Below are positions 1-64,000 of a DNA stretch of 64,000 nucleotides, in pieces (the first letter of the stretch is position 1; every line of letters begins with the position of its first letter). Both the position numbers and the translations under genes were made by a program. This stretch comes from Patescibacteria group bacterium. GTDB lineage: Bacteria > Patescibacteriota > Microgenomatia > Levybacterales > UBA12049. Below the pieces are notes generated by a model. It searched no databases. It saw only the letters and a program-made list of their open reading frames with translations, and was not told the DNA's origin. The stretch lies in the NCBI GenBank assembly GCA_035510555.1, contig DATKGX010000048.1, positions 12,148-76,147 on the forward strand, read 5' to 3'.

Positions 1-310
1 AATCTTCTTCTAGAATTTTTTTAATTTCTTCTTTTTGTCCTGCGGAAACATGTTCATCTCCATCTAATTGCAATATCCAATCTTTCGTCGCCATCTCAAT
101 TGCCATTTGCTTATTGATATGAAAGTTAGGCTTATTGGTGGTTATTTTTACCCTAGCCTGATATTGTTTGGCTATTTTTACCGTTTCATCAGAAGACATA
201 CCGTCAACAATTACTATTTCATCCGCTAGATCTTTAACGCTATCTAAACATGCAGCTAAATTTTTCTCCTCGTTATAAGTGGCAAGAACGACCGAAAGCA
301 TTTGCTTCAT
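1..310 (-). CDS. GT2 family glycosyltransferase (5' part; gene continues beyond window start)
   Basis: Reverse-complement translation from ATG at 310 gives MKQMLSVVLATYNEEKNLAACLDSVKDLADEIVIVDGMSSDETVKIAK..., a classic GT2 N-terminus (xxATYNEE...DDGSxD-like). Confidence 0.75.
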   Translation of the reverse strand, partial: MKQMLSVVLATYNEEKNLAACLDSVKDLADEIVIVDGMSSDETVKIAKQYQARVKITTNKPNFHINKQMAIEMATKDWILQLDGDEHVSAGQKEEIKKILEED

Positions 311-323
311 AAGCAATATGATA

Positions 324-1964
324 CTAGGAAAATCTTCCCTTTACAAACCTAAAGCTCAATAAACTTGCTAAAATTACCAAACTTGCTGCGGAGAGAAGAT
401 CACAAATTAGCCGTAACTTTGTCTCGGAATACTTTGCTTCAATCGTATAATTTCCTTGATTAAGAAAAAACAGCATGGTTCCTCGATATTGCATATTCTG
501 AAATTGAATAGTAACCGGTACGCTGTTAGCTAAAATCTCCCAACCCGGAAAATAGAGCGTATTTTCTTCAAATAAAGTTCTCTTTGCGACGTTCACCGTG
601 TAAAGATGATCCGTCGAGGTCCTTTTTATTTCTTTAATGGTTGCCTTACCGTCAAGCATTTCTAAATGGCTTTTTGGCGCATGCTCCATAAACCTTACCG
701 ACCAAAGAGGCGAACTCTCACCGGTATCAGTCGTACTAGGATATATACCGGTATAAAAACCGGCCGGTTTATATAAATAATCTTTGGCTTTAAAATAATC
801 CTTACTAATAAACAACACTATGGCGATTAAAATTAATACTAAAATGAGCTGCAATTTTTTGGGAATTTTAGAAATTAGCATAGCAGCTAATATTGCTGTT
901 GATAAAACAGCAATCGCCAGAAACCGCCAGGCAAATTGAAAGTTTTGCAGAAGAATTATTCTTTCCCAGAGAAAATTAGAGATGGGCAGCATTAAAAATA
1001 TTGCCAACAAGGTATATAAAAGGCATAACAATATAAGTAGATAATTTTTGTCTTTTTTCAACCAAAAGATAATAGCTAAAACCGGGGATAAGATTAATGC
1101 TAACCATTGAACTATTCCCAGTTGCTCTGTAAACATGCCGCTTCCGCCATAGCTCCAGGACCCGTAAATCAAGGCCTTCAAGCTAACAAAACTATCTTTA
1201 TACACTCCTTTTGTAATGATATTCCGAAGCGTATATCTTCCCTCAAGTAATGCCGGTGCCCAAAAGAATGCCGACAGAGTAAAGCCAAAAAGTATTAAGA
1301 ATAAAGTATTAAGTATTAAGTGTTTATTGAATTTGGATAACCAGACAAGATATAAACCGTAGAAAAATATAAACGGCACTGTAATAAGTGCAATCGCATT
1401 ATGTGCAAGAATTAAAAAGGCCAACGATAAAGAACCAAAGAGCGTATATCTAATGTCAGGGTTCTTATAAAGCTTGTAAAGAAAATATAAAACCAATGGT
1501 ACAAATGCGAAAGCCAGATTTTCGCCTATATCCCCTCTAACGTTGAGATCTACAAACCTGTAGGGAGCATATGTGTACAGAAAGGCTCCCAAAAGTGCCG
1601 GTTCTTTACCTAAGAATTGCTTGAGCCAGAAAAACATAAAGAATAAGGATAGAATCATCCCTAAACCGTAAACAATTTTTACTGAATCAACTAGGGAAAA
1701 GCCGAAAAAATGAAAAACAGAAGCTAAGTAGGATGGCAAAGGATATAAAAATTCCAAGATTGGGTGGCCATATCCCCAATTAAGATTTGCAGCCCATCTG
1801 GGAATTAAATTTCCTTCAATAAGATTTTGGTAGAAATTGGCGATCCGGGCAATATGATCTTGTCCGTCGTGTGTTATCGGCAAACCGGGATGCACAAGCG
1901 ATAAAACTGAAATAATCGAAAGCACAATTAGGATAGCGACGATAAATCTATTTCTTAACATCAT
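324..1964 (-). CDS. Short YfhO-like polytopic membrane protein (PF10131/PTPS-related membrane family candidate), putative GT-C glycosyltransferase
   Basis: 546 aa, many TM helices. N-terminal motif HDGQDHIARIANF...IPRW...NLNWGYGHP...FLYPLP. C-terminal YFPGWEI...IQFQNM...G module plus terminal TM shared with paralogs at 15143, 31059 and 32747 and with the YfhO proteins. Confidence 0.7.
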   Translation of the reverse strand: MMLRNRFIVAILIVLSIISVLSLVHPGLPITHDGQDHIARIANFYQNLIEGNLIPRWAANLNWGYGHPILEFLYPLPSYLASVFHFFGFSLVDSVKIVYGLGMILSLFFMFFWLKQFLGKEPALLGAFLYTYAPYRFVDLNVRGDIGENLAFAFVPLVLYFLYKLYKNPDIRYTLFGSLSLAFLILAHNAIALITVPFIFFYGLYLVWLSKFNKHLILNTLFLILFGFTLSAFFWAPALLEGRYTLRNIITKGVYKDSFVSLKALIYGSWSYGGSGMFTEQLGIVQWLALILSPVLAIIFWLKKDKNYLLILLCLLYTLLAIFLMLPISNFLWERIILLQNFQFAWRFLAIAVLSTAILAAMLISKIPKKLQLILVLILIAIVLFISKDYFKAKDYLYKPAGFYTGIYPSTTDTGESSPLWSVRFMEHAPKSHLEMLDGKATIKEIKRTSTDHLYTVNVAKRTLFEENTLYFPGWEILANSVPVTIQFQNMQYRGTMLFFLNQGNYTIEAKYSETKLRLICDLLSAASLVILASLLSFRFVKGRFS

Positions 1965-3243
1965 ATGGATTTAGTCCTTTCTGCCTCATGTAATAATAGT
2001 ACAAATAAGATTCGGGAACACCTACTTGGAACTCTATTCTTTGCCCTTGATTTATTGTCTGCATAGTATTTTCCCACCTCTTCGTTAAGCCAACATCATG
2101 ATAAGGTAAATAGGTCATTACATTTGTAAACGCAATATAAACTAGCACAATTAGAACAATCGCTTTGGGAATAATATTCTTTATCGTCCAAATCCTCCCT
2201 AGAAAATAGGCAATGATTAAAAGAGCGATGAATCGATTAATAACAAAATAGTAATCACTTATTTCCCCGCTATAAGTAGCAAATATAATCCAAGGAACAA
2301 TAAACCAGAGAAAAACCAAATAAGCAAATTTTTTTCTTTCCGTATTTAAAGCCTTGAAAAGATAGATAATAAAGAAAAGTGGCAACAAGACAACTTTAAA
2401 GGGAAACAGTTTATCGCTAAAGAGGTAAGTGTTGAATTGAATTAGCGCATCTCCCGTAATTTGAATCATTCTCTTCAAATGAAATCCGTGATAATAAGTT
2501 TGAAGATAGTCAGTAAAATTTGAACCTGTAGATTTTTGCTGAACTTGGTAAACAACATTCGGCACTAACCATACTAAAAACAATGGCAATGACAAAATTA
2601 TATACTTGAGAGTTTCTTTGCTTCTGGGGAAAAGCGGTAAAGTTAAAATAATAATTACCGGGAAGAAAATCGCGGTAAAATGTAAATTAAAAGCAAACCC
2701 CACTAATAAAGCCAAGGGAATAATTTTTTTTATGTCGCCGATAACTATTTTGTATAAAACGTAGAATATTAATAATGCAATTGCCGGAAGAAGATCAACC
2801 GGCCATTGTACTCTGTCAAAAAATATTGCAGGCAAAGAAAACGTATTGATAAAAACCGCAATTAAAGCTACCTCAGTTGAAAACAATTTCTTAGCGACAT
2901 AAAATATCACCCAAAAAGTAAAAATACTGCAAACTCCCGCAAAAACACTTGAGGCAATCGGATTTAATCTAAAAATCCAATAAGCCACGGCCAGCATATA
3001 ATAATAAACCGGCCCAATATAGATATTGCTATTTTCCTTGGCAACCATTCCAATTAAGGGAAACCAATGATTGACCAAAATGTTTTTTGCGGCCCAGGCA
3101 TTATCCACCTGATCATAACCAAATGCATTCTTTAGATCCATTTGGTAAAACCTGAGAAATATTTCAAATAAAAATATCGCTGCAACAACTACTATATATT
3201 TATTTTTAAGTAACCATTCCCAGTATTTATTAAATTTTTTCAT
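1948..3243 (-). CDS. Polytopic membrane protein, short ArnT/PMT-like GT-C paralog family
   Basis: 431 aa. Motif YDQVDNAWAAKNILVNHWFPLIGM...GPVYYYML is shared with the ORFs at 3247, 4819 and 11933. Multi-TM. Confidence 0.6.
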   Translation of the reverse strand: MKKFNKYWEWLLKNKYIVVVAAIFLFEIFLRFYQMDLKNAFGYDQVDNAWAAKNILVNHWFPLIGMVAKENSNIYIGPVYYYMLAVAYWIFRLNPIASSVFAGVCSIFTFWVIFYVAKKLFSTEVALIAVFINTFSLPAIFFDRVQWPVDLLPAIALLIFYVLYKIVIGDIKKIIPLALLVGFAFNLHFTAIFFPVIIILTLPLFPRSKETLKYIILSLPLFLVWLVPNVVYQVQQKSTGSNFTDYLQTYYHGFHLKRMIQITGDALIQFNTYLFSDKLFPFKVVLLPLFFIIYLFKALNTERKKFAYLVFLWFIVPWIIFATYSGEISDYYFVINRFIALLIIAYFLGRIWTIKNIIPKAIVLIVLVYIAFTNVMTYLPYHDVGLTKRWENTMQTINQGQRIEFQVGVPESYLYYYYMRQKGLNPYDVKK

Positions 3244-3246
3244 AAA

Positions 3247-4815
3247 TTAAGCTTGCCTTTTTTGCACTATAAAACCGCTTGGTATTAAAGTTTTAGTATC
3301 TATAATTTTACCCGTTTTTATTACGGTTTCCATCCAACCCTTATAGGTCCAGGGTTGATTCATGTCTACCTGCATTAATAGATAGAAAGTTCCTTTCTTT
3401 TCCTGATAAGGAAAATAGTGATATTTTGGCTTTGCATACCACCAGAGAAGATAATCATATGGATAAGTATAAACGGGGGGCGTAAAAATATATAGCCCAA
3501 ACGGCTTACCTTTAGCATCCTTATAAATATAGTCTATTGCCTGCTCCTGACCTTTTATTTTTGCCGCGCCGCCAAGATCGGGATAATCTTTTATGGTCAT
3601 CGAAATAGCACTTGTTACGGAAGTAAGTAAAAATATAGCTATCGCTAAAATGGCTATTAATTTAGCTAAATGCGACTTTCCTTTAAAGATTTTATAGATT
3701 ATGTATGTAGCTATAAAAATATATATAACATCAAGGTGATAAAGATAATAATAGTAAACGAAATTCCTAAGTAGCGAAAGAACAGCCACGGTAACTAATA
3801 GTGTGATGAATAAATATTTTAGGAAATTCTTAAGAGTCGCTTCTTTTTCTCTCAATGTAAGAAAAACAAGCAGTGCAATAAAGGCTAAAAACAGCAAAGC
3901 GGAATATGGAGGAATATTTTTGATAGTAAAGGTGTTGAGAAAATTACTTACAAACGTAGATATATGATTGTTTAAAAGATTATCGTGAGCATTCGTTCTT
4001 AGGTAGACATTCGGCTGCACCAAAACATAGTTTATTATCCCTCTCGTTCCAATAAAGTTATGTCTTACTTCAAATAAAAGCATTGGTAAAATCCCGAGAA
4101 CAAATCCCATAAAAAGAGATAAATACTCTTTTACCTTATTAAGCTTAAGGATAAACACAACATAAAAAAGCAAAGCAACGCACATTGGGACTGCCATAGC
4201 AATTTCAAAATTATAAACAAAAACGGAAAAGAAAGCCGCTAGAAAAAGGTATTTCTTATCCTTCTTAAAAGCCTTGTAAGTAAAATAAAAAGCTAAAAAT
4301 ATAAAAAACGTTGATGGGTGATTATTCCAAATAAACCTGGCCTGGTCAATTAGAGGACTTGATATAGCAATAAAAAATGCCATTAGTGCGCCCGCCCATT
4401 GGTTTTTAAATATGGTTCTGGCAAAGAAATAAGCAAAGATAATGGAAGCCATACTAAACATAAACATCATTATCATTCCGCCATATGGATTTCCTTTGAA
4501 AAGCACAAAAAAGATTGAAAGAAGATAATAATAAACAGGCCCCTGGAAAATACCTTGGGTACCTGCGAAACCTCCTCCTATTTCTGAGCCTATTAGAGTA
4601 AACTTATGGTTAATAACTATATCTTTTACAGCCATGTAGTCTCTTCCTTGATCAATCAGAAAAAGATAATTGTTAGCTAAAATTTCAACGGCTCTTGGGA
4701 AAATGGAGAGAAAAATTATTAATCCTAAAAATAAAAAGAATATTGCGCGTCTTACTCTTTTATCTTCTAAAAACACACTCGCCTGTTTGATAACAGAATT
4801 GAAATTTACATTCAT
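3247..4815 (-). CDS. Polytopic membrane protein, short ArnT/PMT-like GT-C paralog
   Basis: 522 aa. DQGRDYMAVKDIVINHKFTLIGSE...GPVYYYLL. C-terminal GKPFGLYIFTPPVYTYPYDYLLWWYAKPKYHY is shared with 4819..6306. Confidence 0.6.
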   Translation of the reverse strand: MNVNFNSVIKQASVFLEDKRVRRAIFFLFLGLIIFLSIFPRAVEILANNYLFLIDQGRDYMAVKDIVINHKFTLIGSEIGGGFAGTQGIFQGPVYYYLLSIFFVLFKGNPYGGMIMMFMFSMASIIFAYFFARTIFKNQWAGALMAFFIAISSPLIDQARFIWNNHPSTFFIFLAFYFTYKAFKKDKKYLFLAAFFSVFVYNFEIAMAVPMCVALLFYVVFILKLNKVKEYLSLFMGFVLGILPMLLFEVRHNFIGTRGIINYVLVQPNVYLRTNAHDNLLNNHISTFVSNFLNTFTIKNIPPYSALLFLAFIALLVFLTLREKEATLKNFLKYLFITLLVTVAVLSLLRNFVYYYYLYHLDVIYIFIATYIIYKIFKGKSHLAKLIAILAIAIFLLTSVTSAISMTIKDYPDLGGAAKIKGQEQAIDYIYKDAKGKPFGLYIFTPPVYTYPYDYLLWWYAKPKYHYFPYQEKKGTFYLLMQVDMNQPWTYKGWMETVIKTGKIIDTKTLIPSGFIVQKRQA

Positions 4816-4818
4816 AAA

Positions 4819-6306
4819 TTAATGAATTCTTGTTTGGACGATGATTCCGCCTTTTACCTCTTGAGATTTAATGATTCTTCCGTCCCCTTCTCTTTGGGTT
4901 AACCAATTTTCTAGCCTTGAGGGGTCTTGGAAATCGGGCTCCAGAATAAAATAAGCCAGATTTGCTTGTGTCTGAGGTGAATAGTGATACTTTTTAGGCC
5001 CATACCAATTAAAGAGATATTGATAGGTATAATCGTAAACTGGCGGCGTGTAGACAACGTACTTAAAAGGTTTTCCGCCTGATTGTTTGTAAACATAATC
5101 TATAACTGCAACTTGATTACGATAAACAGACGCATCTCCTTCCCATAAGGGCTTACCTATATTTTGAATTTGGGAATAAGGATTTAGATTAAAAAGAAAA
5201 ATTATTAGTGTTAATAAAATTGCCAATTTAGTCGAAAAATTTTTGGCCAATAGATAAACAGCGATTGCAAAAAGTAAAAGATAAAAAACCGGCAGACCAA
5301 CTAGATAATGAGGCCAAACATCATGACTAAAAAAAGTCAACCCAATTAGAAAAACTGCTACGACAATTAATGAAACTCTAATGAAATTTTTTATTATCCA
5401 GTCGGATTTTTTGTAAAAAAGCAAAATAGAGAAAACTATAAATACTAATTCGCATCCGACTAAAAGCTTATTGTCATTACTAAGAGTTGAGGCAAATTGA
5501 CTAAACAAAATATTTATTCTGCTTATTAAAATGCTTACGATGGAAGGCAGATTGTGCGAGGAATTACCTGTTGTAAAAAAGGCGATTAGCGCTTTTGTCA
5601 TCAAGAATTGGTGCCTAACTTCAAATATAATTCTCGGGACAAGAATTATTAGTCCTCCAAATATAAATGCGGCTATAGATTTTAAATTAAATTTTCTTTG
5701 AATTGATAATACGGCAAGAACTATTCCAATAGAGAATAAAATTCCATAAACAATTTCAATATCAATGCTTAGAACCAATAATATCCCTAAAAATAAATAT
5801 AACAATGGTTTATTCTTTTGATTTTTTGCAAAAATCTTATTTAGAATCAACAAAATAATAATGACAAACAATGGCGCGATGTTTGGATTCCAAATTTGCG
5901 AAGACAAAGAAACCATTATACCTGACACGCTGACTAGGACTGCTAAAATTAAACCTAAACTATTTCCGCCAACCTTTTTTCCAAAATAAAAACTTAAAAT
6001 TATTATCGAAATTCCAATTAGTGATATTGACAGAACTATTCCTCGTGGATCGCCGGAGAAGATAATAAAAAAAGGAGTCAACAGGTAATACCACCACGGA
6101 CCATAAAATATTCCCGGCAATCCGGTCGTCGCTCCAATCAGGGGAATTTTATGCAGATTAACAATCGCCGAAAGCGCCAGCATGTCCCGCCCGACGTCGT
6201 AAGTAAAAGCAAAAGAATTAGTTAGAACCCCTTGCAATCTTAAATAAGCACCAATCAAAACAACCAGGAATAAAACTAGATATTCTTTTTTGAAAAATTT
6301 CTTCAT
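4819..6306 (-). CDS. Polytopic membrane protein, short ArnT/PMT-like GT-C paralog
   Basis: 495 aa. YDVGRDMLALSAIVNLHKIPLIGAT...GPWWYYLL. C-terminal GKPFKYVVYTPPVYDYTYQYLFNWYGPKKYHY. Tandem paralog of the upstream gene. Confidence 0.6.
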   Translation of the reverse strand: MKKFFKKEYLVLFLVVLIGAYLRLQGVLTNSFAFTYDVGRDMLALSAIVNLHKIPLIGATTGLPGIFYGPWWYYLLTPFFIIFSGDPRGIVLSISLIGISIIILSFYFGKKVGGNSLGLILAVLVSVSGIMVSLSSQIWNPNIAPLFVIIILLILNKIFAKNQKNKPLLYLFLGILLVLSIDIEIVYGILFSIGIVLAVLSIQRKFNLKSIAAFIFGGLIILVPRIIFEVRHQFLMTKALIAFFTTGNSSHNLPSIVSILISRINILFSQFASTLSNDNKLLVGCELVFIVFSILLFYKKSDWIIKNFIRVSLIVVAVFLIGLTFFSHDVWPHYLVGLPVFYLLLFAIAVYLLAKNFSTKLAILLTLIIFLFNLNPYSQIQNIGKPLWEGDASVYRNQVAVIDYVYKQSGGKPFKYVVYTPPVYDYTYQYLFNWYGPKKYHYSPQTQANLAYFILEPDFQDPSRLENWLTQREGDGRIIKSQEVKGGIIVQTRIH

Positions 6307-7976
6307 GTTCCAACTATTTTTATGGCTGGGCTACCATCTAGATTGTTAATTATCTTAATCGCTCCGACACCCTTAGGAATTTCTGCCGGACTACCGATTA
6401 TTAGAGTATTTTTTAGACGCGAATCTTGACTCCAATTAATCGGTCTGAATGTATATTTTCCGAAAGAATGGTGCGAAACAAAACTACCTGAACTATTTTC
6501 GCCTATTATTTGATACTGCTCCGGAGGATATTGAAGATAAAATAAAAAGAACATGTAAGATTTATCAAGCGGCGGGAAGTCGGAAATAATAATGGTTTGA
6601 TATTTGTTTCCTATCGCTTTCACTTCGCTAACTGCCTGTTGGTAGCCGTATTGCCACTGCTCTGAATTATAATAATTTTGTTGGACAAAATACTGGTTAA
6701 AATAGTAAGTGACGTTAAAAATAAAAGCCACGGCAAAAATTAGATAAAAAACGAATTTCGTTCTTTTGTACTTATTGAAAAAGATGAAAGCATATAAAAT
6801 ACCAATTGCCGAAAGAATTTGCCAAGTCGGTAGAAAATTCAAAGTTCTAACCGCGTGCGGCACTCCGGTTGTAATCGAAGCCGGTACCGGCGCCAGCAAT
6901 AACCAACCGAAGACGACCAGTTTTGTCTTTTTGTCAAAATCACCAAACAAAAGAGTATAAATACCAAACAAAATAAAAGGCAACTCGAAAAGATACATAA
7001 TGCCCATCCCTGGCGCATGATGTCTTGCGATGTCACCTGTAATGAAAAGCCAATTCGGATCAAAATGGGAAATGTATCCCGAAACAATCGTTGAAACATA
7101 AATAAATCTTCGGTTGTCTATAATTAAGCCGAGCTTATCGTTATTTAAACTATCCCGCTGTAATTTCTGAATATCGTTACTTAAAAGCTCTGTCTGATAG
7201 GAAAAAATACTCGTTCCCGTAACTCTTAATAAAGCCGCCCGGTTGGTTGTAATATAGAAAAGCATTGGAGTAACTATGATTAATCCAAAAATTACAACGG
7301 CGAACAGGTATTTTTTGGAGAGCGCGAATAATTTTTTCCAATAGATTATTGCCAATAAAAGTATAAATAATGGCGTAAAAACTTTTTCGCTTTGATAAAC
7401 ATAAATACTTAACCCCGCAAAAAGCGCCGCCACAAATAAATACCACCGCTTACTGTTTACTCCCTTGATTAGAAACAAGGCGGCCAAAAGATTTAAAATA
7501 TCCCCTACGTTTGCTTCGAAAGCAACTCTTGAGAATTGCAATGACCAGGGAGATATCGCCAACATAAAACTGGCGACTAAGGCTAATGGATCTTTATATT
7601 TAAAGTCCCGGAAAAGTTCTTGAACAAGATAGAAAACGGCAATAACCGAAATTATGCCAAAAAGCGCTGAAGGTAGCCTAACCGCAAAAATATTCAATCC
7701 CAACATAGCAACTGTCGGAATTGCCAGATAAGCGTATAAGGCCGGCTTGTAATCGTCGAATGAACGAAGCACCACTGGCAGAAACTTGCCGAATTCATCC
7801 CGCCCGGTGTGCATAATTGAGTAAGCATCGTATCCTAATGCGGCCTCGTCCCAATCCGGCGAAGGAGGAACGCTGCCCAGCTGCCAAAGCCTTAGTCCCG
7901 CGGCGAGAATTATAATAGCAATCAATAATATCCATACTTTTGAAAATTGAAAATTGAAAATTGAAAATTTTTTCAT
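6303..7976 (-). CDS. GT39 family (PMT-like) polyprenyl-phosphate-sugar-dependent membrane glycosyltransferase
   Basis: 557 aa. N-terminal loop-1 DE motif SPDWDEAALGYDAYS and multi-TM topology typical of PMT/GT39. 4-nt overlap with the upstream gene. Confidence 0.8.
   Translation of the reverse strand: MKKFSIFNFQFSKVWILLIAIIILAAGLRLWQLGSVPPSPDWDEAALGYDAYSIMHTGRDEFGKFLPVVLRSFDDYKPALYAYLAIPTVAMLGLNIFAVRLPSALFGIISVIAVFYLVQELFRDFKYKDPLALVASFMLAISPWSLQFSRVAFEANVGDILNLLAALFLIKGVNSKRWYLFVAALFAGLSIYVYQSEKVFTPLFILLLAIIYWKKLFALSKKYLFAVVIFGLIIVTPMLFYITTNRAALLRVTGTSIFSYQTELLSNDIQKLQRDSLNNDKLGLIIDNRRFIYVSTIVSGYISHFDPNWLFITGDIARHHAPGMGIMYLFELPFILFGIYTLLFGDFDKKTKLVVFGWLLLAPVPASITTGVPHAVRTLNFLPTWQILSAIGILYAFIFFNKYKRTKFVFYLIFAVAFIFNVTYYFNQYFVQQNYYNSEQWQYGYQQAVSEVKAIGNKYQTIIISDFPPLDKSYMFFLFYLQYPPEQYQIIGENSSGSFVSHHSFGKYTFRPINWSQDSRLKNTLIIGSPAEIPKGVGAIKIINNLDGSPAIKIVGT
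7942..7969. repeat. Heptanucleotide tandem repeat (GAAAATT)x4 inside the 5' coding end of the GT39 gene 6303..7976
   Basis: Four exact 7-nt units, located 5-32 nt downstream of the ATG (minus strand). Encodes FSIFNFQFS. Confidence 0.7.
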
Positions 7977-9601
7977 AATGTATAAGCCACTAGAACCGGC
8001 TGGCCATTTAATAAGTAAAACGTCTTTAGAACTTTTTTATTTTTAGGTAAATTATATGGCGTATTGATATAAAGCACTTTTTTACTTTTACTCAACGTAT
8101 AATTATAATTATCGGGAAAAAGATATTTACCAAACGCTTCGACTGTGACAAAACCGAAAGCATCCCTGTGGATTACCGCAGTCTTCCGATAATCCGCCGG
8201 CAAAGTCTGCGTATAAAAAAGATAGTAAATATATGGTCTTCCCAATTCGTTGGTAATTTGGATGTTGTCGTAATTTTTTTCTACCGATTGCACATAAGCA
8301 ATTGATTGCTGATACCCGTATTCCCACTCTCCGGAAAATTCTGCGGGGTAATGCGCAAAATAATCGTGGCAAAAATAAGCTAAATTTATTAACAGTAATC
8401 CGATTAAAACTACCGTGATTAGATTCTTAAAGCGTTTGACTAGCGATAAAAGCATTATAAATCCGTAAGCACTGATAATTTGAAACATTGGCAGAGACGC
8501 TTCAATCCTTAGTGCATGTGGCGTTTCTCGTGCCGTGGCAGCAGGAATAATGCCGATTAAAAGCCACAACGGCACCAACCACCAATTCCCTTCCCGCTTT
8601 TTTACCAAAAATAAGATTCCGATGACGACAAATGGAATATCCCAAATAAACATTTCTCCAACGCTTTGAATCGAAAACTTGGGGTTACCATCGCCTTTTA
8701 TGAATAAAAAGGTGGGACTTAAGTTGTCAAAATAATGTTTTACATATTCTATTGAATATAAAACCCTTCTGTTATGGATTAATTTTGACCACAAAGCATT
8801 ATGATCGTTGGCAATTTCCTGGTTGGCGACTTTAACCACGCCCGGATCCGAAAAGATATTTACTTCTTGAAATCTTAAGCCTGCTTGCGGGGTTAAAAGA
8901 AATCGGAAAGTGGGTAGAAAAACGACTAGTCCAACAATGCAGGCTATTAAGACTTCTTTTTTTATTTGGAATAATCTTTTCCTGAACAAAAGCGCAAGAA
9001 CGATTACTAAAAGCGGGGCGACTACCCTCGCTGTATTAAACGTGTACATGGAAACAGCGAAAGAAACGGCGGAAATTAAAAGGTACCATTTCTTTTCTTG
9101 AGTTGCTGCCAAAAATCCCCAAACGCCTAGGACTAAAAAGAAAGTCGCCACGTTAGCCTCAAAAGCGGCCCGTGACAGCATAATATGCCAAGGTGAAATC
9201 GCCAGAATAAAGGCCGAAGCAAGCGCGTATTTCTGCTTTTCTTTTGAATTCCAAAATATTCTCTTGACCAAAAAATAAGTCAACAAAACTGTCAGAACTC
9301 CAAACAAAGCGGATGGGACACGGGTTGAAAATTCATTTAAGCCTAACAACTTTACGGGAATAACATCTAAGTAAGCGTACATTGGCGGCTTAAAATCGCC
9401 GAATGATTCAAGATAATCGTGAGGCAAAAACCGGCCAAATTCATCTTTGCCGTCGATTCCGATTGAATACGCATTATAGCCCCAAGCCGACTCATCCCAA
9501 GTTAAGGAAGGCGGATTTGCTCCCAGTTGGTAAAACCGCAAAAATCCGGCTATTAATACTATTAAAAGCAATAGTAATTTGTAATTAATAAATTTAAGCA
9601 T
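7973..9601 (-). CDS. GT39 family (PMT-like) membrane glycosyltransferase
   Basis: 542 aa. SLTWDESAWGYNAYS DE-motif. Paralog of 6303..7976. Confidence 0.8.
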   Translation of the reverse strand: MLKFINYKLLLLLIVLIAGFLRFYQLGANPPSLTWDESAWGYNAYSIGIDGKDEFGRFLPHDYLESFGDFKPPMYAYLDVIPVKLLGLNEFSTRVPSALFGVLTVLLTYFLVKRIFWNSKEKQKYALASAFILAISPWHIMLSRAAFEANVATFFLVLGVWGFLAATQEKKWYLLISAVSFAVSMYTFNTARVVAPLLVIVLALLFRKRLFQIKKEVLIACIVGLVVFLPTFRFLLTPQAGLRFQEVNIFSDPGVVKVANQEIANDHNALWSKLIHNRRVLYSIEYVKHYFDNLSPTFLFIKGDGNPKFSIQSVGEMFIWDIPFVVIGILFLVKKREGNWWLVPLWLLIGIIPAATARETPHALRIEASLPMFQIISAYGFIMLLSLVKRFKNLITVVLIGLLLINLAYFCHDYFAHYPAEFSGEWEYGYQQSIAYVQSVEKNYDNIQITNELGRPYIYYLFYTQTLPADYRKTAVIHRDAFGFVTVEAFGKYLFPDNYNYTLSKSKKVLYINTPYNLPKNKKVLKTFYLLNGQPVLVAYTL

Positions 9602-9620
9602 TTCCCTTAAGACTCGTTCT

Positions 9621-11324
9621 CTACCATTTATATCTTAGCAAATCCACTGATCTCACTGCTTCAAATATGACATTTCCCAACTTATCCTTTACGACAAATA
9701 CAGGTTTTATCGATTTTGGAAAATCCAAGGGGCTGGAAATAATCAAACAATTTAGGCTACTCATTTTTCCTAGCTGTGAACCTGTGGGTGGGTTCGGCAC
9801 GAAATAAATATTGCCAATTTTATCAACCGATACCCATCCGTCTGTAGTCATGCTGTAACTAACGCCTTTTTTACTCTGGTACTGACGCGGATCATATTTT
9901 GTGTAAAAAAGATAATAGATATATTGCTTAGCGTCGTTTAAGTGTCTGGAGATGTAAATCCGGTTGTAATCATTTCTTAATGCATAAGTTTTCTGTATTA
10001 AATCTTTATAACCATATTGGGAATAAATCGCGTAGTTATTCTTAAAATAAGTGAGATAAATTATAAAAAAAGAAATTAAGCTAAAAGAAATGGCTATAAG
10101 AAAGACAGTTGCGAATAAATAGCTTATTAATTTCTGCTTCCCCTTTAAGAAATCCCAGCAATAATAAATTCCTAAACCGCCGAAAAGAGCTAGGAATGGT
10201 TGCATTATTGATGACCTTACGTAATTTCCGTCGCTGGTAAATGCATTCGGCAAAGGAGAGAGTAAAAATAAAGTTGTTAAGGCAAAACTTAATTTTCGCT
10301 GCTTATTATTTCTTAAAAAGAATACAATCCCCAATATTAACGGTAAAAAATTAAAAAGATAATCTAAGCCTCTTTCCGGCAATATGGAGAATTGCGTGGG
10401 CGTACCATTTACATATAAAAAGTTGGGGGAGAATTGAGATAAATAATTCTTAACGAGAGTGCTGGGGAAAAGAAGTGCTTTGTTATCGGTTATTTTACAA
10501 ATAGTAGAATTAAATGCCGCTAGACATTGACCTCTTTGGTCATTGAGATTATTGATTAAGCCGATACTATTAATATTAGTGGTTAAGCCGACCTGGGAAA
10601 ATCTTACCGAAGCCGCATTTTGCTGGAAAATCATTGGAGAGATGAAAATTAAAAACAATATTAAGGGTTTTAGTAAATATCCATATCCCTTCTCTTTCTC
10701 GTAATTTACCCACAAAATTACCATTAAAACTAAAGGAGCGTAAAGAATATAAGCGGAATATGTATACATAGAAAGAGCGAGGAAAAAAGCAGCATAATAC
10801 AAACTTTTGCCGGATTTTTGTACCAGTCCAAAAATAAGTGCAACAATCAAAAACAATATGCCAATATTAGCTTCATGTCCTATCCTACTTAACCCAATTG
10901 CCCAAGGCATTATCGCTAAGAACAGGGCGGAAAAAAGAGCGGCCTTTTTGTTAACCAATTTCTTCACTAGAAAATATAAAGCCATAACAGATAAGATTCC
11001 ACCAAGAGAGGAGATAAATCTGGTAGAAAATTCATTAAGGCCAAATAGATAAATTGGGATTAGCGATAAATACCTATATACAGGAAGCGGAGCGCCTCCA
11101 AAACCTACAAAATGGGTTAAAGGCAAAAAAGTATTCCATTGATCTTTTCCCGTTAACAGCACGGAATAAGCATCGTATCCAGCATTAGCTTCATCGTTTA
11201 GAAAACCGGCAGGAATATTGCCCAGTTGATAAAATCTTAGAAAAATCGCCAAGCAAATTATAAAAAATAGCAATAAATAGCTTTTATTAAAGACGCTTCT
11301 GATATTTAAAATAATGCTTTTCAT
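9621..11324 (-). CDS. GT39 family (PMT-like) membrane glycosyltransferase
   Basis: ORF track gives 9621..11342. The internal Met MKSIILN at 11324 abuts the stop of the methyltransferase gene at 11321. Motif FLNDEANAGYDAYS. Confidence 0.75.
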   Translation of the reverse strand: MKSIILNIRSVFNKSYLLLFFIICLAIFLRFYQLGNIPAGFLNDEANAGYDAYSVLLTGKDQWNTFLPLTHFVGFGGAPLPVYRYLSLIPIYLFGLNEFSTRFISSLGGILSVMALYFLVKKLVNKKAALFSALFLAIMPWAIGLSRIGHEANIGILFLIVALIFGLVQKSGKSLYYAAFFLALSMYTYSAYILYAPLVLMVILWVNYEKEKGYGYLLKPLILFLIFISPMIFQQNAASVRFSQVGLTTNINSIGLINNLNDQRGQCLAAFNSTICKITDNKALLFPSTLVKNYLSQFSPNFLYVNGTPTQFSILPERGLDYLFNFLPLILGIVFFLRNNKQRKLSFALTTLFLLSPLPNAFTSDGNYVRSSIMQPFLALFGGLGIYYCWDFLKGKQKLISYLFATVFLIAISFSLISFFIIYLTYFKNNYAIYSQYGYKDLIQKTYALRNDYNRIYISRHLNDAKQYIYYLFYTKYDPRQYQSKKGVSYSMTTDGWVSVDKIGNIYFVPNPPTGSQLGKMSSLNCLIISSPLDFPKSIKPVFVVKDKLGNVIFEAVRSVDLLRYKW

Positions 11325-11914
11325 TTTTTGGCGACAAACCACATATTCATACCCAACTCAAAAAAACCACTTCTTATGTTGGCCTGACTAAATCCTCCAT
11401 CTCCGATTATATCCTCTATTCTTTCTTTTGAGTGATTGTGTTTATGCTCATGAATCTCCTCGGCGCTTATCAGTCCCACCTTAGCCATTTGATGCAACAG
11501 TTTATCGGACCAGGGAGCAGGTGTTGTAATAATTAATAATCCACCTTTTTTTAAAATTCGATATATTCCCTTAATAACTGGCATTAAATCATTATGCTCG
11601 ATGTGCTCAAATACTGCCAACATCGTAACAACATCAAAAAAAGCATTTTTAAATGGGAGCTTTTGCTTAGCAACGTCCAACCTTTGGAGATTAATGTCGT
11701 CAACTGATAATGAATTAAGCGATGGATCTACCCCGTATTTCTGCTTAAAATTTATCGTTGTTAAAAAGTAAGGAAAAGAACCACACCCGATGTCCAAAAT
11801 CTTTCCTTGTCTAAAAGCTTTTGAGATAAGAGCATTTGCTTTATTCGCCCGCTCCCTGGCTAAAAGACCTTCTAATAATCCCCATCCTCTTGTTATATTA
11901 ACTGCGTCAGACAT
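11321..11914 (-). CDS. Class I SAM-dependent methyltransferase
   Basis: 197 aa. Motif I ILDIGCGSFPY and the acidic residue after beta2. Methyltransf_11-like. Confidence 0.8.
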   Translation of the reverse strand: MSDAVNITRGWGLLEGLLARERANKANALISKAFRQGKILDIGCGSFPYFLTTINFKQKYGVDPSLNSLSVDDINLQRLDVAKQKLPFKNAFFDVVTMLAVFEHIEHNDLMPVIKGIYRILKKGGLLIITTPAPWSDKLLHQMAKVGLISAEEIHEHKHNHSKERIEDIIGDGGFSQANIRSGFFELGMNMWFVAKK

Positions 11915-11932
11915 ATTAATCTAAAGACTCTT

Positions 11933-13435
11933 TCATTTATTTTTATGCCAATCTTCTACTGCTTTATACACAGAACTTGGATTAACACTAACCCAACCGT
12001 TCTTTATCAATTCAGCGCTATTAGATGAATTCATGTCGAAAATTTGATAGTTATCGTTACCACTATTAATAGTGGGCAATGCACTAAACTGCAGCATGGC
12101 TCCTTTGGTGGCCTGCATTATTCCAATTTTCAATCCATTATCGTCAAGCTTATTTTGACTTTCTAAATATAACGACAGGGGTAAACTATATCCGGCAGCT
12201 TTGTAATTATAATCATATATAGCAAATTTCTGATTGGGGTACTTATGCACCAAAGTATTTTGCCAGCTACTGGCTATTGCGGCTGTAGTATTAGTCGAAT
12301 TTAGAATTATTGAATAATCTTGGCGCAAACTTCCTATCGCCAGCAAAAGCAATAGTAGTAACCCCAGATATAAATTTTTCTTCCACAACCAAAAAATTGC
12401 CAATGCAGAAAATAATAAAATAAACGGATGTAAGAAAACCAGATAACTATCAAACAGAGGGTTTCTGACATAGCGCATGGCAATCGCTATTAAGATGAGG
12501 CTCCCAGCTAACGCTATCCATAATTTGTTGATATCCCGCTTGAAAATCTTTTCAATTAAGAGCAGGGAGAACAAAAGCCCTGTTAAATATGCTATTGCTG
12601 TATATCCTCCGATTATTAAAGCCCAAGCATGCGGCCAAAAAACAGTTAGGTAGGTCGACCATCTTCTACCCAAAGCGTCATAGGAAGTTTTGTACTGTCC
12701 ATGCAGCAAATAATTAATTAGCCCCAAACTGTTAACGAAATTATTGCGAAAATCAAATATTATCAGTGGTATGGTAGGAATTATTAAACCAAGAATTAGT
12801 ATTGCCCACGATTTGACGTCTTTGATTTTTAAGGTGAGTAGAAAAATGGGGAGGACGATAATTAATAACACTCCTTGAAGATGAGTCGTGGGAGCCAATC
12901 CAAAGGATAGTCCCAATAAAAAAAGGTACTTCTTCTGTTTTGTTTTTGAATATTTTATAAAAGTAAGAATCGCCAAGGCGGATATAAAGCACATTGGAGC
13001 GGTTAAAGTCAGATTAGTAGCTTGAGCTATTTGCGCAGTTGAAACTGCAGTCAGAACTCCTACCAACAGACCGAAATACTTTCCTTCCAGCTCTTTTCCG
13101 ATTAATACCATTAATAAAACAAATAAGGCGTAAGAGAGCGTAATAATTAACCATGGCGTTATCACTGATGGAGGATAGATTAAAGTGGCGATCATTAGAA
13201 ACCAATACCACAAACCGGATGTTTGGAATTGCGCTCCGGAAGCAAATGGACCAACTAAGGGCAGGTGCCAGACGCTAATTGCGTATCTGGCCAAAAGTGC
13301 ATCGTGGGCCTGGTCATAGGCTAATCCCCAGCGATTAGCATAATTAATAAATCGGAGAATAAAAGAGATAATAAGAATTAAAGCCAACGAAACTGCGAAT
13401 TTCTTAGCTAAAATTTTTTTAAACATTTCGTGCAT
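11933..13435 (-). CDS. Polytopic membrane protein, short ArnT/PMT-like GT-C paralog
   Basis: 500 aa. YDQAHDALLARYAISVWHLPLVGPF...SGLWYWFLM resembles the 1948, 3247 and 4819 family. Confidence 0.55.
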   Translation of the reverse strand: MHEMFKKILAKKFAVSLALILIISFILRFINYANRWGLAYDQAHDALLARYAISVWHLPLVGPFASGAQFQTSGLWYWFLMIATLIYPPSVITPWLIITLSYALFVLLMVLIGKELEGKYFGLLVGVLTAVSTAQIAQATNLTLTAPMCFISALAILTFIKYSKTKQKKYLFLLGLSFGLAPTTHLQGVLLIIVLPIFLLTLKIKDVKSWAILILGLIIPTIPLIIFDFRNNFVNSLGLINYLLHGQYKTSYDALGRRWSTYLTVFWPHAWALIIGGYTAIAYLTGLLFSLLLIEKIFKRDINKLWIALAGSLILIAIAMRYVRNPLFDSYLVFLHPFILLFSALAIFWLWKKNLYLGLLLLLLLAIGSLRQDYSIILNSTNTTAAIASSWQNTLVHKYPNQKFAIYDYNYKAAGYSLPLSLYLESQNKLDDNGLKIGIMQATKGAMLQFSALPTINSGNDNYQIFDMNSSNSAELIKNGWVSVNPSSVYKAVEDWHKNK

Positions 13436-13436
13436 A

Positions 13437-15134
13437 TTATTTTAGAGTAACTAACTGAAAAACCAAAGTGCTATCCCATCTTCTAATCTGGGACAATATC
13501 TTTATCTTATCAGTAGATATCTTACACGTTCCGTCGTCAACGTATAAAATTCCTTTTTCTCCGGTTAAATAAGGATAAGTTATGCCTGTCTTAATATCTA
13601 CTGAAATACCTGCTCTTACCGGACATGGTTCTTGGGTAATTTGGTATTTGGAAAAGGATGTATCGCCATAATTAGTGCCCTTGTTTGCTTCGATAACCTT
13701 TTGAATTTTTGCTGGATTATATTGGTTGTAAAATAGCAGAAGAATTGCGGGATTAACTTGGGCATTAGTTACAATAACCTTTTTGTAGTCCGGAGAATAT
13801 TTATTAATTTCGGTTACCAGTTGTTTGTATCCCTCTTGCCTATACCATGGCCGATGAACTATTTGTTGAACATAATACTGGTGCATGTAGTAAGCGAAAT
13901 TATAAAATGCAATCACCAACAGCAAGAGATAGAGAAATTTTACAACATTGTCTTTTTTGACTTTCTGCTTAATCTTTTCTTTTAACCAGATAAAGCCTAA
14001 TGCTACGATAATCGAGAACGCTGGAAATACTATTAGAGTACGCTGTAGATTCGGGATATCATCAAAAGTTAAGGCGCTCCCAACCGGGACAAGTAAAATC
14101 CAGCCAATTACAAAAAACGCCAGCTTCTTATTTAAGTTAAGGATTTTCCAGATGCCAAATCCCAGAAGTGGTAACTCAAATAGGTAGAGCAGTCCCATTC
14201 CCGGCACTCTGTATCTGTCAGGCAAGCCCGCGTCCGTAAATAAAAAGTCGTAGGAGAAATGCTTAAAATAATTATCCAAAAAAGTCAGCGAATAACTGGT
14301 TAACTTATTATGAAAAAACCGTGATTCAAGTGGCTTAATTCCCATTACGCCGTCTTCACGAATCTGCTCGTCTAATACAAGTTGTGTCTGCGGGTTTCCA
14401 AAGATCGAAAGCGTCCTAATCCGAAACGATAATTCCGGAGATTTAAGAATTAGTAAGACGGGAATAACAATCAATAACAGAAAACCCATAATTGGCAAAA
14501 TATTTTTTTTGGAGAATATTTTCTTTGTAAAAACCAGAAACAGCAAGGGCAAAAATAAAGGCAGAAAACTGCGGGCGGCCTGATAAATGAAGATGTTAAC
14601 GGCAAAAGCCAATAGGCTTAAAACCAGAAAATAATATTCGTTACGTTCTTCCCATAACAAATACAGAAGGATACCAAGAGACACAAAAAATACGACCAGT
14701 ACGCTTTCCGCGGAAACGCGGGACAAATTGATGTGCCAGGGAGATATGGCCAAGAAAAATGCCGCTGCTAATGCGATAGATTCCTTATTTTTATAAGGCT
14801 TAAAAAGCTGGCAAGTCAGGAAAAATACCACAATTATCGTCAACGAACCGAATATTGCGGAGGCAAAACGGGCAGAAAAGGCGCTTAAACCAAAAAGTGC
14901 GACAAATGGAATGGAAGCATACGAATATCCTGCAGGACTAAACAGAAATGATTTTAGATTTAAAGGTAAAAAATTGCCGGTGATTTCCCTACCCGTTTTT
15001 AGTATTGAATAAGCATTATAACCGAAGTACGCTTCATCCGTATGTAAACCAACCGGCACGTCGCCTAATTTATAAAATCTTAGGAAAAATCCAAGCGCGA
15101 AAATTAAAATTAAAAATAAATACTGTTTTTTCAT
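13437..15134 (-). CDS. GT39 family (PMT-like) membrane glycosyltransferase
   Basis: 565 aa. LHTDEAYFGYNAYS DE-motif and multi-TM. Fourth GT39 paralog. Confidence 0.8.
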   Translation of the reverse strand: MKKQYLFLILIFALGFFLRFYKLGDVPVGLHTDEAYFGYNAYSILKTGREITGNFLPLNLKSFLFSPAGYSYASIPFVALFGLSAFSARFASAIFGSLTIIVVFFLTCQLFKPYKNKESIALAAAFFLAISPWHINLSRVSAESVLVVFFVSLGILLYLLWEERNEYYFLVLSLLAFAVNIFIYQAARSFLPLFLPLLFLVFTKKIFSKKNILPIMGFLLLIVIPVLLILKSPELSFRIRTLSIFGNPQTQLVLDEQIREDGVMGIKPLESRFFHNKLTSYSLTFLDNYFKHFSYDFLFTDAGLPDRYRVPGMGLLYLFELPLLGFGIWKILNLNKKLAFFVIGWILLVPVGSALTFDDIPNLQRTLIVFPAFSIIVALGFIWLKEKIKQKVKKDNVVKFLYLLLLVIAFYNFAYYMHQYYVQQIVHRPWYRQEGYKQLVTEINKYSPDYKKVIVTNAQVNPAILLLFYNQYNPAKIQKVIEANKGTNYGDTSFSKYQITQEPCPVRAGISVDIKTGITYPYLTGEKGILYVDDGTCKISTDKIKILSQIRRWDSTLVFQLVTLK

Positions 15135-15142
15135 TTCTTGGT

Positions 15143-16792
15143 TTATTTTTTGAGCCTATTTCTCAAAAGCAATATACCAACTATTAAAACTAATGATATC
15201 ACGCTTACGATGTCAGATAAAAGCCTTATCGGGGTTTCCTTAAATACTACTTTTACGCTATGTTCTCCGTTTGGGACATTGAATGTGATTAATCCCCGGT
15301 GGTTCATGTCTTGAAACTGAATGGGAGCTTTTATCCCGTCTACTGTTACTTCCCAACCCGGAAAATAAGCCGTATTATCCAAAATTCCCAATGTTGTCGT
15401 AGCCTTTACAGTAAAGGTGTGGAGATTTGATTTTCGTGTGACGTTAGCTACTCTGCCTTGCCCCGCAATGATATCGATTTGTTTCTGAGGAAGGATAAAG
15501 AATTCTCCTGCGGTCCAAATGGTATCGGTACGCAAGCTATAATCGGTAGTACCGGGATACGCCAGATAGAAACTGTCACTTCTGCTGGGAATGTATTCGC
15601 TAACTGTTACAAGCGGCAGAGCAAAAATAAGCACAACTAAAATCGTAGCCAACATAATAATTTTGTTGTACTTTAAGGAACTGAAAAAATAGAAAATTAG
15701 CATACATGACGCAAAGCCAGACAGAGCTGTAAATCTCCAAGGATATCCCAGTAAATTTAATATTGGCAAATGATCCCATAAAAACTTTGAGTAAGCGGTT
15801 GTGATAAACACTGACAAGACAAAAATTGTAAGCCAGAAGAGAAATTTTTTCTGCTTTTTAATTTTATGCATCATTGTAAATATTAAAGCTATAAAAGGAG
15901 CTATAAAATAAATTATTCCTATTTGAGGAGATAGTCCTCCCTTAATATTTACATCAGCACCGAATCCCCATTTGGAATAAAATAATTGCAAGAGAGGAAT
16001 GAAATTTTGATTATATAATGAACTGAAAGTAATTTTAGCCAGCGTGTATTTCGTTTCCATTATTGCAGGCAGAGCAAAAAAGGCAGACAAACAAATTCCC
16101 AGCACTAAAATTCCCAAAGGATAGACAACATCTTTGCGTTTTTTGATAAAAATTAGAGAGTAAGCTAGGAAAACCGGAGAAAAGATTAAAGCTATTCCAT
16201 TATGCGCCATTATAAATAAGGCATAAAAAATAGCGCCTAAGAAAACATCCCTAATTTTCTTTTCTTGTAAAACTTTATCTATAAACAGAAAAATTAAAGG
16301 AATAAAAACGAAACTGAGTATTTCCGCTACGTCTCCCCTAACATAGATATCCAGAAATCTGTATGGAAGGAGCATGTAAATAATGGCAACGCTAAAGGCA
16401 ACTTCTACTTTGGCTTGCCGCTTTAACCATGAGAATAAGAAAACAGGGGCAAGAATAAAACTGGAGCCGATTATGATTTTAAAAACCGTTTCAAAACTAA
16501 AGCCTAATAGGTGCAAAAGAGTCGCGATGAATCCAGGCAAAGGATAGAAAAAAATAAATAGAGGAGTACCATAACCGCTGTTTAAATCAGCTGCCCACCT
16601 GGCCGGAAATTGTCCGTCCATATAGCTTTTAAAATATGCTGCAAACCGAGCGACGTGGGCAAACCCATCATGGGATAAATAAAAGCCGGAATGAAGTAGG
16701 GGAATTAAAAAGAATATTCCAATTACCGTAAGAAGAAATATATGGATATTTTGCCTTATTAATCTGTGAATCTGTATTTTAAAAGCGACCAT
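15143..16792 (-). CDS. Short YfhO-like (PF10131-type) polytopic membrane protein
   Basis: 549 aa. SHDGFAHVARFAAYF...FPARWAADLNSGYGTPLFIFFYPLP. C-terminal AYFPGWEVTVDG...IQFQDM...G module plus terminal TM. Confidence 0.7.
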   Translation of the reverse strand: MVAFKIQIHRLIRQNIHIFLLTVIGIFFLIPLLHSGFYLSHDGFAHVARFAAYFKSYMDGQFPARWAADLNSGYGTPLFIFFYPLPGFIATLLHLLGFSFETVFKIIIGSSFILAPVFLFSWLKRQAKVEVAFSVAIIYMLLPYRFLDIYVRGDVAEILSFVFIPLIFLFIDKVLQEKKIRDVFLGAIFYALFIMAHNGIALIFSPVFLAYSLIFIKKRKDVVYPLGILVLGICLSAFFALPAIMETKYTLAKITFSSLYNQNFIPLLQLFYSKWGFGADVNIKGGLSPQIGIIYFIAPFIALIFTMMHKIKKQKKFLFWLTIFVLSVFITTAYSKFLWDHLPILNLLGYPWRFTALSGFASCMLIFYFFSSLKYNKIIMLATILVVLIFALPLVTVSEYIPSRSDSFYLAYPGTTDYSLRTDTIWTAGEFFILPQKQIDIIAGQGRVANVTRKSNLHTFTVKATTTLGILDNTAYFPGWEVTVDGIKAPIQFQDMNHRGLITFNVPNGEHSVKVVFKETPIRLLSDIVSVISLVLIVGILLLRNRLKK

Positions 16793-17460
16793 AAAGCGAT
16801 AGCCCCATCCTTGACTGTATTGAGCTTTTTACCCTCATCGTATCCTCTTGGATTTGCAGTTATTGATACCTCTTTTATCTTGTACCCTTGTTTTAATAAT
16901 TTCGCTGTTACTTCCGGCTCAAATTCAAAGCCTCTCGCGTTAAGCCTAATCGAGGAAATAGCCTTTTTCGGGAACAGTTTATAACAGGTTTCCATGTCGG
17001 TAAGCCACTGGCCATAGAGAAGACTGGTGACAAGACTTAAAAACCGGTTGCCAAAGTAGTGGATTATAAAGAGATGCTTTGCTTCTTCTTTTTTAAGATG
17101 CGGTGCCCTGTCCAACCTTGTTCCATAGACAACTTCTGTTTTATTGATTAGGATTGGCTTTAACAAGTCTTTGATTTGATTCGGGTTATACTCCAAATCT
17201 GCGTCCTGAATTATAATATAATCGCCTGTAGCATTTTTAATGCCTGTCTTTACCGCTGCGCCTTTACCTTGATTTTTTTCATGGAGAATAATTTTGGGAC
17301 CTTTAACTTTTTTCAACTTCTCTCTCGTACTGTCTGTCGAACCATCATCGACTACAATAACCTCATGCTCGACGGGAATATCGGCCTTCTTCAGCCTTTC
17401 TAAAATCTGCAGTATTGTTTTTTCTTCGTTAAATACCGGAACAATTATAGATAATTTCAT
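16759..17460 (-). CDS. GT2 glycosyltransferase, DPM1/GtrB/ArnC-like polyprenyl-phosphate sugar synthase candidate
   Basis: 233 aa. MKLSIIVPVFNEE...VVDDGSTDST...IQDADLEY (DxD). Soluble with no TM. Overlaps the previous gene by 34 nt. Confidence 0.75.
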   Translation of the reverse strand: MKLSIIVPVFNEEKTILQILERLKKADIPVEHEVIVVDDGSTDSTREKLKKVKGPKIILHEKNQGKGAAVKTGIKNATGDYIIIQDADLEYNPNQIKDLLKPILINKTEVVYGTRLDRAPHLKKEEAKHLFIIHYFGNRFLSLVTSLLYGQWLTDMETCYKLFPKKAISSIRLNARGFEFEPEVTAKLLKQGYKIKEVSITANPRGYDEGKKLNTVKDGAIALWSLLKYRFTD

Positions 17461-19404
17461 TTATATTTTATATAAAACAGACGTTCCTTCTCTATTCACG
17501 ATTTGTAGTTTATTAAATCTCTGCGTGCACTCATTTTCCTGCATTATTAATAAATACTGATTATTACTTTTTTTCATAACATCAATAATATTTTGTTCGG
17601 CAGCAATTGGATTACTACAATTTATCATATTACTGACTATTTTATCTACATCATCTTTTCTGGCGTCGACTATCTTATTTAGCCCGCCAAAACCGGTAAG
17701 CTCATACTCATAATATATAGAGTGTCCGCTTAACGCAGAAAAAATCGGATTTCCAAATGAATCTTGGTATCTGCCTTTTACTAAGATTCTATTTACCACA
17801 ATTATTCCTTGATTTTGCGGTATTTTACTTATAACATTCGATTGCTTTACAATATCTGCGCCGATACCTCCGGAAGCCCCAGAATACGTTTCTATTATTT
17901 TAACCGTATCGGGTAAAAACAAAAATACAAGTATTAAAAATGTCGTCACTAGGATTATTTTATTTACTCTTTCTAACCTTTCTCCCAAAACTACTGCTGT
18001 TGGTATTACAAGAAGCATATACCCGACCCAGAAAAATTGGATTATAGAAAATGTCGAAACAGATTGAACAAATAAGCTCGGAATTAAAAAAGCCGCAGCA
18101 ATACTTGCTATCCAAAAGATATTCTGGGAGGTATAAAAATTTTTACTGAAAATTTTTTTTATGTCAAGGATAATTAAAATTCTAGTTCCTAAACTTGTCA
18201 GTATAAAAAATGCAATTGCAACTAAATAAAAGAAAGCGATATGAATATAGTTCCTTGATTCAATATATAGAGGAAAATTAACATTCCAATGCCAATGAAC
18301 AAATATCCATGCGCTGTCAATAAAATTCTTATAGATAAGAAACGGTGCAAACATAAGTCCGCCGGCTCCATAATTTACCGGTAGATACACCAGCGCAGAC
18401 AAAGCACCGGAAAAAATTAAAATTTTTAAGCAATAGGTACTTCTACTTTTGTATAATTCCCATAAGGCGACCATGGCCAAGCCAAAATAAAAAGTGATTC
18501 CCGCATAAATTTTTATCTGAGGAATAACTCCAATCACCAAAACCGGTAGCAAAAAAGACCACTTTTTTCCTTTTGAGAATAGCAGAATAAATCCAATTAA
18601 TGTAAAACTTGCAGAAATAACTATTGAAGGGTCTAACGCATTCGCAAAAGATTGAGTTATTCCAGCGGAACTATAGTTGTAATTTAAAAATTTATATAAA
18701 TAGCCAACGAAAAAATCAAAGCTTTGTATAAAATACATTAAAAAGATTAAAAACAGGGTAGTAATTTTCCCAAATTTTAAGAATTTTGCAAGAGCCAGTG
18801 AGGAAAACCCGAGCAGAAAAGCAATAAATAGGGGAAAAAATCTAAAAAATAAGTCCAAAGGGTTAAAACGATAGAATTGGGCGAAATTTGAGATTAAAAA
18901 ATCATAGAAGAAATTATATCCTTTCAGCGGAACTCCGGCCAACCCCGGGTGGAATGGAGGGAAATTGGAAATTAAACTTCCAATCAAGGCTAAATGATAA
19001 ACCGAATCTTGCCCATTAACCCCATAGAATAGAACTTCACCACTCTTGTAGGCTCCCGAATTCCAAGTGGTATAAGTCATAGCGATTGTTCCCAAAAGAA
19101 GAACCAAAGTCTCCGGAGTTAAGAATTTTGTTACTTTTACGTTGTTTTTAAATTCGGAGTATGAATTTTTTAATTCGAACAGTAAAGCAAGTGGAATTAT
19201 TAAGTTATAAGCAAATGGAATTTTTATCCAAGACAAAATATAGGTAGAAAATAAAAAAGCAGCTAAACCCACAATTAGAGACGAAGAAAATGTAACCAAA
19301 AAACTGGCGAATTTATAACCGGAGATCCTAAGTAGTAATCGCCCCGGTAAATAAATTATCAAAGATACCAGAGTGAAAAAAAAGATAAAATTTAGTAGCT
19401 CCAT
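17461..19404 (-). CDS. Large polytopic membrane protein of unknown function with a C-terminal soluble domain
   Basis: 647 aa. About 480 aa of hydrophobic helices followed by a hydrophilic roughly 160-aa tail. No recognisable catalytic motif. Confidence 0.6.
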   Translation of the reverse strand: MELLNFIFFFTLVSLIIYLPGRLLLRISGYKFASFLVTFSSSLIVGLAAFLFSTYILSWIKIPFAYNLIIPLALLFELKNSYSEFKNNVKVTKFLTPETLVLLLGTIAMTYTTWNSGAYKSGEVLFYGVNGQDSVYHLALIGSLISNFPPFHPGLAGVPLKGYNFFYDFLISNFAQFYRFNPLDLFFRFFPLFIAFLLGFSSLALAKFLKFGKITTLFLIFLMYFIQSFDFFVGYLYKFLNYNYSSAGITQSFANALDPSIVISASFTLIGFILLFSKGKKWSFLLPVLVIGVIPQIKIYAGITFYFGLAMVALWELYKSRSTYCLKILIFSGALSALVYLPVNYGAGGLMFAPFLIYKNFIDSAWIFVHWHWNVNFPLYIESRNYIHIAFFYLVAIAFFILTSLGTRILIILDIKKIFSKNFYTSQNIFWIASIAAAFLIPSLFVQSVSTFSIIQFFWVGYMLLVIPTAVVLGERLERVNKIILVTTFLILVFLFLPDTVKIIETYSGASGGIGADIVKQSNVISKIPQNQGIIVVNRILVKGRYQDSFGNPIFSALSGHSIYYEYELTGFGGLNKIVDARKDDVDKIVSNMINCSNPIAAEQNIIDVMKKSNNQYLLIMQENECTQRFNKLQIVNREGTSVLYKI

Positions 19405-20336
19405 TACTTAAATTTACTTATAACTTCTTTATCTGATAAGATAAACTGTCTTTTAACTATTAAGCTGGTTATTATTATTTTTGGCAAAAGAATTAAAGCC
19501 TCAAAAAAGCCCAAATAGAATGCTAAGTCAAATCTAACTAGCGCCTGTGCTAAATGGTAAGGCAACCAGACAACGTGAGTAAGCCGCAAAGAAAAATCCG
19601 TAGCGTTTTCCCAAACAAAAATGAATTGATTTCTGTAAGCAATTGTCTTTATCGCAAAGCCTGAGTACTTACTCTTAATCGCGCCTTTTTCATGCTCATG
19701 TACGACAATGCTTTTGGGCTCAAATAGCACGTCAAATCCTGCTTTTAAAGCTCTGTAGGACAGGTCGATGTCTTCATAGTAGAATGGCGCGTAAAGTTCG
19801 TTAAATCCTCCCAGCTTTTCCCAGACAGACTTTCGAAAAGCCGCGCTTCCCCCACTGACCCAAAGAGTATTTGCTTTATTAACCTCTCCCCTTCGATGAA
19901 CTAAAAAACCTCTTTTCCACTCCCCTAAGCCGCGGCCCCGCAGAGTAACTTTATCACCCTCAATACTTTTATCCAAACAACCAACCGCAAATACTTTTGG
20001 ATCTGAAAAATGCTTCAATAAAGGTTCCAAAAAACCTTTTTCTGGACAAACGTCCGTATTTAAAAGAATCACTACCTCGCCTTTTGCAGCACTTACTCCT
20101 TTATTGACAGTTGGAGCAAAGCCTAGATTCTTGTCACCCACTAGAACTTTAAAATTCCGATGTGTCTTGGAAAATTCATTGAGAAAGTTTACGCTTCCAT
20201 CCGACGACCCGTCATCAACAACGATTATTTCGGCTTCCCCTAATTTATAAGCAGCGACTTCTTGATAAACCCTTCCCAGATTTTCCTTCAGTAGATTTTC
20301 CCCGTTATAATTTGGAATTATGACACTAATATCCAT
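19404..20336 (-). CDS. GT2 family glycosyltransferase
   Basis: 310 aa. MDISVIIPNYNGENLL...VVDDGSSDGS...LLNTDV. Confidence 0.8.
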   Translation of the reverse strand: MDISVIIPNYNGENLLKENLGRVYQEVAAYKLGEAEIIVVDDGSSDGSVNFLNEFSKTHRNFKVLVGDKNLGFAPTVNKGVSAAKGEVVILLNTDVCPEKGFLEPLLKHFSDPKVFAVGCLDKSIEGDKVTLRGRGLGEWKRGFLVHRRGEVNKANTLWVSGGSAAFRKSVWEKLGGFNELYAPFYYEDIDLSYRALKAGFDVLFEPKSIVVHEHEKGAIKSKYSGFAIKTIAYRNQFIFVWENATDFSLRLTHVVWLPYHLAQALVRFDLAFYLGFFEALILLPKIIITSLIVKRQFILSDKEVISKFK

Positions 20337-20337
20337 A

Positions 20338-22620
20338 TTAAAATAGCGTATCGTAAAACACGATTGTATGCTTACCCTTAGGAGTTATTATACCTCTAAA
20401 GTTATAATCCGTAAGGTATACTGGGGTTTCTTTCCCGTCAATCGTTGCATGCCAACTCGGATAATAACTGTCTGTTAAAACCAAAAAGCTAACGCCTGGA
20501 TTATTTACACTAATCACAACTTTGTTATCCTGATAGTCGGTAATTACTGCCTTGCCTAGTCCCCAATTTGACTGAAACAATTGTTTATCGTTAACATTTT
20601 CTACCACTGCCCTTTTGTTAAGCAGAAAATTAACGTCAAATAGAGCATTAATCGCTTGTTGTTTTGAATTAGCCAAGAAAGTCGTACTGACAAAAAATAC
20701 TCTGGGAAAAGTCGTTACATTTTCATAAATTCTGACCACACCGTCCGTAAAAACCTGTGTTAGTTTTGGATTTTTAATTTCCTCCAAACTTAAAACATAT
20801 TTAACTCCCAGCAAATCCGTTGTTCTTGACAATGGATCTTGCGGAGTAATAATGCGGTTAAAACCAAAAGGCGGACTGATATTTGGCTCACCCCTAGCCG
20901 ACGCGGCCATCAATTCGCCATACCTTTGCAAATATAAAGGATCGTAGCCGTCAAGCGTTTGCAATTTATACATAATGGAGAAGTTGGGAGGAAGAATTCT
21001 TGAATCAGTTGCCATCACTCGAAAAGGTCCCGGCTGATTTTGTAAAAACGAAGTTATTGCAGTGGACGGAAAAAGATAGTCTTTGTTGGTAAAAGGTTCA
21101 AATTTCCAACCAAAGCGAAAAAGATCAAAGACAGTGATCAAAATTAATAGACTGACTAATGCCGCCATAAGCTTTTTATGAGAACTTAAAGCCAAGACTG
21201 ATAACGTAATTAAAGCGACAACGAATAACAGCGTCGGTAAAATCAGGTTTTGCTTAGCAATTGCCAAATTTTGACCCAATAAAATCTGCCTGTGGAAGAT
21301 TAGCACAAAAGACCAAAAACTAATTAATGCTATTCCAAAGATTCCCAACACGTAAAATATCAATTTCCTATTTTTACTGTTTATAAAATAATCTAACCCA
21401 AAGGCGGCTAAGACACTTAAAGAAAAATCAGCGATGAATAATAACCGCGTCGGCTGAGCGGTGGAAAGAAAAGGAATATCTAATTTAAAAGGAACTTTAG
21501 CAAAAATTGTCGGTAGGGCAAAAACTAAAGACAAAAATAAAGCTAATCCAAACAGAAAAGTGTTTTTATCTCTTCTAAAAATAAGCGCATAAAACGCCAT
21601 GACAAGCGGCACGATGCCAACGTAGCCGATAAATTCACCGTAATTCCAAATACCATAATAGTTAAGCGTTGCCGGATTGCCAAAAAAGTCCGGTGCAATA
21701 AATTGAATTAAATTCTGCCAGGGGATAAACCAACCGGCCTGAGTAAAACCTGGCAAATCGACGTTACGGGCGGAAAGGGCTATAAAATTTAACGTCGGCA
21801 ACCACTGGACAACCGTCAGAATCAAGAATAAAGAAGTAAGTATTATGAATAAGCCGAGTGTTTTGAGACGTTTTCCCTGCTGGAAAAAACGGAGGAGGGA
21901 ATAAACCAATGTAAATATCGAAAGGTAGAAGAACGTTTGCAGGTGCCCCGCAAAAAATGCAAAAACAAGGGCAAATAGAAACACTGCCGGCCAAATTGAA
22001 AATTGAAACTTAAAGATTGAAAATTTCCTGAGGTTTTCTTCCGACATTATTTTATCTATACTGAGTAGGATCAGAGGTAACCATAGCGCAGTCAACAATA
22101 TTGTTCCCCATTCCATCCAAGCAATCGAAAATCCGCAAAAAGCAAATGCAACTGCTCCCAAAAGACTGGCGGCTTTATTTAGTTTTAGATTTGCTAAGTA
22201 AAAAAACAAGAACAGACCGGCTAAAAGTGGTTGTAAAAAAATAATTAAGCCCCAGGCAGTAGAGAAAGGTAAAAGAAAAAATAGTAAGTTAAAAGGATAA
22301 AATACCCCGGACTGGAAATTAGCTAAAAGTGGTGTTCCGGTAAAATTATAGGGATTCCAGATTGGCAACGTGAACTTTTTTTCTGCATCAATTACCAATT
22401 GTTTCCATGGGATTTGCTGTCTAACCGGATCCGTAATCAGGAAATTTTTGTAAGGCAGGCCGTTCGGGTTTGTCTTGAAATATAAGTCCCGAAATGGGTA
22501 GTAAAGCCCAACGATTGTATCGGCAGGAATTGGCGATTGTCCCTGTAAAAATAGCGCTTTAAAAAAAACAAGAGTTAATAAAACGAAAAAGGCGATTAAT
22601 AATATCCTTAGCTTATTCAT
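20338..22620 (-). CDS. YfhO family polytopic membrane protein (GT-C-like glycosyltransferase)
   Basis: 760 aa with many TMs. C-terminal SDSYYPSWHATIDGKETPVYLTDYNFRGI...GKHTIVF module typical of YfhO. Confidence 0.75.
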   Translation of the reverse strand: MNKLRILLIAFFVLLTLVFFKALFLQGQSPIPADTIVGLYYPFRDLYFKTNPNGLPYKNFLITDPVRQQIPWKQLVIDAEKKFTLPIWNPYNFTGTPLLANFQSGVFYPFNLLFFLLPFSTAWGLIIFLQPLLAGLFLFFYLANLKLNKAASLLGAVAFAFCGFSIAWMEWGTILLTALWLPLILLSIDKIMSEENLRKFSIFKFQFSIWPAVFLFALVFAFFAGHLQTFFYLSIFTLVYSLLRFFQQGKRLKTLGLFIILTSLFLILTVVQWLPTLNFIALSARNVDLPGFTQAGWFIPWQNLIQFIAPDFFGNPATLNYYGIWNYGEFIGYVGIVPLVMAFYALIFRRDKNTFLFGLALFLSLVFALPTIFAKVPFKLDIPFLSTAQPTRLLFIADFSLSVLAAFGLDYFINSKNRKLIFYVLGIFGIALISFWSFVLIFHRQILLGQNLAIAKQNLILPTLLFVVALITLSVLALSSHKKLMAALVSLLILITVFDLFRFGWKFEPFTNKDYLFPSTAITSFLQNQPGPFRVMATDSRILPPNFSIMYKLQTLDGYDPLYLQRYGELMAASARGEPNISPPFGFNRIITPQDPLSRTTDLLGVKYVLSLEEIKNPKLTQVFTDGVVRIYENVTTFPRVFFVSTTFLANSKQQAINALFDVNFLLNKRAVVENVNDKQLFQSNWGLGKAVITDYQDNKVVISVNNPGVSFLVLTDSYYPSWHATIDGKETPVYLTDYNFRGIITPKGKHTIVFYDTLF

Positions 22621-23696
22621 CTAGTAAAAATTGAATCTAGTTTTTCGCAGAATCTGTCGGTTGAAAATTCTCCTGCTTTTTCTCGAGCGCTTTTTGCCAT
22701 TTTCTCAAGCATCACATTATCTTTAATTAGTTGCATGGTTTTATCTATCATCTCTTTTACATTATCAAATAAAAACCCGTCCCGGCCGTCCCGGACAATC
22801 TCCTTTTGCCCGCCGGCATTGATGACAACCGGAACAAGTCCATTAAGCATTGCTTCTACGGTGGTGATACCAAAATGCTCTGCTCTTTCGGGATGAATTG
22901 TTAAGTTTTCGGCAAAACCGGACGCGTGCCAATAAATTTTGCTTTGCGCATAAACTTCATTTAGCTTTTCGAGTGCGACATTAGCGAAGATTTTTATCGG
23001 GTAGCCTTTAATTTGCTTCTTCAAAGCCTCTAAAATCTCTTGGTCTTTTTCCAAAAAACTTACCACCAAAACTAGCTCCCAATTCTTGACACCGCTATCA
23101 ACAATTTCCTTAAAAACTTTAATTATAAAATCCTGCTTTTTAGATAGCCCACCGTCTGGAAAGGCTGAAAGTCTCCCAACGTTAAGAATTTGATTCTTTT
23201 TCTTTTTAGGATTTACTTTAGGAAAATCTTTTTTTAAATACGTCGGTGGATATAAAATTTCGCTGTCCGTATTAAATTTTTTATCAATAAAGGCTTTTGT
23301 AAAATATGAATTGCAAATAATTTTTGCAATTCTTAGCTCTTTTAGCTTACTTAATAAACTACTTTTATTAACCCATTCAATCGGAAACTGAAAATGAATA
23401 TATAATTTAGAGCCTAAAAGCGGCAAACTACCATCGCTTAAGAAAAAAATGGCGTCATACTTTTTACTTTCCAAATATCTTTTGTAGAGAGGCGTTTTGG
23501 CGGAGAAAATATTATTGGCTGTTTTTACTTTAGATAAATCAAGGTTAAATCTGGCGGCGCCCTTTTCCAAAACCCCATTTTGATCCCAAAAAACAGTTAC
23601 TTCATGCTTTTGCGATAAGTAGCAAGCGGCGGTCAGCATGTATTTTTCCCCGCCTCCGAGAGTATCAAGATAGGGATCAAATACTCCGATTCTCAT
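22617..23696 (-). CDS. GT4 (GT-B fold) glycosyltransferase
   Basis: 359 aa. E-x7-E motif EHFGITTVEAMLNGLVPVV in the C-terminal half. Confidence 0.8.
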   Translation of the reverse strand: MRIGVFDPYLDTLGGGEKYMLTAACYLSQKHEVTVFWDQNGVLEKGAARFNLDLSKVKTANNIFSAKTPLYKRYLESKKYDAIFFLSDGSLPLLGSKLYIHFQFPIEWVNKSSLLSKLKELRIAKIICNSYFTKAFIDKKFNTDSEILYPPTYLKKDFPKVNPKKKKNQILNVGRLSAFPDGGLSKKQDFIIKVFKEIVDSGVKNWELVLVVSFLEKDQEILEALKKQIKGYPIKIFANVALEKLNEVYAQSKIYWHASGFAENLTIHPERAEHFGITTVEAMLNGLVPVVINAGGQKEIVRDGRDGFLFDNVKEMIDKTMQLIKDNVMLEKMAKSAREKAGEFSTDRFCEKLDSIFTR

Positions 23697-23762
23697 ACTC
23701 CTATTCTAGCAAGTTTTTAGCTTAGTTGCATTTATAGATAAGAGAGCGCTATAATTTAAACG

Positions 23763-24032
23763 ATGAATTTATTTAATAACTTCGCCCAGAACCAAATATG
23801 GTTGTTTTTCGTTCTTTATCTTTGGTCATTACTCTGGAAAGGATTAGCCCTTTGGAGAGCAGCTCAGCTCAAACAAAGAAATTGGTTCGTAGGAATTTTG
23901 ATTTTAAATACGGTGGGGATTTTGGAGATTGTTTATCTTTTCTTCTTTGCTAAAAAGAAAATGACTTTAGGAGAGCTTAAGTTTTGGGCCGTAAAATTAA
24001 ATCCCTTTTCGAAATCACCGCAAGCAAAATAA
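23763..24032 (+). CDS. Small (89 aa) two-TM membrane protein, hypothetical
   Basis: It is the only plus-strand ORF in the cluster. It sits in the 280-nt gap between the GT4 gene and the 23977 YfhO gene, with its 3' end overlapping the YfhO gene by 56 nt. Two clear hydrophobic helices. Coding status uncertain. Confidence 0.3.
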   Translation: MNLFNNFAQNQIWLFFVLYLWSLLWKGLALWRAAQLKQRNWFVGILILNTVGILEIVYLFFFAKKKMTLGELKFWAVKLNPFSKSPQAK

Positions 24033-26322
24033 TAGTTAATAATCCTAAGACTCCAGCTAAAACACCTACGTTAAAACTTAATGGGTTGTAAACGAATTCT
24101 ACTTGGTGTTTTCCACTTGGAACAAGAATTGCCCGGAAAGTAAAATCGGCACGGTAAATTTGCGTCTGATGTCCGTCCACAAAAGCTTGCCAACCGGGAT
24201 AATAAGTATCCGAAAGGAACAATAAATTGTTCCCACTGGAATTTGTGGTGATCAAGATTTTTCCCGAAGAATATTTATCGATTCTGGCTGTCCCCTGCCC
24301 GCTAAGATTGACCTTTGGATCCTGCTCTAAAACGAGTTCATTTCTTAAATCAAAGCTTGAACTAAACATCTTATTGAGAATTTTCTGCGGATTGCTTTCA
24401 ACGATATATTTACTCGCTAGAAATGCTCGGGGAAAAGCATTCTTATTTTCAAAAACTTGGTAGACACCGTCATTATAAATAGTCGAGAATGTCCCGGACG
24501 GATAGCTCCAGAAGGGAAAAGTCCAGGGCGCATGACCGTCCGCAACTTTATGCACAATATATTTTACTCCCAATAAATTAATTGCCTGTTTCGCGTAAAA
24601 ACTATCTTTAGGAAAAGCAACAACAGAACGACCCGACTCAATCAGTATTCCTTTATCTAGCGATGCTATAAATTCTCCGTATCTTTTTACGTAAACCGCA
24701 TCATACCCATCGAGCGCAGGCAGACAATAGTAAATTGTTCCCTCGCCTCCCATATTACTAACGATTCTTTCAAACCCCGAAATTTTATTTAGCTCTTTTG
24801 TAATTGGAAGTTGTGGATACATTAAATTCCTTGGGTCAAACGGCATCCATTTAGCGGAAAATCTCAACAAATCAAAAGAGACAACCAAGATTAACGCTAG
24901 CGGTAAAAGCTTAATTAGGAATTCTTTTTTAAGATGCACCGTTAATAAAGAAAATGTCGTTAAGACCCAGAGAGCGAAGAAAATAATTGTTGGCAGTATT
25001 AAATTTTGTTTAGCAATCGTTATTTTGTCCAGAGGAATCAGTAATTTTAAAAATACTACCGCCCAAAGTGCCACGAAAATTATCGTAAAAAGAGTTAGTA
25101 GTAAATAGATGGGTTTGATATTTTTCTGTCTGATGTCTTTAATTAATCTATCGAGCCCATAACCGGCTAAAACACAAGCCGAAAAACTAAATAAAACAAT
25201 TATTCTACTTAAAGCGCTGGTTGAAAGAACCGGAACTTTAAGGAAAACCAATAAATCAAGTAGCGGAGTTTGAAAAGAGAAAAGAATTGCCAATAACCCC
25301 ATCAAGCCAAAGAACAAAATCTCCTTTTTTCTGACTTTAAAAATCGCGTAAAATCCCAAAATCAAAGGCACAACTCCAATATAAGCATTCCATTCCGCGT
25401 AATGGCCAAACCAATCGTTTCTCGTCACTGGATTGCCTAAATAGTCGGGGACTAAAAAGGTTGATAAATATCCCCAGGGAATAACTTCACCTTTGGCAAA
25501 AATTCCGCTTCTTAAAGATTGCATGTATGCTTCAACCGATGGAAAAAGTTGGGGCAGTGAAAGTAAAAAGCCTAGAAAAGTATAAAGTATGACATAAAAA
25601 GCGTTACGGGTATTTCTTGTTTGAAAAAATTTGAAGATTATATACGCTGCGACAAACAGAAAAAAGTAAATACTGATTTGGAAATGTCCGCTGAAAAAAG
25701 ACAGCGGTAAAGAAAGAGCAAGCAAAATTAAAAACCGATTTTTTTGTGTCTGATAGAATTTCTCAATCGCAAACAAAGTCAGTGGTAAAAAAAGAATTGC
25801 ATATCCTAGCGTTGCATAAGCCATCCAAGTCGTGATAAAACCGCAGAACATAAAACCCAAAGAGCCGATAAGTGAGCCTTCATTGCTGATCTTTAGAGAT
25901 TTGAGAAAAGCGAACATAAATAATCCTGCTAGCAATGGCTGTAATAATACCAATAAGCTCCAAGTATCAATAAATGGCAGAATAAAGAAGATTAAATTAA
26001 AAGGCGATAAAACAGCCGACTGGTAATTTGCGAGTTGTGGTGTTCCGGAAAAACTGTAAGGATTCCAAAGGGGGAGTTGCCAATTCTTCAAAGTTTCTAT
26101 CGTTAAAGTTTTCCAAGGATAGATTTGTGTGATGATATCCGGCATCGCATTATTTTTAATCGGCGACGCAAATCCGGGATACGCATTCCAGGGAGAAAAA
26201 AAGTTTACCAAATAGGTTGATGAAAAAGGAACTTTATGCTGGATAAAATATGGGGAGGAAAAAATAAACCAGACAGCAATGATTAGTAGAACTGGCCAAA
26301 ATCGTTTGAGTAATTTTATCAT
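23977..26322 (-). CDS. YfhO family polytopic membrane protein
   Basis: 781 aa. C-terminal SDTYYPGWQAFVDGHQTQIYRADFTFRAI...GKHQVEF plus terminal TM. Confidence 0.75.
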   Translation of the reverse strand: MIKLLKRFWPVLLIIAVWFIFSSPYFIQHKVPFSSTYLVNFFSPWNAYPGFASPIKNNAMPDIITQIYPWKTLTIETLKNWQLPLWNPYSFSGTPQLANYQSAVLSPFNLIFFILPFIDTWSLLVLLQPLLAGLFMFAFLKSLKISNEGSLIGSLGFMFCGFITTWMAYATLGYAILFLPLTLFAIEKFYQTQKNRFLILLALSLPLSFFSGHFQISIYFFLFVAAYIIFKFFQTRNTRNAFYVILYTFLGFLLSLPQLFPSVEAYMQSLRSGIFAKGEVIPWGYLSTFLVPDYLGNPVTRNDWFGHYAEWNAYIGVVPLILGFYAIFKVRKKEILFFGLMGLLAILFSFQTPLLDLLVFLKVPVLSTSALSRIIVLFSFSACVLAGYGLDRLIKDIRQKNIKPIYLLLTLFTIIFVALWAVVFLKLLIPLDKITIAKQNLILPTIIFFALWVLTTFSLLTVHLKKEFLIKLLPLALILVVSFDLLRFSAKWMPFDPRNLMYPQLPITKELNKISGFERIVSNMGGEGTIYYCLPALDGYDAVYVKRYGEFIASLDKGILIESGRSVVAFPKDSFYAKQAINLLGVKYIVHKVADGHAPWTFPFWSYPSGTFSTIYNDGVYQVFENKNAFPRAFLASKYIVESNPQKILNKMFSSSFDLRNELVLEQDPKVNLSGQGTARIDKYSSGKILITTNSSGNNLLFLSDTYYPGWQAFVDGHQTQIYRADFTFRAILVPSGKHQVEFVYNPLSFNVGVLAGVLGLLTIILLAVISKRDLILRPKT

Positions 26323-27080
26323 GACTTTTTATTTTTGGCTTGGTTTTGTAATTCCCATAACTTTGCGTACGTCACAAACATACTAAACGACTGGTACATA
26401 CTTTCTACGATTCCCGTTGCCCCCGCCTTGTATCCTCCTTGTCTAATGTATGAATCAAAGAATGTCGTCAGCATTACTCTTGGAAATCTCCACCACGTCA
26501 TTTGCGGATGTCCACTGTTATACCGAAGCAGTGCCTCCTGCGTTGACCATTCAATGGTTTTACTTAGCATACTTTCCAAATCACGGTGCGTAAAATGTAA
26601 AATAAATCCTTCGTTGATTTTCCCAATTTCACCATCCACAATCGGACTTTCGTGCAGCTTCCCTTTCCATCCTTTTAACTTTTCTTTTTTAAACAACCTT
26701 TCCAATTTTTCAATTTTAGGCCACTGGCACTTGCCAAAATAAAAATTCTTTCTCCTTAAAAAATACGCCGCATATTTGGTTTCATCCGTAATAATTTTCT
26801 TGATTGAACTCTTGAGTTCATCATCTATTCTTTCATCCGCATCAAGATACAGTACCCAATCGTTTTCCGCTTTACTCAAGCCAAAATTCCTAAGTTCCGA
26901 AAAATCATTGGTTTTTATTTCATAAACTTTAGCCTTTTTTTCTTCGGAAATCTGTTTAGTTTTATCGGTTGAACCATTATCAATCACAATAATTTCGTCG
27001 CAAAACCCTAAGCTTTCTAAAGCCTCTCTGATCATCTTCTCTTCATCTCTTGCAATGATGATAGCCGAAATTTTATTCAT
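26319..27080 (-). CDS. GT2 family glycosyltransferase
   Basis: 253 aa. MNKISAIIIARDEEKMIREALESL...IVIDNGSTDKT...DADE. Paralog of 27990..28907. Confidence 0.8.
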   Translation of the reverse strand: MNKISAIIIARDEEKMIREALESLGFCDEIIVIDNGSTDKTKQISEEKKAKVYEIKTNDFSELRNFGLSKAENDWVLYLDADERIDDELKSSIKKIITDETKYAAYFLRRKNFYFGKCQWPKIEKLERLFKKEKLKGWKGKLHESPIVDGEIGKINEGFILHFTHRDLESMLSKTIEWSTQEALLRYNSGHPQMTWWRFPRVMLTTFFDSYIRQGGYKAGATGIVESMYQSFSMFVTYAKLWELQNQAKNKKS

Positions 27081-27987
27081 GATAACTTCCTTTCCTAAAT
27101 CTTCGAAGATAAAAATCCAAAACGCCTTTTTTTTGCCAAGACCTACCTGTTAACATAATTCTGAAACTTTCTTTAATCAGCGCAATCTTTGTTCTAAGAG
27201 ATGAGTAACCGAAGCCGAACAATAATCTGTTTCGGGTTATATAATAGTCGTGAAGTGATGAACCGGAACCGCCTGTAGACCCAGCATTTAAATGCCACAA
27301 TATACCTTTCGGTTGATAAAAAACTTTGAAGCCCATTTTTTTTGCCCGTTGGCTCAAATCATTATCTTCATAATAAAGAAAATATCTTTCGTCAAACAAA
27401 CCGACCTTTTCCAGAACATCCCGCTTGATCATTTCACAACAGCCGCTGGCAAAATCCGTCTGCTCGACTTTTTCATATTGTCCTTTATCAACTTCGTCAA
27501 CTCCACGATGCGAAGCGAGTATATTTCCCCAATCCATTTTACCTCCGGCATACCAAATCACTTTTCCCAACTCTGATTCTAGATATCTGTCTTTATGAAA
27601 CTCGTGGCCCTTGGAAAAATAGATTTTCGGAGAAACTATTCCGCAGTCTTTTTCTTCTTGAAAAGTCTTGAGCAGTTCGCTAATTAAATTCTTGTCAAGA
27701 ATGACGTCATTATTCAAAACAACGACATAATCCGCGCCGTTTTCTAAAGCATGCTTAATTCCCAAATTCTGTCCGCCGGCAAATCCCAGATTCTTCTCGC
27801 TTCTGATTATTTTTAAAATGAACTTCTGATATTTTTTATTCTCAGCAAACTTTTCCTTCGAAGCATTATCAACAACAACCACACTTAGATCAAAATCTTC
27901 TTTATTTATTGCTTCCAAACTTTGAAGACATTCGTGAGTATCTTTATTGCCATTGAAATTTAGGATTGTGACAAAAATTTTCGCCAT
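27073..27987 (-). CDS. GT2 family glycosyltransferase (rhamnosyltransferase-like)
   Basis: ORF track gives 27073..28077. The internal Met MAKIFVTILNFNG at 27987 abuts the upstream stop at 27990. Motifs VVVDNASKE and LNNDV. Confidence 0.75.
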   Translation of the reverse strand: MAKIFVTILNFNGNKDTHECLQSLEAINKEDFDLSVVVVDNASKEKFAENKKYQKFILKIIRSEKNLGFAGGQNLGIKHALENGADYVVVLNNDVILDKNLISELLKTFQEEKDCGIVSPKIYFSKGHEFHKDRYLESELGKVIWYAGGKMDWGNILASHRGVDEVDKGQYEKVEQTDFASGCCEMIKRDVLEKVGLFDERYFLYYEDNDLSQRAKKMGFKVFYQPKGILWHLNAGSTGGSGSSLHDYYITRNRLLFGFGYSSLRTKIALIKESFRIMLTGRSWQKKGVLDFYLRRFRKGSYHE

Positions 27988-27989
27988 AT

Positions 27990-28907
27990 TTATATTCCGC
28001 GGAGTTTGTTGGAAACTCTTTGCAGGTGCCGTTGAATTGGATTTTTGATGCTTTCTAATTTCTCCTTTGAAATCCAATATAGAACTTCCCGTCCGCCTCT
28101 CTGGAATTCCTTTTCGGTATCTTTAAGAAAATCCTCTTTGTCATACTCCTTGAATCCTTGTTTTTCCCAAAGATAAGCAAAAATTAAGAAATGATAGAAC
28201 GCCATTAAAAGCGACAGCATCAACCCATAGAAGCCATCCTTATAGCCTTTTCTGGCGAAAAACCGGCTGATAAACTCGTTTAAGGGAAATCTGACGGCAT
28301 CAAAAGCAGAAAACTGATAACCTTTATCTAAATAATCTTGAGCTTCATTCGGCGCATAAATATCAACGGTTCTTCTGATAAATTGCGTAATCGTTTCGTA
28401 ATGATGGTGAATTATGAACTCCTTTAGATAAACTGACTCGCCTTCTAATTTTAGCGCCTCGTGAACATGCGCTTTGACATATTTTCCTTTACCCTTTTTA
28501 AATAGTCTTAATTGCGGATCCGGATACCAACCGGTGTGTTCAATGAATTTACCAAAGATGATATTTTTTCTGGGAATCCAGTACCCATTAATTTCTGCTT
28601 TTTGATTTTTGATTTTTGATTTTATTTCTTCCGCCAATTCTTTGGAAACATCTTCGTCCGCATCAATGCTTAAGATCCAATCGCCGGTGGCCTTTTCAAA
28701 GCCGAAGTTCTTTTGTAAGTCTATTTCTGCCGGATTATTTTTTTGCGAGAAAACTTTAGCGGTGTATTTTTTAGCAATTTCTGCGGTTTTATCGGTTGAA
28801 CTATTATCAACCACTATTATTTCGTCGGCAAAAGCTAAAGATTTAAGACATTGCTCAATATTTTTTTCTTCGTTGTAAGCCGAAATTACGGCTGAAACTT
28901 TACTCAT
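27990..28907 (-). CDS. GT2 family glycosyltransferase
   Basis: 305 aa. MSKVSAVISAYNEEKNIEQCLKSL...IVVDNSSTDKT...DADED. Confidence 0.8.
   Translation of the reverse strand: MSKVSAVISAYNEEKNIEQCLKSLAFADEIIVVDNSSTDKTAEIAKKYTAKVFSQKNNPAEIDLQKNFGFEKATGDWILSIDADEDVSKELAEEIKSKIKNQKAEINGYWIPRKNIIFGKFIEHTGWYPDPQLRLFKKGKGKYVKAHVHEALKLEGESVYLKEFIIHHHYETITQFIRRTVDIYAPNEAQDYLDKGYQFSAFDAVRFPLNEFISRFFARKGYKDGFYGLMLSLLMAFYHFLIFAYLWEKQGFKEYDKEDFLKDTEKEFQRGGREVLYWISKEKLESIKNPIQRHLQRVSNKLRGI
28599..28619. repeat. Heptanucleotide tandem repeat (TTTTTGA)x3 inside the GT2 gene 27990..28907
   Basis: Three exact units plus a partial fourth. Confidence 0.6.
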
Positions 28908-28908
28908 T

Positions 28909-30363
28909 TTATCTTCGTAAGTGACTTATGACTAATCTTGCGTCCGCCAAAACTTCATTCCGTGCGAAAAGAAAGATACATAAAAAGTATAGCACTGCGC
29001 CCAGCAAAATCATAAAAATAAGCGAGATTAAGCTTCTGACCAGAATCGGGCTTAGGAAGTAAATTACAATACCCATTATCGCAGCTGCTAAGAATGGATA
29101 CATTGTAGCCGCAAAAACATTGAATTTAACATATTTTTTCGCAAGATAAACTACCAATACTACCGAGCAAGCAATTAAAGCCGATGCCGCCGCAACACCG
29201 TTAAAGCCCATCGTGACTATGAGAATAGGGGTTAAAACCCAGGTCGCAATTGTCCAACCAACCATTAGATACAAAGAGATTTTTATTTTTCCGATGGCGT
29301 TAAGAGCATTGGTTAAAGGCGTTGATATCGAAGACAAGGCGGCGCCAATTGCAAAAAGAGCTAAGGATAAAAGCGCCGGCTCCCATTTAAGATATTTTGG
29401 AATTAAATGGATAAAATATGGTGAAAGCGTGACAAGTCCGACTAAAGCCGGAAAAATCAAAAAACAGGCCGCAAAAATTGATTTTTCAATTGCTCTTTCT
29501 AAAACTTCTTTTTCGTTTTGCAATCTCGAAAAGGAAGGAAAAGTAATCCTAATCACGTTATCCATAATTAGCCTTAAAGGCGCAAACGCCCATTTCTGCG
29601 CAAAACCGATATAACCAACTTGAGCAAGCGGTAAAGCTTTTCCTAGGTAGGCAATAAATAAATCATCTTTGATTAGAGCTAGAAAACTATTTAGCTGAAA
29701 CGGAATTCCGAAAGACAGAAGTTTTCGCGCCGATTCTTTTGAAAATCCAAATCCAATTTTCCAAGGGCTAATTATATAAATTGCAATTACGCCGGAGATT
29801 CCCCTAGCCAGAACCGCGTAGGTAAAGCTATAAACACCAAAACCTTTGATGGCTAAAATGACAACCACAATGCTAAAGAAAAAAGTTTCGACGATTTGCG
29901 GAATTACCAACTTCTCAAAACGTAAATCTCTTTCGAGAATTATTGACGGAATTGTTTTTAGAGACGATAGGAAGAAGGCAATTGCTAAAGCTTGAAATAA
30001 ATAGATTCCTTCCTGCTCCAGATGGTAAAAATTAGCGATTGGTCGAGCTAAGAAGAGAGCGATTAAGACGACTGAAACAACCAAGATTTGCTGTAGAGTA
30101 AAAGTTGTTTTTAAATCTTCCCGGGTAATCGCTTCTTTTTTCTGGATTAACGCGGCCGCCAAACCAATATCCGAAAAATAGGAGAGGAAAGCAATTGCGG
30201 CCGAAACGACAAAATAAACACCAAAAATTGCCGGCGACAAAAAAATCGTCAGCAAAAAATTAGCTAAAAAACTGACTATTTGAATAACAAAAGTTCTCGA
30301 CGTCAAAGCAAAGACGCCCCGAATGGAACGTTTAGTGATTACTGCGATATCAACTTCTTCCAT
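28909..30363 (-). CDS. Wzx-type oligosaccharide flippase (MOP superfamily, polysaccharide biosynthesis protein)
   Basis: 484 aa with about 12-14 TMs. N-terminal ...RGVFALTSRTFVIQIVSFLANFLLTIFLSP..GVY... typical of PF01943. Confidence 0.75.
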   Translation of the reverse strand: MEEVDIAVITKRSIRGVFALTSRTFVIQIVSFLANFLLTIFLSPAIFGVYFVVSAAIAFLSYFSDIGLAAALIQKKEAITREDLKTTFTLQQILVVSVVLIALFLARPIANFYHLEQEGIYLFQALAIAFFLSSLKTIPSIILERDLRFEKLVIPQIVETFFFSIVVVILAIKGFGVYSFTYAVLARGISGVIAIYIISPWKIGFGFSKESARKLLSFGIPFQLNSFLALIKDDLFIAYLGKALPLAQVGYIGFAQKWAFAPLRLIMDNVIRITFPSFSRLQNEKEVLERAIEKSIFAACFLIFPALVGLVTLSPYFIHLIPKYLKWEPALLSLALFAIGAALSSISTPLTNALNAIGKIKISLYLMVGWTIATWVLTPILIVTMGFNGVAAASALIACSVVLVVYLAKKYVKFNVFAATMYPFLAAAIMGIVIYFLSPILVRSLISLIFMILLGAVLYFLCIFLFARNEVLADARLVISHLRR

Positions 30364-31066
30364 AATTAAAACTTAAATCTTTCCAAAGCGACAAACTTTC
30401 TCTTACAGCTCTTACAATTACTCTTAAATTCCCTCCGCTTTGATCCCCATAAATCCGCGGATAATGGTTTACTTCTACTTGTATGATTTTTAAATGCGCT
30501 TTTTTTGCTTTGGCTAGAATTTCGGTTGTTATCATCGCGCCCTCTGACTGAAAAGGCAGGATTTTATTTAAAGCGTCTTTTTTAAAAAGCTTAAAACCAC
30601 AATCGATATCTTTGAAGTGAAAGTTGAAAAGTAAAAAATCCCACACTTTTAGCATATTCATTAAAATATGCCGAAAAGGATTATCCAGTCTCTTTTTTCG
30701 ATAGCCTATGACCATATCTGCGTTTTCAATTCTTTCCAAAAACTTTGTTACTTCCGAAAAATCAAATTGCCCATCGCCGTCACTAAAAACGACCAAGTCA
30801 TATTTTGCTTTGGCAAAACCTGTTTTAAGCGCTGCTCCGTATCCCCTATTTTTCTCGTGAGAAACAACGCTTAAGTTTGGATTTTGTTTGGCTAAATTTT
30901 GAGCAATTTCTAAAGTTTTATCTGACGAACCATCGTCAACCATTATAATTTCCCATTTATTGACGACTTTTTGCAGCACGGGAATTGCTTTTTTAATCAC
31001 CGCTTCGATATTATCCTGCTCATTCCAAAATGGGAAAAAAACTGATAGCTCTGAAACTTTATGCAT
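30350..31066 (-). CDS. GT2 glycosyltransferase, DPM1-like polyprenyl-phosphate sugar synthase candidate
   Basis: 238 aa. LSVFFPFWNEQDNIEAV...IMVDDGSSDKT...FSDGDGQF. Confidence 0.75.
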   Translation of the reverse strand: MHKVSELSVFFPFWNEQDNIEAVIKKAIPVLQKVVNKWEIIMVDDGSSDKTLEIAQNLAKQNPNLSVVSHEKNRGYGAALKTGFAKAKYDLVVFSDGDGQFDFSEVTKFLERIENADMVIGYRKKRLDNPFRHILMNMLKVWDFLLFNFHFKDIDCGFKLFKKDALNKILPFQSEGAMITTEILAKAKKAHLKIIQVEVNHYPRIYGDQSGGNLRVIVRAVRESLSLWKDLSFNYGRS

Positions 31067-32750
31067 ATTTTTTGTTTAGCTGAATTATACCAGCAAAAAG
31101 AGCCAAGACACCAGCCAGAGAAATGAGATCGGCCAATAACTCCACCTGGGTTTGTTTGAATACTAATTTCAGATCGTGCTGCCCCTTGGGGAAATTGATC
31201 TCTGTACCCTTACTATTATTATAAAGAGGAATTTCACTGTTATCCACGTAAGCATGCCATGCTGGGAAATAAGCTAAAGGAACTGTGATATTTCCTGTTT
31301 TCGCTGCATTTATGGTTAGGTTTATTGATTGAGTTTTTTTGTTAACGCTAACTAACTTGTTATTGTTTGAGTTAAGATTTGCAAAATTGGCAAGACCGTT
31401 TTGGGTTTGCGGACGCTTAAAATCTTTTGGCAAATATTCATCGGAAATTTTTGATGTCCTCCACTGTAGCGCATAAGCATTAGTGTAATACTGTGAATCT
31501 ACCTGTAAATACTTTTCCGGAACAAAAAACTTCATACTTACTAAAACTAGGAAACCTGACAGCAAGATCAATAATGATATTGTGACTATTTTCTTTTTGA
31601 CTAAATTTTCCATCACCCAAAATAACGCACCGGAAATAAATGAGGCAAAAAATACTATCAACAGTAAAAATCTCCATGGATATTGGAGAAAGGCCATCGG
31701 ACGCAGCAATTCCCACACCGGCTGGGAAATCTGAAGCGTAAAGAAAATAGAAATCAGAAAGCCTAAGAAAGCCAGAACCAAAATTATTAATTTTTCTCTG
31801 GAAAAACTGTTGAAATATCTTCTTAAGAACAAGGCAAGAAGTGCAAAAACAGATAGGAATGACGCTAGGAGGATATGATATTTCCCGATCATAAACGATA
31901 AGCCATCGACGCAACCCTTAGTTGAACCACCATATCCCCACGGACTGGTCCAAAGCTGGCTAAGGCAAACAAAGTGATCACGAAAATTTGAACCGCCACC
32001 GATAAGTGAACTAACATTCGTATATTGCATCTCCAAAATCGCCGGCAGCCAGTAGAAAGCAGACAGCAAGACTGCGATGATGAAAGCAGACAAAAGATAA
32101 GAAATAACTCTCCTATTTCTTGCTTTAAGAGTTAAATAGAGTACAAATAATACGAGAAATGGTGAAACCATCAGCGCGGTTAAATTATGAGAAATAACTA
32201 TGAAAGCAAATGAGATTGCAGAAAGAATAACGTAGCGCCATCTTTCTTCTTTACAAATCTTCCAAAGCCCTAAAAATACCAATGGAACAAAAGCATATGC
32301 CCAAAACTCGGCTACGTCTCCCCTAACGTAAATGTCTAAAGCGTGATACGGGGCATACATGTAAAATAGCGCAGAGAGAATTCCTCCCGATTTACCCCAG
32401 AACTCCTTAGCCAAGAAATACATCGAGACGCCGGCCGATATCACTCCAAGCGCCATCATTATTTTTGTCGCTAGCAGCGCATTGAACCCGACAATTTCGA
32501 TGATACCACCGATATAGTATGGTAAAGGGTCATAAAAATTAAAAATCGGGTAACCAAAGCCATAACCTAAATCAGTACTCCACCTCACCGGCAACATTGT
32601 GTCGCTTAGGCCCTTAGCCATTTCATAAACCCTAGCCACTTGAGTATCATCATGAATTGGGAAAAAACCAGAACGCAGGAACGGCAAAATAGTAAAGACA
32701 GAAAAAATTAGAACAAAAACAATCGGTAATAAGTTTTTAAGAATTTTCAT
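31059..32750 (-). CDS. Short YfhO-like (PF10131-type) polytopic membrane protein
   Basis: 563 aa. PIHDDTQVARVYEM...LPVRWSTDLGYGFGYPIFNFYDPLP. C-terminal AYFPAWHAYVDNSEIPL module. Confidence 0.7.
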   Translation of the reverse strand: MKILKNLLPIVFVLIFSVFTILPFLRSGFFPIHDDTQVARVYEMAKGLSDTMLPVRWSTDLGYGFGYPIFNFYDPLPYYIGGIIEIVGFNALLATKIMMALGVISAGVSMYFLAKEFWGKSGGILSALFYMYAPYHALDIYVRGDVAEFWAYAFVPLVFLGLWKICKEERWRYVILSAISFAFIVISHNLTALMVSPFLVLFVLYLTLKARNRRVISYLLSAFIIAVLLSAFYWLPAILEMQYTNVSSLIGGGSNFRDHFVCLSQLWTSPWGYGGSTKGCVDGLSFMIGKYHILLASFLSVFALLALFLRRYFNSFSREKLIILVLAFLGFLISIFFTLQISQPVWELLRPMAFLQYPWRFLLLIVFFASFISGALFWVMENLVKKKIVTISLLILLSGFLVLVSMKFFVPEKYLQVDSQYYTNAYALQWRTSKISDEYLPKDFKRPQTQNGLANFANLNSNNNKLVSVNKKTQSINLTINAAKTGNITVPLAYFPAWHAYVDNSEIPLYNNSKGTEINFPKGQHDLKLVFKQTQVELLADLISLAGVLALFAGIIQLNKKYA

Positions 32751-34306
32751 AGCTTAATTTTCTTTCTCAGCAGAACAAATGCTAATAGGCCACCAACACT
32801 AATTATAGAGATTAAATCTGAAAATAGCCTGACCGGCGTTTCCTTAAAGACGACTTGAACATTATTTAAGCCTTTATCTAAACGTAACTTTATTAAGCCC
32901 ATTGGATTATTATATAAAATTTCCGTTTGTCTTCCGTTAACATAAGCATACCAACCCGGAAAATAAATCGTGTTAATCTGAATTGTTTCTGAATTATTTA
33001 AAGATACTAAAAATGAAGTTTTGTTTGCAGTTGCTTGAAGAATATTAATGGTTTCACTGCTGGTTAAATTTTGCACTTTGACTGCTGCCATCACTTGTGG
33101 AATATTTTGAACCCACTTTGGCATATATTCATTTTTTACCGTTGTCGTGTCTTGATTAGTTGAATAGTAACTGTCGGGAAAATTTTGAAAAGTTTTTGGC
33201 ATCAAATATAAAAACGCTGAAAAGAAAACTAAAACCAAGATAATGAAGCCCATGACGATTTGCTTTCTTTTTGCAAAGACTGAAACTAAACAGGCAGATA
33301 AAAACGCCACGGATGGAATTGTTAATGATAAAAAGCGGAACGGAAATTGCACAAAAGAGCTTGGTAAAATTTTCCACCAAAACGCACTTAATGAACTTGC
33401 CAGATAAATTGAGAGGATTGAAATTATAAACATTAAAAAGGTTAATCTAAGTCTTTTTATTTTTATCAATCCGCTAAGAATAAGAATGACGGCAGCTAAA
33501 ATTATAAATGCGGTTGACCAACCAACTAAACCAAAACTGGCAAAATAATTATTGATATTGGAAACTGGCGTTTTGGCAAAAACCGTGTATTGCAAATCGA
33601 ACAGCGCAGGAATCCAGAAAAAGGCTGAAACTCCTACTCCAAAAAGTAAGGTCACAAAACAGAAACGGCCGGTTTTGATTCTTTCTTTGGAAATGAAGAT
33701 GTTTAACAGCGTATAGGGAATTATTAAAAACATGAATAATACTGCAAGAGTATTGTGAGCAACGATTAGACAGGCAATGCCGATTGAAATCCAAAATAAA
33801 CTTCCTCTCTCTATCTGCCATAAAATGAATGGCAAAATTGTTAGTGATAAGACTTCCCCGACCGAACCTCGTTGATAGATGTCGAACAAATGATAAGGGA
33901 AAAATGTATAGAGAGTGGCTCCAATTAGTGAAGAAAAATTATCAAATATTTTCCTCAGCCAAAGAAATGTAAATAAAGAAGACGTAAAGATACAGAGAAT
34001 TAGCAAAGTTTTTATTGTATTGACGAAATTAATCCCTAGAATATGAATCGGGACGGCCAAATACATAAACAGGGGGTATAAAAAATCAGCGACCGGATAA
34101 CCATAGCCGTTATTTAAGCGCATTAAAAATCTGACAGGAAATTCACCGTTTCTTAGAGTTTGGAAAAAAGCCGAGAACCTGATGACCATCCAACCGCCGT
34201 CATCAGTAACGGGAAATCCGGAATGCAGTAGGCCTAAAATTGCCGGAACTGCCAATACCACTGCCAATAATATAAATACTAAATTACGATTTATTTTTTT
34301 TAACAT
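32747..34306 (-). CDS. Short YfhO-like (PF10131-type) polytopic membrane protein
   Basis: 519 aa. PVTDDGGWMVIRFSAF...FPVRFLMRLNNGYGYPVADFLYPL. C-terminal IYFPGWYAYVNGRQTEI...VVFKETPVRL. Confidence 0.7.
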   Translation of the reverse strand: MLKKINRNLVFILLAVVLAVPAILGLLHSGFPVTDDGGWMVIRFSAFFQTLRNGEFPVRFLMRLNNGYGYPVADFLYPLFMYLAVPIHILGINFVNTIKTLLILCIFTSSLFTFLWLRKIFDNFSSLIGATLYTFFPYHLFDIYQRGSVGEVLSLTILPFILWQIERGSLFWISIGIACLIVAHNTLAVLFMFLIIPYTLLNIFISKERIKTGRFCFVTLLFGVGVSAFFWIPALFDLQYTVFAKTPVSNINNYFASFGLVGWSTAFIILAAVILILSGLIKIKRLRLTFLMFIISILSIYLASSLSAFWWKILPSSFVQFPFRFLSLTIPSVAFLSACLVSVFAKRKQIVMGFIILVLVFFSAFLYLMPKTFQNFPDSYYSTNQDTTTVKNEYMPKWVQNIPQVMAAVKVQNLTSSETINILQATANKTSFLVSLNNSETIQINTIYFPGWYAYVNGRQTEILYNNPMGLIKLRLDKGLNNVQVVFKETPVRLFSDLISIISVGGLLAFVLLRKKIKL

Positions 34307-36656
34307 AAATTACCGTTAAGAATAACGCTAATAAACCCAAGACCGCAATCCCCAAGCCCAATTCAAAAGTTTTCGGACTATAATAGAATTCCACAATATG
34401 TTCTCCTTTTGGTATCGCCACTGCCCGGAAGGCATAATCTGCCAGCATAAGCTCCGTTGGCTTTTCATCAATGGTTACTTTCCAATCCGGATAATAATTA
34501 TCCGAAATAAATAATAGCTCGTTGCCTGAAGTTTTAGTATTAAAAAAAACTTTATTTGGAGAATATGAAATAAGTTTTACTTCTCCGCTCGAGTTTTTAT
34601 CAATAGTGAGGCCCGGTAATTTTTCTAAAATTAGCGTTTTCCCTAAATCGGCAGTATAAATTGCGCTTAAAGCTTGAGCTTTATTTTTTACCAAAACAAA
34701 ATCACTGGTCAAGAAAAATCTTGGCAAAGCATTTTTGTTTTCATAAACCTGCCAAGGATATATTTTTTCAACTAGGGTGAATTGATCCGCAGGAAAAGTG
34801 CTGAAATCCGTTTGAAGCCAAGTGTCAACCATATCTTGATAATTAAGGACATATTTAATGCCTAGCAGATTGAGAATTCTTTGCCGAAAATAATTTGTCT
34901 TTAAATCATTAACTCCATACCCGGGCGCAATATTGGCATCTGGTCTTGGTAGCATTTGCGGTAACTTACCATTTATTGATGACGCTAATAATTCTCCGTA
35001 TCTGGAAATGTGCAAAGGGTCATTGCCTTCAGGCGAAAAAGTTTGGTCAACGCTTTGGTAGTTCGCCTGGATATAAGCCGAACCGTATCCCCAATACCGG
35101 TTAATGCCGGCGATATTTTGAAGATAAGAAGTAATTGGTGTTTGCGGATAAGTCAACTCGCTTGGCGCAAATGGCGTAATTTTGTTGAAAAAATAGAACA
35201 GATCAAATATCACCAACAGTGTCAATAAAACCAAGCTGATTTTAAGATTTATCCTTTTTAGAAAAACTGCCAAAATCGTTAACAAAATAAGAACGCTGGG
35301 AAGAATTAAATTGTGCTCGCTGATTTTTAGATTTGCGGAAAGCGCCGGAGAAAATTTAATCAGAAATAAAACTGCTCCCCACACCAGTATCAAAAAAACG
35401 ATGAATCCAACCGCAAATATTTTTTTAAAAGATTTCTCGTTTATAAACTGGTTTAATCCGATTGCGCCTAAAACTATCAAACTGAAAATTAAGATGCTGA
35501 ATTCCCTGGTGGCGACAGTTGTTGAGATAACCGGGATTGGAATCAGGTAAAAATATTTAACCAGTGGAAGATTAGTGGCAATAATCAAAGAAACTGCGGC
35601 AACAACCAAGAAAAACTTTTTTTCGAGAGAATTAACCTTGTTGAAAATCGCGTAAATTGCAAAGAAAAGAATGACAATTCCCGGATACATCACCCTTTCA
35701 ATGTAAGTTCCGTCTATCCAATAATTCCGGGTGGCCGGATTGCCAAAGAAATCCGGGATAGCGATAGTTATCCAGTATTGAAGCGGCGCCAAATTCTTTC
35801 CAATCTGTGCTAACGTATATGCTCCTCTGGTAGACTGGGAAAAAAGCTGCAGGGTTGGTAAAATCTGAAAGGAAGTTAATAAAAACGGTAGCGCTAAAGA
35901 GAGTAGAAATAGCAGATGAATCCTGAGTAGTCTCAGTTTTTTTTGCGCGAACATTAAGCATAAGTAGTAGAAAAGGCAAAGAACATAAACATAAAAAACT
36001 CCCTGAATATAACCGGCCAGAATTGCCACAGAAAGAGTGGCGACCAGCGCAAGAAAGTTTTTGCTATTTATTTTTTGTGACATATATTTAATTACTAAAA
36101 GCACCAGCGGAAGCCATAATATGGTGCTACCGATATTTCCGTACTCAAGCCAAACCGTCATATATGAAGAAAAACCAAACGCAATTCCACCGATAACAGC
36201 GGGGAAATCCTTAAGCCCGACTCCTTTTCTAAGGAATAAATACATGAAAAGTGCGGCCAGAAACGGTTGGAACATAATGATTAACGTCCAGGAGAAATTA
36301 AAAGGTAGTAAAAAATACAAAAAATTGAGTGGATAGAAAACGGCTGTTTGAAAATCTGCCAGTTGCGGATTGCCCGAAAAATTATAGGGATTCCAGAAAG
36401 GAATGTTGCCTTGTTTTAGTTGATTAACGGAAAAATAGCGCCAGGGATAGATTTCGCTAATTACATCCTGACCTTGCGCTTTGTTTGGGTATCCATTTGG
36501 AGCAAACCCTAAAAAAGACTGCGCCCGATAGGGATTGGTGTTCACCAAAAGATCGCCGGGAAAAGGAATTTGCCCTTTAAAAATTGGGTAGAAAAATACG
36601 AGAACAACAATCGTGATTAGAATAAAAGGCCAAAAGCGTATCACCTTTTTCATCAT
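34284..36656 (-). CDS. YfhO family polytopic membrane protein
   Basis: 790 aa. C-terminal SDNYYPDWKVTIDEKPTELMLADYAFRAV...GEHIVEF plus terminal TM. Confidence 0.75.
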   Translation of the reverse strand: MMKKVIRFWPFILITIVVLVFFYPIFKGQIPFPGDLLVNTNPYRAQSFLGFAPNGYPNKAQGQDVISEIYPWRYFSVNQLKQGNIPFWNPYNFSGNPQLADFQTAVFYPLNFLYFLLPFNFSWTLIIMFQPFLAALFMYLFLRKGVGLKDFPAVIGGIAFGFSSYMTVWLEYGNIGSTILWLPLVLLVIKYMSQKINSKNFLALVATLSVAILAGYIQGVFYVYVLCLFYYLCLMFAQKKLRLLRIHLLFLLSLALPFLLTSFQILPTLQLFSQSTRGAYTLAQIGKNLAPLQYWITIAIPDFFGNPATRNYWIDGTYIERVMYPGIVILFFAIYAIFNKVNSLEKKFFLVVAAVSLIIATNLPLVKYFYLIPIPVISTTVATREFSILIFSLIVLGAIGLNQFINEKSFKKIFAVGFIVFLILVWGAVLFLIKFSPALSANLKISEHNLILPSVLILLTILAVFLKRINLKISLVLLTLLVIFDLFYFFNKITPFAPSELTYPQTPITSYLQNIAGINRYWGYGSAYIQANYQSVDQTFSPEGNDPLHISRYGELLASSINGKLPQMLPRPDANIAPGYGVNDLKTNYFRQRILNLLGIKYVLNYQDMVDTWLQTDFSTFPADQFTLVEKIYPWQVYENKNALPRFFLTSDFVLVKNKAQALSAIYTADLGKTLILEKLPGLTIDKNSSGEVKLISYSPNKVFFNTKTSGNELLFISDNYYPDWKVTIDEKPTELMLADYAFRAVAIPKGEHIVEFYYSPKTFELGLGIAVLGLLALFLTVIYVKKNKS

Positions 36657-38185
36657 CGGTTGGGCGGGATTATTTGATAAACTCGGTAATAAAAATTCGT
36701 GTCTCCTTGTCTAACTTCAAAAACCAACTTGAGCGGAAAATCAATCGGGATTACCACATGCTGCGATTGGTAGAAAACGAAATAGGCAGGCATTTTCTCG
36801 GCATAATTTAACGTTGTTTTAGGGAAAATATCCACCGGCCAGTAACCTTTAACTGTAATATTTTTATCATTACCCAAATACATTTCTAAAGATTCCGGCA
36901 ATAAACCAAAGGTCCCTTCTGTAGCGACAAATATTTTTTGGCTCTCAGATTGTTTCTTAAAAAAAGCAACACTTTCTTTAATTCCCCAACCGGCCGCCCA
37001 GCTGTCAACGTATTGTCCATGATCCGCATCGGCAATTGGCGCTTTTAAGGGATTGATGGCAAAAAGTAACGAAATATACAGAGGATAAGCAATAACCGCT
37101 AATAATAGTATCAGTTGTAAAACTTTTGCATAAGAAACGTTTTTCGGAAAGAACTCTTCGGCTTTTTCAAATAAATAATTTAATGACCAAGCCACCAACG
37201 GCAAAAGCATTACGCTCATTAAAAAGACGAACCTTGGATAAATTAATCTGCCGAAGAGTGCCAGAGCCAGAAACGGCAACGCAAAATACAGCAGTAATAA
37301 AACTTTTTCTTTGAAAAATTTATTAATGAATATTATTGCCAGCAGAACCAAAATTAGGTACGCAGGTGTTAAGTACTGCAAAAGCCAACTGGTAAGTCCG
37401 CTCAAATTACTATTGAAGTAGATAAACGGATGCTGGAACCACTCGGAAAACGGGTAGACAAACGTGGCATTTTTAATCGCAATCATGTCATATAAAGGAG
37501 AGAGTCTTAAGACATTGTAAAGACCATAACTAATAGCTGCAGCGAAAACTGCAAGCGCTGCGAATTTAAATAATTGTTTCTTGACGAATTTCTGTTTAAA
37601 GTTAAAAAGAATTAGTAAGAATGGCAATAAATAGATGCTAAAAAAATTTGAACTTTTGGTTAGAACTCCCCCGCCGATAACAAAACCGAGTGTATAAGCA
37701 ATATTCAATCTGACTTTTCTGACCAAAAGAATAGAAAAATAGAGCGCCCAAACGTAAAAGGTCGCCACCATGCTGTCATACAAAGCCATCCTATCTAAGA
37801 CTTGAGCGAAAGGATAAACAATATATAAAGCAACGGTAAGAAAAGCGGTTCGTTTGTTTTTAAAAAGTTCGTAGGTTAGAGCAAAAAGGCCGAGCATGGT
37901 GAAAAAACCTGAAAGAACCGAAACTAATCTTCCGGCAATAAGCGGATCCTTAATAAATTTTATGAAAACCATTGCAACCCACACAAACATCGGCTGTTTA
38001 CCGTCAGTTAGGGATATAAACCGCCATGCAGCGTCATTTAAAGCAATCTGCGCCCACCTAACATAAATTGCCTCATCGGTAAAGATTGGCAATCGATTGA
38101 GAAAAATTAAACGGAGAACAAAATAAGCTGCAACAAGAAGGATGGAAGTGAGTATTTCCCATTTATACTTCAAAACAAGCTTCAT
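36653..38185 (-). CDS. ArnT/GT39-GT83-like polytopic membrane glycosyltransferase
   Basis: 510 aa. N-terminal LPIFTDEAIYVRWAQ (DE motif) followed by about 11 TMs. Confidence 0.55.
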   Translation of the reverse strand: MKLVLKYKWEILTSILLVAAYFVLRLIFLNRLPIFTDEAIYVRWAQIALNDAAWRFISLTDGKQPMFVWVAMVFIKFIKDPLIAGRLVSVLSGFFTMLGLFALTYELFKNKRTAFLTVALYIVYPFAQVLDRMALYDSMVATFYVWALYFSILLVRKVRLNIAYTLGFVIGGGVLTKSSNFFSIYLLPFLLILFNFKQKFVKKQLFKFAALAVFAAAISYGLYNVLRLSPLYDMIAIKNATFVYPFSEWFQHPFIYFNSNLSGLTSWLLQYLTPAYLILVLLAIIFINKFFKEKVLLLLYFALPFLALALFGRLIYPRFVFLMSVMLLPLVAWSLNYLFEKAEEFFPKNVSYAKVLQLILLLAVIAYPLYISLLFAINPLKAPIADADHGQYVDSWAAGWGIKESVAFFKKQSESQKIFVATEGTFGLLPESLEMYLGNDKNITVKGYWPVDIFPKTTLNYAEKMPAYFVFYQSQHVVIPIDFPLKLVFEVRQGDTNFYYRVYQIIPPNR

Positions 38186-38222
38186 ATAAAGATTATAGTA
38201 GAACTGTGGTATCTAATCAACG

Positions 38223-38732
38223 CTAGCTTGTAACTTGTTGCTGAGGAGCATCTTGACTACTACGGAAAACCTCTGCAATAGCTCCCAGAGCTTTTGGTCC
38301 CCAGGTGAGCAAATCTTCTCCGTTCATTTCCTGACCGACATTATCAATTAAGATTCCACTAAAACCTCTAAAACTTATCATTCTTTCTGTGCGTTTTTCT
38401 ACCTTACCGTCAGACGTAACAAAAATTCCTGTTTTGTCATCAAGCACTCCTATCCTTAACAAAGCTTCCTGATGATAAGCATTTAAAAGATTTACCATCG
38501 ACCATGTATTGACCACGTTTGCCGAAGGGAAGATTCCCTGACTACACATTAAGTCAGCAAATCTCGCAATTTCACTCGCATACTGAGTTCCCAATTCCCG
38601 TCTATCAGCATCCGTTCGATCGAATACTCTCTGGACTTCCTCAGTACAATAGGTTATTACGTTAAATTCTAATCTACCCTTTCTTTCATCCATAGCGAAA
38701 GCGATTATATTCCGAAGGTTATTGAAAGTCAA
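38223..38732 (-). CDS. Hypothetical soluble protein (169 aa)
   Basis: Long ORF with cluster-like codon usage, no TM and no recognisable motif. Confidence 0.5.
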   Translation of the reverse strand: MTFNNLRNIIAFAMDERKGRLEFNVITYCTEEVQRVFDRTDADRRELGTQYASEIARFADLMCSQGIFPSANVVNTWSMVNLLNAYHQEALLRIGVLDDKTGIFVTSDGKVEKRTERMISFRGFSGILIDNVGQEMNGEDLLTWGPKALGAIAEVFRSSQDAPQQQVTS

Positions 38733-39911
38733 CTATAAGATTTTGCGGGTCTTGATTAGAAGAGACAAAACGAAAACTATTAGAACGGCGACTAGGCCGG
38801 CAATTTCAATATTTTGGATTATTTGCGGGTAGCCTTTGGCATAATCGGTCATAAAGACATAAGGAATATAAATTCCTACGGCAAAAATTGACGCAACAAT
38901 TGCCGGAATTGAAATATATTTTTCGTGAGCTACAAACGCCGCCATTGATAGCGGAAACACTAAATACCATGGCTGAAAAGTCGTTCGAATACTGGCGAGC
39001 AGAACCGTTGTCAAAGATAAAATTACTGAAGCGATAAAAAACTTTTCCCAGTTTATTTTTCTGCCTGTTCTATCAAAAAATCCGATGAGAATGAACAGCG
39101 GCAAAAGCGCACCGGTAGAAAACTTAACGCCAATGGAAAAAAGATTACTGACCCAGGATAAAACTTTTTTCTTTTGCAGAAAAAGGTAAATTGAAAGAAG
39201 AATAAAAAATATCATCGGAATGTCGTTATGCGCCGAAACTAAAGATTCAATTAAAACCAGTGGGTTAAAGGCAAAAAAGGCGACATTGAATAATTTATGT
39301 TCAGGGAAAATTCTTGCGGAAATCTTGTAAATTAAATAACAGCTACCTAAAAAGGATAGCGCCATCAGGATTTTAAAAAGGAAAAAAGTCGGCAAAAAAT
39401 AATCCATGCCAATAAAAGTTAAAGGTACGGTTAAAACCAACCAACTTGGGCCATATGGATAAGTGCGCTGAGTCCAACGCATGAAATTAAGCATCGGGTC
39501 ACCTACAAAATCCGAAGGCCTATGGAAATATGGATTTAATTGATAATGCGAAATAATTCTGGCGTCAAAAATATAGTTGAATAAATCATACGAAAATGCA
39601 TTATAAGAAAACACTAAAATAACGGCGGTTAAAATAGTGAGGATAGTTAAAGCTTTGAGCTTAAGCTTGCCTTTCTTTGCCAAATATAAAAACGCGCAAT
39701 AGAAAATAAATAATAAACTGGCTATGACAATAAAGATCAAAGTCGAAAGAGGACGCTCAAAAAAACCGATATGCTGAAGAAATTTTTCAACGGTCTGATA
39801 AATTGACAGTTTTGATAGGGTTAAATTTAAATCGACTTGCGTAAAAGAATAAATGAAAAAACCTACGAGAATAAAAATGTAGGAGGAAAAAAGAAGCCTT
39901 AATTTGTTCAT
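38733..39911 (-). CDS. Polytopic membrane protein, DUF2029/GT87-like mannosyltransferase candidate
   Basis: 392 aa. YDLFNYIFDARIISHYQLNPYFHRPSDFVGDPMLNFMRWTQRTYPYGPSWL resembles the first periplasmic loop of GT87/DUF2029 proteins. Confidence 0.4.
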   Translation of the reverse strand: MNKLRLLFSSYIFILVGFFIYSFTQVDLNLTLSKLSIYQTVEKFLQHIGFFERPLSTLIFIVIASLLFIFYCAFLYLAKKGKLKLKALTILTILTAVILVFSYNAFSYDLFNYIFDARIISHYQLNPYFHRPSDFVGDPMLNFMRWTQRTYPYGPSWLVLTVPLTFIGMDYFLPTFFLFKILMALSFLGSCYLIYKISARIFPEHKLFNVAFFAFNPLVLIESLVSAHNDIPMIFFILLSIYLFLQKKKVLSWVSNLFSIGVKFSTGALLPLFILIGFFDRTGRKINWEKFFIASVILSLTTVLLASIRTTFQPWYLVFPLSMAAFVAHEKYISIPAIVASIFAVGIYIPYVFMTDYAKGYPQIIQNIEIAGLVAVLIVFVLSLLIKTRKIL

Positions 39912-40681
39912 AAATTTCTGTATTTCCCCGAAATATCGTTTAATTTGATTCTGACTAAATCTTCTACCGCTTCTAAGGAATCTTTTATCGGACTGACTCT
40001 TCGACTTTCAACATAAAACCATTCAACCGGAACTTCCTTAATTTTATAGCCCATTTTTTGGGCCAGAAATAGTAACTCAACATCAAATCCGGCTTTGACT
40101 GATGATCCGGAAATTTCTTTATAACCATTATGGAATTTCTGTAAGCTTGTAAAAAGCTTATCCGAAACGTCTTTTCTAAAAAGTTTGAATCCGCATTGCG
40201 TATCTTGGATTCCCCTCAGTCCTACGATTACAGACCTTAACACGATCATTCCTCTGGCCATCAAAAGCCGTGTCCACGGATCGCCTTGGCGCTTCGAGCC
40301 CCTACTACCAATCACAATATCGTATTCCTTAACAAATGGCAGAAGCTTGGCTACTTCTTCTACCGGCGTTGCCTGATCCATATCCATAAAAAGGGCATAC
40401 TCGCCTTTTGCTTTTAAGATTCCTGATGTGACGGCGCCCGCCTTTCCAAAATGGGAAGTTTTTATTAAACTAAATCTGGGATTATCTTTGATGAATTCTT
40501 CGACTAACTCGATGCTTCCATCGGTTGAGCCATCATCGACGATGATTACCTCCGATAAGTATTTTTGCCTTGAAAGAAACCGTTCAATCTTATCTAGAAC
40601 TCCTTTACGAAGATTTGTTTTTTCGTTATATGAGGGGACTACAATCGAGAGATAAATTTTACTCACACAAAGATTATACAA
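39908..40681 (-). CDS. GT2 glycosyltransferase, DPM1-like
   Basis: LSIVVPSYNEKTNL...IIVDDGSTDGS...FMDMDQA. The true start may be the GTG at 40666 (VSKIYLSIVVP), which lies 6 nt downstream of a TATAAT at 40673-40678 (minus strand) in the leaderless arrangement seen elsewhere. Confidence 0.75.
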   Translation of the reverse strand: MYNLCVSKIYLSIVVPSYNEKTNLRKGVLDKIERFLSRQKYLSEVIIVDDGSTDGSIELVEEFIKDNPRFSLIKTSHFGKAGAVTSGILKAKGEYALFMDMDQATPVEEVAKLLPFVKEYDIVIGSRGSKRQGDPWTRLLMARGMIVLRSVIVGLRGIQDTQCGFKLFRKDVSDKLFTSLQKFHNGYKEISGSSVKAGFDVELLFLAQKMGYKIKEVPVEWFYVESRRVSPIKDSLEAVEDLVRIKLNDISGKYRNL

Positions 40682-40708
40682 GAAACAAAATCCATAGACA
40701 AATAACTC

Positions 40709-40737
40709 TTGACAGCATTAAACTAAATACCTTATAA
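40709..40737 (+). promoter_or_regulatory. Sigma70-like promoter TTGACA-N17-TTATAA for the 40757 gene, in the divergent intergenic region
   Basis: TTGACA at 40709-40714 and TTATAA at 40732-40737. ATG at 40757. Confidence 0.45.
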
Positions 40738-40756
40738 ATATATACTGCCTCTTTTT

Positions 40757-41701
40757 ATGTCTGCAGAAATACCGATAACTCCGCCGGATGAGCTTGAAGA
40801 TGTACCCTCAGATTATATTGTACAAAACCAGGCGTTTTGGGATAACGCACGAAGAGGAATATTCTCAAGACCTATGGAAATACCAGCTCTCTTAAGCACT
40901 GCCTTACATAATCGCATCGTAGAAACATTCGAACTAAATCAGGCCCAACAACCAACCGTAGTTTGGTCCGTTGTTTTCGATAACCCTAAATCGCCAAGCA
41001 GTAAATATGTCTACGAAAGACGCTTTCCCGAAGACGTGCCGAAGAAAGAAGAAACAAACTACGCAGTTGGCATCGATAGAATAAATGAATATGTTACAAG
41101 TTATGCAACCAGGGAGTTTATCAGAAGGAATACAGATGCTCCGGTATTACGAGCTGTTTCGAAAGGATATAGATTTGTTTCGGAACTGGCAACCTATGGA
41201 TTACTACTTAGTGGTACTTATAGGCGGATGATAGACATTGAAATATTAGCCAAAGCCGCGGGGAAAGATTTTAAAGGCGCTCTTTGGGAAGGACTTTTTA
41301 ACCATAATTTTGACCCCATCAACGGAATAATTGCCGACACCACGGATTTCACCGGACTATCCAATCTGAATGAATTGGCAATTCAAATCGGACGTACAAG
41401 GTTAAAGAGACTTGATATTGGCAAGCTGGTCGGCAAACTGGAAACCAATAGAACCGACGGAGCCTTAACGAAAGGTGCAAAAAATGCTTGTTTATCTATT
41501 GCGGCTGGAGGAGTGTTTAGAACGCCGGGAATCATAGAATTATCCGGCATAATGATAACCCTGGCCCCTTTAATACCTTTTATTGGCGTGCATGAATCTA
41601 TACATCATTATTCAGGGGGAAAAGATTATCTCGGATTTATCCCTGCGAATTTGATTCACAAAGAAGTAACGCCCCACATGGCAAAATTTGAAGGGGAATA
41701 A
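40757..41701 (+). CDS. Hypothetical protein (314 aa)
   Basis: Long ORF divergent from the glycosylation cluster and convergent with the MFS gene. No recognisable motif. Hydrophobic C-terminal segment. Confidence 0.55.
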   Translation: MSAEIPITPPDELEDVPSDYIVQNQAFWDNARRGIFSRPMEIPALLSTALHNRIVETFELNQAQQPTVVWSVVFDNPKSPSSKYVYERRFPEDVPKKEETNYAVGIDRINEYVTSYATREFIRRNTDAPVLRAVSKGYRFVSELATYGLLLSGTYRRMIDIEILAKAAGKDFKGALWEGLFNHNFDPINGIIADTTDFTGLSNLNELAIQIGRTRLKRLDIGKLVGKLETNRTDGALTKGAKNACLSIAAGGVFRTPGIIELSGIMITLAPLIPFIGVHESIHHYSGGKDYLGFIPANLIHKEVTPHMAKFEGE

Positions 41702-41703
41702 AA

Positions 41704-43227
41704 CTACATCATTCCCTCACCGGAAACTTCTGCCTTTCCGCCCATTTCTTTAGTCGTTTCCCTTAAGAGAAGCGCAGACAAAGCACCGACGAATGTAATT
41801 GCCGCCGAAGAAAGAAAAACAATATGAAATGACACTAAATTTGCTTTAATTATCATTAGATATGCAGCCTGTTTTAGAACATTCGGATCGAAACTGTTAA
41901 TCACGCTAAATTTCTGCACATTCATTATTCCTGCTGTAACACTGTTAGTTAAAATTGTTGCAAAAATGGCCACTCCGAAAGCTCCGGCAATGTTCCTAAC
42001 CAGCGCTAAAATTGAAGACGCCACTCCGACCTCATGCAAAGGGACAGTTGAAATAGAAGCGTTGGTAATCGGCGCAAACGTCAAACCGAGACCTAAAGCG
42101 AAAAGCGCCAAAAGAATGGCAAAATGCGTAAAGGTCCAAGTTAAATCGATGCCAGAAAACAGATATAGAATAAAGGCCGCCCACATTAGTCCGGTAAAAA
42201 CAACGTATTTGGGTGTAAACCTTGCGGACAAACGCGCGCCAGTTTGCGCACCAATCATCATTCCCGCTGCCATCGGTAAGAAAAGATAACCAGTTTTTGT
42301 AACATCGTAACCCATATAGCTTTGCACAAAAATAGGCAACAGGAAAAGTCCGCCGATCATACCCATAAAAGTGATAAATGATACCAATAGGGAAATGGCG
42401 AATTCCGGAATTTTGAAAAATTTTAAATCGACCACCGGCTCTTTTTGTCTTTGTTCAACCAAAATGAAGGCGACAAACGAAACAGCGGTAACAATATAGG
42501 AGACTACGCTGTTGAGACTGAACCACCCCCAGCTTTGCCCCTGATCCAAAACCAAAACCAATGTCCCCAAAGCCGAGCCTAACAAAAGCGAGCCCCAAAT
42601 ATCAAAATTCTTAATGCCTCTAATCTTTTTTACCGGTTCCTGAATATATTTCCAAGCCATAAAAGCGCCCAAGATGCCAATTGGAACGTTAATGTAAAAA
42701 ACGCTACGCCAGGAAAAATTATCGATTAACGGACCACCTAAAAGCGGCCCAAACACTGCCGCCACGCCAAAAACAGCCGACCAAAGTCCCATCGCCTGGG
42801 CGCGTTTTTGCCTGTCTTGAAAGGTAAAAGCAATAATGGAAAGCGCCAAAGGATAATCGATGGAAACGGTAATTGCCTGCAAAATCCGGAAAATAATCAT
42901 CTGCGGCAGGTTGGCGGAAAGTCCGGCAAAGATAGAGGAGACAACAAAACCGATAATGCCAAAAAGATACAACGGCTTCCGGCCGATTAAGTCACCCAGT
43001 TTGCCAAAAATCGGGACAAAAATTGCGTTAGCAATAATGTAAGCGGTCGAAATCCAACTCGCCTCAGAAACCGTAATGCCAAAATCGGAAATCATTTTAG
43101 GCAAAGCGAGATTGACAACCGTTCCATCAAGTCTTCCCAAAAAACTGGCAATCATGACTGTGAAGAGAATTATCCACTCGTGCGACTGAAATCCACGCCC
43201 TGTAGTTGCTTTTACTTTCTTTTCCAT
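41704..43227 (-). CDS. MFS transporter, DHA2/EmrB-QacA-like 14-TMS drug:H+ antiporter
   Basis: 507 aa with about 14 TMs. MFS signature regions (G-rich loop after TM2, LGRKPLYLFG). Confidence 0.8.
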   Translation of the reverse strand: MEKKVKATTGRGFQSHEWIILFTVMIASFLGRLDGTVVNLALPKMISDFGITVSEASWISTAYIIANAIFVPIFGKLGDLIGRKPLYLFGIIGFVVSSIFAGLSANLPQMIIFRILQAITVSIDYPLALSIIAFTFQDRQKRAQAMGLWSAVFGVAAVFGPLLGGPLIDNFSWRSVFYINVPIGILGAFMAWKYIQEPVKKIRGIKNFDIWGSLLLGSALGTLVLVLDQGQSWGWFSLNSVVSYIVTAVSFVAFILVEQRQKEPVVDLKFFKIPEFAISLLVSFITFMGMIGGLFLLPIFVQSYMGYDVTKTGYLFLPMAAGMMIGAQTGARLSARFTPKYVVFTGLMWAAFILYLFSGIDLTWTFTHFAILLALFALGLGLTFAPITNASISTVPLHEVGVASSILALVRNIAGAFGVAIFATILTNSVTAGIMNVQKFSVINSFDPNVLKQAAYLMIIKANLVSFHIVFLSSAAITFVGALSALLLRETTKEMGGKAEVSGEGMM

Positions 43228-43232
43228 AGGAC

Positions 43233-43871
43233 TTAAGGAGTGTTGGTATAGACTGTCATTTTGGCAGACATACCATTTTTAATCTGCGGATAGCTGTAAG
43301 CATTAAATCTGGCATAGACGATAAATTGTTGCGTCGGTCTCTCGCTGGAAACTGAGAACTGTAATTGTGTTTGTTTGGCCGTCGGACTAATTTCGTCAAC
43401 ATATCCCCAAAATGTTTGTCCAGGAAGCGCGTCGATTGTAAACGAAACCACTTGACCAACTTTTACTTTATCTAAACCTTTATTCTCATCGATGGTGCCG
43501 GCAATGCGCATATCGGCAAAATTAATCATTTGCACCACCGGAGTTTGTGAACTGGCAAGGCTGCCAATCGCATTATCGGTTGAAACGATTAAACCGTCTT
43601 GGTAAGCGTTTAGAGAGCTTGTTCCAACAATTGCTAGAGCGTCACCTTTTTTGACTTGCTCCCCTTCGTAAACTTTTATATCTGCTATTGTCCCTGGAGT
43701 TTGCGGAGAAATCGTGATGATTGGCGCCTGCACTAGAGAGTCTTCGATACTCACCCTGTCTTTTAATAATTGGTAACCAATATATCCACCGATTAAAAGA
43801 ACAGCGACTATTACCACCAACATGACTCTTAAAACTTGCGGATTTTTAATTTTGGCAATTAAGTTTTTCAT
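43233..43871 (-). CDS. HlyD/EmrA-like periplasmic adaptor (membrane fusion) protein, short
   Basis: 212 aa. N-terminal TM, then a biotinyl-lipoyl-like segment (KVYEGEQVKKGDALAIV) and a beta-barrel-like C-terminus. Confidence 0.65.
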   Translation of the reverse strand: MKNLIAKIKNPQVLRVMLVVIVAVLLIGGYIGYQLLKDRVSIEDSLVQAPIITISPQTPGTIADIKVYEGEQVKKGDALAIVGTSSLNAYQDGLIVSTDNAIGSLASSQTPVVQMINFADMRIAGTIDENKGLDKVKVGQVVSFTIDALPGQTFWGYVDEISPTAKQTQLQFSVSSERPTQQFIVYARFNAYSYPQIKNGMSAKMTVYTNTP

Positions 43872-44977
43872 ATAATTGAATACAATTTTGAAATAATTGA
43901 TTGCGGATTGGTAATTACTTTGTCTGTATCTAAAAGTCCGCTCATTACTTCCGTTTGTCCATTAACAGTATCTCCGGTTGTGACTTTTTTAAGCACTGGT
44001 TTCCCATTTCCCAACACCCAAACATGCGAGTCCGAAAGAACGGTCCATGACGGAACGAGAATTACTTTTTGATTGAAATTACTTTTAATCAGCACTGTTC
44101 CGCTTTGTCCTAATTTAACTGAAGTTGGAAGATTATTGATTTTAACATCAACTCTGTAAATTTGGTCACCGTTTGCCAAAATTGTCTTTTGTGGATAGAT
44201 TTTATCCACCACTCCCTGCAAAGTTTGACCACTTATTGCATCCAGAGAAACCGTCACCGGATTGCCAACACTGATAAAAGCGATTTCCTGTTGTCTGACG
44301 TTGGCGCTAAAAACCATTGAAGTCGGATCGGCGACTACGAAACTGGTGACCGGTGCAATATTAACTCCGGTCGTATTTACATCTTCATGCAAAATAATAC
44401 CGTTGATGGGGCTTGTTAGAGTTGCAAGCTGTAATGAATAATTGGCTAGGTCAACGCTAAGCTGAGCTGAATTTTGCGCTAAATTAGCGTTATCCACTAA
44501 TCTTTTAACTGCATCGTAAACAACTTGAGTTTCTGGAATGGCGGAATATCCTTGCTTATTAGTTGTATCCAAAGTTGTTCTTTGTTGGCCTTCCAAAACG
44601 CCGGCGTTTTGGTTTTCCTGTGTTTGACCAACGGTATTTTTTGTAGCTTGATAGGTATTGGCTACAATCTGTAATTGTTTTTGCAAAGCGTAAGTATCCA
44701 GTTGGGCAATCGTCTGACCCTGGGAAATTGCGTCTCCTTCTTTAAACGGAAGATATATTAATTTTCCGCCCATTTGGAAATTTAAAACAGCTTGGGTTTG
44801 TGCGGCAATGCTACCGGTTGCCAAAATTTTCTCTGAAACTGCATTTACACTCACTGTTTCAGTTTTGGGAGAGGAAGCGGCGTGAACAAGAAAGGTAACG
44901 GCAAAAATGCCGATGATTACCACAAAAATTGTAACTACGACATATCTTAAAGTTTGTTTGTTGAATAATTTTTTCAT
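43868..44977 (-). CDS. HlyD/EmrA-like periplasmic adaptor (membrane fusion) protein
   Basis: 369 aa. N-terminal TM, lipoyl-like hairpin (FKEGDAISQGQTIAQLD), a coiled-coil Q/N-rich segment and a C-terminal beta domain. Confidence 0.7.
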   Translation of the reverse strand: MKKLFNKQTLRYVVVTIFVVIIGIFAVTFLVHAASSPKTETVSVNAVSEKILATGSIAAQTQAVLNFQMGGKLIYLPFKEGDAISQGQTIAQLDTYALQKQLQIVANTYQATKNTVGQTQENQNAGVLEGQQRTTLDTTNKQGYSAIPETQVVYDAVKRLVDNANLAQNSAQLSVDLANYSLQLATLTSPINGIILHEDVNTTGVNIAPVTSFVVADPTSMVFSANVRQQEIAFISVGNPVTVSLDAISGQTLQGVVDKIYPQKTILANGDQIYRVDVKINNLPTSVKLGQSGTVLIKSNFNQKVILVPSWTVLSDSHVWVLGNGKPVLKKVTTGDTVNGQTEVMSGLLDTDKVITNPQSIISKLYSII

Positions 44978-45405
44978 AAGTTTGCTGATTTTTCTGCTAA
45001 AACTTCTAAAATTCTGAGTAAGTCTAATTTGTCTTGCTTCGAAAGATAGGACAAGAGTTTTTTCATTTTACTAGCTCTTTGCTTTTTGACTTGTGTCAGC
45101 AATTTTTCGCCTTGTTTGGTCAAATTAATTTTAACGATTCTTCTGTCTTTAATATCATTTTCTCTTCTTACTAACTTTGCCGTAATTAATTTATCAACTA
45201 GCGCAGTTGCGGTTGGCATGGTAGTGGCAAAATGACTGGCAATATCTCCCATATGCATTCCCGCTTTTTTTTTAATGTACTCAAGCGCTTGACACTGCAG
45301 TATGGTTGGATGAGAATGCTCAAAACTTCCAGACACACCACCTTTAAAATTTCTGCCTAAGTTAAATATTGCTTCTAGAATCTGGTCATTTATTTCGTCT
45401 GCCAT
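44974..45405 (-). CDS. MarR family transcriptional regulator
   Basis: 143 aa winged-helix protein. First gene of the marR-hlyD-hlyD-MFS operon (emrRAB-like arrangement). Confidence 0.75.
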   Translation of the reverse strand: MADEINDQILEAIFNLGRNFKGGVSGSFEHSHPTILQCQALEYIKKKAGMHMGDIASHFATTMPTATALVDKLITAKLVRRENDIKDRRIVKINLTKQGEKLLTQVKKQRASKMKKLLSYLSKQDKLDLLRILEVLAEKSANL

Positions 45406-45484
45406 ATTATTAAATGGACTAATTGTTAGATAGTATAACTAATTTTGGGAGAAATGTCAAATGTTAGTTTTTGGGTTGTTCTGA

Positions 45485-45493
45485 TGATATAAT
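45485..45493 (+). promoter_or_regulatory. Extended -10 promoter (TGaTATAAT) for tRNA-Glu
   Basis: tgatataat at 45485-45493, 8-9 nt upstream of the tRNA 5' end. Confidence 0.45.
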
Positions 45494-45501
45494 AATAGTA
45501 C

Positions 45502-45575
45502 GCCGCCATCGTCTAGTGGCCTAGGACGTCAGATTCTCATTCTGAAGATCGCGGGTTCAACTCCCGCTGGCGGTA
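45502..45575 (+). tRNA. tRNA-Glu (anticodon CUC), 74 nt, CCA not encoded
   Basis: Hand fold. Acceptor GCCGCCA/TGGCGGT (G1-U72), D-stem GTCT/GGAC, anticodon stem TCAGA/TCTGA with loop TTCTCAT (C34 T35 C36), 5-nt variable loop, T-arm GCGGG-TTCAACT-CCCGC and discriminator A. Confidence 0.8.
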
Positions 45576-47089
45576 CTCAGTGAGAGCCCCTTATTGTCAA
45601 ACATTCGAATAGATTGATATATCGGGCTAATCTCGGTGTTGTAGCACCCCGGATACCCCCAAACCAGCCCAGAGGGAAATATTGAACACAGTAGGACTCG
45701 AATCTGGCTTAAGTTTGACATCTGATAAGTCGTTCCTAAATTGGCAAACTTTTCTTTCATAAATTTTACGATTGATTCAAGATTATATTTTGCCAACAAT
45801 GCATCATCTTTTGAAATTTGAATTGCCCTAACTTGGTCTTCAATTAACTTATTTTGCTCTTTAAATATTTCATCAGAAAAGACACCGGTTAAATTTTTCT
45901 GAATAAGTGATTGTCGAAGTTCAAATAACCTTTTTAATTCCTTATCCGCTTCATCTCGTCGTTTCTGAAGTTGTCCTACTCGTTGATAATAAGTTCTTCT
46001 TAAAAGAGCTATAAAGGCGTCTAGTCCTTCTCTTGTTGGAGTTATGCTTGATAAATACTGTATTGTTTCAGTTTGTACTTTATCAACGGAAATGGAAGGT
46101 GATTGACAACCCTTTTGACATCTATAATAAGCGTATCGGGCAAGCTTACCCTTACTCCATCCACCTGTTACCGGTTTCTTGCAAACTCCACAGATTAAAA
46201 TTCTTCTTAATGGAAATTCTTTATTGTCCATATTTCTTCTTGCAATGGGTACGTTGATATTAGTATTTCTTCCATCAATTGCCGCCTGAACCCTATAGAA
46301 AACCGCTTCCGATACCATCGGCAAATGTTGGCCTTTAATTCTTTCGGGATATTTGTCAGAAGATAATAATCCAATGTAATAACAACTTCTAAACATTCTA
46401 CTTAATGTTTGCGGTCTAATAATGTGTTCTTTACCCTTGTATCGATGTACTACTCCCCAACTATTTAAAAGGTTTGCCATTTCTCGCAAGGTTTTTGTTC
46501 CTGTCGCCATAAGTTCCCATGCCTTTTTTACTTTTTCCCAAGCCTCCGGATCTTTTACCGTATATCCGTTTTCATTTTTATAACCAAGCGGGGCGACTCC
46601 ACTTTTGAGACCCGTCAGAAATCTTGCCCGTAATCCGTTTTTTGTTCGTTCGCTTCTTACGTCATTATCCATTTGGGCAAAACTGGCAAGCATTGTTTCC
46701 ACGAATTTCTCAGTAGGGCTATTGCCTGTTGGTTCGGAAGCAGAAATAAGAGATATTTCGCACTCGACAAGTTTTCTTCTTATCGCTAGATAATCCGAAG
46801 TCTGTCTTGAAAGTCTATCTAATCTATAAATAATGAGCGCGTCAATATTTCGCTTATTCTTTTTGCAAAAATCCAACATCTCAATTAGAACCGGCCTCCC
46901 AGATATGGTTTTTGCAGAACGTCCTTCTTCCCTAAAAATCTTAATTATCCCCATCCATCTTCTTTCGGCTTCTTGTTTACATAGCTTCTCCTGTGTCCCC
47001 AAAGAAAAATTATCAACTTGCTCCTCCGTAGAAACTCGCAAATACATTATTGCCTGTTTTTGTCCAAAATTGTTTGTTATTGATTCCAT
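45557..47089 (-). CDS. Large serine recombinase (resolvase/invertase catalytic domain + recombinase domain + zinc ribbon), the island integrase
   Basis: 510 aa. N-terminal YLRVSTEEQ (catalytic Ser), ...IYRLDRLSR and zinc ribbon CGVCKKPVTGGW...YYRCQKGC. The last 9 codons lie inside the att core and the tRNA 3' end. Confidence 0.85.
   Translation of the reverse strand: MESITNNFGQKQAIMYLRVSTEEQVDNFSLGTQEKLCKQEAERRWMGIIKIFREEGRSAKTISGRPVLIEMLDFCKKNKRNIDALIIYRLDRLSRQTSDYLAIRRKLVECEISLISASEPTGNSPTEKFVETMLASFAQMDNDVRSERTKNGLRARFLTGLKSGVAPLGYKNENGYTVKDPEAWEKVKKAWELMATGTKTLREMANLLNSWGVVHRYKGKEHIIRPQTLSRMFRSCYYIGLLSSDKYPERIKGQHLPMVSEAVFYRVQAAIDGRNTNINVPIARRNMDNKEFPLRRILICGVCKKPVTGGWSKGKLARYAYYRCQKGCQSPSISVDKVQTETIQYLSSITPTREGLDAFIALLRRTYYQRVGQLQKRRDEADKELKRLFELRQSLIQKNLTGVFSDEIFKEQNKLIEDQVRAIQISKDDALLAKYNLESIVKFMKEKFANLGTTYQMSNLSQIRVLLCSIFPSGLVWGYPGCYNTEISPIYQSIRMFDNKGLSLSTASGS
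45567..45585. repeat. attL core: 19-bp direct repeat CTGGCGGTACTCAGTGAGA (covers the last 9 nt of the tRNA plus 10 nt downstream)
   Basis: Identical 19-mer at 60065-60083. Confidence 0.75.
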
Positions 47090-47092
47090 AAT

Positions 47093-47422
47093 CTACCCTC
47101 CGTTTAAAATTTCTTTTAAAGTCATCCCTTTGAACGTTTCTCTTTCATATTCATCAAGCCAACCGTCAATTAAGAATTCAAATTCCGTGACCATAATCTC
47201 TACTTGCTCGCTTGATAAAGCCTTGCCAACCTCTCCAAGAATTCCTTTTACCTGTACTACTTTTATTTCTTCGCTATGTTTTGGAAATATGGAATTTAGA
47301 GCATTTTCTATTGAAGTTTGGGGGGTAAGTTGGTTAGGCACATTGGGGTTTATTGATGTGGAACCTACCCTAGAAACGGTTTCTATTGAAGGAAAAAGTG
47401 ATAAAGTTAAAGCTTCTTGCAT
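47093..47422 (-). CDS. Small hypothetical protein (109 aa) co-transcribed upstream of the integrase, a candidate recombination directionality factor
   Basis: Acidic protein with no TM. Its stop is 3 nt from the integrase start. Confidence 0.5.
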   Translation of the reverse strand: MQEALTLSLFPSIETVSRVGSTSINPNVPNQLTPQTSIENALNSIFPKHSEEIKVVQVKGILGEVGKALSSEQVEIMVTEFEFLIDGWLDEYERETFKGMTLKEILNGG

Positions 47423-47433
47423 GTTAGTAAAAC

Positions 47434-47449
47434 TATCTCATTTGAGATA
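47434..47449. promoter_or_regulatory. Perfect inverted repeat TATCTCA-TT-TGAGATA (candidate operator) 12 nt upstream of the start of the integrase operon
   Basis: The half-site ACTATCTCA also occurs at 47461-47479 (other strand, abutting a TTGACA) and in the XRE gene promoter at about 59650. Confidence 0.45.
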
Positions 47450-47670
47450 ATTGTATATCCCGAACGAGATAGTTGTCAAGGGGTTATAGTATTCTTTTAA
47501 GTCACTTTTAGGCATGAAAATGAGCAGTCTTTTAATTTCCTCTAAGCATTGTTTAAAAGGGCAGCTTTCAGTTCCTCTCAGTGCTTGGAGGAAATTAAAA
47601 ACTATTCTTGAATAGATAAATCTATGCGTAATTTGATTTACAAGTAGACATATTCTATAATTCAGGCCTT

Positions 47671-48081
47671 ATGGGAGTAGAAGGCGGCAGTCAAGGATAC
47701 GGAGAAGAAGATGGTGGTGGAGATAATAGTCCAACAGCAACACACTATTTCCTAGAAATTGTTCAGGAGGTAGTTGCTTCTCTGGATTCTGACACAAAAT
47801 GGGATCAAGGTGTACATGAAGGAAATGCGCTGATTGCTGCGTATGGCTTGGTCAGAACTGTTATGCCTAGCGAATTACCTCAATTCGGGAGCGCGCTTAC
47901 GGACTTATCAACAAAACATCCAGAATCTCTCCTAGTGGTAACCGGAGCATATAAATTAATCAGGGAGGCATATTCTGTTGAGCAAGGACTTAGTTCGCGA
48001 GAAGTCAGGAGATTGTTAGGCTTACCTACCAAAGGAAGAATCTTTCCTACTCAAGCTGATAAATCAAATTCAACGAGATAA
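47671..48081 (+). CDS. Hypothetical protein (136 aa), Gly/Asp-rich N-terminus
   Basis: ORF preceded by TTGATT-N17-TATAAT with 9 nt between the -10 and the ATG (leaderless-type). Confidence 0.55.
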   Translation: MGVEGGSQGYGEEDGGGDNSPTATHYFLEIVQEVVASLDSDTKWDQGVHEGNALIAAYGLVRTVMPSELPQFGSALTDLSTKHPESLLVVTGAYKLIREAYSVEQGLSSREVRRLLGLPTKGRIFPTQADKSNSTR

Positions 48082-48095
48082 GTTTTATAGACCCA

Positions 48096-48124
48096 TTGAC
48101 TTCACTTAGCCTCAGTGCTACACT
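48096..48124 (+). promoter_or_regulatory. Promoter TTGACT-N17-TACACT upstream of the ATPase gene
   Basis: The spacer contains the TAGCCTCA motif (48107-48114). A 40-nt leader with hairpin GCCCTTTACGAGAGGGC (48147-48163) sequesters an SD-like GAGAGGG. Confidence 0.35.
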
Positions 48125-48164
48125 CTAGGCCACTTAGTAAACTCCTGCCCTTTACGAGAGGGCT

Positions 48165-50987
48165 ATGAATAATAGTGACTATCAGCAGGAGCTAGCATTA
48201 ATTCATCAGTTACAAACTCATACGTTTTCCGTAGGGCATGCCTATCTCCTCATTCTCTTTGGTCTTCCATTACCAATTCACTTAAAACTTGCTATCTACC
48301 ATTTCCTTACATCTCTACCGCTTCCGCAACTGTCTCCTATGCAAACAACCGTCCTCATCCTGGTCGGCCCAATCCTTTTCCTTGTATTCATGTATTTCTT
48401 TGTTAAGCTCGTAATTACTATCGTAAGAACGCTTATCCCTTTTGTTTTAACTAGATTTAAGAAGACAAAAGAAGAGAAGATATTCTTAGAGTTAACGTTC
48501 CCTTCAGATACAAGTAAGTCTGCGTATGCCACGGAGCAACTATATAAAACGATGCATACGGTAGCCGGAAGAAACAAAGGCTTTTTTTCTGTCAGGAAAA
48601 CATTTTCTTTGGAAATTGTCTCAAGCCGAAATGACGGAATTAGATATATCATTGGTGTTCCACCAGCTGATGCAGATGTTATGCGTCGAACCTTGATATC
48701 ATATCTTCCCGGTCTTTCTATCCGAGAAATTCCGGATTATCTACAAAGCATGCTGGTTGTTGAAGAAAATGAAGATGCTAAGCAAGCAACAGAGAAATCA
48801 CTTGGTTTTGTACAATTTACTCTCTCCGATGACTTTGTCTTACCTTTAGAGAACCAAAAGGTGCTCGGAAAACACGATTCCATCGCATTTCTAGCCGGCA
48901 ACATGACTAAGCTTGAAAAAGGAGAGCTTGTCGCTTTCCAGATTGTCACAAGCCCTACGGTAAGTAGCAAAGTGAGGGAACACATGCTGCGTGCGAAAAA
49001 CGCTATCTATCAAGGAAAGCCATTATCTCCGGTTTTGTTTAAAAAAAGTGCTTTACCGCTTCCCCCTGCCCTCATCCTTATCCTAGGCCCTGTTGTTTGG
49101 CTTACGGTTTCGTTTGTAAAACTTTTACTTGCCATGCCTCACCTGATCCTTGATCCTAAGGGGCCACACGCAAAATATTTTTTTGATTCAAGTTCAAAAA
49201 GTCAGCTGCAAGCTATTCTTAATCCTTATGAAATGGAACTTTCAACGGTTGTCAAAGGAAAACTCTCAGAACAGTTGTTTGAAACATCAATCAGGCTACT
49301 TATTATGACAAATACCGAGGAAGAATCTGATGCCAGACAAACCGGCCTTGTCTCCTCATTTAGTCAATTTACAAGCCAGTACCAATCATTAGTACAACAA
49401 GAAATGACTCCACTCCCATTTTTAGCTAATCAAATATTTAAGAAACGCTTCACAGATTTTCAAAAGCGTAATCTATCCAATGACAACTTAATCCTTTCTT
49501 CATCTGAAATTTCCGACCTATACCATTTCCCTAATATGGATATTACAAAAATTGAGGGGCTGGTTAAAAGTAAGAGCAGTGAGCTACCAGCACCCAGGTC
49601 CATAAAAAGAGATGATGGCGATCTTGATGTCATTGTCGGTAAGAATACCTATGGAGGAGAGGAAACAGCAGTTGGGCTAAGAAAGAGGGATCGATATCAA
49701 CATACATACATCGTCGGTAAAACGGGTATGGGAAAATCTACCATTATCGAGGGGATGGCATTACAGGATATTCAAAGCGGAAAAGGGATCTGTGTTATTG
49801 ATCCGCATGGAGACATGGTTGAGCATTTATTAACCTTAATTCCCAAAGATAGACAAAAGGATGTTGTCTTTGTTAATCCATTTGATAAAGAGTTTCCTAC
49901 AGGGCTTAATATTTTAAATCCCGGTACAAATTACGAAGATCTTGAAGAAGAACACCGAAGAATTGCCCAAACTGTGATGTCAATATTTATGAAAATAACG
50001 CCGGAAAGACATTGGGGCCAACGTATGGAACATATTTTAAGAAATGCGATTCTGACAACTCTCCTAATACAAGCAGGCACTACGAATACACCCTACATTT
50101 CCCTTTATACAATCCAAAAGCTTTTAACAGATGATAAGTATCGAAAATCTGTTACGGGAACTCTTTCCGATCCTATTTTAAAGCAGTTCTGGGAAAAAGA
50201 ATTTATGTTGTTTAGAAAAGGTCAGCAGGGGGATATGGTTGCGCCCTTAACAAATAAAATCGGAGAATTTATTACCGATCCACTCTCGCGATTCATATTA
50301 CTGCAGAAAAATAGCACCATCAATATTTCAGAAATTATGGATAATAGTAAAATCTTGCTTGTTAACCTTTCTAAGGGAAATTTAGGAGAGGAAAGAAGCG
50401 CCTTTTTTGGAACAATAATTACCTCTCTTATTCAACTTGCTACCTATCAAAGAGCACAGACTGAGGAAAAGAAAAGGCGTGATTTTTTCGTTTACATTGA
50501 TGAATTTCAAAACTTTGCAACGCCTCATTTTACCGAGCTGTTTTCAGAAGCCAGAAAATATCATGTATATTTTACCCCTTCTCACCAAAACATTGCCCAG
50601 ATTGATGATCCAAAAGTGTCAAAAGTAATTAAAGGCAATAGCGGAAACTTCATTGCTCTTAAAGGAAGCTCTGATGATGAAGAGGCTATGCTACCCATTT
50701 TCTCCCCGGAAGTAGAGAAAGGACAAATCGTCAATCTTGCTCCTTTTCATTTCTTTATGAAAGTAACCAATGATGAAAGTGAAGACGCCTTTACCGGTGT
50801 TACAATACCGGTTGAAAGTAGCGGAAGTAAAGAAACAAAGGAGGGTATTATTAAACAATCAAGACTGCATTACGCAACCAAACGGGAAGATGTTGAAAAG
50901 CAATTAGAACAGCTACTTAAAGTCGCTCCAAAGGTTCAAAAACAAGTGCTTAAAAATACAAGGATTAAAAAGAAACGATTAGCATAA
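48165..50987 (+). CDS. Membrane-anchored P-loop ATPase of the FtsK/HerA/TraD-VirD4 superfamily, a candidate conjugative coupling protein
   Basis: 940 aa. N-terminal about 100 aa with 2-3 TM helices. Walker A GKTGMGKST followed by VIDPHGDM. Walker B FFVYIDEFQNF. Confidence 0.5.
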   Translation: MNNSDYQQELALIHQLQTHTFSVGHAYLLILFGLPLPIHLKLAIYHFLTSLPLPQLSPMQTTVLILVGPILFLVFMYFFVKLVITIVRTLIPFVLTRFKKTKEEKIFLELTFPSDTSKSAYATEQLYKTMHTVAGRNKGFFSVRKTFSLEIVSSRNDGIRYIIGVPPADADVMRRTLISYLPGLSIREIPDYLQSMLVVEENEDAKQATEKSLGFVQFTLSDDFVLPLENQKVLGKHDSIAFLAGNMTKLEKGELVAFQIVTSPTVSSKVREHMLRAKNAIYQGKPLSPVLFKKSALPLPPALILILGPVVWLTVSFVKLLLAMPHLILDPKGPHAKYFFDSSSKSQLQAILNPYEMELSTVVKGKLSEQLFETSIRLLIMTNTEEESDARQTGLVSSFSQFTSQYQSLVQQEMTPLPFLANQIFKKRFTDFQKRNLSNDNLILSSSEISDLYHFPNMDITKIEGLVKSKSSELPAPRSIKRDDGDLDVIVGKNTYGGEETAVGLRKRDRYQHTYIVGKTGMGKSTIIEGMALQDIQSGKGICVIDPHGDMVEHLLTLIPKDRQKDVVFVNPFDKEFPTGLNILNPGTNYEDLEEEHRRIAQTVMSIFMKITPERHWGQRMEHILRNAILTTLLIQAGTTNTPYISLYTIQKLLTDDKYRKSVTGTLSDPILKQFWEKEFMLFRKGQQGDMVAPLTNKIGEFITDPLSRFILLQKNSTINISEIMDNSKILLVNLSKGNLGEERSAFFGTIITSLIQLATYQRAQTEEKKRRDFFVYIDEFQNFATPHFTELFSEARKYHVYFTPSHQNIAQIDDPKVSKVIKGNSGNFIALKGSSDDEEAMLPIFSPEVEKGQIVNLAPFHFFMKVTNDESEDAFTGVTIPVESSGSKETKEGIIKQSRLHYATKREDVEKQLEQLLKVAPKVQKQVLKNTRIKKKRLA

Positions 50988-51015
50988 TTGTCCTCGATGT
51001 TGAGGACAATATTTT
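50988..51015 (+). terminator. Intrinsic terminator hairpin TTGTCCTC-gatgtt-GAGGACAA followed by TATTTT
   Basis: 8-bp perfect stem and a U-rich tail directly after the ATPase stop codon. Confidence 0.6.
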
Positions 51016-51127
51016 AGGCAATTTGAGCATAAATTAAAGATAAATTGTGACACCTACCCTTACCAAATACGGAGTATATTATACGGTTGGGTATGGCATA
51101 AATACTAAACTTACAAAAAATAACTTA

Positions 51128-51922
51128 ATGACACAACTAAACCTAACAAACAAACAACAAGAAATATTAACACTAATCCCTAGATTTAGATTCTTAGACA
51201 GAACCCATATCCAAACATTCTTAAAACATAAAGACAAGAAACGAATCAACAGCTGGTTAAAAAACTTAACAGAAAAAGAATACATACAAAGAATATATGA
51301 CAATCATATTGTGGGAAAGAATAGAAGAGCTGCTATCTTTTCTTTAAATAACAACGGAGTAAGATTTGTAAAAGCTTTAGGAATATATGACAGATCTTTT
51401 ATTCATAAACTGTATTGGGACAAAGACAGGTCTGATGCGTTTATTGAGCGCTGTCTATTTATTGCCACAATCTGTTGTGAGCTTGAAAAGAAAGAAAGCA
51501 ATATGCTGCATTACGAATACGCAACTGAAAGCGATTTCTGTGATCCAACTAACCCCTTTCATTTTTTAAAAGTTTCTAAATTACCAATCGATTTATACTT
51601 TAAAAAAAGAAAGGGAAGATTAACAAAGCATTTTCTACTGACATTATTTGAGCAAACTCTTCCGCGTTACAGACTACGAAAAAGGATTAGGGATTATCTA
51701 GAATTTTACTATAGTAATGACTGGAAGAATCTTACAAATACTAAATTTCCCACGCTATTATTTGTGTTTCAAACAAAAGAGCGCATGATTTATGCAAAGA
51801 GGTATATCAAAACGCTGTTTGATGATGATAGCCCTGATGATTTATCAATCAATCTCGCGGTAGCTAGCGACGTACAAACCGAAGGTGGCGTTACTGGAGA
51901 GATTTGGGAAGAGGTTGAATAA
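51128..51922 (+). CDS. Replication-relaxation (Replic_Relax, PF13814-like) family protein candidate
   Basis: ORF track starts at 51047. MTQLNLTNKQQEILTLIPRFRFLDRTHIQTFL matches the winged-helix N-terminus of replication-relaxation proteins from Gram-positive plasmids/ICEs. Confidence 0.45.
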   Translation: MTQLNLTNKQQEILTLIPRFRFLDRTHIQTFLKHKDKKRINSWLKNLTEKEYIQRIYDNHIVGKNRRAAIFSLNNNGVRFVKALGIYDRSFIHKLYWDKDRSDAFIERCLFIATICCELEKKESNMLHYEYATESDFCDPTNPFHFLKVSKLPIDLYFKKRKGRLTKHFLLTLFEQTLPRYRLRKRIRDYLEFYYSNDWKNLTNTKFPTLLFVFQTKERMIYAKRYIKTLFDDDSPDDLSINLAVASDVQTEGGVTGEIWEEVE

Positions 51923-51923
51923 A

Positions 51924-51957
51924 AATCCTACCGCTTCGGTTAGAAAGCGGTAGGATT
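51924..51957. terminator. Bidirectional terminator hairpin (13-bp perfect stem AATCCTACCGCTT / AAGCGGTAGGATT, loop cggttaga) between convergent genes
   Basis: Lies between the 51922 stop (+) and the 51964 stop (-). Confidence 0.65.
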
Positions 51958-51963
51958 AAAGCC

Positions 51964-52272
51964 CTACTCTTGTGGTTCGTGTAGCTTTTTAATTTCTGAA
52001 AGCCTGATAGGCTTAAAATACATGTCCCTTTCAATACTTAAATCCATCGGACCCTTAAGGTTTTGCAGTTCGGAAAGACTAAAATATCCTAACTCTGGAT
52101 AGTCTCCTGCTACGTAACCGAAAAAAGAATCTTTTCCGTCAAATTCTATGCCGTACCATTTCCAGCTTGTCCAAACAGCAAAGAATTTACAAACAACCAT
52201 CGGATCTTTCTCGTTTTCTTGAGAATAGAGTGCCGGCAATGCTTTTCTTAGTTCTTCTGTTATTAGTTTCAT
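51964..52272 (-). CDS. DUF2958-like protein (small protein common on conjugative plasmids)
   Basis: 102 aa. ...ALPALYSQENEKDPMVVCKFF...WKWYGIEFDG...FGYV.G...ELGYFSLSEL. Has a strong SD (AGAGGGGGTGA) 5 nt upstream, unlike its neighbours. Confidence 0.45.
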   Translation of the reverse strand: MKLITEELRKALPALYSQENEKDPMVVCKFFAVWTSWKWYGIEFDGKDSFFGYVAGDYPELGYFSLSELQNLKGPMDLSIERDMYFKPIRLSEIKKLHEPQE

Positions 52273-52304
52273 ATTTCACCCCCTCTCTTTTTAGAATTTG
52301 TTTT

Positions 52305-52400
52305 TAGGAAGCAAACCTGCTTCCTATACCAGAGACGAAATATGCGGGGTGAAGATTACAAGAGCGAAGCAAAGACTTCGTTTATATACTCTTGTAATCT
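52305..52400. repeat. Cluster of inverted repeats: a candidate oriT or structured RNA
   Basis: IR1 TAGGAAGCA-aacc-TGCTTCCTA (52305-52326). IR2 has a 12-bp stem AGATTACAAGAG (52353-52364) / CTCTTGTAATCT (52389-52400) enclosing the nested hairpin CGAAG-caaaga-CTTCG (52365-52380). Confidence 0.4.
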
Positions 52401-52436
52401 GAGGGGTGCAACCCTTAGAAACACTAAATGTAAAAC

Positions 52437-52466
52437 TTGAAACTAAATTTATTGTTAAACTATAAT
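52437..52466 (+). promoter_or_regulatory. Promoter TTGAAA-N18-TATAAT, 6 nt upstream of the kinase ATG (leaderless)
   Basis: TATAAT at 52461-52466, then gagtaa, then ATG at 52473. Confidence 0.5.
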
Positions 52467-52472
52467 GAGTAA

Positions 52473-52982
52473 ATGAATAAACCAATATTATATATTTTAA
52501 GCGGTATGTCTTTTGCTGGAAAATCAGTATTAGCGAGAGAAATTGCTAAAACAAAATCTATTCCATATATTGATCCCGATGAGGTTTCTCGAGAAAGAGG
52601 ACTTGGACTAAATGGTGAATTTATTCCAGAAGAGATTTGGAAAGACATACATAAGGAAGCGGAACAGAGAGCCATAGAAATTTTAAAACAAGGAAAAAGT
52701 TTGGTTTATGATACAACTGCATTAATTAAAAAGGATCGTGATTATTTAAGAAATTTAGCTAATGAAAATGGAGCTGAACCATTAGTTATAATTGTAAACA
52801 TTTCTAGAGAAGACGCTTTTAAGAGATGGCAGGAAAATAATACAACCAATGAAAGATATGCAGTTCATATTAATGATTTTAATATGTGCGCTGATGGTTT
52901 TCAATTTCCCAAAGATGACGAGAAATTCATAGTCTATCAAGCTGGTCAAAATATTACTGAATGGCTAAGGAAAATAAATTAA
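52473..52982 (+). CDS. Small P-loop kinase, chloramphenicol-phosphotransferase-like (CPT/AAA_33 family)
   Basis: 169 aa. P-loop ILSGMSFAGKSVL resembles the CPT P-loop ILNGGSSAGKS. Leaderless. Confidence 0.45.
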   Translation: MNKPILYILSGMSFAGKSVLAREIAKTKSIPYIDPDEVSRERGLGLNGEFIPEEIWKDIHKEAEQRAIEILKQGKSLVYDTTALIKKDRDYLRNLANENGAEPLVIIVNISREDAFKRWQENNTTNERYAVHINDFNMCADGFQFPKDDEKFIVYQAGQNITEWLRKIN

Positions 52983-53081
52983 ATCTACGAAGCGGAAACC
53001 ATTGCGCCCTTCAGAAGAAGTAGTACTTGATCAATCGTGAAAGTACCAAAAGAGGGGCAAGACCCCTAAGAAGCTTTCTGA

Positions 53082-53087
53082 TATAAT
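53082..53087 (+). promoter_or_regulatory. Extended -10 (cTGaTATAAT), 6 nt upstream of ATG 53094 (leaderless)
   Basis: ctgatataat-caactc-ATG. Same arrangement before the other cassettes. Confidence 0.5.
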
Positions 53088-53093
53088 CAACTC

Positions 53094-53807
53094 ATGGAAG
53101 AAGAAATAAAAATCCCCCTTGGAGATAATAAGTTTGCTTATGGCACTCTAAGAGGAAACCTTGATCAACCCCTTATAATATTTGCTCACGGATTTACAGG
53201 AGATAAGAATCATCACATTTTTTTCAATGGTGCTAGGTTTTTTGAGAAACATGGAATTTCTTCATTTAGATTTAATTTCTATGGCGAGGAAGAAGATTCT
53301 AGGCAGTTAAATGATTGTAGCATCTCAAATCATGTCTCCGACTTAGATACAATAGTGTCATATTTTAGAGATAAAGCCAAAAACATTATTGTTGTTGGAC
53401 ATAGTTTTAGCGGAATAATAATACTTTCATCAAAAAAACAGCAGTTTGATAAAGCTATACTTTGGGATCCATCTTCTGATACTAAGAGCTGGTTAGTTAA
53501 AGACGCTAAATATATAAAAGAGCTTGGTCTATATTATTTCGATGACTGGGGAGTGTCATATACAATTGGAAAGCAGATGTATCAGGAATGCGTCGATTTT
53601 AACCCCGATCACCTATCCTCAAAATTTACAAAACCACTCAAAATAATTGTCGCAGGCAATGGAATACTTAAAGACGGTGGCCGAAAATATTTTGAACAAG
53701 CAAATCAGCCTAAAGAATTTGCTGTTATTGAGGGTGCGAGCCACAACTTTAATGAAGATGGGGTGGAAGAAAAGTTATTTCAAGAAACCCTTAATTGGAT
53801 AAAATAA
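53094..53807 (+). CDS. Alpha/beta hydrolase fold protein
   Basis: 237 aa. HGFTGDKNHH followed by the nucleophile elbow VVGHSFSG. Confidence 0.7.
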   Translation: MEEEIKIPLGDNKFAYGTLRGNLDQPLIIFAHGFTGDKNHHIFFNGARFFEKHGISSFRFNFYGEEEDSRQLNDCSISNHVSDLDTIVSYFRDKAKNIIVVGHSFSGIIILSSKKQQFDKAILWDPSSDTKSWLVKDAKYIKELGLYYFDDWGVSYTIGKQMYQECVDFNPDHLSSKFTKPLKIIVAGNGILKDGGRKYFEQANQPKEFAVIEGASHNFNEDGVEEKLFQETLNWIK

Positions 53808-53848
53808 GTTCTAATATCGTCTATCCCTCGGAGCAAATTAGCCTCAAA
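53808..53848 (+). repeat. Cassette-junction element J1 (GTTCTAATATCGTCTATCCCTCGGAGCAAATTAGCCTCAAA)
   Basis: Begins 1 nt after the stop codon. Related copies at 54534-54577, 55105-55121 (partial), 56001-56040 and 56573-56620. TAGCCTCAAAA alone occurs at 57142-57152. Confidence 0.6.
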
Positions 53849-53893
53849 TAGCGTACATTTTACCTGCCCATACTCTACTCAACCATTATCCTA

Positions 53894-53908
53894 TTGACAA
53901 TTTGTCAA
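53894..53908. promoter_or_regulatory. Perfect palindrome TTGACAA-T-TTGTCAA overlapping the -35 hexamer of the 53939 gene (candidate operator)
   Basis: 7-1-7 inverted repeat. TTGACA-N17-GATACT promoter, then about 10 nt to the ATG. Confidence 0.45.
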
Positions 53909-53938
53909 TGATTAAGGATACTATAGACAGAGAAAAAT

Positions 53939-54532
53939 ATGACAGAACCAATAGACGCATCAAGGGGAGTTCCTGCTCCAGTAGAACCAACGGGTGAACA
54001 ACCTCAAATTCCTCAAGAGGATAGATATATATTTAATCCAGCAGAGTTTGACGAAAAAGCCGCAGCTGAGCTAAGAAGACATGAGGAATGGCTTAGGACT
54101 GAGGGCTGGAGAGAAGACAGAGCCAGGGAAACTCTTGATAGACAAAGACAAGATTTGGCTGAGAATAGAACTTGGTGTGAGGCTTATTCTGGGAAAGTGA
54201 AAAGAGAATGGGGCTGGGGGGAAGTGAATGAAAATGCTGGCTACCCATCTTGGGCTCACATAATTACAGATATTGAAGACCAAGGAGTACCTCTAACAGC
54301 TGTGGAGATTGATGCTGCTATAGACTATCCGCTATGGCATGTACCTGTATCTCTCGGAGAAAACAGGCCACTAACTCAAGAGCAACTAGACAGGTTAGCA
54401 ACTAAAAAGAACATGGTACGAGCAAAAACTTTTGAAAAAGACATTGCAGATGCCCAGTTGCGTATGGGTGTAGAACCTCAAGTGGTACAGCACGCTGTAG
54501 GTTTAAATCAAGCTGCTGGCCGAGTTGTATAA
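53939..54532 (+). CDS. Hypothetical protein (197 aa), acidic and Arg/Glu-rich
   Basis: GC-richer codon usage than its neighbours. No motif recognised. Confidence 0.55.
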   Translation: MTEPIDASRGVPAPVEPTGEQPQIPQEDRYIFNPAEFDEKAAAELRRHEEWLRTEGWREDRARETLDRQRQDLAENRTWCEAYSGKVKREWGWGEVNENAGYPSWAHIITDIEDQGVPLTAVEIDAAIDYPLWHVPVSLGENRPLTQEQLDRLATKKNMVRAKTFEKDIADAQLRMGVEPQVVQHAVGLNQAAGRVV

Positions 54533-54533
54533 C

Positions 54534-54577
54534 TAGCCTCTAACATCCTCTATCCCTCGGAGTTACGTAGCCTCAAT
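54534..54577 (+). repeat. Cassette-junction element J2
   Basis: ctagccTCTAACATCCTCTATCCCTCGGAGttacgTAGCCTCAatt, followed by tgTGaTATAAT at 54583-54588. Confidence 0.55.
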
Positions 54578-54582
54578 TGTGA

Positions 54583-54588
54583 TATAAT
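54583..54588 (+). promoter_or_regulatory. Extended -10, 9 nt upstream of ATG 54598
   Basis: tgtgatataat-cccctaaat-ATG. Confidence 0.45.
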
Positions 54589-54597
54589 CCCCTAAAT

Positions 54598-55116
54598 ATG
54601 CCAGAAGGAGATAATTCACAAAGACAAGAAGTAGCAAGAAATGCAGAATTCGCCGGAATAATGGCAGAGGCGATAAAAAGACATGTTCAATATCCAGATA
54701 AATCAGCAACTGAACATGAATATCTGCTAGGATCTCTCGAAATTCCTGTAACTTTTTACTATCAAGGTGCTTCAAGATGTGCAATAAAAATAGACTGGAA
54801 TGACGATTGGGATGTAACTTATCACGTTGATCCTGAAGGTGTAATTAAAACAGGCTTTATTGACCCAAGAGAAACAACCGGTGACCCTTGCACATTCTGG
54901 GAAAATGATCCAGCGGAAATTGAAGACCACAAGCGTTTTGGGCGTAGATTTCTTCCTGCGCCTGCTGCCAATTCAATAGAGAAAAGTTTAATTAGTCAAT
55001 TAGCACAACATCCAATGCAAGGACAAAAAATCCTGTTGGATATTGCGGAGCATGCAGCGTGGAAAAATTATGAGATATGCCCCCAATTCCTCTCTGAACC
55101 AGAGGGAGCAAATTAG
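54598..55116 (+). CDS. Hypothetical protein (172 aa)
   Basis: Leaderless ORF. Its 3' end contains the GGAGCAAATTAGCCTCA junction core. Confidence 0.55.
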   Translation: MPEGDNSQRQEVARNAEFAGIMAEAIKRHVQYPDKSATEHEYLLGSLEIPVTFYYQGASRCAIKIDWNDDWDVTYHVDPEGVIKTGFIDPRETTGDPCTFWENDPAEIEDHKRFGRRFLPAPAANSIEKSLISQLAQHPMQGQKILLDIAEHAAWKNYEICPQFLSEPEGAN

Positions 55117-55136
55117 CCTCAGAAAGCAGCTTCTGC

Positions 55137-55142
55137 TATAAT
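55137..55142 (+). promoter_or_regulatory. Extended -10 (cTGcTATAAT), 7 nt upstream of ATG 55150
   Basis: TAGCCT lies 17 nt upstream at the -35 position. Confidence 0.45.
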
Positions 55143-55149
55143 CAGTCCA

Positions 55150-55590
55150 ATGACTTATTCAACTCACAAATTAAAACAAGAAGATCTTAGTAGTTTTGTT
55201 GATTTATGGAATCAAGATCCTGAAGCTTTAGCAACAAGTAAACGTGTGATGACATTAGATTTAGCACAAGATGGGTTTAAAGAGAATTATTTTGATTACT
55301 ATTTTGGTCTGTACGAAAATAATAAACTAATTGGCTTTATTCTTATAAAGAATATCGATGATAATATTTGGTTAAAACATATGTTAATTGATAATGGCGA
55401 AAGAGGGAAAGGGCTTGGAAAAATGTTTTTATCGGAAGTTCTCAAAATTGTTAACAATAGAATATTAACGGAAGTTGTTGAGGACAATGATAGGGCAAAA
55501 AAGTTTTATATAGATAATGGTTTTAGGGAAATTCGTTTTGATCAAGAAAGTAGGGATTATATTTTGGAATATATCCCATCACTGATATAA
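55150..55590 (+). CDS. GNAT family N-acetyltransferase
   Basis: 146 aa. Motif A ...IDNGERGKGLGKMFLSEVL. Confidence 0.75.
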   Translation: MTYSTHKLKQEDLSSFVDLWNQDPEALATSKRVMTLDLAQDGFKENYFDYYFGLYENNKLIGFILIKNIDDNIWLKHMLIDNGERGKGLGKMFLSEVLKIVNNRILTEVVEDNDRAKKFYIDNGFREIRFDQESRDYILEYIPSLI

Positions 55591-55591
55591 T
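55586..55591 (+). promoter_or_regulatory. Extended -10 (cTGaTATAAT) inside the 3' end of the GNAT gene, 6 nt upstream of ATG 55598
   Basis: ctgatataat-caactt-ATG. Confidence 0.45.
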
Positions 55592-55597
55592 CAACTT

Positions 55598-55999
55598 ATG
55601 AATAAAAAAGTATTAGAAATGTTTGCCAAAAGCACATTTAGCGTCTCTGAACAGAAATACATTTACGCAAAAGTTAAAAGTGTACCTACGTTATCTATTC
55701 ATTTTTTTGTTTCTCAAGACAAGGATGAAATAACTGTAGTAACTGAAGAGAATAACATTTCCTCCTTAGATTTAATCGAAAAGAATGATAATCTCTGGAG
55801 ATTAGTATCTCTTAATTTAGAAACGTCTTTTATGGCAGGGACATTAGCGATAATTAATTCTGCTTGTGCAGAAAAAGGATTGAATAACTTAATTATTTCA
55901 ACTTATTCGAAGGACTACTTAATCATAAAAGATTTACAAGCAAATCAAATAAGAGAAGTTTTGACCACTCTTGGATTTAATGAAAAATCCCTAAAATAG
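55598..55999 (+). CDS. ACT-domain-like small protein (ACT_7-like)
   Basis: 133 aa. ...KYIYAKVKSVP...FFVSQDKDEITVVTEE...STYSKDYLIIK pattern. Confidence 0.45.
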   Translation: MNKKVLEMFAKSTFSVSEQKYIYAKVKSVPTLSIHFFVSQDKDEITVVTEENNISSLDLIEKNDNLWRLVSLNLETSFMAGTLAIINSACAEKGLNNLIISTYSKDYLIIKDLQANQIREVLTTLGFNEKSLK

Positions 56000-56000
56000 A

Positions 56001-56040
56001 TTCTAATGTCCTCTATTCATCGGAGCTGCATAGTCTCAAA
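56001..56040 (+). repeat. Cassette-junction element J5 (TTCTAATGTCCTCTATTCATCGGAGCTGCATAGTCTCAAA)
   Basis: Starts 1 nt after the stop. Followed by cTGaTATAAT at 56051-56056 and ATG at 56063. Confidence 0.6.
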
Positions 56041-56050
56041 ATATTTCTGA

Positions 56051-56056
56051 TATAAT
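56051..56056 (+). promoter_or_regulatory. Extended -10, 6 nt upstream of ATG 56063
   Basis: ctgatataat-ctacct-ATG. Confidence 0.45.
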
Positions 56057-56062
56057 CTACCT

Positions 56063-56569
56063 ATGGAAATTGTTGATGTTGTTGATAAAGATTTAAACAT
56101 CCTATGCCAAATTTCAAAACAAGAAGCCCACGAAAAAGGATTACTGCATAAATGTGTTATTGCTGAGGTTACCAACTCCAAAGGCGAAATGATGCTTATT
56201 AAACCATATAGTCATAAGCAAGATGCCGGACAATATGTTTCGCCTGTTGGGGGACATGTATCTGCAGGAGAATCAGACGAAGATGCCTTGAAAAGAGAAG
56301 TTATGGAAGAAATTGGAATGAAAGATTTTACATACAAGCTCAAGGGAAAAGGAATTTTTAACAGATTCGTTCTTAATCGTCATGAGAATCACTATTTCCT
56401 TCTGTATGAAATATTTACAGACGAAGCTCCTCAGCTAGGAGACGAAGCTGAAACATATAAGTGGTTTACTAAAGAAGAGCTAAAAAAAGAATTAAAGGAA
56501 AATACTAAGGATTTTGGTGACGCATATATCTTTATTCTTAACAATTTTTACCCTGAATTATTAAAATAG
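56063..56569 (+). CDS. NUDIX hydrolase
   Basis: 168 aa. Nudix box GGHVSAGESDEDALKREVMEEIGM (GX5EX7REUXEEXGU). Confidence 0.8.
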   Translation: MEIVDVVDKDLNILCQISKQEAHEKGLLHKCVIAEVTNSKGEMMLIKPYSHKQDAGQYVSPVGGHVSAGESDEDALKREVMEEIGMKDFTYKLKGKGIFNRFVLNRHENHYFLLYEIFTDEAPQLGDEAETYKWFTKEELKKELKENTKDFGDAYIFILNNFYPELLK

Positions 56570-56572
56570 CAA

Positions 56573-56620
56573 GTTCTAATGTCCTCTATTCTTCGGAGCT
56601 CAATATTTTATCCTCAAAAA
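56573..56620 (+). repeat. Cassette-junction element J6 (GTTCTAATGTCCTCTATTCTTCGGAGCTC...ATCCTCAAAAA)
   Basis: Followed by tgTGaTATAAT at 56629-56634. The ORF-track start at 56579 is the ATG embedded in this repeat. Confidence 0.6.
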
Positions 56621-56641
56621 CCTTGTGATATAATCGAATTT

Positions 56642-57124
56642 ATGAATGAGAGATTTACTCCTCAAGAGCTTTATGATTTTATAGATAGAGCAGGCAAGGC
56701 AACCTATGCAGGAGGTGGAAAATATGAAGAGCATCCAGAGCGACCTGGATTTTTTGAATTAGTCTACGATAAAGAATTGCCTTGGTATTACAGGGATAGC
56801 TATGCAGGACATTCTAGGTCTGGAGGACAAGAGGTTGTTAGATTGAATGATGAATTAATTTGGTGGTCAGGATATGGTGGAGGCATGGTTGAAGGAAGAG
56901 AAGACATGTCCAATCAAACTTTTGATTTTCTTAAGAAGGCTCTATCCCAAGACGATGAAGGATTTAAATCTCTAAGAGGTCCTCATGAATTTGCGGATGG
57001 AGATTGGAAATATGCCTATACCCAAGATGGAGATATAACAGATTTTTATGGATATGAAGAGATTTCCTACAAAGGAGAAAAAGTGTTCTGGCACAGAGCG
57101 GTTGGCGGAATATTAAAGAAATAA
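56642..57124 (+). CDS. Hypothetical protein (about 160 aa)
   Basis: The start is re-placed at MNERFTPQ (56642), 7 nt downstream of the TATAAT. The 21-codon extension from 56579 lies inside the conserved junction repeat. Confidence 0.55.
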   Translation: MNERFTPQELYDFIDRAGKATYAGGGKYEEHPERPGFFELVYDKELPWYYRDSYAGHSRSGGQEVVRLNDELIWWSGYGGGMVEGREDMSNQTFDFLKKALSQDDEGFKSLRGPHEFADGDWKYAYTQDGDITDFYGYEEISYKGEKVFWHRAVGGILKK

Positions 57125-57168
57125 CGCCCATCCCACGAAAATAGCCTCAAAAACTAACTGCATAAAAA

Positions 57169-57531
57169 TTATTTTGAATTATACCATTGATGAAATTCTG
57201 TACATTTACCGTTTTCATCTAGGATCACTTTATAAATTCCATCTAATTCTGCCTTTTCCCCTGAAGATAATCTCGTAAAAGTTGCGTGCCAATGAGCAAT
57301 ACCAATGTTATTCTCTAAACTTAATATTTCGTAAGTTACTTTTATATCATCCTGATCTAAAACAGTTTGCCACTCTTGTAATAATTTCTCTTTAGTAGTT
57401 ATCAGGTCATCAAAAGGAGTTTCATACCATAAAAACTTTTCAGCAACCAAATCCAAAACTCCATTAGGATTTTTTGGCTCCCAAACATTTATAAGTTTTT
57501 TCAACCAATCTTCAAATTGTTCTTTTGTCAT
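57169..57531 (-). CDS. NTF2-like/SnoaL-like small protein
   Basis: 120 aa with an alpha+beta-cone-like pattern (W...W..H.AT...G). Last cargo gene, on the opposite strand. Confidence 0.4.
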   Translation of the reverse strand: MTKEQFEDWLKKLINVWEPKNPNGVLDLVAEKFLWYETPFDDLITTKEKLLQEWQTVLDQDDIKVTYEILSLENNIGIAHWHATFTRLSSGEKAELDGIYKVILDENGKCTEFHQWYNSK

Positions 57532-57741
57532 TAAAAATATTATATCAAATTACCCAGCCTTGGCGGCACAGATATTCAAATCTTCGCTAAGTAGTTATTT
57601 TTGCAGTTTACAAGAATTTTCTTCTACTTATATTTAAGTAAACATAGATGTAAGGAGCTTGATGTTAATTAAAATAATGGCGTTTATAGATTGTCTAAAC
57701 TATTAACCCAGTAAGGGGAAATCGAAAGAACTATTATTAAG

Positions 57742-58560
57742 TCACATTGCAACGTTAGTGTTTGATCCTACTTTATACACAAGAACTCTAGTGAAATTTT
57801 GTCCTGATGTGGGTCTTCTTTTTATGGGTTCGGGATTTCTTGGATCCGTCGTTTTCATGTAGTCTAGCGCACTTGCTTCTTTCCCTTCCGGCCAATCTCT
57901 GGCTTCGACAATCCCATATTTATCATTTTCTGCCCTATACCCAGTATAACTTCTAACTATATTCGTACCATCGCCCCATCTACCACCAACAGCCGGCATT
58001 AATTCTGCTTTTGTCTTATCAATCCCAAGCACATCATATGTTGACTGTATCGCTTCTTCCCTACCAACATAGTCATCCGGTATATCAACGAATACGCCAT
58101 AAGCTCCGTGTTTCTGGGTGTTTACTTCTGCTACCGCATCTAATAATGCGTCTTTAGCGTCTCTTGATTCTGGGTGTCTAGCAGCGCTAAGAGCTCTTCG
58201 TCTCTCTATCAATGTGCGCTCCGCTACAAGTAATTCTCTTGCGGCTTCAGTAACAGCAGGTATTCTTCCTAAAATCTCTTCAGCTTTAGCATCTTGTCCT
58301 AGTCTTTTTAATTCACTTGCCGCTCTATGATAGCTACTCTTAACCTCAGACGCTAGTTGCTGCTCTTCGGGATCTAGTTCCTCTGAATGAGCTTCTTGTA
58401 GTTCCGCATTCTCTGCTACTTCAGCAGATGGAACGGGCGAATATGCTCCTGCTGTTTCGGGATGTTGTTGCGGTTCAGCTGAAACGGGAGCTGCTTGTGC
58501 TTCCGCGGCTACTTGAGATGTTGCTCCGGCTGGCGGTTCTCCTCCGAATGGATTAGTCAT
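57742..58560 (-). CDS. Hypothetical protein, Ala/Glu/Pro-rich N-terminal half
   Basis: ORF track gives 57742..58596. Start re-placed at MTNPFGG (58560), which is 6 nt downstream of a CATAAT -10 (leaderless). Markedly GC-richer than its surroundings. Confidence 0.5.
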   Translation of the reverse strand: MTNPFGGEPPAGATSQVAAEAQAAPVSAEPQQHPETAGAYSPVPSAEVAENAELQEAHSEELDPEEQQLASEVKSSYHRAASELKRLGQDAKAEEILGRIPAVTEAARELLVAERTLIERRRALSAARHPESRDAKDALLDAVAEVNTQKHGAYGVFVDIPDDYVGREEAIQSTYDVLGIDKTKAELMPAVGGRWGDGTNIVRSYTGYRAENDKYGIVEARDWPEGKEASALDYMKTTDPRNPEPIKRRPTSGQNFTRVLVYKVGSNTNVAM

Positions 58561-58566
58561 AAGCTT

Positions 58567-58596
58567 ATTATGAATGAAATTTTTAGATATTGTCAA
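58567..58596 (-). promoter_or_regulatory. Promoter TTGACA-N18-CATAAT for the 58560 gene, flanked by the inverted repeat TTAGATAT/ATATCTAA
   Basis: -10 = rc(58567-58572) and -35 = rc(58591-58596). The AGCTATTGACAAT motif is shared with the TA-operon promoter. Confidence 0.45.
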
Positions 58597-58703
58597 TAGC
58601 TATATCTAAAATAATAAAGGAGCATTAATCCATTTGTAAAATCCATTGCCAATCAATAACCGCAGGCGTATAATTTTGCTAAAGAATAAATTAAATCATA
58701 TTT

Positions 58704-59522
58704 ATGAGTAAAAATTATTTTTCATTTATAGATGAAAGCGGTAATTCCTCCCAAGAAAGATATTTTGGATTGGGACTTTTGGTGATAGATGATGAAATTG
58801 GTGACTTCTATGATTCAATGAAATCTTTCTATGACAAAGCAAAAGATGTTGCTCGTGCTCAGAAAACAGCAAGAATTGCAGACCTGACAAAAAAAGAAGA
58901 ATACGAGCAGATTGCGGAAATAGCAAAAAGCACAAGAAGCTTTGAATTAAAATTTAAATATATTAATTCAACAAATAATACTATTTACAGTTCCTTGTTG
59001 GATAATTATTTTAAGTTTCCGAATGTAAGATTTTGCGCTCTTGTTATTGATAGACAAAAACAAAATACAAAATCTAGCTGGGCACCTGTTATTAACCCGT
59101 GGGAAACTTATATCTTGCAAGCATCCATGTTAATCGCAAACAATATTAAAAATATTTCTCCATGCAATCTGTGCATCTTGGCAGATGATTTAACTAGACC
59201 TTCTGATATTAAGAAGTCGTTTGAGCGTTCACTGGCGGATGCAATTAAATATAGATTAACAAAAAATAAAATGCCAGATACTGTATTTGGAGTAAGTAGA
59301 CTTGAATCGCATTCGTCTTTGTTATTACAAGTCGTTGATATTTTACTTGGTGCAGTAATGTATGATTTCAAAAAATCAGCGGGGTTAATTTCAGATAAAC
59401 TTTCTGAGAAACAAGAGATAGTTGTTGATAACTTAAAACAAAAATTGGGGACTACTAGTTTAGCTCAAAATAAAACTTATCATAAGCCAAGCTATTTTTC
59501 TGTGTGGGAATTAAGTAAATAA
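58704..59522 (+). CDS. DUF3800 family protein
   Basis: 272 aa. N-terminal FIDESGNS and C-terminal ...HSSLLLQVVDILLGAV motifs characteristic of DUF3800. Confidence 0.55.
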   Translation: MSKNYFSFIDESGNSSQERYFGLGLLVIDDEIGDFYDSMKSFYDKAKDVARAQKTARIADLTKKEEYEQIAEIAKSTRSFELKFKYINSTNNTIYSSLLDNYFKFPNVRFCALVIDRQKQNTKSSWAPVINPWETYILQASMLIANNIKNISPCNLCILADDLTRPSDIKKSFERSLADAIKYRLTKNKMPDTVFGVSRLESHSSLLLQVVDILLGAVMYDFKKSAGLISDKLSEKQEIVVDNLKQKLGTTSLAQNKTYHKPSYFSVWELSK

Positions 59523-59688
59523 AAATGCGGGTCATGGACAAGAAACCCACACCCGCATTAGTGATTATATCGTAACCGATTCTAAAATACAAAGTCAAGT
59601 GAATAAAGTATTTTGACATAGAAAGTTGTAGTTGAAAATCCTCGTGAAACTATCTCAAATTTACTCTTCGTGTTATAATACACTCGAT

Positions 59689-59898
59689 ATGGATAGTCCT
59701 GAAAACAAGAAAACGCTTGGAGATAAATTCAGAATTGCCAGAGAGGAACAAAACCTTACGCAGTTACAGGTGGCAAAAAAAGCCGGCATTAGCGTTAATT
59801 ACTACGCAAGAGTTGAAAGAGGCGATCCAGATGCAAGGTGGAGCGTTATAAATAGTATTGCTAAGGCATTAGGAATAAACGTAAAACTTCCTATTTAA
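59689..59898 (+). CDS. XRE-family helix-turn-helix transcriptional regulator
   Basis: ORF track starts at 59632. The start is preferred at MDSPENKK (59689), 9 nt downstream of TATAAT 59674-59679. HTH LTQLQVAKKAGISVNYYARVERG. Confidence 0.7.
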   Translation: MDSPENKKTLGDKFRIAREEQNLTQLQVAKKAGISVNYYARVERGDPDARWSVINSIAKALGINVKLPI

Positions 59899-59930
59899 AA
59901 TAACTGTTAAAGTTCTTTCCCTTTAGTTAA

Positions 59931-60083
59931 TTTTTCTAGTATAATATGCTTCGGAGTAACCAGTGTCTTTTGATAAAAATATATCGTTTTCAGCTTCCTT
60001 TTGCCCTTGATACGAAAGCACAATTTTCTGTATCCAAGGCAGGAAGTGTTCAAAAGAAAATGCACTGGCGGTACTCAGTGAGA
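59931..60083. repeat. About 145-bp right-arm repeat, copy A (ends in the att core)
   Basis: About 75% identical to 60941-61085. The last roughly 45 bp (TATCCAAGGCAGGAAGTGTTCAAAAGAAAATGCACTGGCGGTAC) are near-identical. Confidence 0.6.
60065..60083. repeat. attR core: second copy of the 19-bp direct repeat CTGGCGGTACTCAGTGAGA
   Basis: Exact match to 45567-45585. Confidence 0.75.
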
Positions 60084-60318
60084 TAACGCTCAAAAAAAGC
60101 TATTTTTAGCCTCGGGATTGTGTTCAATTTCGAAGTTTTCAGAAAAATTTTTTTGAAGCTAATTTTCCGCAGACGCGATTGAGAGTTGAACACTTTCAGG
60201 GCTGTTAAAATCCAACGCCTCTGAGCATGTCGGTATAGAACCATTCTATCGTTATAGCGGTATCTCGTCCCTGATACTAAATTAGTTAGGCTAATGAGGA
60301 ATATTTCTTTTATTTGAA

Positions 60319-60570
60319 TTATTCATAGACTGTTGCTCTATGTCCCGCAGTAAGAATGTCTACTACTTTATCTTTTTTATTAACCTTATAAATTATTCTA
60401 TACACACCTACTCGAAAAGAAAATTTGCCTGTAAGTTCCATGGTTAAGGGCTTACCTAAAAAAGGTTCTTCTTTTATTTCCGCGAATGCCAAAATGATTG
60501 CTTTTTGATGAGGATGTGATATTTTTTTAATTTCGCTTTCTGCTCTTGAAGAAATTCGTAATTTATACAT
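60319..60570 (-). CDS. Type II toxin, RelE/ParE family
   Basis: 83 aa. C-terminal ...YRIIYKVNKKDKVVDILTAGHRATVYE. 8-nt overlap with the upstream antitoxin gene. Confidence 0.75.
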   Translation of the reverse strand: MYKLRISSRAESEIKKISHPHQKAIILAFAEIKEEPFLGKPLTMELTGKFSFRVGVYRIIYKVNKKDKVVDILTAGHRATVYE

Positions 60571-60838
60571 GAAGATTTAACTCTTTTTTGAGTTGTTCAA
60601 ATGTTACAAACCGATCATTTTTTATATCATCTTCTCCTTCTCTAATTGCATACAATAATCCTGAATCAGCCATAATTTCATTCGTTTCTTTCCAAGACTG
60701 GTATTCGGCAGCAGAAATAAGAACTGCTGCAGGTAATCCGTTTACAGTAATAATATATTCTTCTAGTTTCTTATTTGCATTTTCAACCAGAGTAGTTAAA
60801 TCTTCTCTTGCTTTTGTGATAGGTAATGTGTGTGTCAT
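60563..60838 (-). CDS. Type II antitoxin, Phd/YefM family
   Basis: 91 aa. ...PITKAREDLTTLVE...ITVNGLPAAVLISAAEYQSWKETNEI. Promoter TTGACA-N17-TAATAT with 6 nt to the ATG. Confidence 0.75.
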   Translation of the reverse strand: MTHTLPITKAREDLTTLVENANKKLEEYIITVNGLPAAVLISAAEYQSWKETNEIMADSGLLYAIREGEDDIKNDRFVTFEQLKKELNLHV

Positions 60839-60940
60839 AAGTAAATATTACAGAATTATGTACAAATTGTCAATAGCTAAAAAAATGTTTAATGCGTAGG
60901 ACTTGAGTTGTGCAACAAAAATCTATCAGTTTATTTTCTT

Positions 60941-61085
60941 GGTATAATAAGTTTCGGAGTACTTAATATTTTCTGGCGAAAATATATCATTTTTAATATT
61001 CCTTTGCTCTTGATATGAAATTATGATTTTATATATCCAAGGCAGAAAGTGTTCAAAAGAAAATGCACTAGCGGTACAAAGTCCC
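60941..61085. repeat. About 145-bp right-arm repeat, copy B (ends in the degenerate att-like CACTAGCGGTACAAAGTCCC)
   Basis: See copy A. Begins with TGgTATAAT like copy A. Confidence 0.55.
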
Positions 61086-61089
61086 ATAG

Positions 61090-61428
61090 TTGATTTTTGA
61101 CTTAGATTCTGGTATATTTCCATTCATGACTCAAGAATCAAAAGGTGGAGTTTCTCCGAACAATCAGGCATTTTCTGCGCAACAAGAAAGACGCATTGCG
61201 AATTATTTACAGGGTCGCAAGAACCGCATAAGAAAAATTAGCTATCATCAAACACTAACAGAGACCGAACAATTAACAATCCAAACATGTCCAGGATACA
61301 ATGAAGCACTAGACAGAGCCCTACTTGATACTTACCATGAAAAGAAGTGCCGAGATTGTCGCGTAGAAGTATCTGTAGAAGCAGCTATTGATAGAATAGA
61401 CATATGGGGCAAATGTCCAAAGACATAA
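61090..61428 (+). CDS. Hypothetical Cys-rich small protein (possible zinc ribbon)
   Basis: 112 aa with CPGYN...CRDC...GKCPKT. Start may be the internal Met at 61126. Confidence 0.4.
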   Translation: MIFDLDSGIFPFMTQESKGGVSPNNQAFSAQQERRIANYLQGRKNRIRKISYHQTLTETEQLTIQTCPGYNEALDRALLDTYHEKKCRDCRVEVSVEAAIDRIDIWGKCPKT

Positions 61429-61646
61429 CGCTCTCCTTTAAAGGGGATAGTTTTAAATTTCAAATCTTTAACTCTTCAACTCTACTTAGATTCTAATAAC
61501 TAATGGTAGTAAGCCTTACGGTGGGAGTAATGCTTGGATTTAATATTTCTTTCCACTTCTCGAAAGAAGTACGAATTTGGCTCCTCCCATTCGCTATCGC
61601 TCAGGGATTTATCTCTGCGGAGGGAAATTCTGAAACATTAGGGGTA

Positions 61647-61826
61647 CTAAATCAATGAGTAGATGAAAGGGGCGACACCGGTTGCCTGGGCAAAGAAAAC
61701 CAACAATCCAAAAACTATTAAAAGAACTATGAACGGAATAATAAACCACATTTTTGCTTTCCACAAAAACTTAAATAAATCATTTAGCTCACCCGCCCGA
61801 GAAAATATGCCTTTAATAAATTTCAT
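61647..61826 (-). CDS. SxtK-like (DUF5989-like) 59-aa single-TM membrane protein. Not in the ORF track (below its length cutoff)
   Basis: Manual reverse-complement translation gives MKFIKGIFSRAGELNDLFKFLWKAKMWFIIPFIVLLIVFGLLVFFAQATGVAPFIYSLI*. Its start overlaps the carbamoyltransferase stop by 4 nt. Confidence 0.55.
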   Translation of the reverse strand: MKFIKGIFSRAGELNDLFKFLWKAKMWFIIPFIVLLIVFGLLVFFAQATGVAPFIYSLI

Positions 61827-63610
61827 TTAATATCTTCTTTCCTTATTATATAATTTTCCAGAGCCAAAATATCAAGCCCCGATTTTTTGAAAGTATTCAA
61901 AGCATTCGCCGGCGAATTAACAATCGGCTCACCTTTTAAGTTAAACGAGGTATTCATTAAAACATAAACTCCGGTTCTGTCTCCAAATTTTTTGATCAGA
62001 TTATAATAGCGGGCATTTTGCTTTTTAGAAATAATTTGAAACCGGCCCGTTCCGTCAACGTGGGTTACCGCCGGAATGATTTTTCGTTTGGCTTTTTTAA
62101 CCGGGAAAACCGCCAGCATATAATTGGTAAGATATTCGTGCTCTTTACTGCCGACTTCAAAATATTCGGAGGCTTTCTCTGTCATCGTCACCGGAGCAAA
62201 CGGTCGGTAAGGTTCCCTAAATTTAATTTTTGTGTTGACGATTTCCTTCATCTCTTCTTTGCGCGGACTGGCGACAATTGAACGTGCGCCCAAAGCTCTT
62301 GGCCCCCATTCCGAACGGCCGTGAAAAAATCCGATAGCTTTATCTTGGACTAAAGTATCCACCAAAAGGCTGACTAATTTCTCCTCCGAAGTAATTTTGG
62401 TGTATTTTAGTTTTTGACTTTTGAGGAATTTTTCAATTTCTGAAGAAGTGAAATCTTCACCGAAATAACAATCGGTTTGGGTAAAAACGCGTTTCTTATT
62501 TAAAATGGCGTGATAGGCGTAAAAAGCTGCGCCCATTGAACCACCATCATCTCCGGCAGCCGGTTGGATAAAAATCCGCTTAAATGGACCTTTTGTTAAA
62601 AGAACTCCATTGGCAACTGAATTGAGGCCGACGCCCCCCGCCATACACAGATTTTCCAGTTTTGTTTCTTCGTAAAGCTTATTGACCAAATTGAGCAATA
62701 GCTCTTCGGTAAAAGCTTGAATCGAAGCGGCAATGTCGGCAAATCTTTGGTTAAGCTGGCAAATCTCGGCGTAATTTTCCGGTTTCTGTCCAAAATAACT
62801 CGGGTAGCCGGAGGTTTTGGTAAAAAAATGTAAATCTTTTGGCCGCGGTTCTCCGAATAATTCCTCGAATTTCCGGCTGTAAGATTTGGTCGAAGATTTA
62901 TGATAGCTAAAATAATCCATGTCCAGAGTAAACGAGCCGTCTTTGTAAACTTTAACCAATTTTCGCACTTTATCTAAATAAACTGGCTTGCCGTAAGGCG
63001 CCATTCCCATTACTTTGTATTCTCCATCATTAACTTCAAAGCCCAAAAAAGCGGTAAAAGCGGAATACAAAAGGCCGATGCTATGCGGAAATTTAATTTC
63101 TTTTTTGATGTGGATTTTATTACCCTCTCCGACTCCCATGGTGGTGGATGTCCACTCGCCAACTCCGTCAACGGTTAAGATGGCCGCCTTTTCAAAACCG
63201 GACGCGTAGAAAGCCGAGGCCGCATGCGAGACATGGTGTGGGACAAACAATATTTTCTTGGGGTCAAGATTTAACTCTCCAGCAAAAATCGAACGGACCC
63301 ACAATTTATCCGTTAACCAGTTGAGCATTGCTTTGGCAAATAAGAGTGATGAAAAAGGATAAGTGGCTAACGTTGATTGCAAAATTCGCTCGAATTTCCA
63401 GAACGGCTTTTCGTAAAAAACCACGTAGTCTAAATCTTTGGTTTTGATACCGGCTCTTTTTAAACAAAATTCAATTGCTAATTTTGGGAAACCGCTATCG
63501 TGCTTAATCCGACTGAATCTTTCTTCGGCCGAGGCCGCGACAACTTTTCCGTCTTTAAGTAGACAAACGGCAGATTCGTGATAAAAGCAGGAAATTCCTA
63601 AAATATACAT
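61823..63610 (-). CDS. Carbamoyltransferase (NodU/CmcH family)
   Basis: ORF track gives 61823..63658. Start preferred at MYILGISCFYHESAVCLLKDGKVVAASAEERFSRIKHD (63610), the typical N-terminus of NodU/CmcH enzymes. Confidence 0.8.
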   Translation of the reverse strand: MYILGISCFYHESAVCLLKDGKVVAASAEERFSRIKHDSGFPKLAIEFCLKRAGIKTKDLDYVVFYEKPFWKFERILQSTLATYPFSSLLFAKAMLNWLTDKLWVRSIFAGELNLDPKKILFVPHHVSHAASAFYASGFEKAAILTVDGVGEWTSTTMGVGEGNKIHIKKEIKFPHSIGLLYSAFTAFLGFEVNDGEYKVMGMAPYGKPVYLDKVRKLVKVYKDGSFTLDMDYFSYHKSSTKSYSRKFEELFGEPRPKDLHFFTKTSGYPSYFGQKPENYAEICQLNQRFADIAASIQAFTEELLLNLVNKLYEETKLENLCMAGGVGLNSVANGVLLTKGPFKRIFIQPAAGDDGGSMGAAFYAYHAILNKKRVFTQTDCYFGEDFTSSEIEKFLKSQKLKYTKITSEEKLVSLLVDTLVQDKAIGFFHGRSEWGPRALGARSIVASPRKEEMKEIVNTKIKFREPYRPFAPVTMTEKASEYFEVGSKEHEYLTNYMLAVFPVKKAKRKIIPAVTHVDGTGRFQIISKKQNARYYNLIKKFGDRTGVYVLMNTSFNLKGEPIVNSPANALNTFKKSGLDILALENYIIRKEDIK

Positions 63611-63846
63611 CAGTATGGTTTTTGGGCTTGAATTAAATTTTCCTCGGGGTGCTCCCAAACAGAAAAATTACTCTTCAGACTCTTGTTTTTCTTAGTTCTT
63701 AAGGGATCGGAAAATAGAGCAAATGGCAAACCCACTACCCATAAGAGAACGTAATAAAACACGGTAAAAATTACCAGTCCCTGAAAGTTACCGGCTTTTC
63801 GGGCAAATCTACGCCACTTTCCCCACAAAAACTTTAATAAATTCAT
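63610..63846 (-). CDS. SxtJ-like small membrane protein (78 aa)
   Basis: Hydrophobic core FQGLVIFTVFYYVLLWVVGLPFALF. Stop and start overlap the carbamoyltransferase start, indicating translational coupling. Confidence 0.5.
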   Translation of the reverse strand: MNLLKFLWGKWRRFARKAGNFQGLVIFTVFYYVLLWVVGLPFALFSDPLRTKKNKSLKSNFSVWEHPEENLIQAQKPY

Positions 63847-64000
63847 TGAGTTTTGATAAACGTCCCCTGGTCCGTCTTCGTTAGCATTGGAACGATCGCA
63901 TTATACAATTTTTCCGCTACAAACTGATGAATATATTCATTGGGATGCGTATCCCATCTGTTAACTACCAAATCTGTGGCGTTTTTATTTTTTAGATATG
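63843..64000 (-). CDS. SGNH/GDSL-like hydrolase (3' end only; gene begins beyond the window)
   Basis: C-terminal translation ...VNRWDTHPNEYIHQFVAEKLYNAIVPMLTKTDQGTFIKTQ* contains the catalytic DxxH block. ATGA overlap with the next gene. Confidence 0.5.
   Translation of the reverse strand, partial: YLKNKNATDLVVNRWDTHPNEYIHQFVAEKLYNAIVPMLTKTDQGTFIKTQ

Follow-up and report, generated by a model that had tools for sequence, protein, structure and literature searches.

The locus considered here raises the question of what two similar segments, referred to as arms, represent, which lie on either side of a toxin-antitoxin module at the outer end of a tRNA-associated island in a Patescibacteria genome. 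In the window, i.e., the whole stretch of 64,000 nucleotides that was analysed, an initial annotation had described both segments as a duplicated right arm of about 145 bp and about 75% identity around a RelE/Phd module, one copy ending in the att core and the other in a decayed core, and had read them as the scar of an earlier integration, with possible transcription of the arms as small RNAs. The duplication itself stands: a repeat search aligned positions 59925-60079 and 60928-61082 without gaps over 155 nt at 77% identity and a spacing of 1003, in agreement with MAFFT. Over the slightly longer stretches 59923-60083 and 60926-61086, 122 of 161 positions (76%) are identical, and in the core-proximal part 40 of 47 (85%). 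Also the near identity reported for the final 45 bp was recovered: of the 45 nt bordering the core on its left, just two differ between the arms, and neither difference alters the amino acid encoded on the minus strand. The starts originally given for the arms had to be moved, however, to a pair of aligned stop codons at 59923-25 (TAA) and 60926-28 (TGA), where the similarity begins. It is far above chance, and low complexity is not its source: instead of a mere effect of AT-rich sequence, which had been named as a possible refutation, a tblastn search of the window with the reconstructed integrase tail (see below) matched arm 2 at E = 1.9e-17. A further DNA-level constraint on the 45 bp beside the core was considered and rejected, as synonymous differences (2 of 13 identical-residue codons, compared with 5 of 19 elsewhere in the tail) show no excess.

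The island is indeed bounded by core repeats at tRNA-Glu. An exact-match search found the 19-bp core in just two places, with identity extending to neither side, and the core behind arm 2 has decayed as described (Table 1).

Table 1 Features of the locus, with positions in the window
Feature	Position	Strand	Basis
tRNA-Glu(CTC), integration target	45502..45576	+	ARAGORN; last 10 nt inside att core
Large serine recombinase gene, integrated (truncated) form, 510 aa	45557..47089	-	Translation; Pfam; PDB sequence matches
attL core, CTGGCGGTACTCAGTGAGA, copy 1 of exact 19-bp direct repeat	45567..45585		Exact-match search; covers tRNA-Glu(CTC) 3' end
Island 1, about 14.5 kb, integrative mobilisable/conjugative-type element	45586..60064		Pfam; absent from syntenic relative L025
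109-aa ORF directly upstream of int	47093..47422	-	ORF list
Arm 1, detached int 3' end, 46 codons AFSFEHFLPWIQKIVLSYQGQKEAENDIFLSKDTGYSEAYYTRKIN + TAA	59923..60064	-	Translations, codon table, tblastn; in frame with int through core
attR core, copy 2 of exact 19-bp direct repeat	60065..60083		Exact-match search
ParE/RelE-family toxin, ParE_toxin, 83 aa	60319..60570	-	PF05016, E 4.2e-9
Phd/YefM antitoxin (PhdYeFM), 91 aa	60563..60838	-	PF02604, E 1.5e-13; 8-nt overlap with toxin gene
Promoter-like site TTGACA-17-TAATAT upstream of phd	60845..60873	-	Promoter scan, 10/12 matches; consensus match only
Arm 2, relic tail of second family integrase (AFSFEHFLPWIYKIIISYQEQRNIKNDIFSPENIKYSETYYTKKIN + TGA)	60926..61067	-	Translation, tblastn, tail HMM E 1.2e-28
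Degenerate core CTAGCGGTACAAAGTCCCA	61068..61086		Alignments; 13/19 identical to active core, counted from sequences

The arms are the last 46 codons of serine integrase genes, read on the minus strand. At the far end of the island, the 510-aa integrase ORF passes the attL core and enters the antisense strand of the tRNA gene, where it ends with ...LSLSTASGS*. Based on Pfam matches (Resolvase PF00239, E 1.3e-30, residues 13-157; Recombinase PF07508, 8e-9; Zn_ribbon_recom PF13408, 2e-6) and PDB sequence matches (TP901-1 integrase and resolvase catalytic domains, Sin), this enzyme is classified as a large serine recombinase (LSR), with YLRVSTEEQ as the region of the Ser-nucleophile motif. The integrase ORF and the ORF of arm 1 have the codons S-L-S-T-A-S in common across the core. 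Because both read the core in the same frame, the excised circle would encode an integrase of 554 aa with the predicted end ...STAS-AFSFEHFLPWIQKI...YYTRKIN, and arm 1 matches residues 502-554 of this reconstruction at 98% in tblastn. Since the attachment site is located inside the integrase's own reading frame, integration into tRNA-Glu severs the tail of the gene. Detachment affects residues 509-554 only, and the 510 aa that are retained contain each of the three Pfam domains. In an AlphaFold model of the reconstructed protein, the core-encoded residues 501-510 display pLDDT values below 50, consistent with a linker, and residues 512-526 form a helix with pLDDT block averages of about 68-70. 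The model further contains long helices at 353-400 and 406-427, corresponding to a coiled coil inserted in the zinc-ribbon domain.

Very probably, the locus thus holds a 14.5-kb element in tRNA-Glu(CTC) with attP inside its own LSR gene, arm 1 being the detached tail of that gene and arm 2 the tail of an older relative. [quoted passage not shown] Upon insertion at the tRNA 3' end by the element's own LSR, crossover would take place within the 19-bp core, leaving the gene body at attL with the end ...STAS-GS* inside the antisense tRNA, while the tail would be moved 14.5 kb off to attR. Arm 2 is what remains of the integrase of another, older family member once present at the same tRNA; the body of that integrase is gone and the core decayed, while the ParE/Phd addiction module survives with a promoter-like site of its own. 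The predicted circle junction reads ...AAGTGTTCAAAAGAAAATGCA-CTGGCGGTACTCAGTGAGA-GCCCCTTATTGTCAAACATTCG..., and the predicted empty site ...GGGTTCAACTCCCG-CTGGCGGTACTCAGTGAGA-TAACGCTCAAAAAAAGC.... When metagenome contigs were scanned for attP/attB junctions by means of the 19-mer core, only three matches were obtained, all unrelated, and no read or contig of the excised circle or of the empty attB of island 1 was found; a scan of viral contigs with the tail gave no match. LSR att sites usually comprise about 40-50 bp, have no arm sites and are imperfectly symmetrical about a 2-bp crossover. With its 19 identical bp, the core is in keeping with such a short site. In the window as well as in a second island described below (L014), however, the reconstructed attP and attB displayed no better LSR-type dyad symmetry than shuffled sequence; the best dyad in the reconstructed attP of the window is centred on the core with 13 of 26 matches, and 143 of 300 shuffles scored as well.

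A genome scan with the tail yielded 11 Patescibacteria loci with tails ending in ...YY(T/K/I)KK(I/V)N*, and all loci related to the integrase or its tail belong to Patescibacteria MAGs. Between arms 1 and 2, pS is 0.41 and pN 0.19; across the 11 tails, synonymous differences are near saturation (mean pS 0.70), while replacements are not (mean pN 0.29). Judged by this substitution pattern, the tails are evidently under protein-coding constraint. Most tails that still read to the YY(T/K/I)KK(I/V)N* stop are preceded by a short Ala/Pro/Glu- or Gly-rich stretch (SAPEE, GAPEE, CAPEG, SAPER, SGEDAR, GGEDAR), which may be similar in kind to the endings of Int ORFs in antisense tRNA.

An arm of the same type was also found at another tRNA-Glu. 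The independent island L014 comprises a tail, 8.7 kb of cargo, an Int of 61% identity and tRNA-Glu(TTC) with an 11-bp direct repeat, and its tail joins its Int in frame to give ...FGDP-NALLFEPFLPWIQKIMLAY...YYIKKIN*. Clean in-frame reconstructions of split genes are confined to these two islands. A third one was rejected for L011, where the nearby tail and the resident Int have different cores, and no partner tail was present within 10 kb of Int in L020, L022, L024 and L027, while L030 offers almost no sequence upstream of its int for such a search. Among the 120 closest integrase homologues (57-88% identity), 82 have a length of 500-530 aa, and 116 match a profile of the conserved body end, beyond which these 116 stop after a median of 14 residues. 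Wherever DNA of the locus is available, int either runs at its 3' end into an antisense tRNA gene or has a tRNA 3' end within about 20 nt (Glu-CTC, Glu-TTC, Leu-GAG, Leu-TAG or Leu-TAA), the exception being L022 with no tRNA detected there. An unsplit, full-length form exists as well: P0072 is a 546-aa Int with tail and no tRNA nearby, its tail being divergent (tail HMM E about 0.006-0.01). P0105 gave no match to the tail model. Additionally, the fragments P0147, P0177, P0182 and P0137 are each recognised by the HMM of the Int C-terminus (E 6e-9 to 2e-4) as well as by that of the tail (E 3e-11 to 5e-24). These comparisons show the architecture to be family-wide.

With arm 1 assigned to island 1, the origin of arm 2 has to be considered. 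The claim that a RelE/ParE-Phd pair lies between the arms is borne out by the PF05016 and PF02604 matches, and the pair is intact. As in type II toxin-antitoxin systems, the antitoxin gene is located upstream, the genes overlap and both family domains are present. A syntenic relative (L025; backbone identity 72%) carries tRNA-Glu and is devoid of island 1. There, a ParE-Phd-tail module with 88% DNA identity to the window lies next to tRNA-Glu, which identifies arm 2 as the remnant of a further member of the family. Together with the degenerate core distal to the intact island, this independent occurrence of the module marks arm 2 as the tail left behind by a related element that was older and has decayed. 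Hence, the earlier suggestion of a scar of a previous element, with its integrase lost and its toxin-antitoxin pair retained, agrees with the situation in the relative. Left of ParE, the relative has a T-arm fragment, GGGTTCAACTCCC (2 of 500 shuffles as good), while no significant tRNA fragment occurs in 60084-60290 of the window (490 of 500 shuffles score equally well). A tblastn search of 60084-60320 for an int remnant gave no match at E <= 10, and a 64-aa ORF within this interval matches neither Pfam nor PHROG. The direct repeat TAGCGGTA....GTCCC (60255-71 and 61069-85) was considered as the boundaries of a mini-element and dropped, its chance expectation being about 0.1 and a tRNA fragment being absent from the interval just named.

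For the origin of arm 2 alone, a different history deserves attention: instead of a plain attR scar, in which tail and core are followed by chromosome, it could mark the inner junction of a tandem array that once existed, or an attP fragment that never recombined (tail, core, then the 3' end of a second int gene), with erosion afterwards. The relic in L025 is of exactly this type. Its tail, which has suffered a 1-nt deletion, is joined to DNA clearly homologous to the int 3' end of island 1, with about 23 int codons right of the core (Int C-terminal HMM E 2e-4), and P0147, P0177 and P0182 are arranged alike. In the window, the tblastn alignment of arm 2 reaches back as far as residue 490 of Int (EIYQNL versus PIYQSI) in the right register; this candidate int remnant right of the core, however, is not significant by the Int C-terminal HMM (E 3.9), and the similarity between the window and L025 drops abruptly at the core. 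Such a history could well apply, though we would stop short of calling it probable.

The two arms would not be integrase tails at all if they were paralogues of an independent small protein gene (about 55-65 aa) whose position close to att sites is incidental. The open frame of arm 2 does continue to an ATG at 61123, giving a 65-aa ORF, and 46 clusters of ORFs with the tail motif, 32-105 aa in length, are present in protein databases. In an exhaustive HMM search, however, the tail was found elsewhere exclusively in such orphan ORFs, apart from one spurious 449-aa exception. In most of them, the conserved block is located at the C-terminal end or a few residues away, while their N-terminal parts are not conserved and mutually unrelated, some being Int 3' fragments, others unrelated read-through, and some resembling the endings of Int ORFs in antisense tRNA. 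Arm 1 has only a TTG as start, compared with the ATG of arm 2, and by eye no Shine-Dalgarno-like sequence precedes either. Moreover, tail and Int are joined in frame in both reconstructed islands, independently of each other, as well as in unsplit sequences, so that a separate small protein gene is quite unlikely.

Similarly unlikely is the proposal that each arm is a small-RNA gene, or else a non-coding att arm, transcribed on the plus strand from a TATAAT promoter of its own. TATAAT does occur at 59941-46 and 60944-49, in arm 2 with a TGn extended -10, and the fold of arm 1 is far stronger than that of shuffled sequence (z -3.8). These hexamers, however, are the antisense of the conserved Tyr-Tyr-(Thr) codons, and a consensus scan gave neither a -35 partner nor a plus-strand promoter at the arm starts. 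The conservation is explained by the minus-strand frame with its aligned stop codons and a dN well below dS. No Rfam match was obtained at E <= 1, and arm 2 folds poorly (z -1.7 and -0.4). A conserved RNA or DNA structure was likewise rejected: notwithstanding z values of -3.8 and -4.8 for arm 1, its structure is not conserved over 12 tails (58.5% of cells paired compared with 57.3% in shuffles), nor is there covariation, the score being reached by 131 of 500 shuffles. Furthermore, serine recombinases are not known to use arm-type sites. The arms described earlier as RNA genes are, hence, coding sequence. One feature that speaks for a plus-strand signal is the use of TAT for the Tyr codons of the YY motif in 22 of 22 cases (11 tails), which preserves the antisense TATAAT and would be expected by chance at about 0.01, given the TAT:TAC ratio of 17:4 in the Int gene; a dual-use antisense -10 box might thus conceivably reside in the tail.

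A local segmental duplication of arm 1 without any second element would suit two copies in direct orientation merely 1 kb apart, but is extremely improbable, since L025 carries the arm 2-linked ParE-Phd-tail module without island 1 or arm 1 and the 23% divergence of the arms with its purifying-selection pattern implies that they diverged while both were functional.

Compared with known systems, the integrase of island 1 shares with canonical LSRs (phiC31, Bxb1, TP901-1, A118) the domain order Resolvase, Recombinase and Zn ribbon with coiled-coil insert, and its short att core is compatible with the central-dinucleotide crossover of these enzymes. Canonical LSRs, however, typically target protein-coding or intergenic sites and have attP outside int, in contrast to the tRNA 3' ends and the attP inside the ORF observed here. 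A large LSR survey makes no mention of tRNA genes among the targets of LSRs. Mycobacteriophages (BPs, Brujita, cluster P), as described by Broussard et al. in 2013, reportedly carry attP in a coding region, such that integration alters the C-terminus of a regulatory protein and the protein form reports the integration state. In that integration-dependent immunity, the split gene is a repressor and the recombinase a tyrosine integrase, whereas here the serine integrase gene itself is split. By comparison with these phages, a role of the tail as degradation tag might be hypothesized.

[quoted passage not shown] As in that phage, the att core of island 1 is part of the int frame and the SLSTAS codons are shared at attL and attR; L014 behaves likewise. 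Integration of Mx8 converts IntP into the recombinant prophage form IntX with a new 3' end and intact body (PMC6070905). Unlike here, Mx8 Int is a tyrosine recombinase and Mx8 a phage, while island 1 resides in a Patescibacteria host and resembles an IME/ICE; moreover, the piece detached here is a strongly conserved 46-aa module common to elements with different tRNA targets. SSV-type "suicidal" integrases (SSV1, pTN3, pT26-2) also contain the site within the integrase ORF, so that the gene is partitioned on tRNA integration, and relic halves accumulate and can be reassorted; they have been reviewed as exclusively archaeal and are tyrosine recombinases (PF16795) (PMC7253208; PMC8371274). The likeness extends to the recombination site in the own ORF, the partition at tRNA genes and the relic pieces. 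The SSV-type split, however, destroys catalytic integrity and leaves two inactive pseudogenes, whereas here only a C-terminal tail beyond all recognised domains is removed. Besides, those enzymes are archaeal tyrosine recombinases of the Phage_integr_3 fold, in contrast to the bacterial serine recombinase of island 1, for which Pfam gave no PF16795 match. Tandem or decayed tRNA islands, finally, resemble the locus in that a newer island adjoins the tRNA, an older relic lies outward with a degenerate att repeat, and a toxin-antitoxin pair is kept; the marker of the relic is an integrase coding fragment here, not a displaced tRNA fragment.

The integrase of island 1, a serine recombinase of bacteria, is, hence, the equivalent of Mx8 IntP/IntX on the one hand and of the archaeal "suicidal" integrases on the other. 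Self-splitting integrases have so far been presented as a peculiarity of archaeal tyrosine recombinases, with Mx8 as an isolated bacterial case of a C-terminus changed by integration. The present locus and its relatives display the same logic in another enzyme superfamily and another domain of life, aimed at tRNA genes. Dozens of small CPR ORFs annotated as hypothetical proteins are thereby explained as detached integrase tails, and tail plus tRNA-end repeat provide a simple marker for delimiting integrative elements in CPR genomes, the mobile elements of which are poorly charted.

The tail may work only in the episomal form, in which case the C-terminus of the integrase would signal whether the element is integrated. 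If the case of Mx8 IntP/IntX is a guide, attenuated or otherwise altered activity would be expected of the resident enzyme that has lost its tail. More tentatively still, a wider picture may be sketched of an LSR family widespread in Patescibacteria with attP in the 3' end of its own gene and many tRNA targets, in which a sequence-tolerant, core-encoded linker allows target switching, an episome-only tail module makes a two-form switch, and orphan tails are re-used. If this doubtful picture held, integration would flip the integrase between two protein forms as a built-in switch of state, directionality or stability, and orphan tails taken up by incoming elements would lead to hybrid integrases and captured flanking cargo such as ParE/Phd. 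Possible control of LSR activity, directionality or stability by the tail would also bear on LSR engineering.

Regarding the remaining content of island 1, its cargo comprises, according to Pfam, a TraG/TrwB-like ATPase, a Replic_Relax protein, DUF2958, an AAA_33 kinase, GNAT, DUF3800 and HTH. LSR excision requires a separate recombination directionality factor. The 109-aa ORF directly upstream of int, which has no Pfam or PHROG match, is a candidate for an accessory or directionality factor, and an ORF of 103-121 aa occupies the same position in every related locus examined (L002, L020, L022, L024, L027).

The repeated segments flanking the ParE/Phd pair were recovered by a repeat search of the window as a gapless match of 155 nt with 77% identity at a spacing of 1003 (arm 1, 59925-60079; arm 2, 60928-61082), and a MAFFT alignment gave the identical register, which bears out the duplicated arm described in the initial annotation. 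The same holds for the decayed core past the second arm (CTAGCGGTACAAAGTCCCA, 13/19 identical to the intact core) and for the toxin-antitoxin pair between the arms, both partners of which were assigned by Pfam. While a duplicated arm marking a relic element is ordinary by itself, the interest lies in the arm's identity as the detached tail of an integrase. On the minus strand, both arms read as open frames that stop in matching register (TAA at 59923-25, TGA at 60926-28), and the similarity between them ends at the aligned stop codons. The window contains a single tRNA gene, tRNA-Glu(CTC) at 45502-45576, and exactly two copies of the 19-bp core CTGGCGGTACTCAGTGAGA (45567-45585 and 60065-60083), whose flanks are identical on neither side; the former copy comprises the tRNA-Glu 3' end plus 9 nt. 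These copies, attL and attR, bound a 14.5-kb insertion, island 1. The adjoining 510-aa ORF carries Resolvase, Recombinase and Zn_ribbon_recom domains (Pfam) as well as the motif YLRVSTEEQ, and the catalytic domain of this integrase (Int) resembles its TP901-1 integrase and Sin counterparts (PDB sequence matches). The int ORF crosses the attL core and stops within the antisense tRNA (...KGLSLSTAS-GS*), and arm 1 crosses the attR core with int's frame kept (...SLSTAS-AFSFEHFLPWIQKIVLSYQGQKEAENDIFLSKDTGYSEAYYTRKIN*). Joining the element ends in silico, as by excision, yields one 554-aa ORF; hence, the integrase gene contains attP and loses its last 46 codons upon integration. With the reconstructed Int as tblastn query, arm 1 (98% identity) and arm 2 (58%, E 1.9e-17) were retrieved and no further match in the window. 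The int gene is shown to be split at the att core, with all recognised domains staying in the retained part.

Coordinates of features in the window and in public loci of relatives (L0xx)
Feature	Location	Strand	Remark
Large serine recombinase (LSR) ORF, 510 aa	45557-47089	minus	adjoins tRNA-Glu
ORF upstream of int	47093-47422	minus	
940-aa TraG/TrwB-like ATPase, Replic_Relax (nicking-initiator-like) protein, DUF2958	48165-52272		island 1
AAA_33/zeta-like kinase, GNAT, DUF3800, HTH regulators			island 1 cargo
ParE-family toxin	60319-60570	minus	Pfam; between arms
Phd/YefM antitoxin	60563-60838	minus	Pfam; between arms
Promoter-like site TTGACA-17-TAATAT	upstream of ParE/Phd pair		consensus scan
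ORF upstream of int	L002 2436-2771; L020 9660-9998; L022 9676-10017; L024 9639-10004; L027 9699-10010		
tRNA-Glu(CTC) at int 3' end	L002		
tRNA-Glu(TTC) at int 3' end	L014		
tRNA-Leu(GAG) at int 3' end	L011, L020, L027		
tRNA-Leu(TAG) at int 3' end	L013, L030		
tRNA-Leu(TAA) at int 3' end	L024		

The detached part is likewise shown to be a conserved peptide under purifying selection, with pS 0.41 and pN 0.19 between the arms, and mean pS 0.70 (near saturation) and mean pN 0.29 for 11 tails (window plus nine public loci). A tail-motif scan of one genome per species gave 11 loci, nine of them titled as Patescibacteria lineages (Roizman-, Shapiro-, Gottesmanbacteria, Parcubacteria, Patescibacteria group) or unclassified and two labelled Gammaproteobacteria and Limnocylindrales; the hosts are probably Patescibacteria. 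Most tails conform to (F/I)E(H/P)FLPWI(Q/Y)KI...YY(T/K/I)KK(I/V)N*, an ending missing in the two weakest matches (L015 and L016), and in most of those still reaching that stop, short Ala/Pro/Glu- or Gly-rich stretches (SAPEE, GAPEE, CAPEG, SAPER, SGEDAR, GGEDAR) precede the tail. A search for the arm at other tRNA-linked islands was successful in L014, where the whole split architecture recurs independently: tail (3676-3816), 61% identical Int (10836-12332), tRNA-Glu(TTC) and an 11-bp direct repeat TGGTGACCCTA, with an in-frame reconstruction of ...FGDP-NALLFEPFLPWIQKIMLAY...YYIKKIN*. When 1.8 billion representative proteins were searched exhaustively with the profile, the tail otherwise occurred only in orphan ORFs of 32-105 aa, mostly at the C-terminal end or a few residues from it, and in one spurious 449-aa match. 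An unsplit Int of 546 aa with a contiguous divergent tail (P0072) lies on a contig without tRNA, and four short ORFs (P0147, P0177, P0182, P0137) have the last 20-25 Int-body residues running directly into the tail, all four being significant for both profiles.

More than 2,000 homologues of the reconstructed Int were found, the best 120 of which share 57-88% identity; 116 of these 120 match the conserved body-end profile with the stop at a median of 14 residues past it, and many end in, e.g., ...GAGERT or ...GIRTRD, read from sequence as putative translated antisense tRNA. In all loci with fetched DNA, int runs at its 3' end into an antisense tRNA gene or stops at most about 20 nt from the tRNA 3' end; L022, where no tRNA was detected, is the sole exception. 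L020 (9279-11533) and L021 (3785-6039) each have a minimal, approximately 2.3-kb element (HTH, 112-aa ORF, int) between tRNA-Asn and tRNA-Leu(GAG), with no tail detectable within 10 kb. In L016 (363-2123), a distantly related LSR ORF (23% identity) spans the whole antisense tRNA-Lys, followed directly by a tail remnant ...PDASLFEHFLPWIQKIMFAL, this single 587-aa open frame being a fusion of two att-linked relics.

In the AlphaFold model of the reconstructed Int, the core-encoded residues 501-510 form a low-confidence linker and residues 512-526 are helical (pLDDT block averages about 68-70). Such a sequence-tolerant linker would allow relatives to fit different tRNA ends. Integration would strip the tail of promoter and start codon; hence, selection on the tail would have to act in the episomal form, implying an enzyme in two state-dependent versions. 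Candidate roles of the tail are those of a putative degron or directionality element. In integration-dependent immunity, attP sits in the repressor gene. In Myxococcus phage Mx8, as in Int here, attP lies within the integrase ORF, and the integrated int acquires a different 3' end and an altered specificity (PMC6070905); by this analogy, the resident enzyme is most likely altered or attenuated. Neither serine recombinases with attP inside their ORF nor LSRs of CPR bacteria that target tRNA genes were found described in the part of the literature covered, so that an earlier description is possible; a large LSR survey does not mention tRNA.

The remnant second element supposed initially is supported by L025, the P0137 locus, whose backbone aligns syntenically with window positions 36665-45576 including tRNA-Glu at about 72% identity. 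Island 1 is absent there, and ParE-Phd-tail is present with 88% identity (window 60278-61077); therefore, the module linked to arm 2 is independent of island 1 and the remains of another element. This relic (L025 reverse complement 9307-10215 vs window 60278-61086) thus keeps 88% identity in genomes with backbones only about 72% identical. To the right of the L025 core, DNA clearly homologous to the island 1 int 3' end follows; such a tail-core-int junction would arise within a tandem array or where an attP has stayed unrecombined. Arm 2 itself may be a simple attR scar or what erosion has left of a junction of this kind, its extension (MEIYQNLSQKSTMGLC vs ISPIYQSIRMFDNKGLSLS) being in correct register with a non-significant match. 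The L025 tail is a pseudogene because of a 1-nt deletion, and its mosaic composition (first 70 nt 94% identical to arm 1, 75% to arm 2) hints that tails may have been exchanged between elements. Just left of ParE in L025 (about 9285-9297 of the reverse complement), 13 nt of a tRNA T-arm, GGGTTCAACTCCC, are identical to the window tRNA-Glu (equal score in only 2/500 shuffles) and may be a remnant of an older copy of the tRNA. A 34-nt repeat with 76% identity (58569-58602 and 60846-60879, shared ...TTGTCAATAGCTA) lies upstream of a 284-aa minus-strand ORF within island 1 and, in its second copy, covers the promoter-like region of the relic phd-parE operon.

The TATAAT-type promoter formerly assigned to each arm corresponds to the conserved Tyr-Tyr codons read in antisense, and a consensus scan of the + strand detected no promoter where the arms begin. 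These codons may still double as an antisense -10 box, since TAT TAT encodes the Tyr-Tyr of the C-terminal YY(T/K/I)KK in each of the 11 tails (22/22 codons, against an expectation of about 0.01 at the codon usage of the Int gene itself; window 59938-59949 and 60941-60952; tails of L006-L014). TAT TAT keeps a perfect antisense TATAAT, while other synonymous sites are near saturation. The suggestion that the arms are small RNAs is disfavoured by the coding constraint (pS > pN), the lack of Rfam families at E <= 1 and non-conserved structure, the unusually strong folding of arm 1 on both strands (z -3.8 and -4.8) being absent from arm 2 and without pairing or covariation across 12 tails. A long-range inverted repeat in arm 1 (59953-60083; CCAGTGTCTTTTGA / TCAAAAGA...CACTGG) takes in part of the att core and is not conserved in arm 2 or other tails.

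The cargo of island 1 suits an integrative mobilisable or conjugative element rather than a prophage, and its ATPase region makes up a conjugation/mobilisation-type module carried by a member of the Patescibacteria. Of the core genes, L022 shares the ATPase and DUF2958, and L027 the ATPase, Replic_Relax and DUF2958. Every family locus examined has an ORF of 103-121 aa immediately before int, in many cases overlapping it; neither Pfam nor PHROG families match this ORF, a candidate directionality or accessory factor. In the related island of L027 (3272-5147), a reverse transcriptase (RVT_1) lies beside a bAvd-like gene, a pair that resembles a diversity-generating retroelement.
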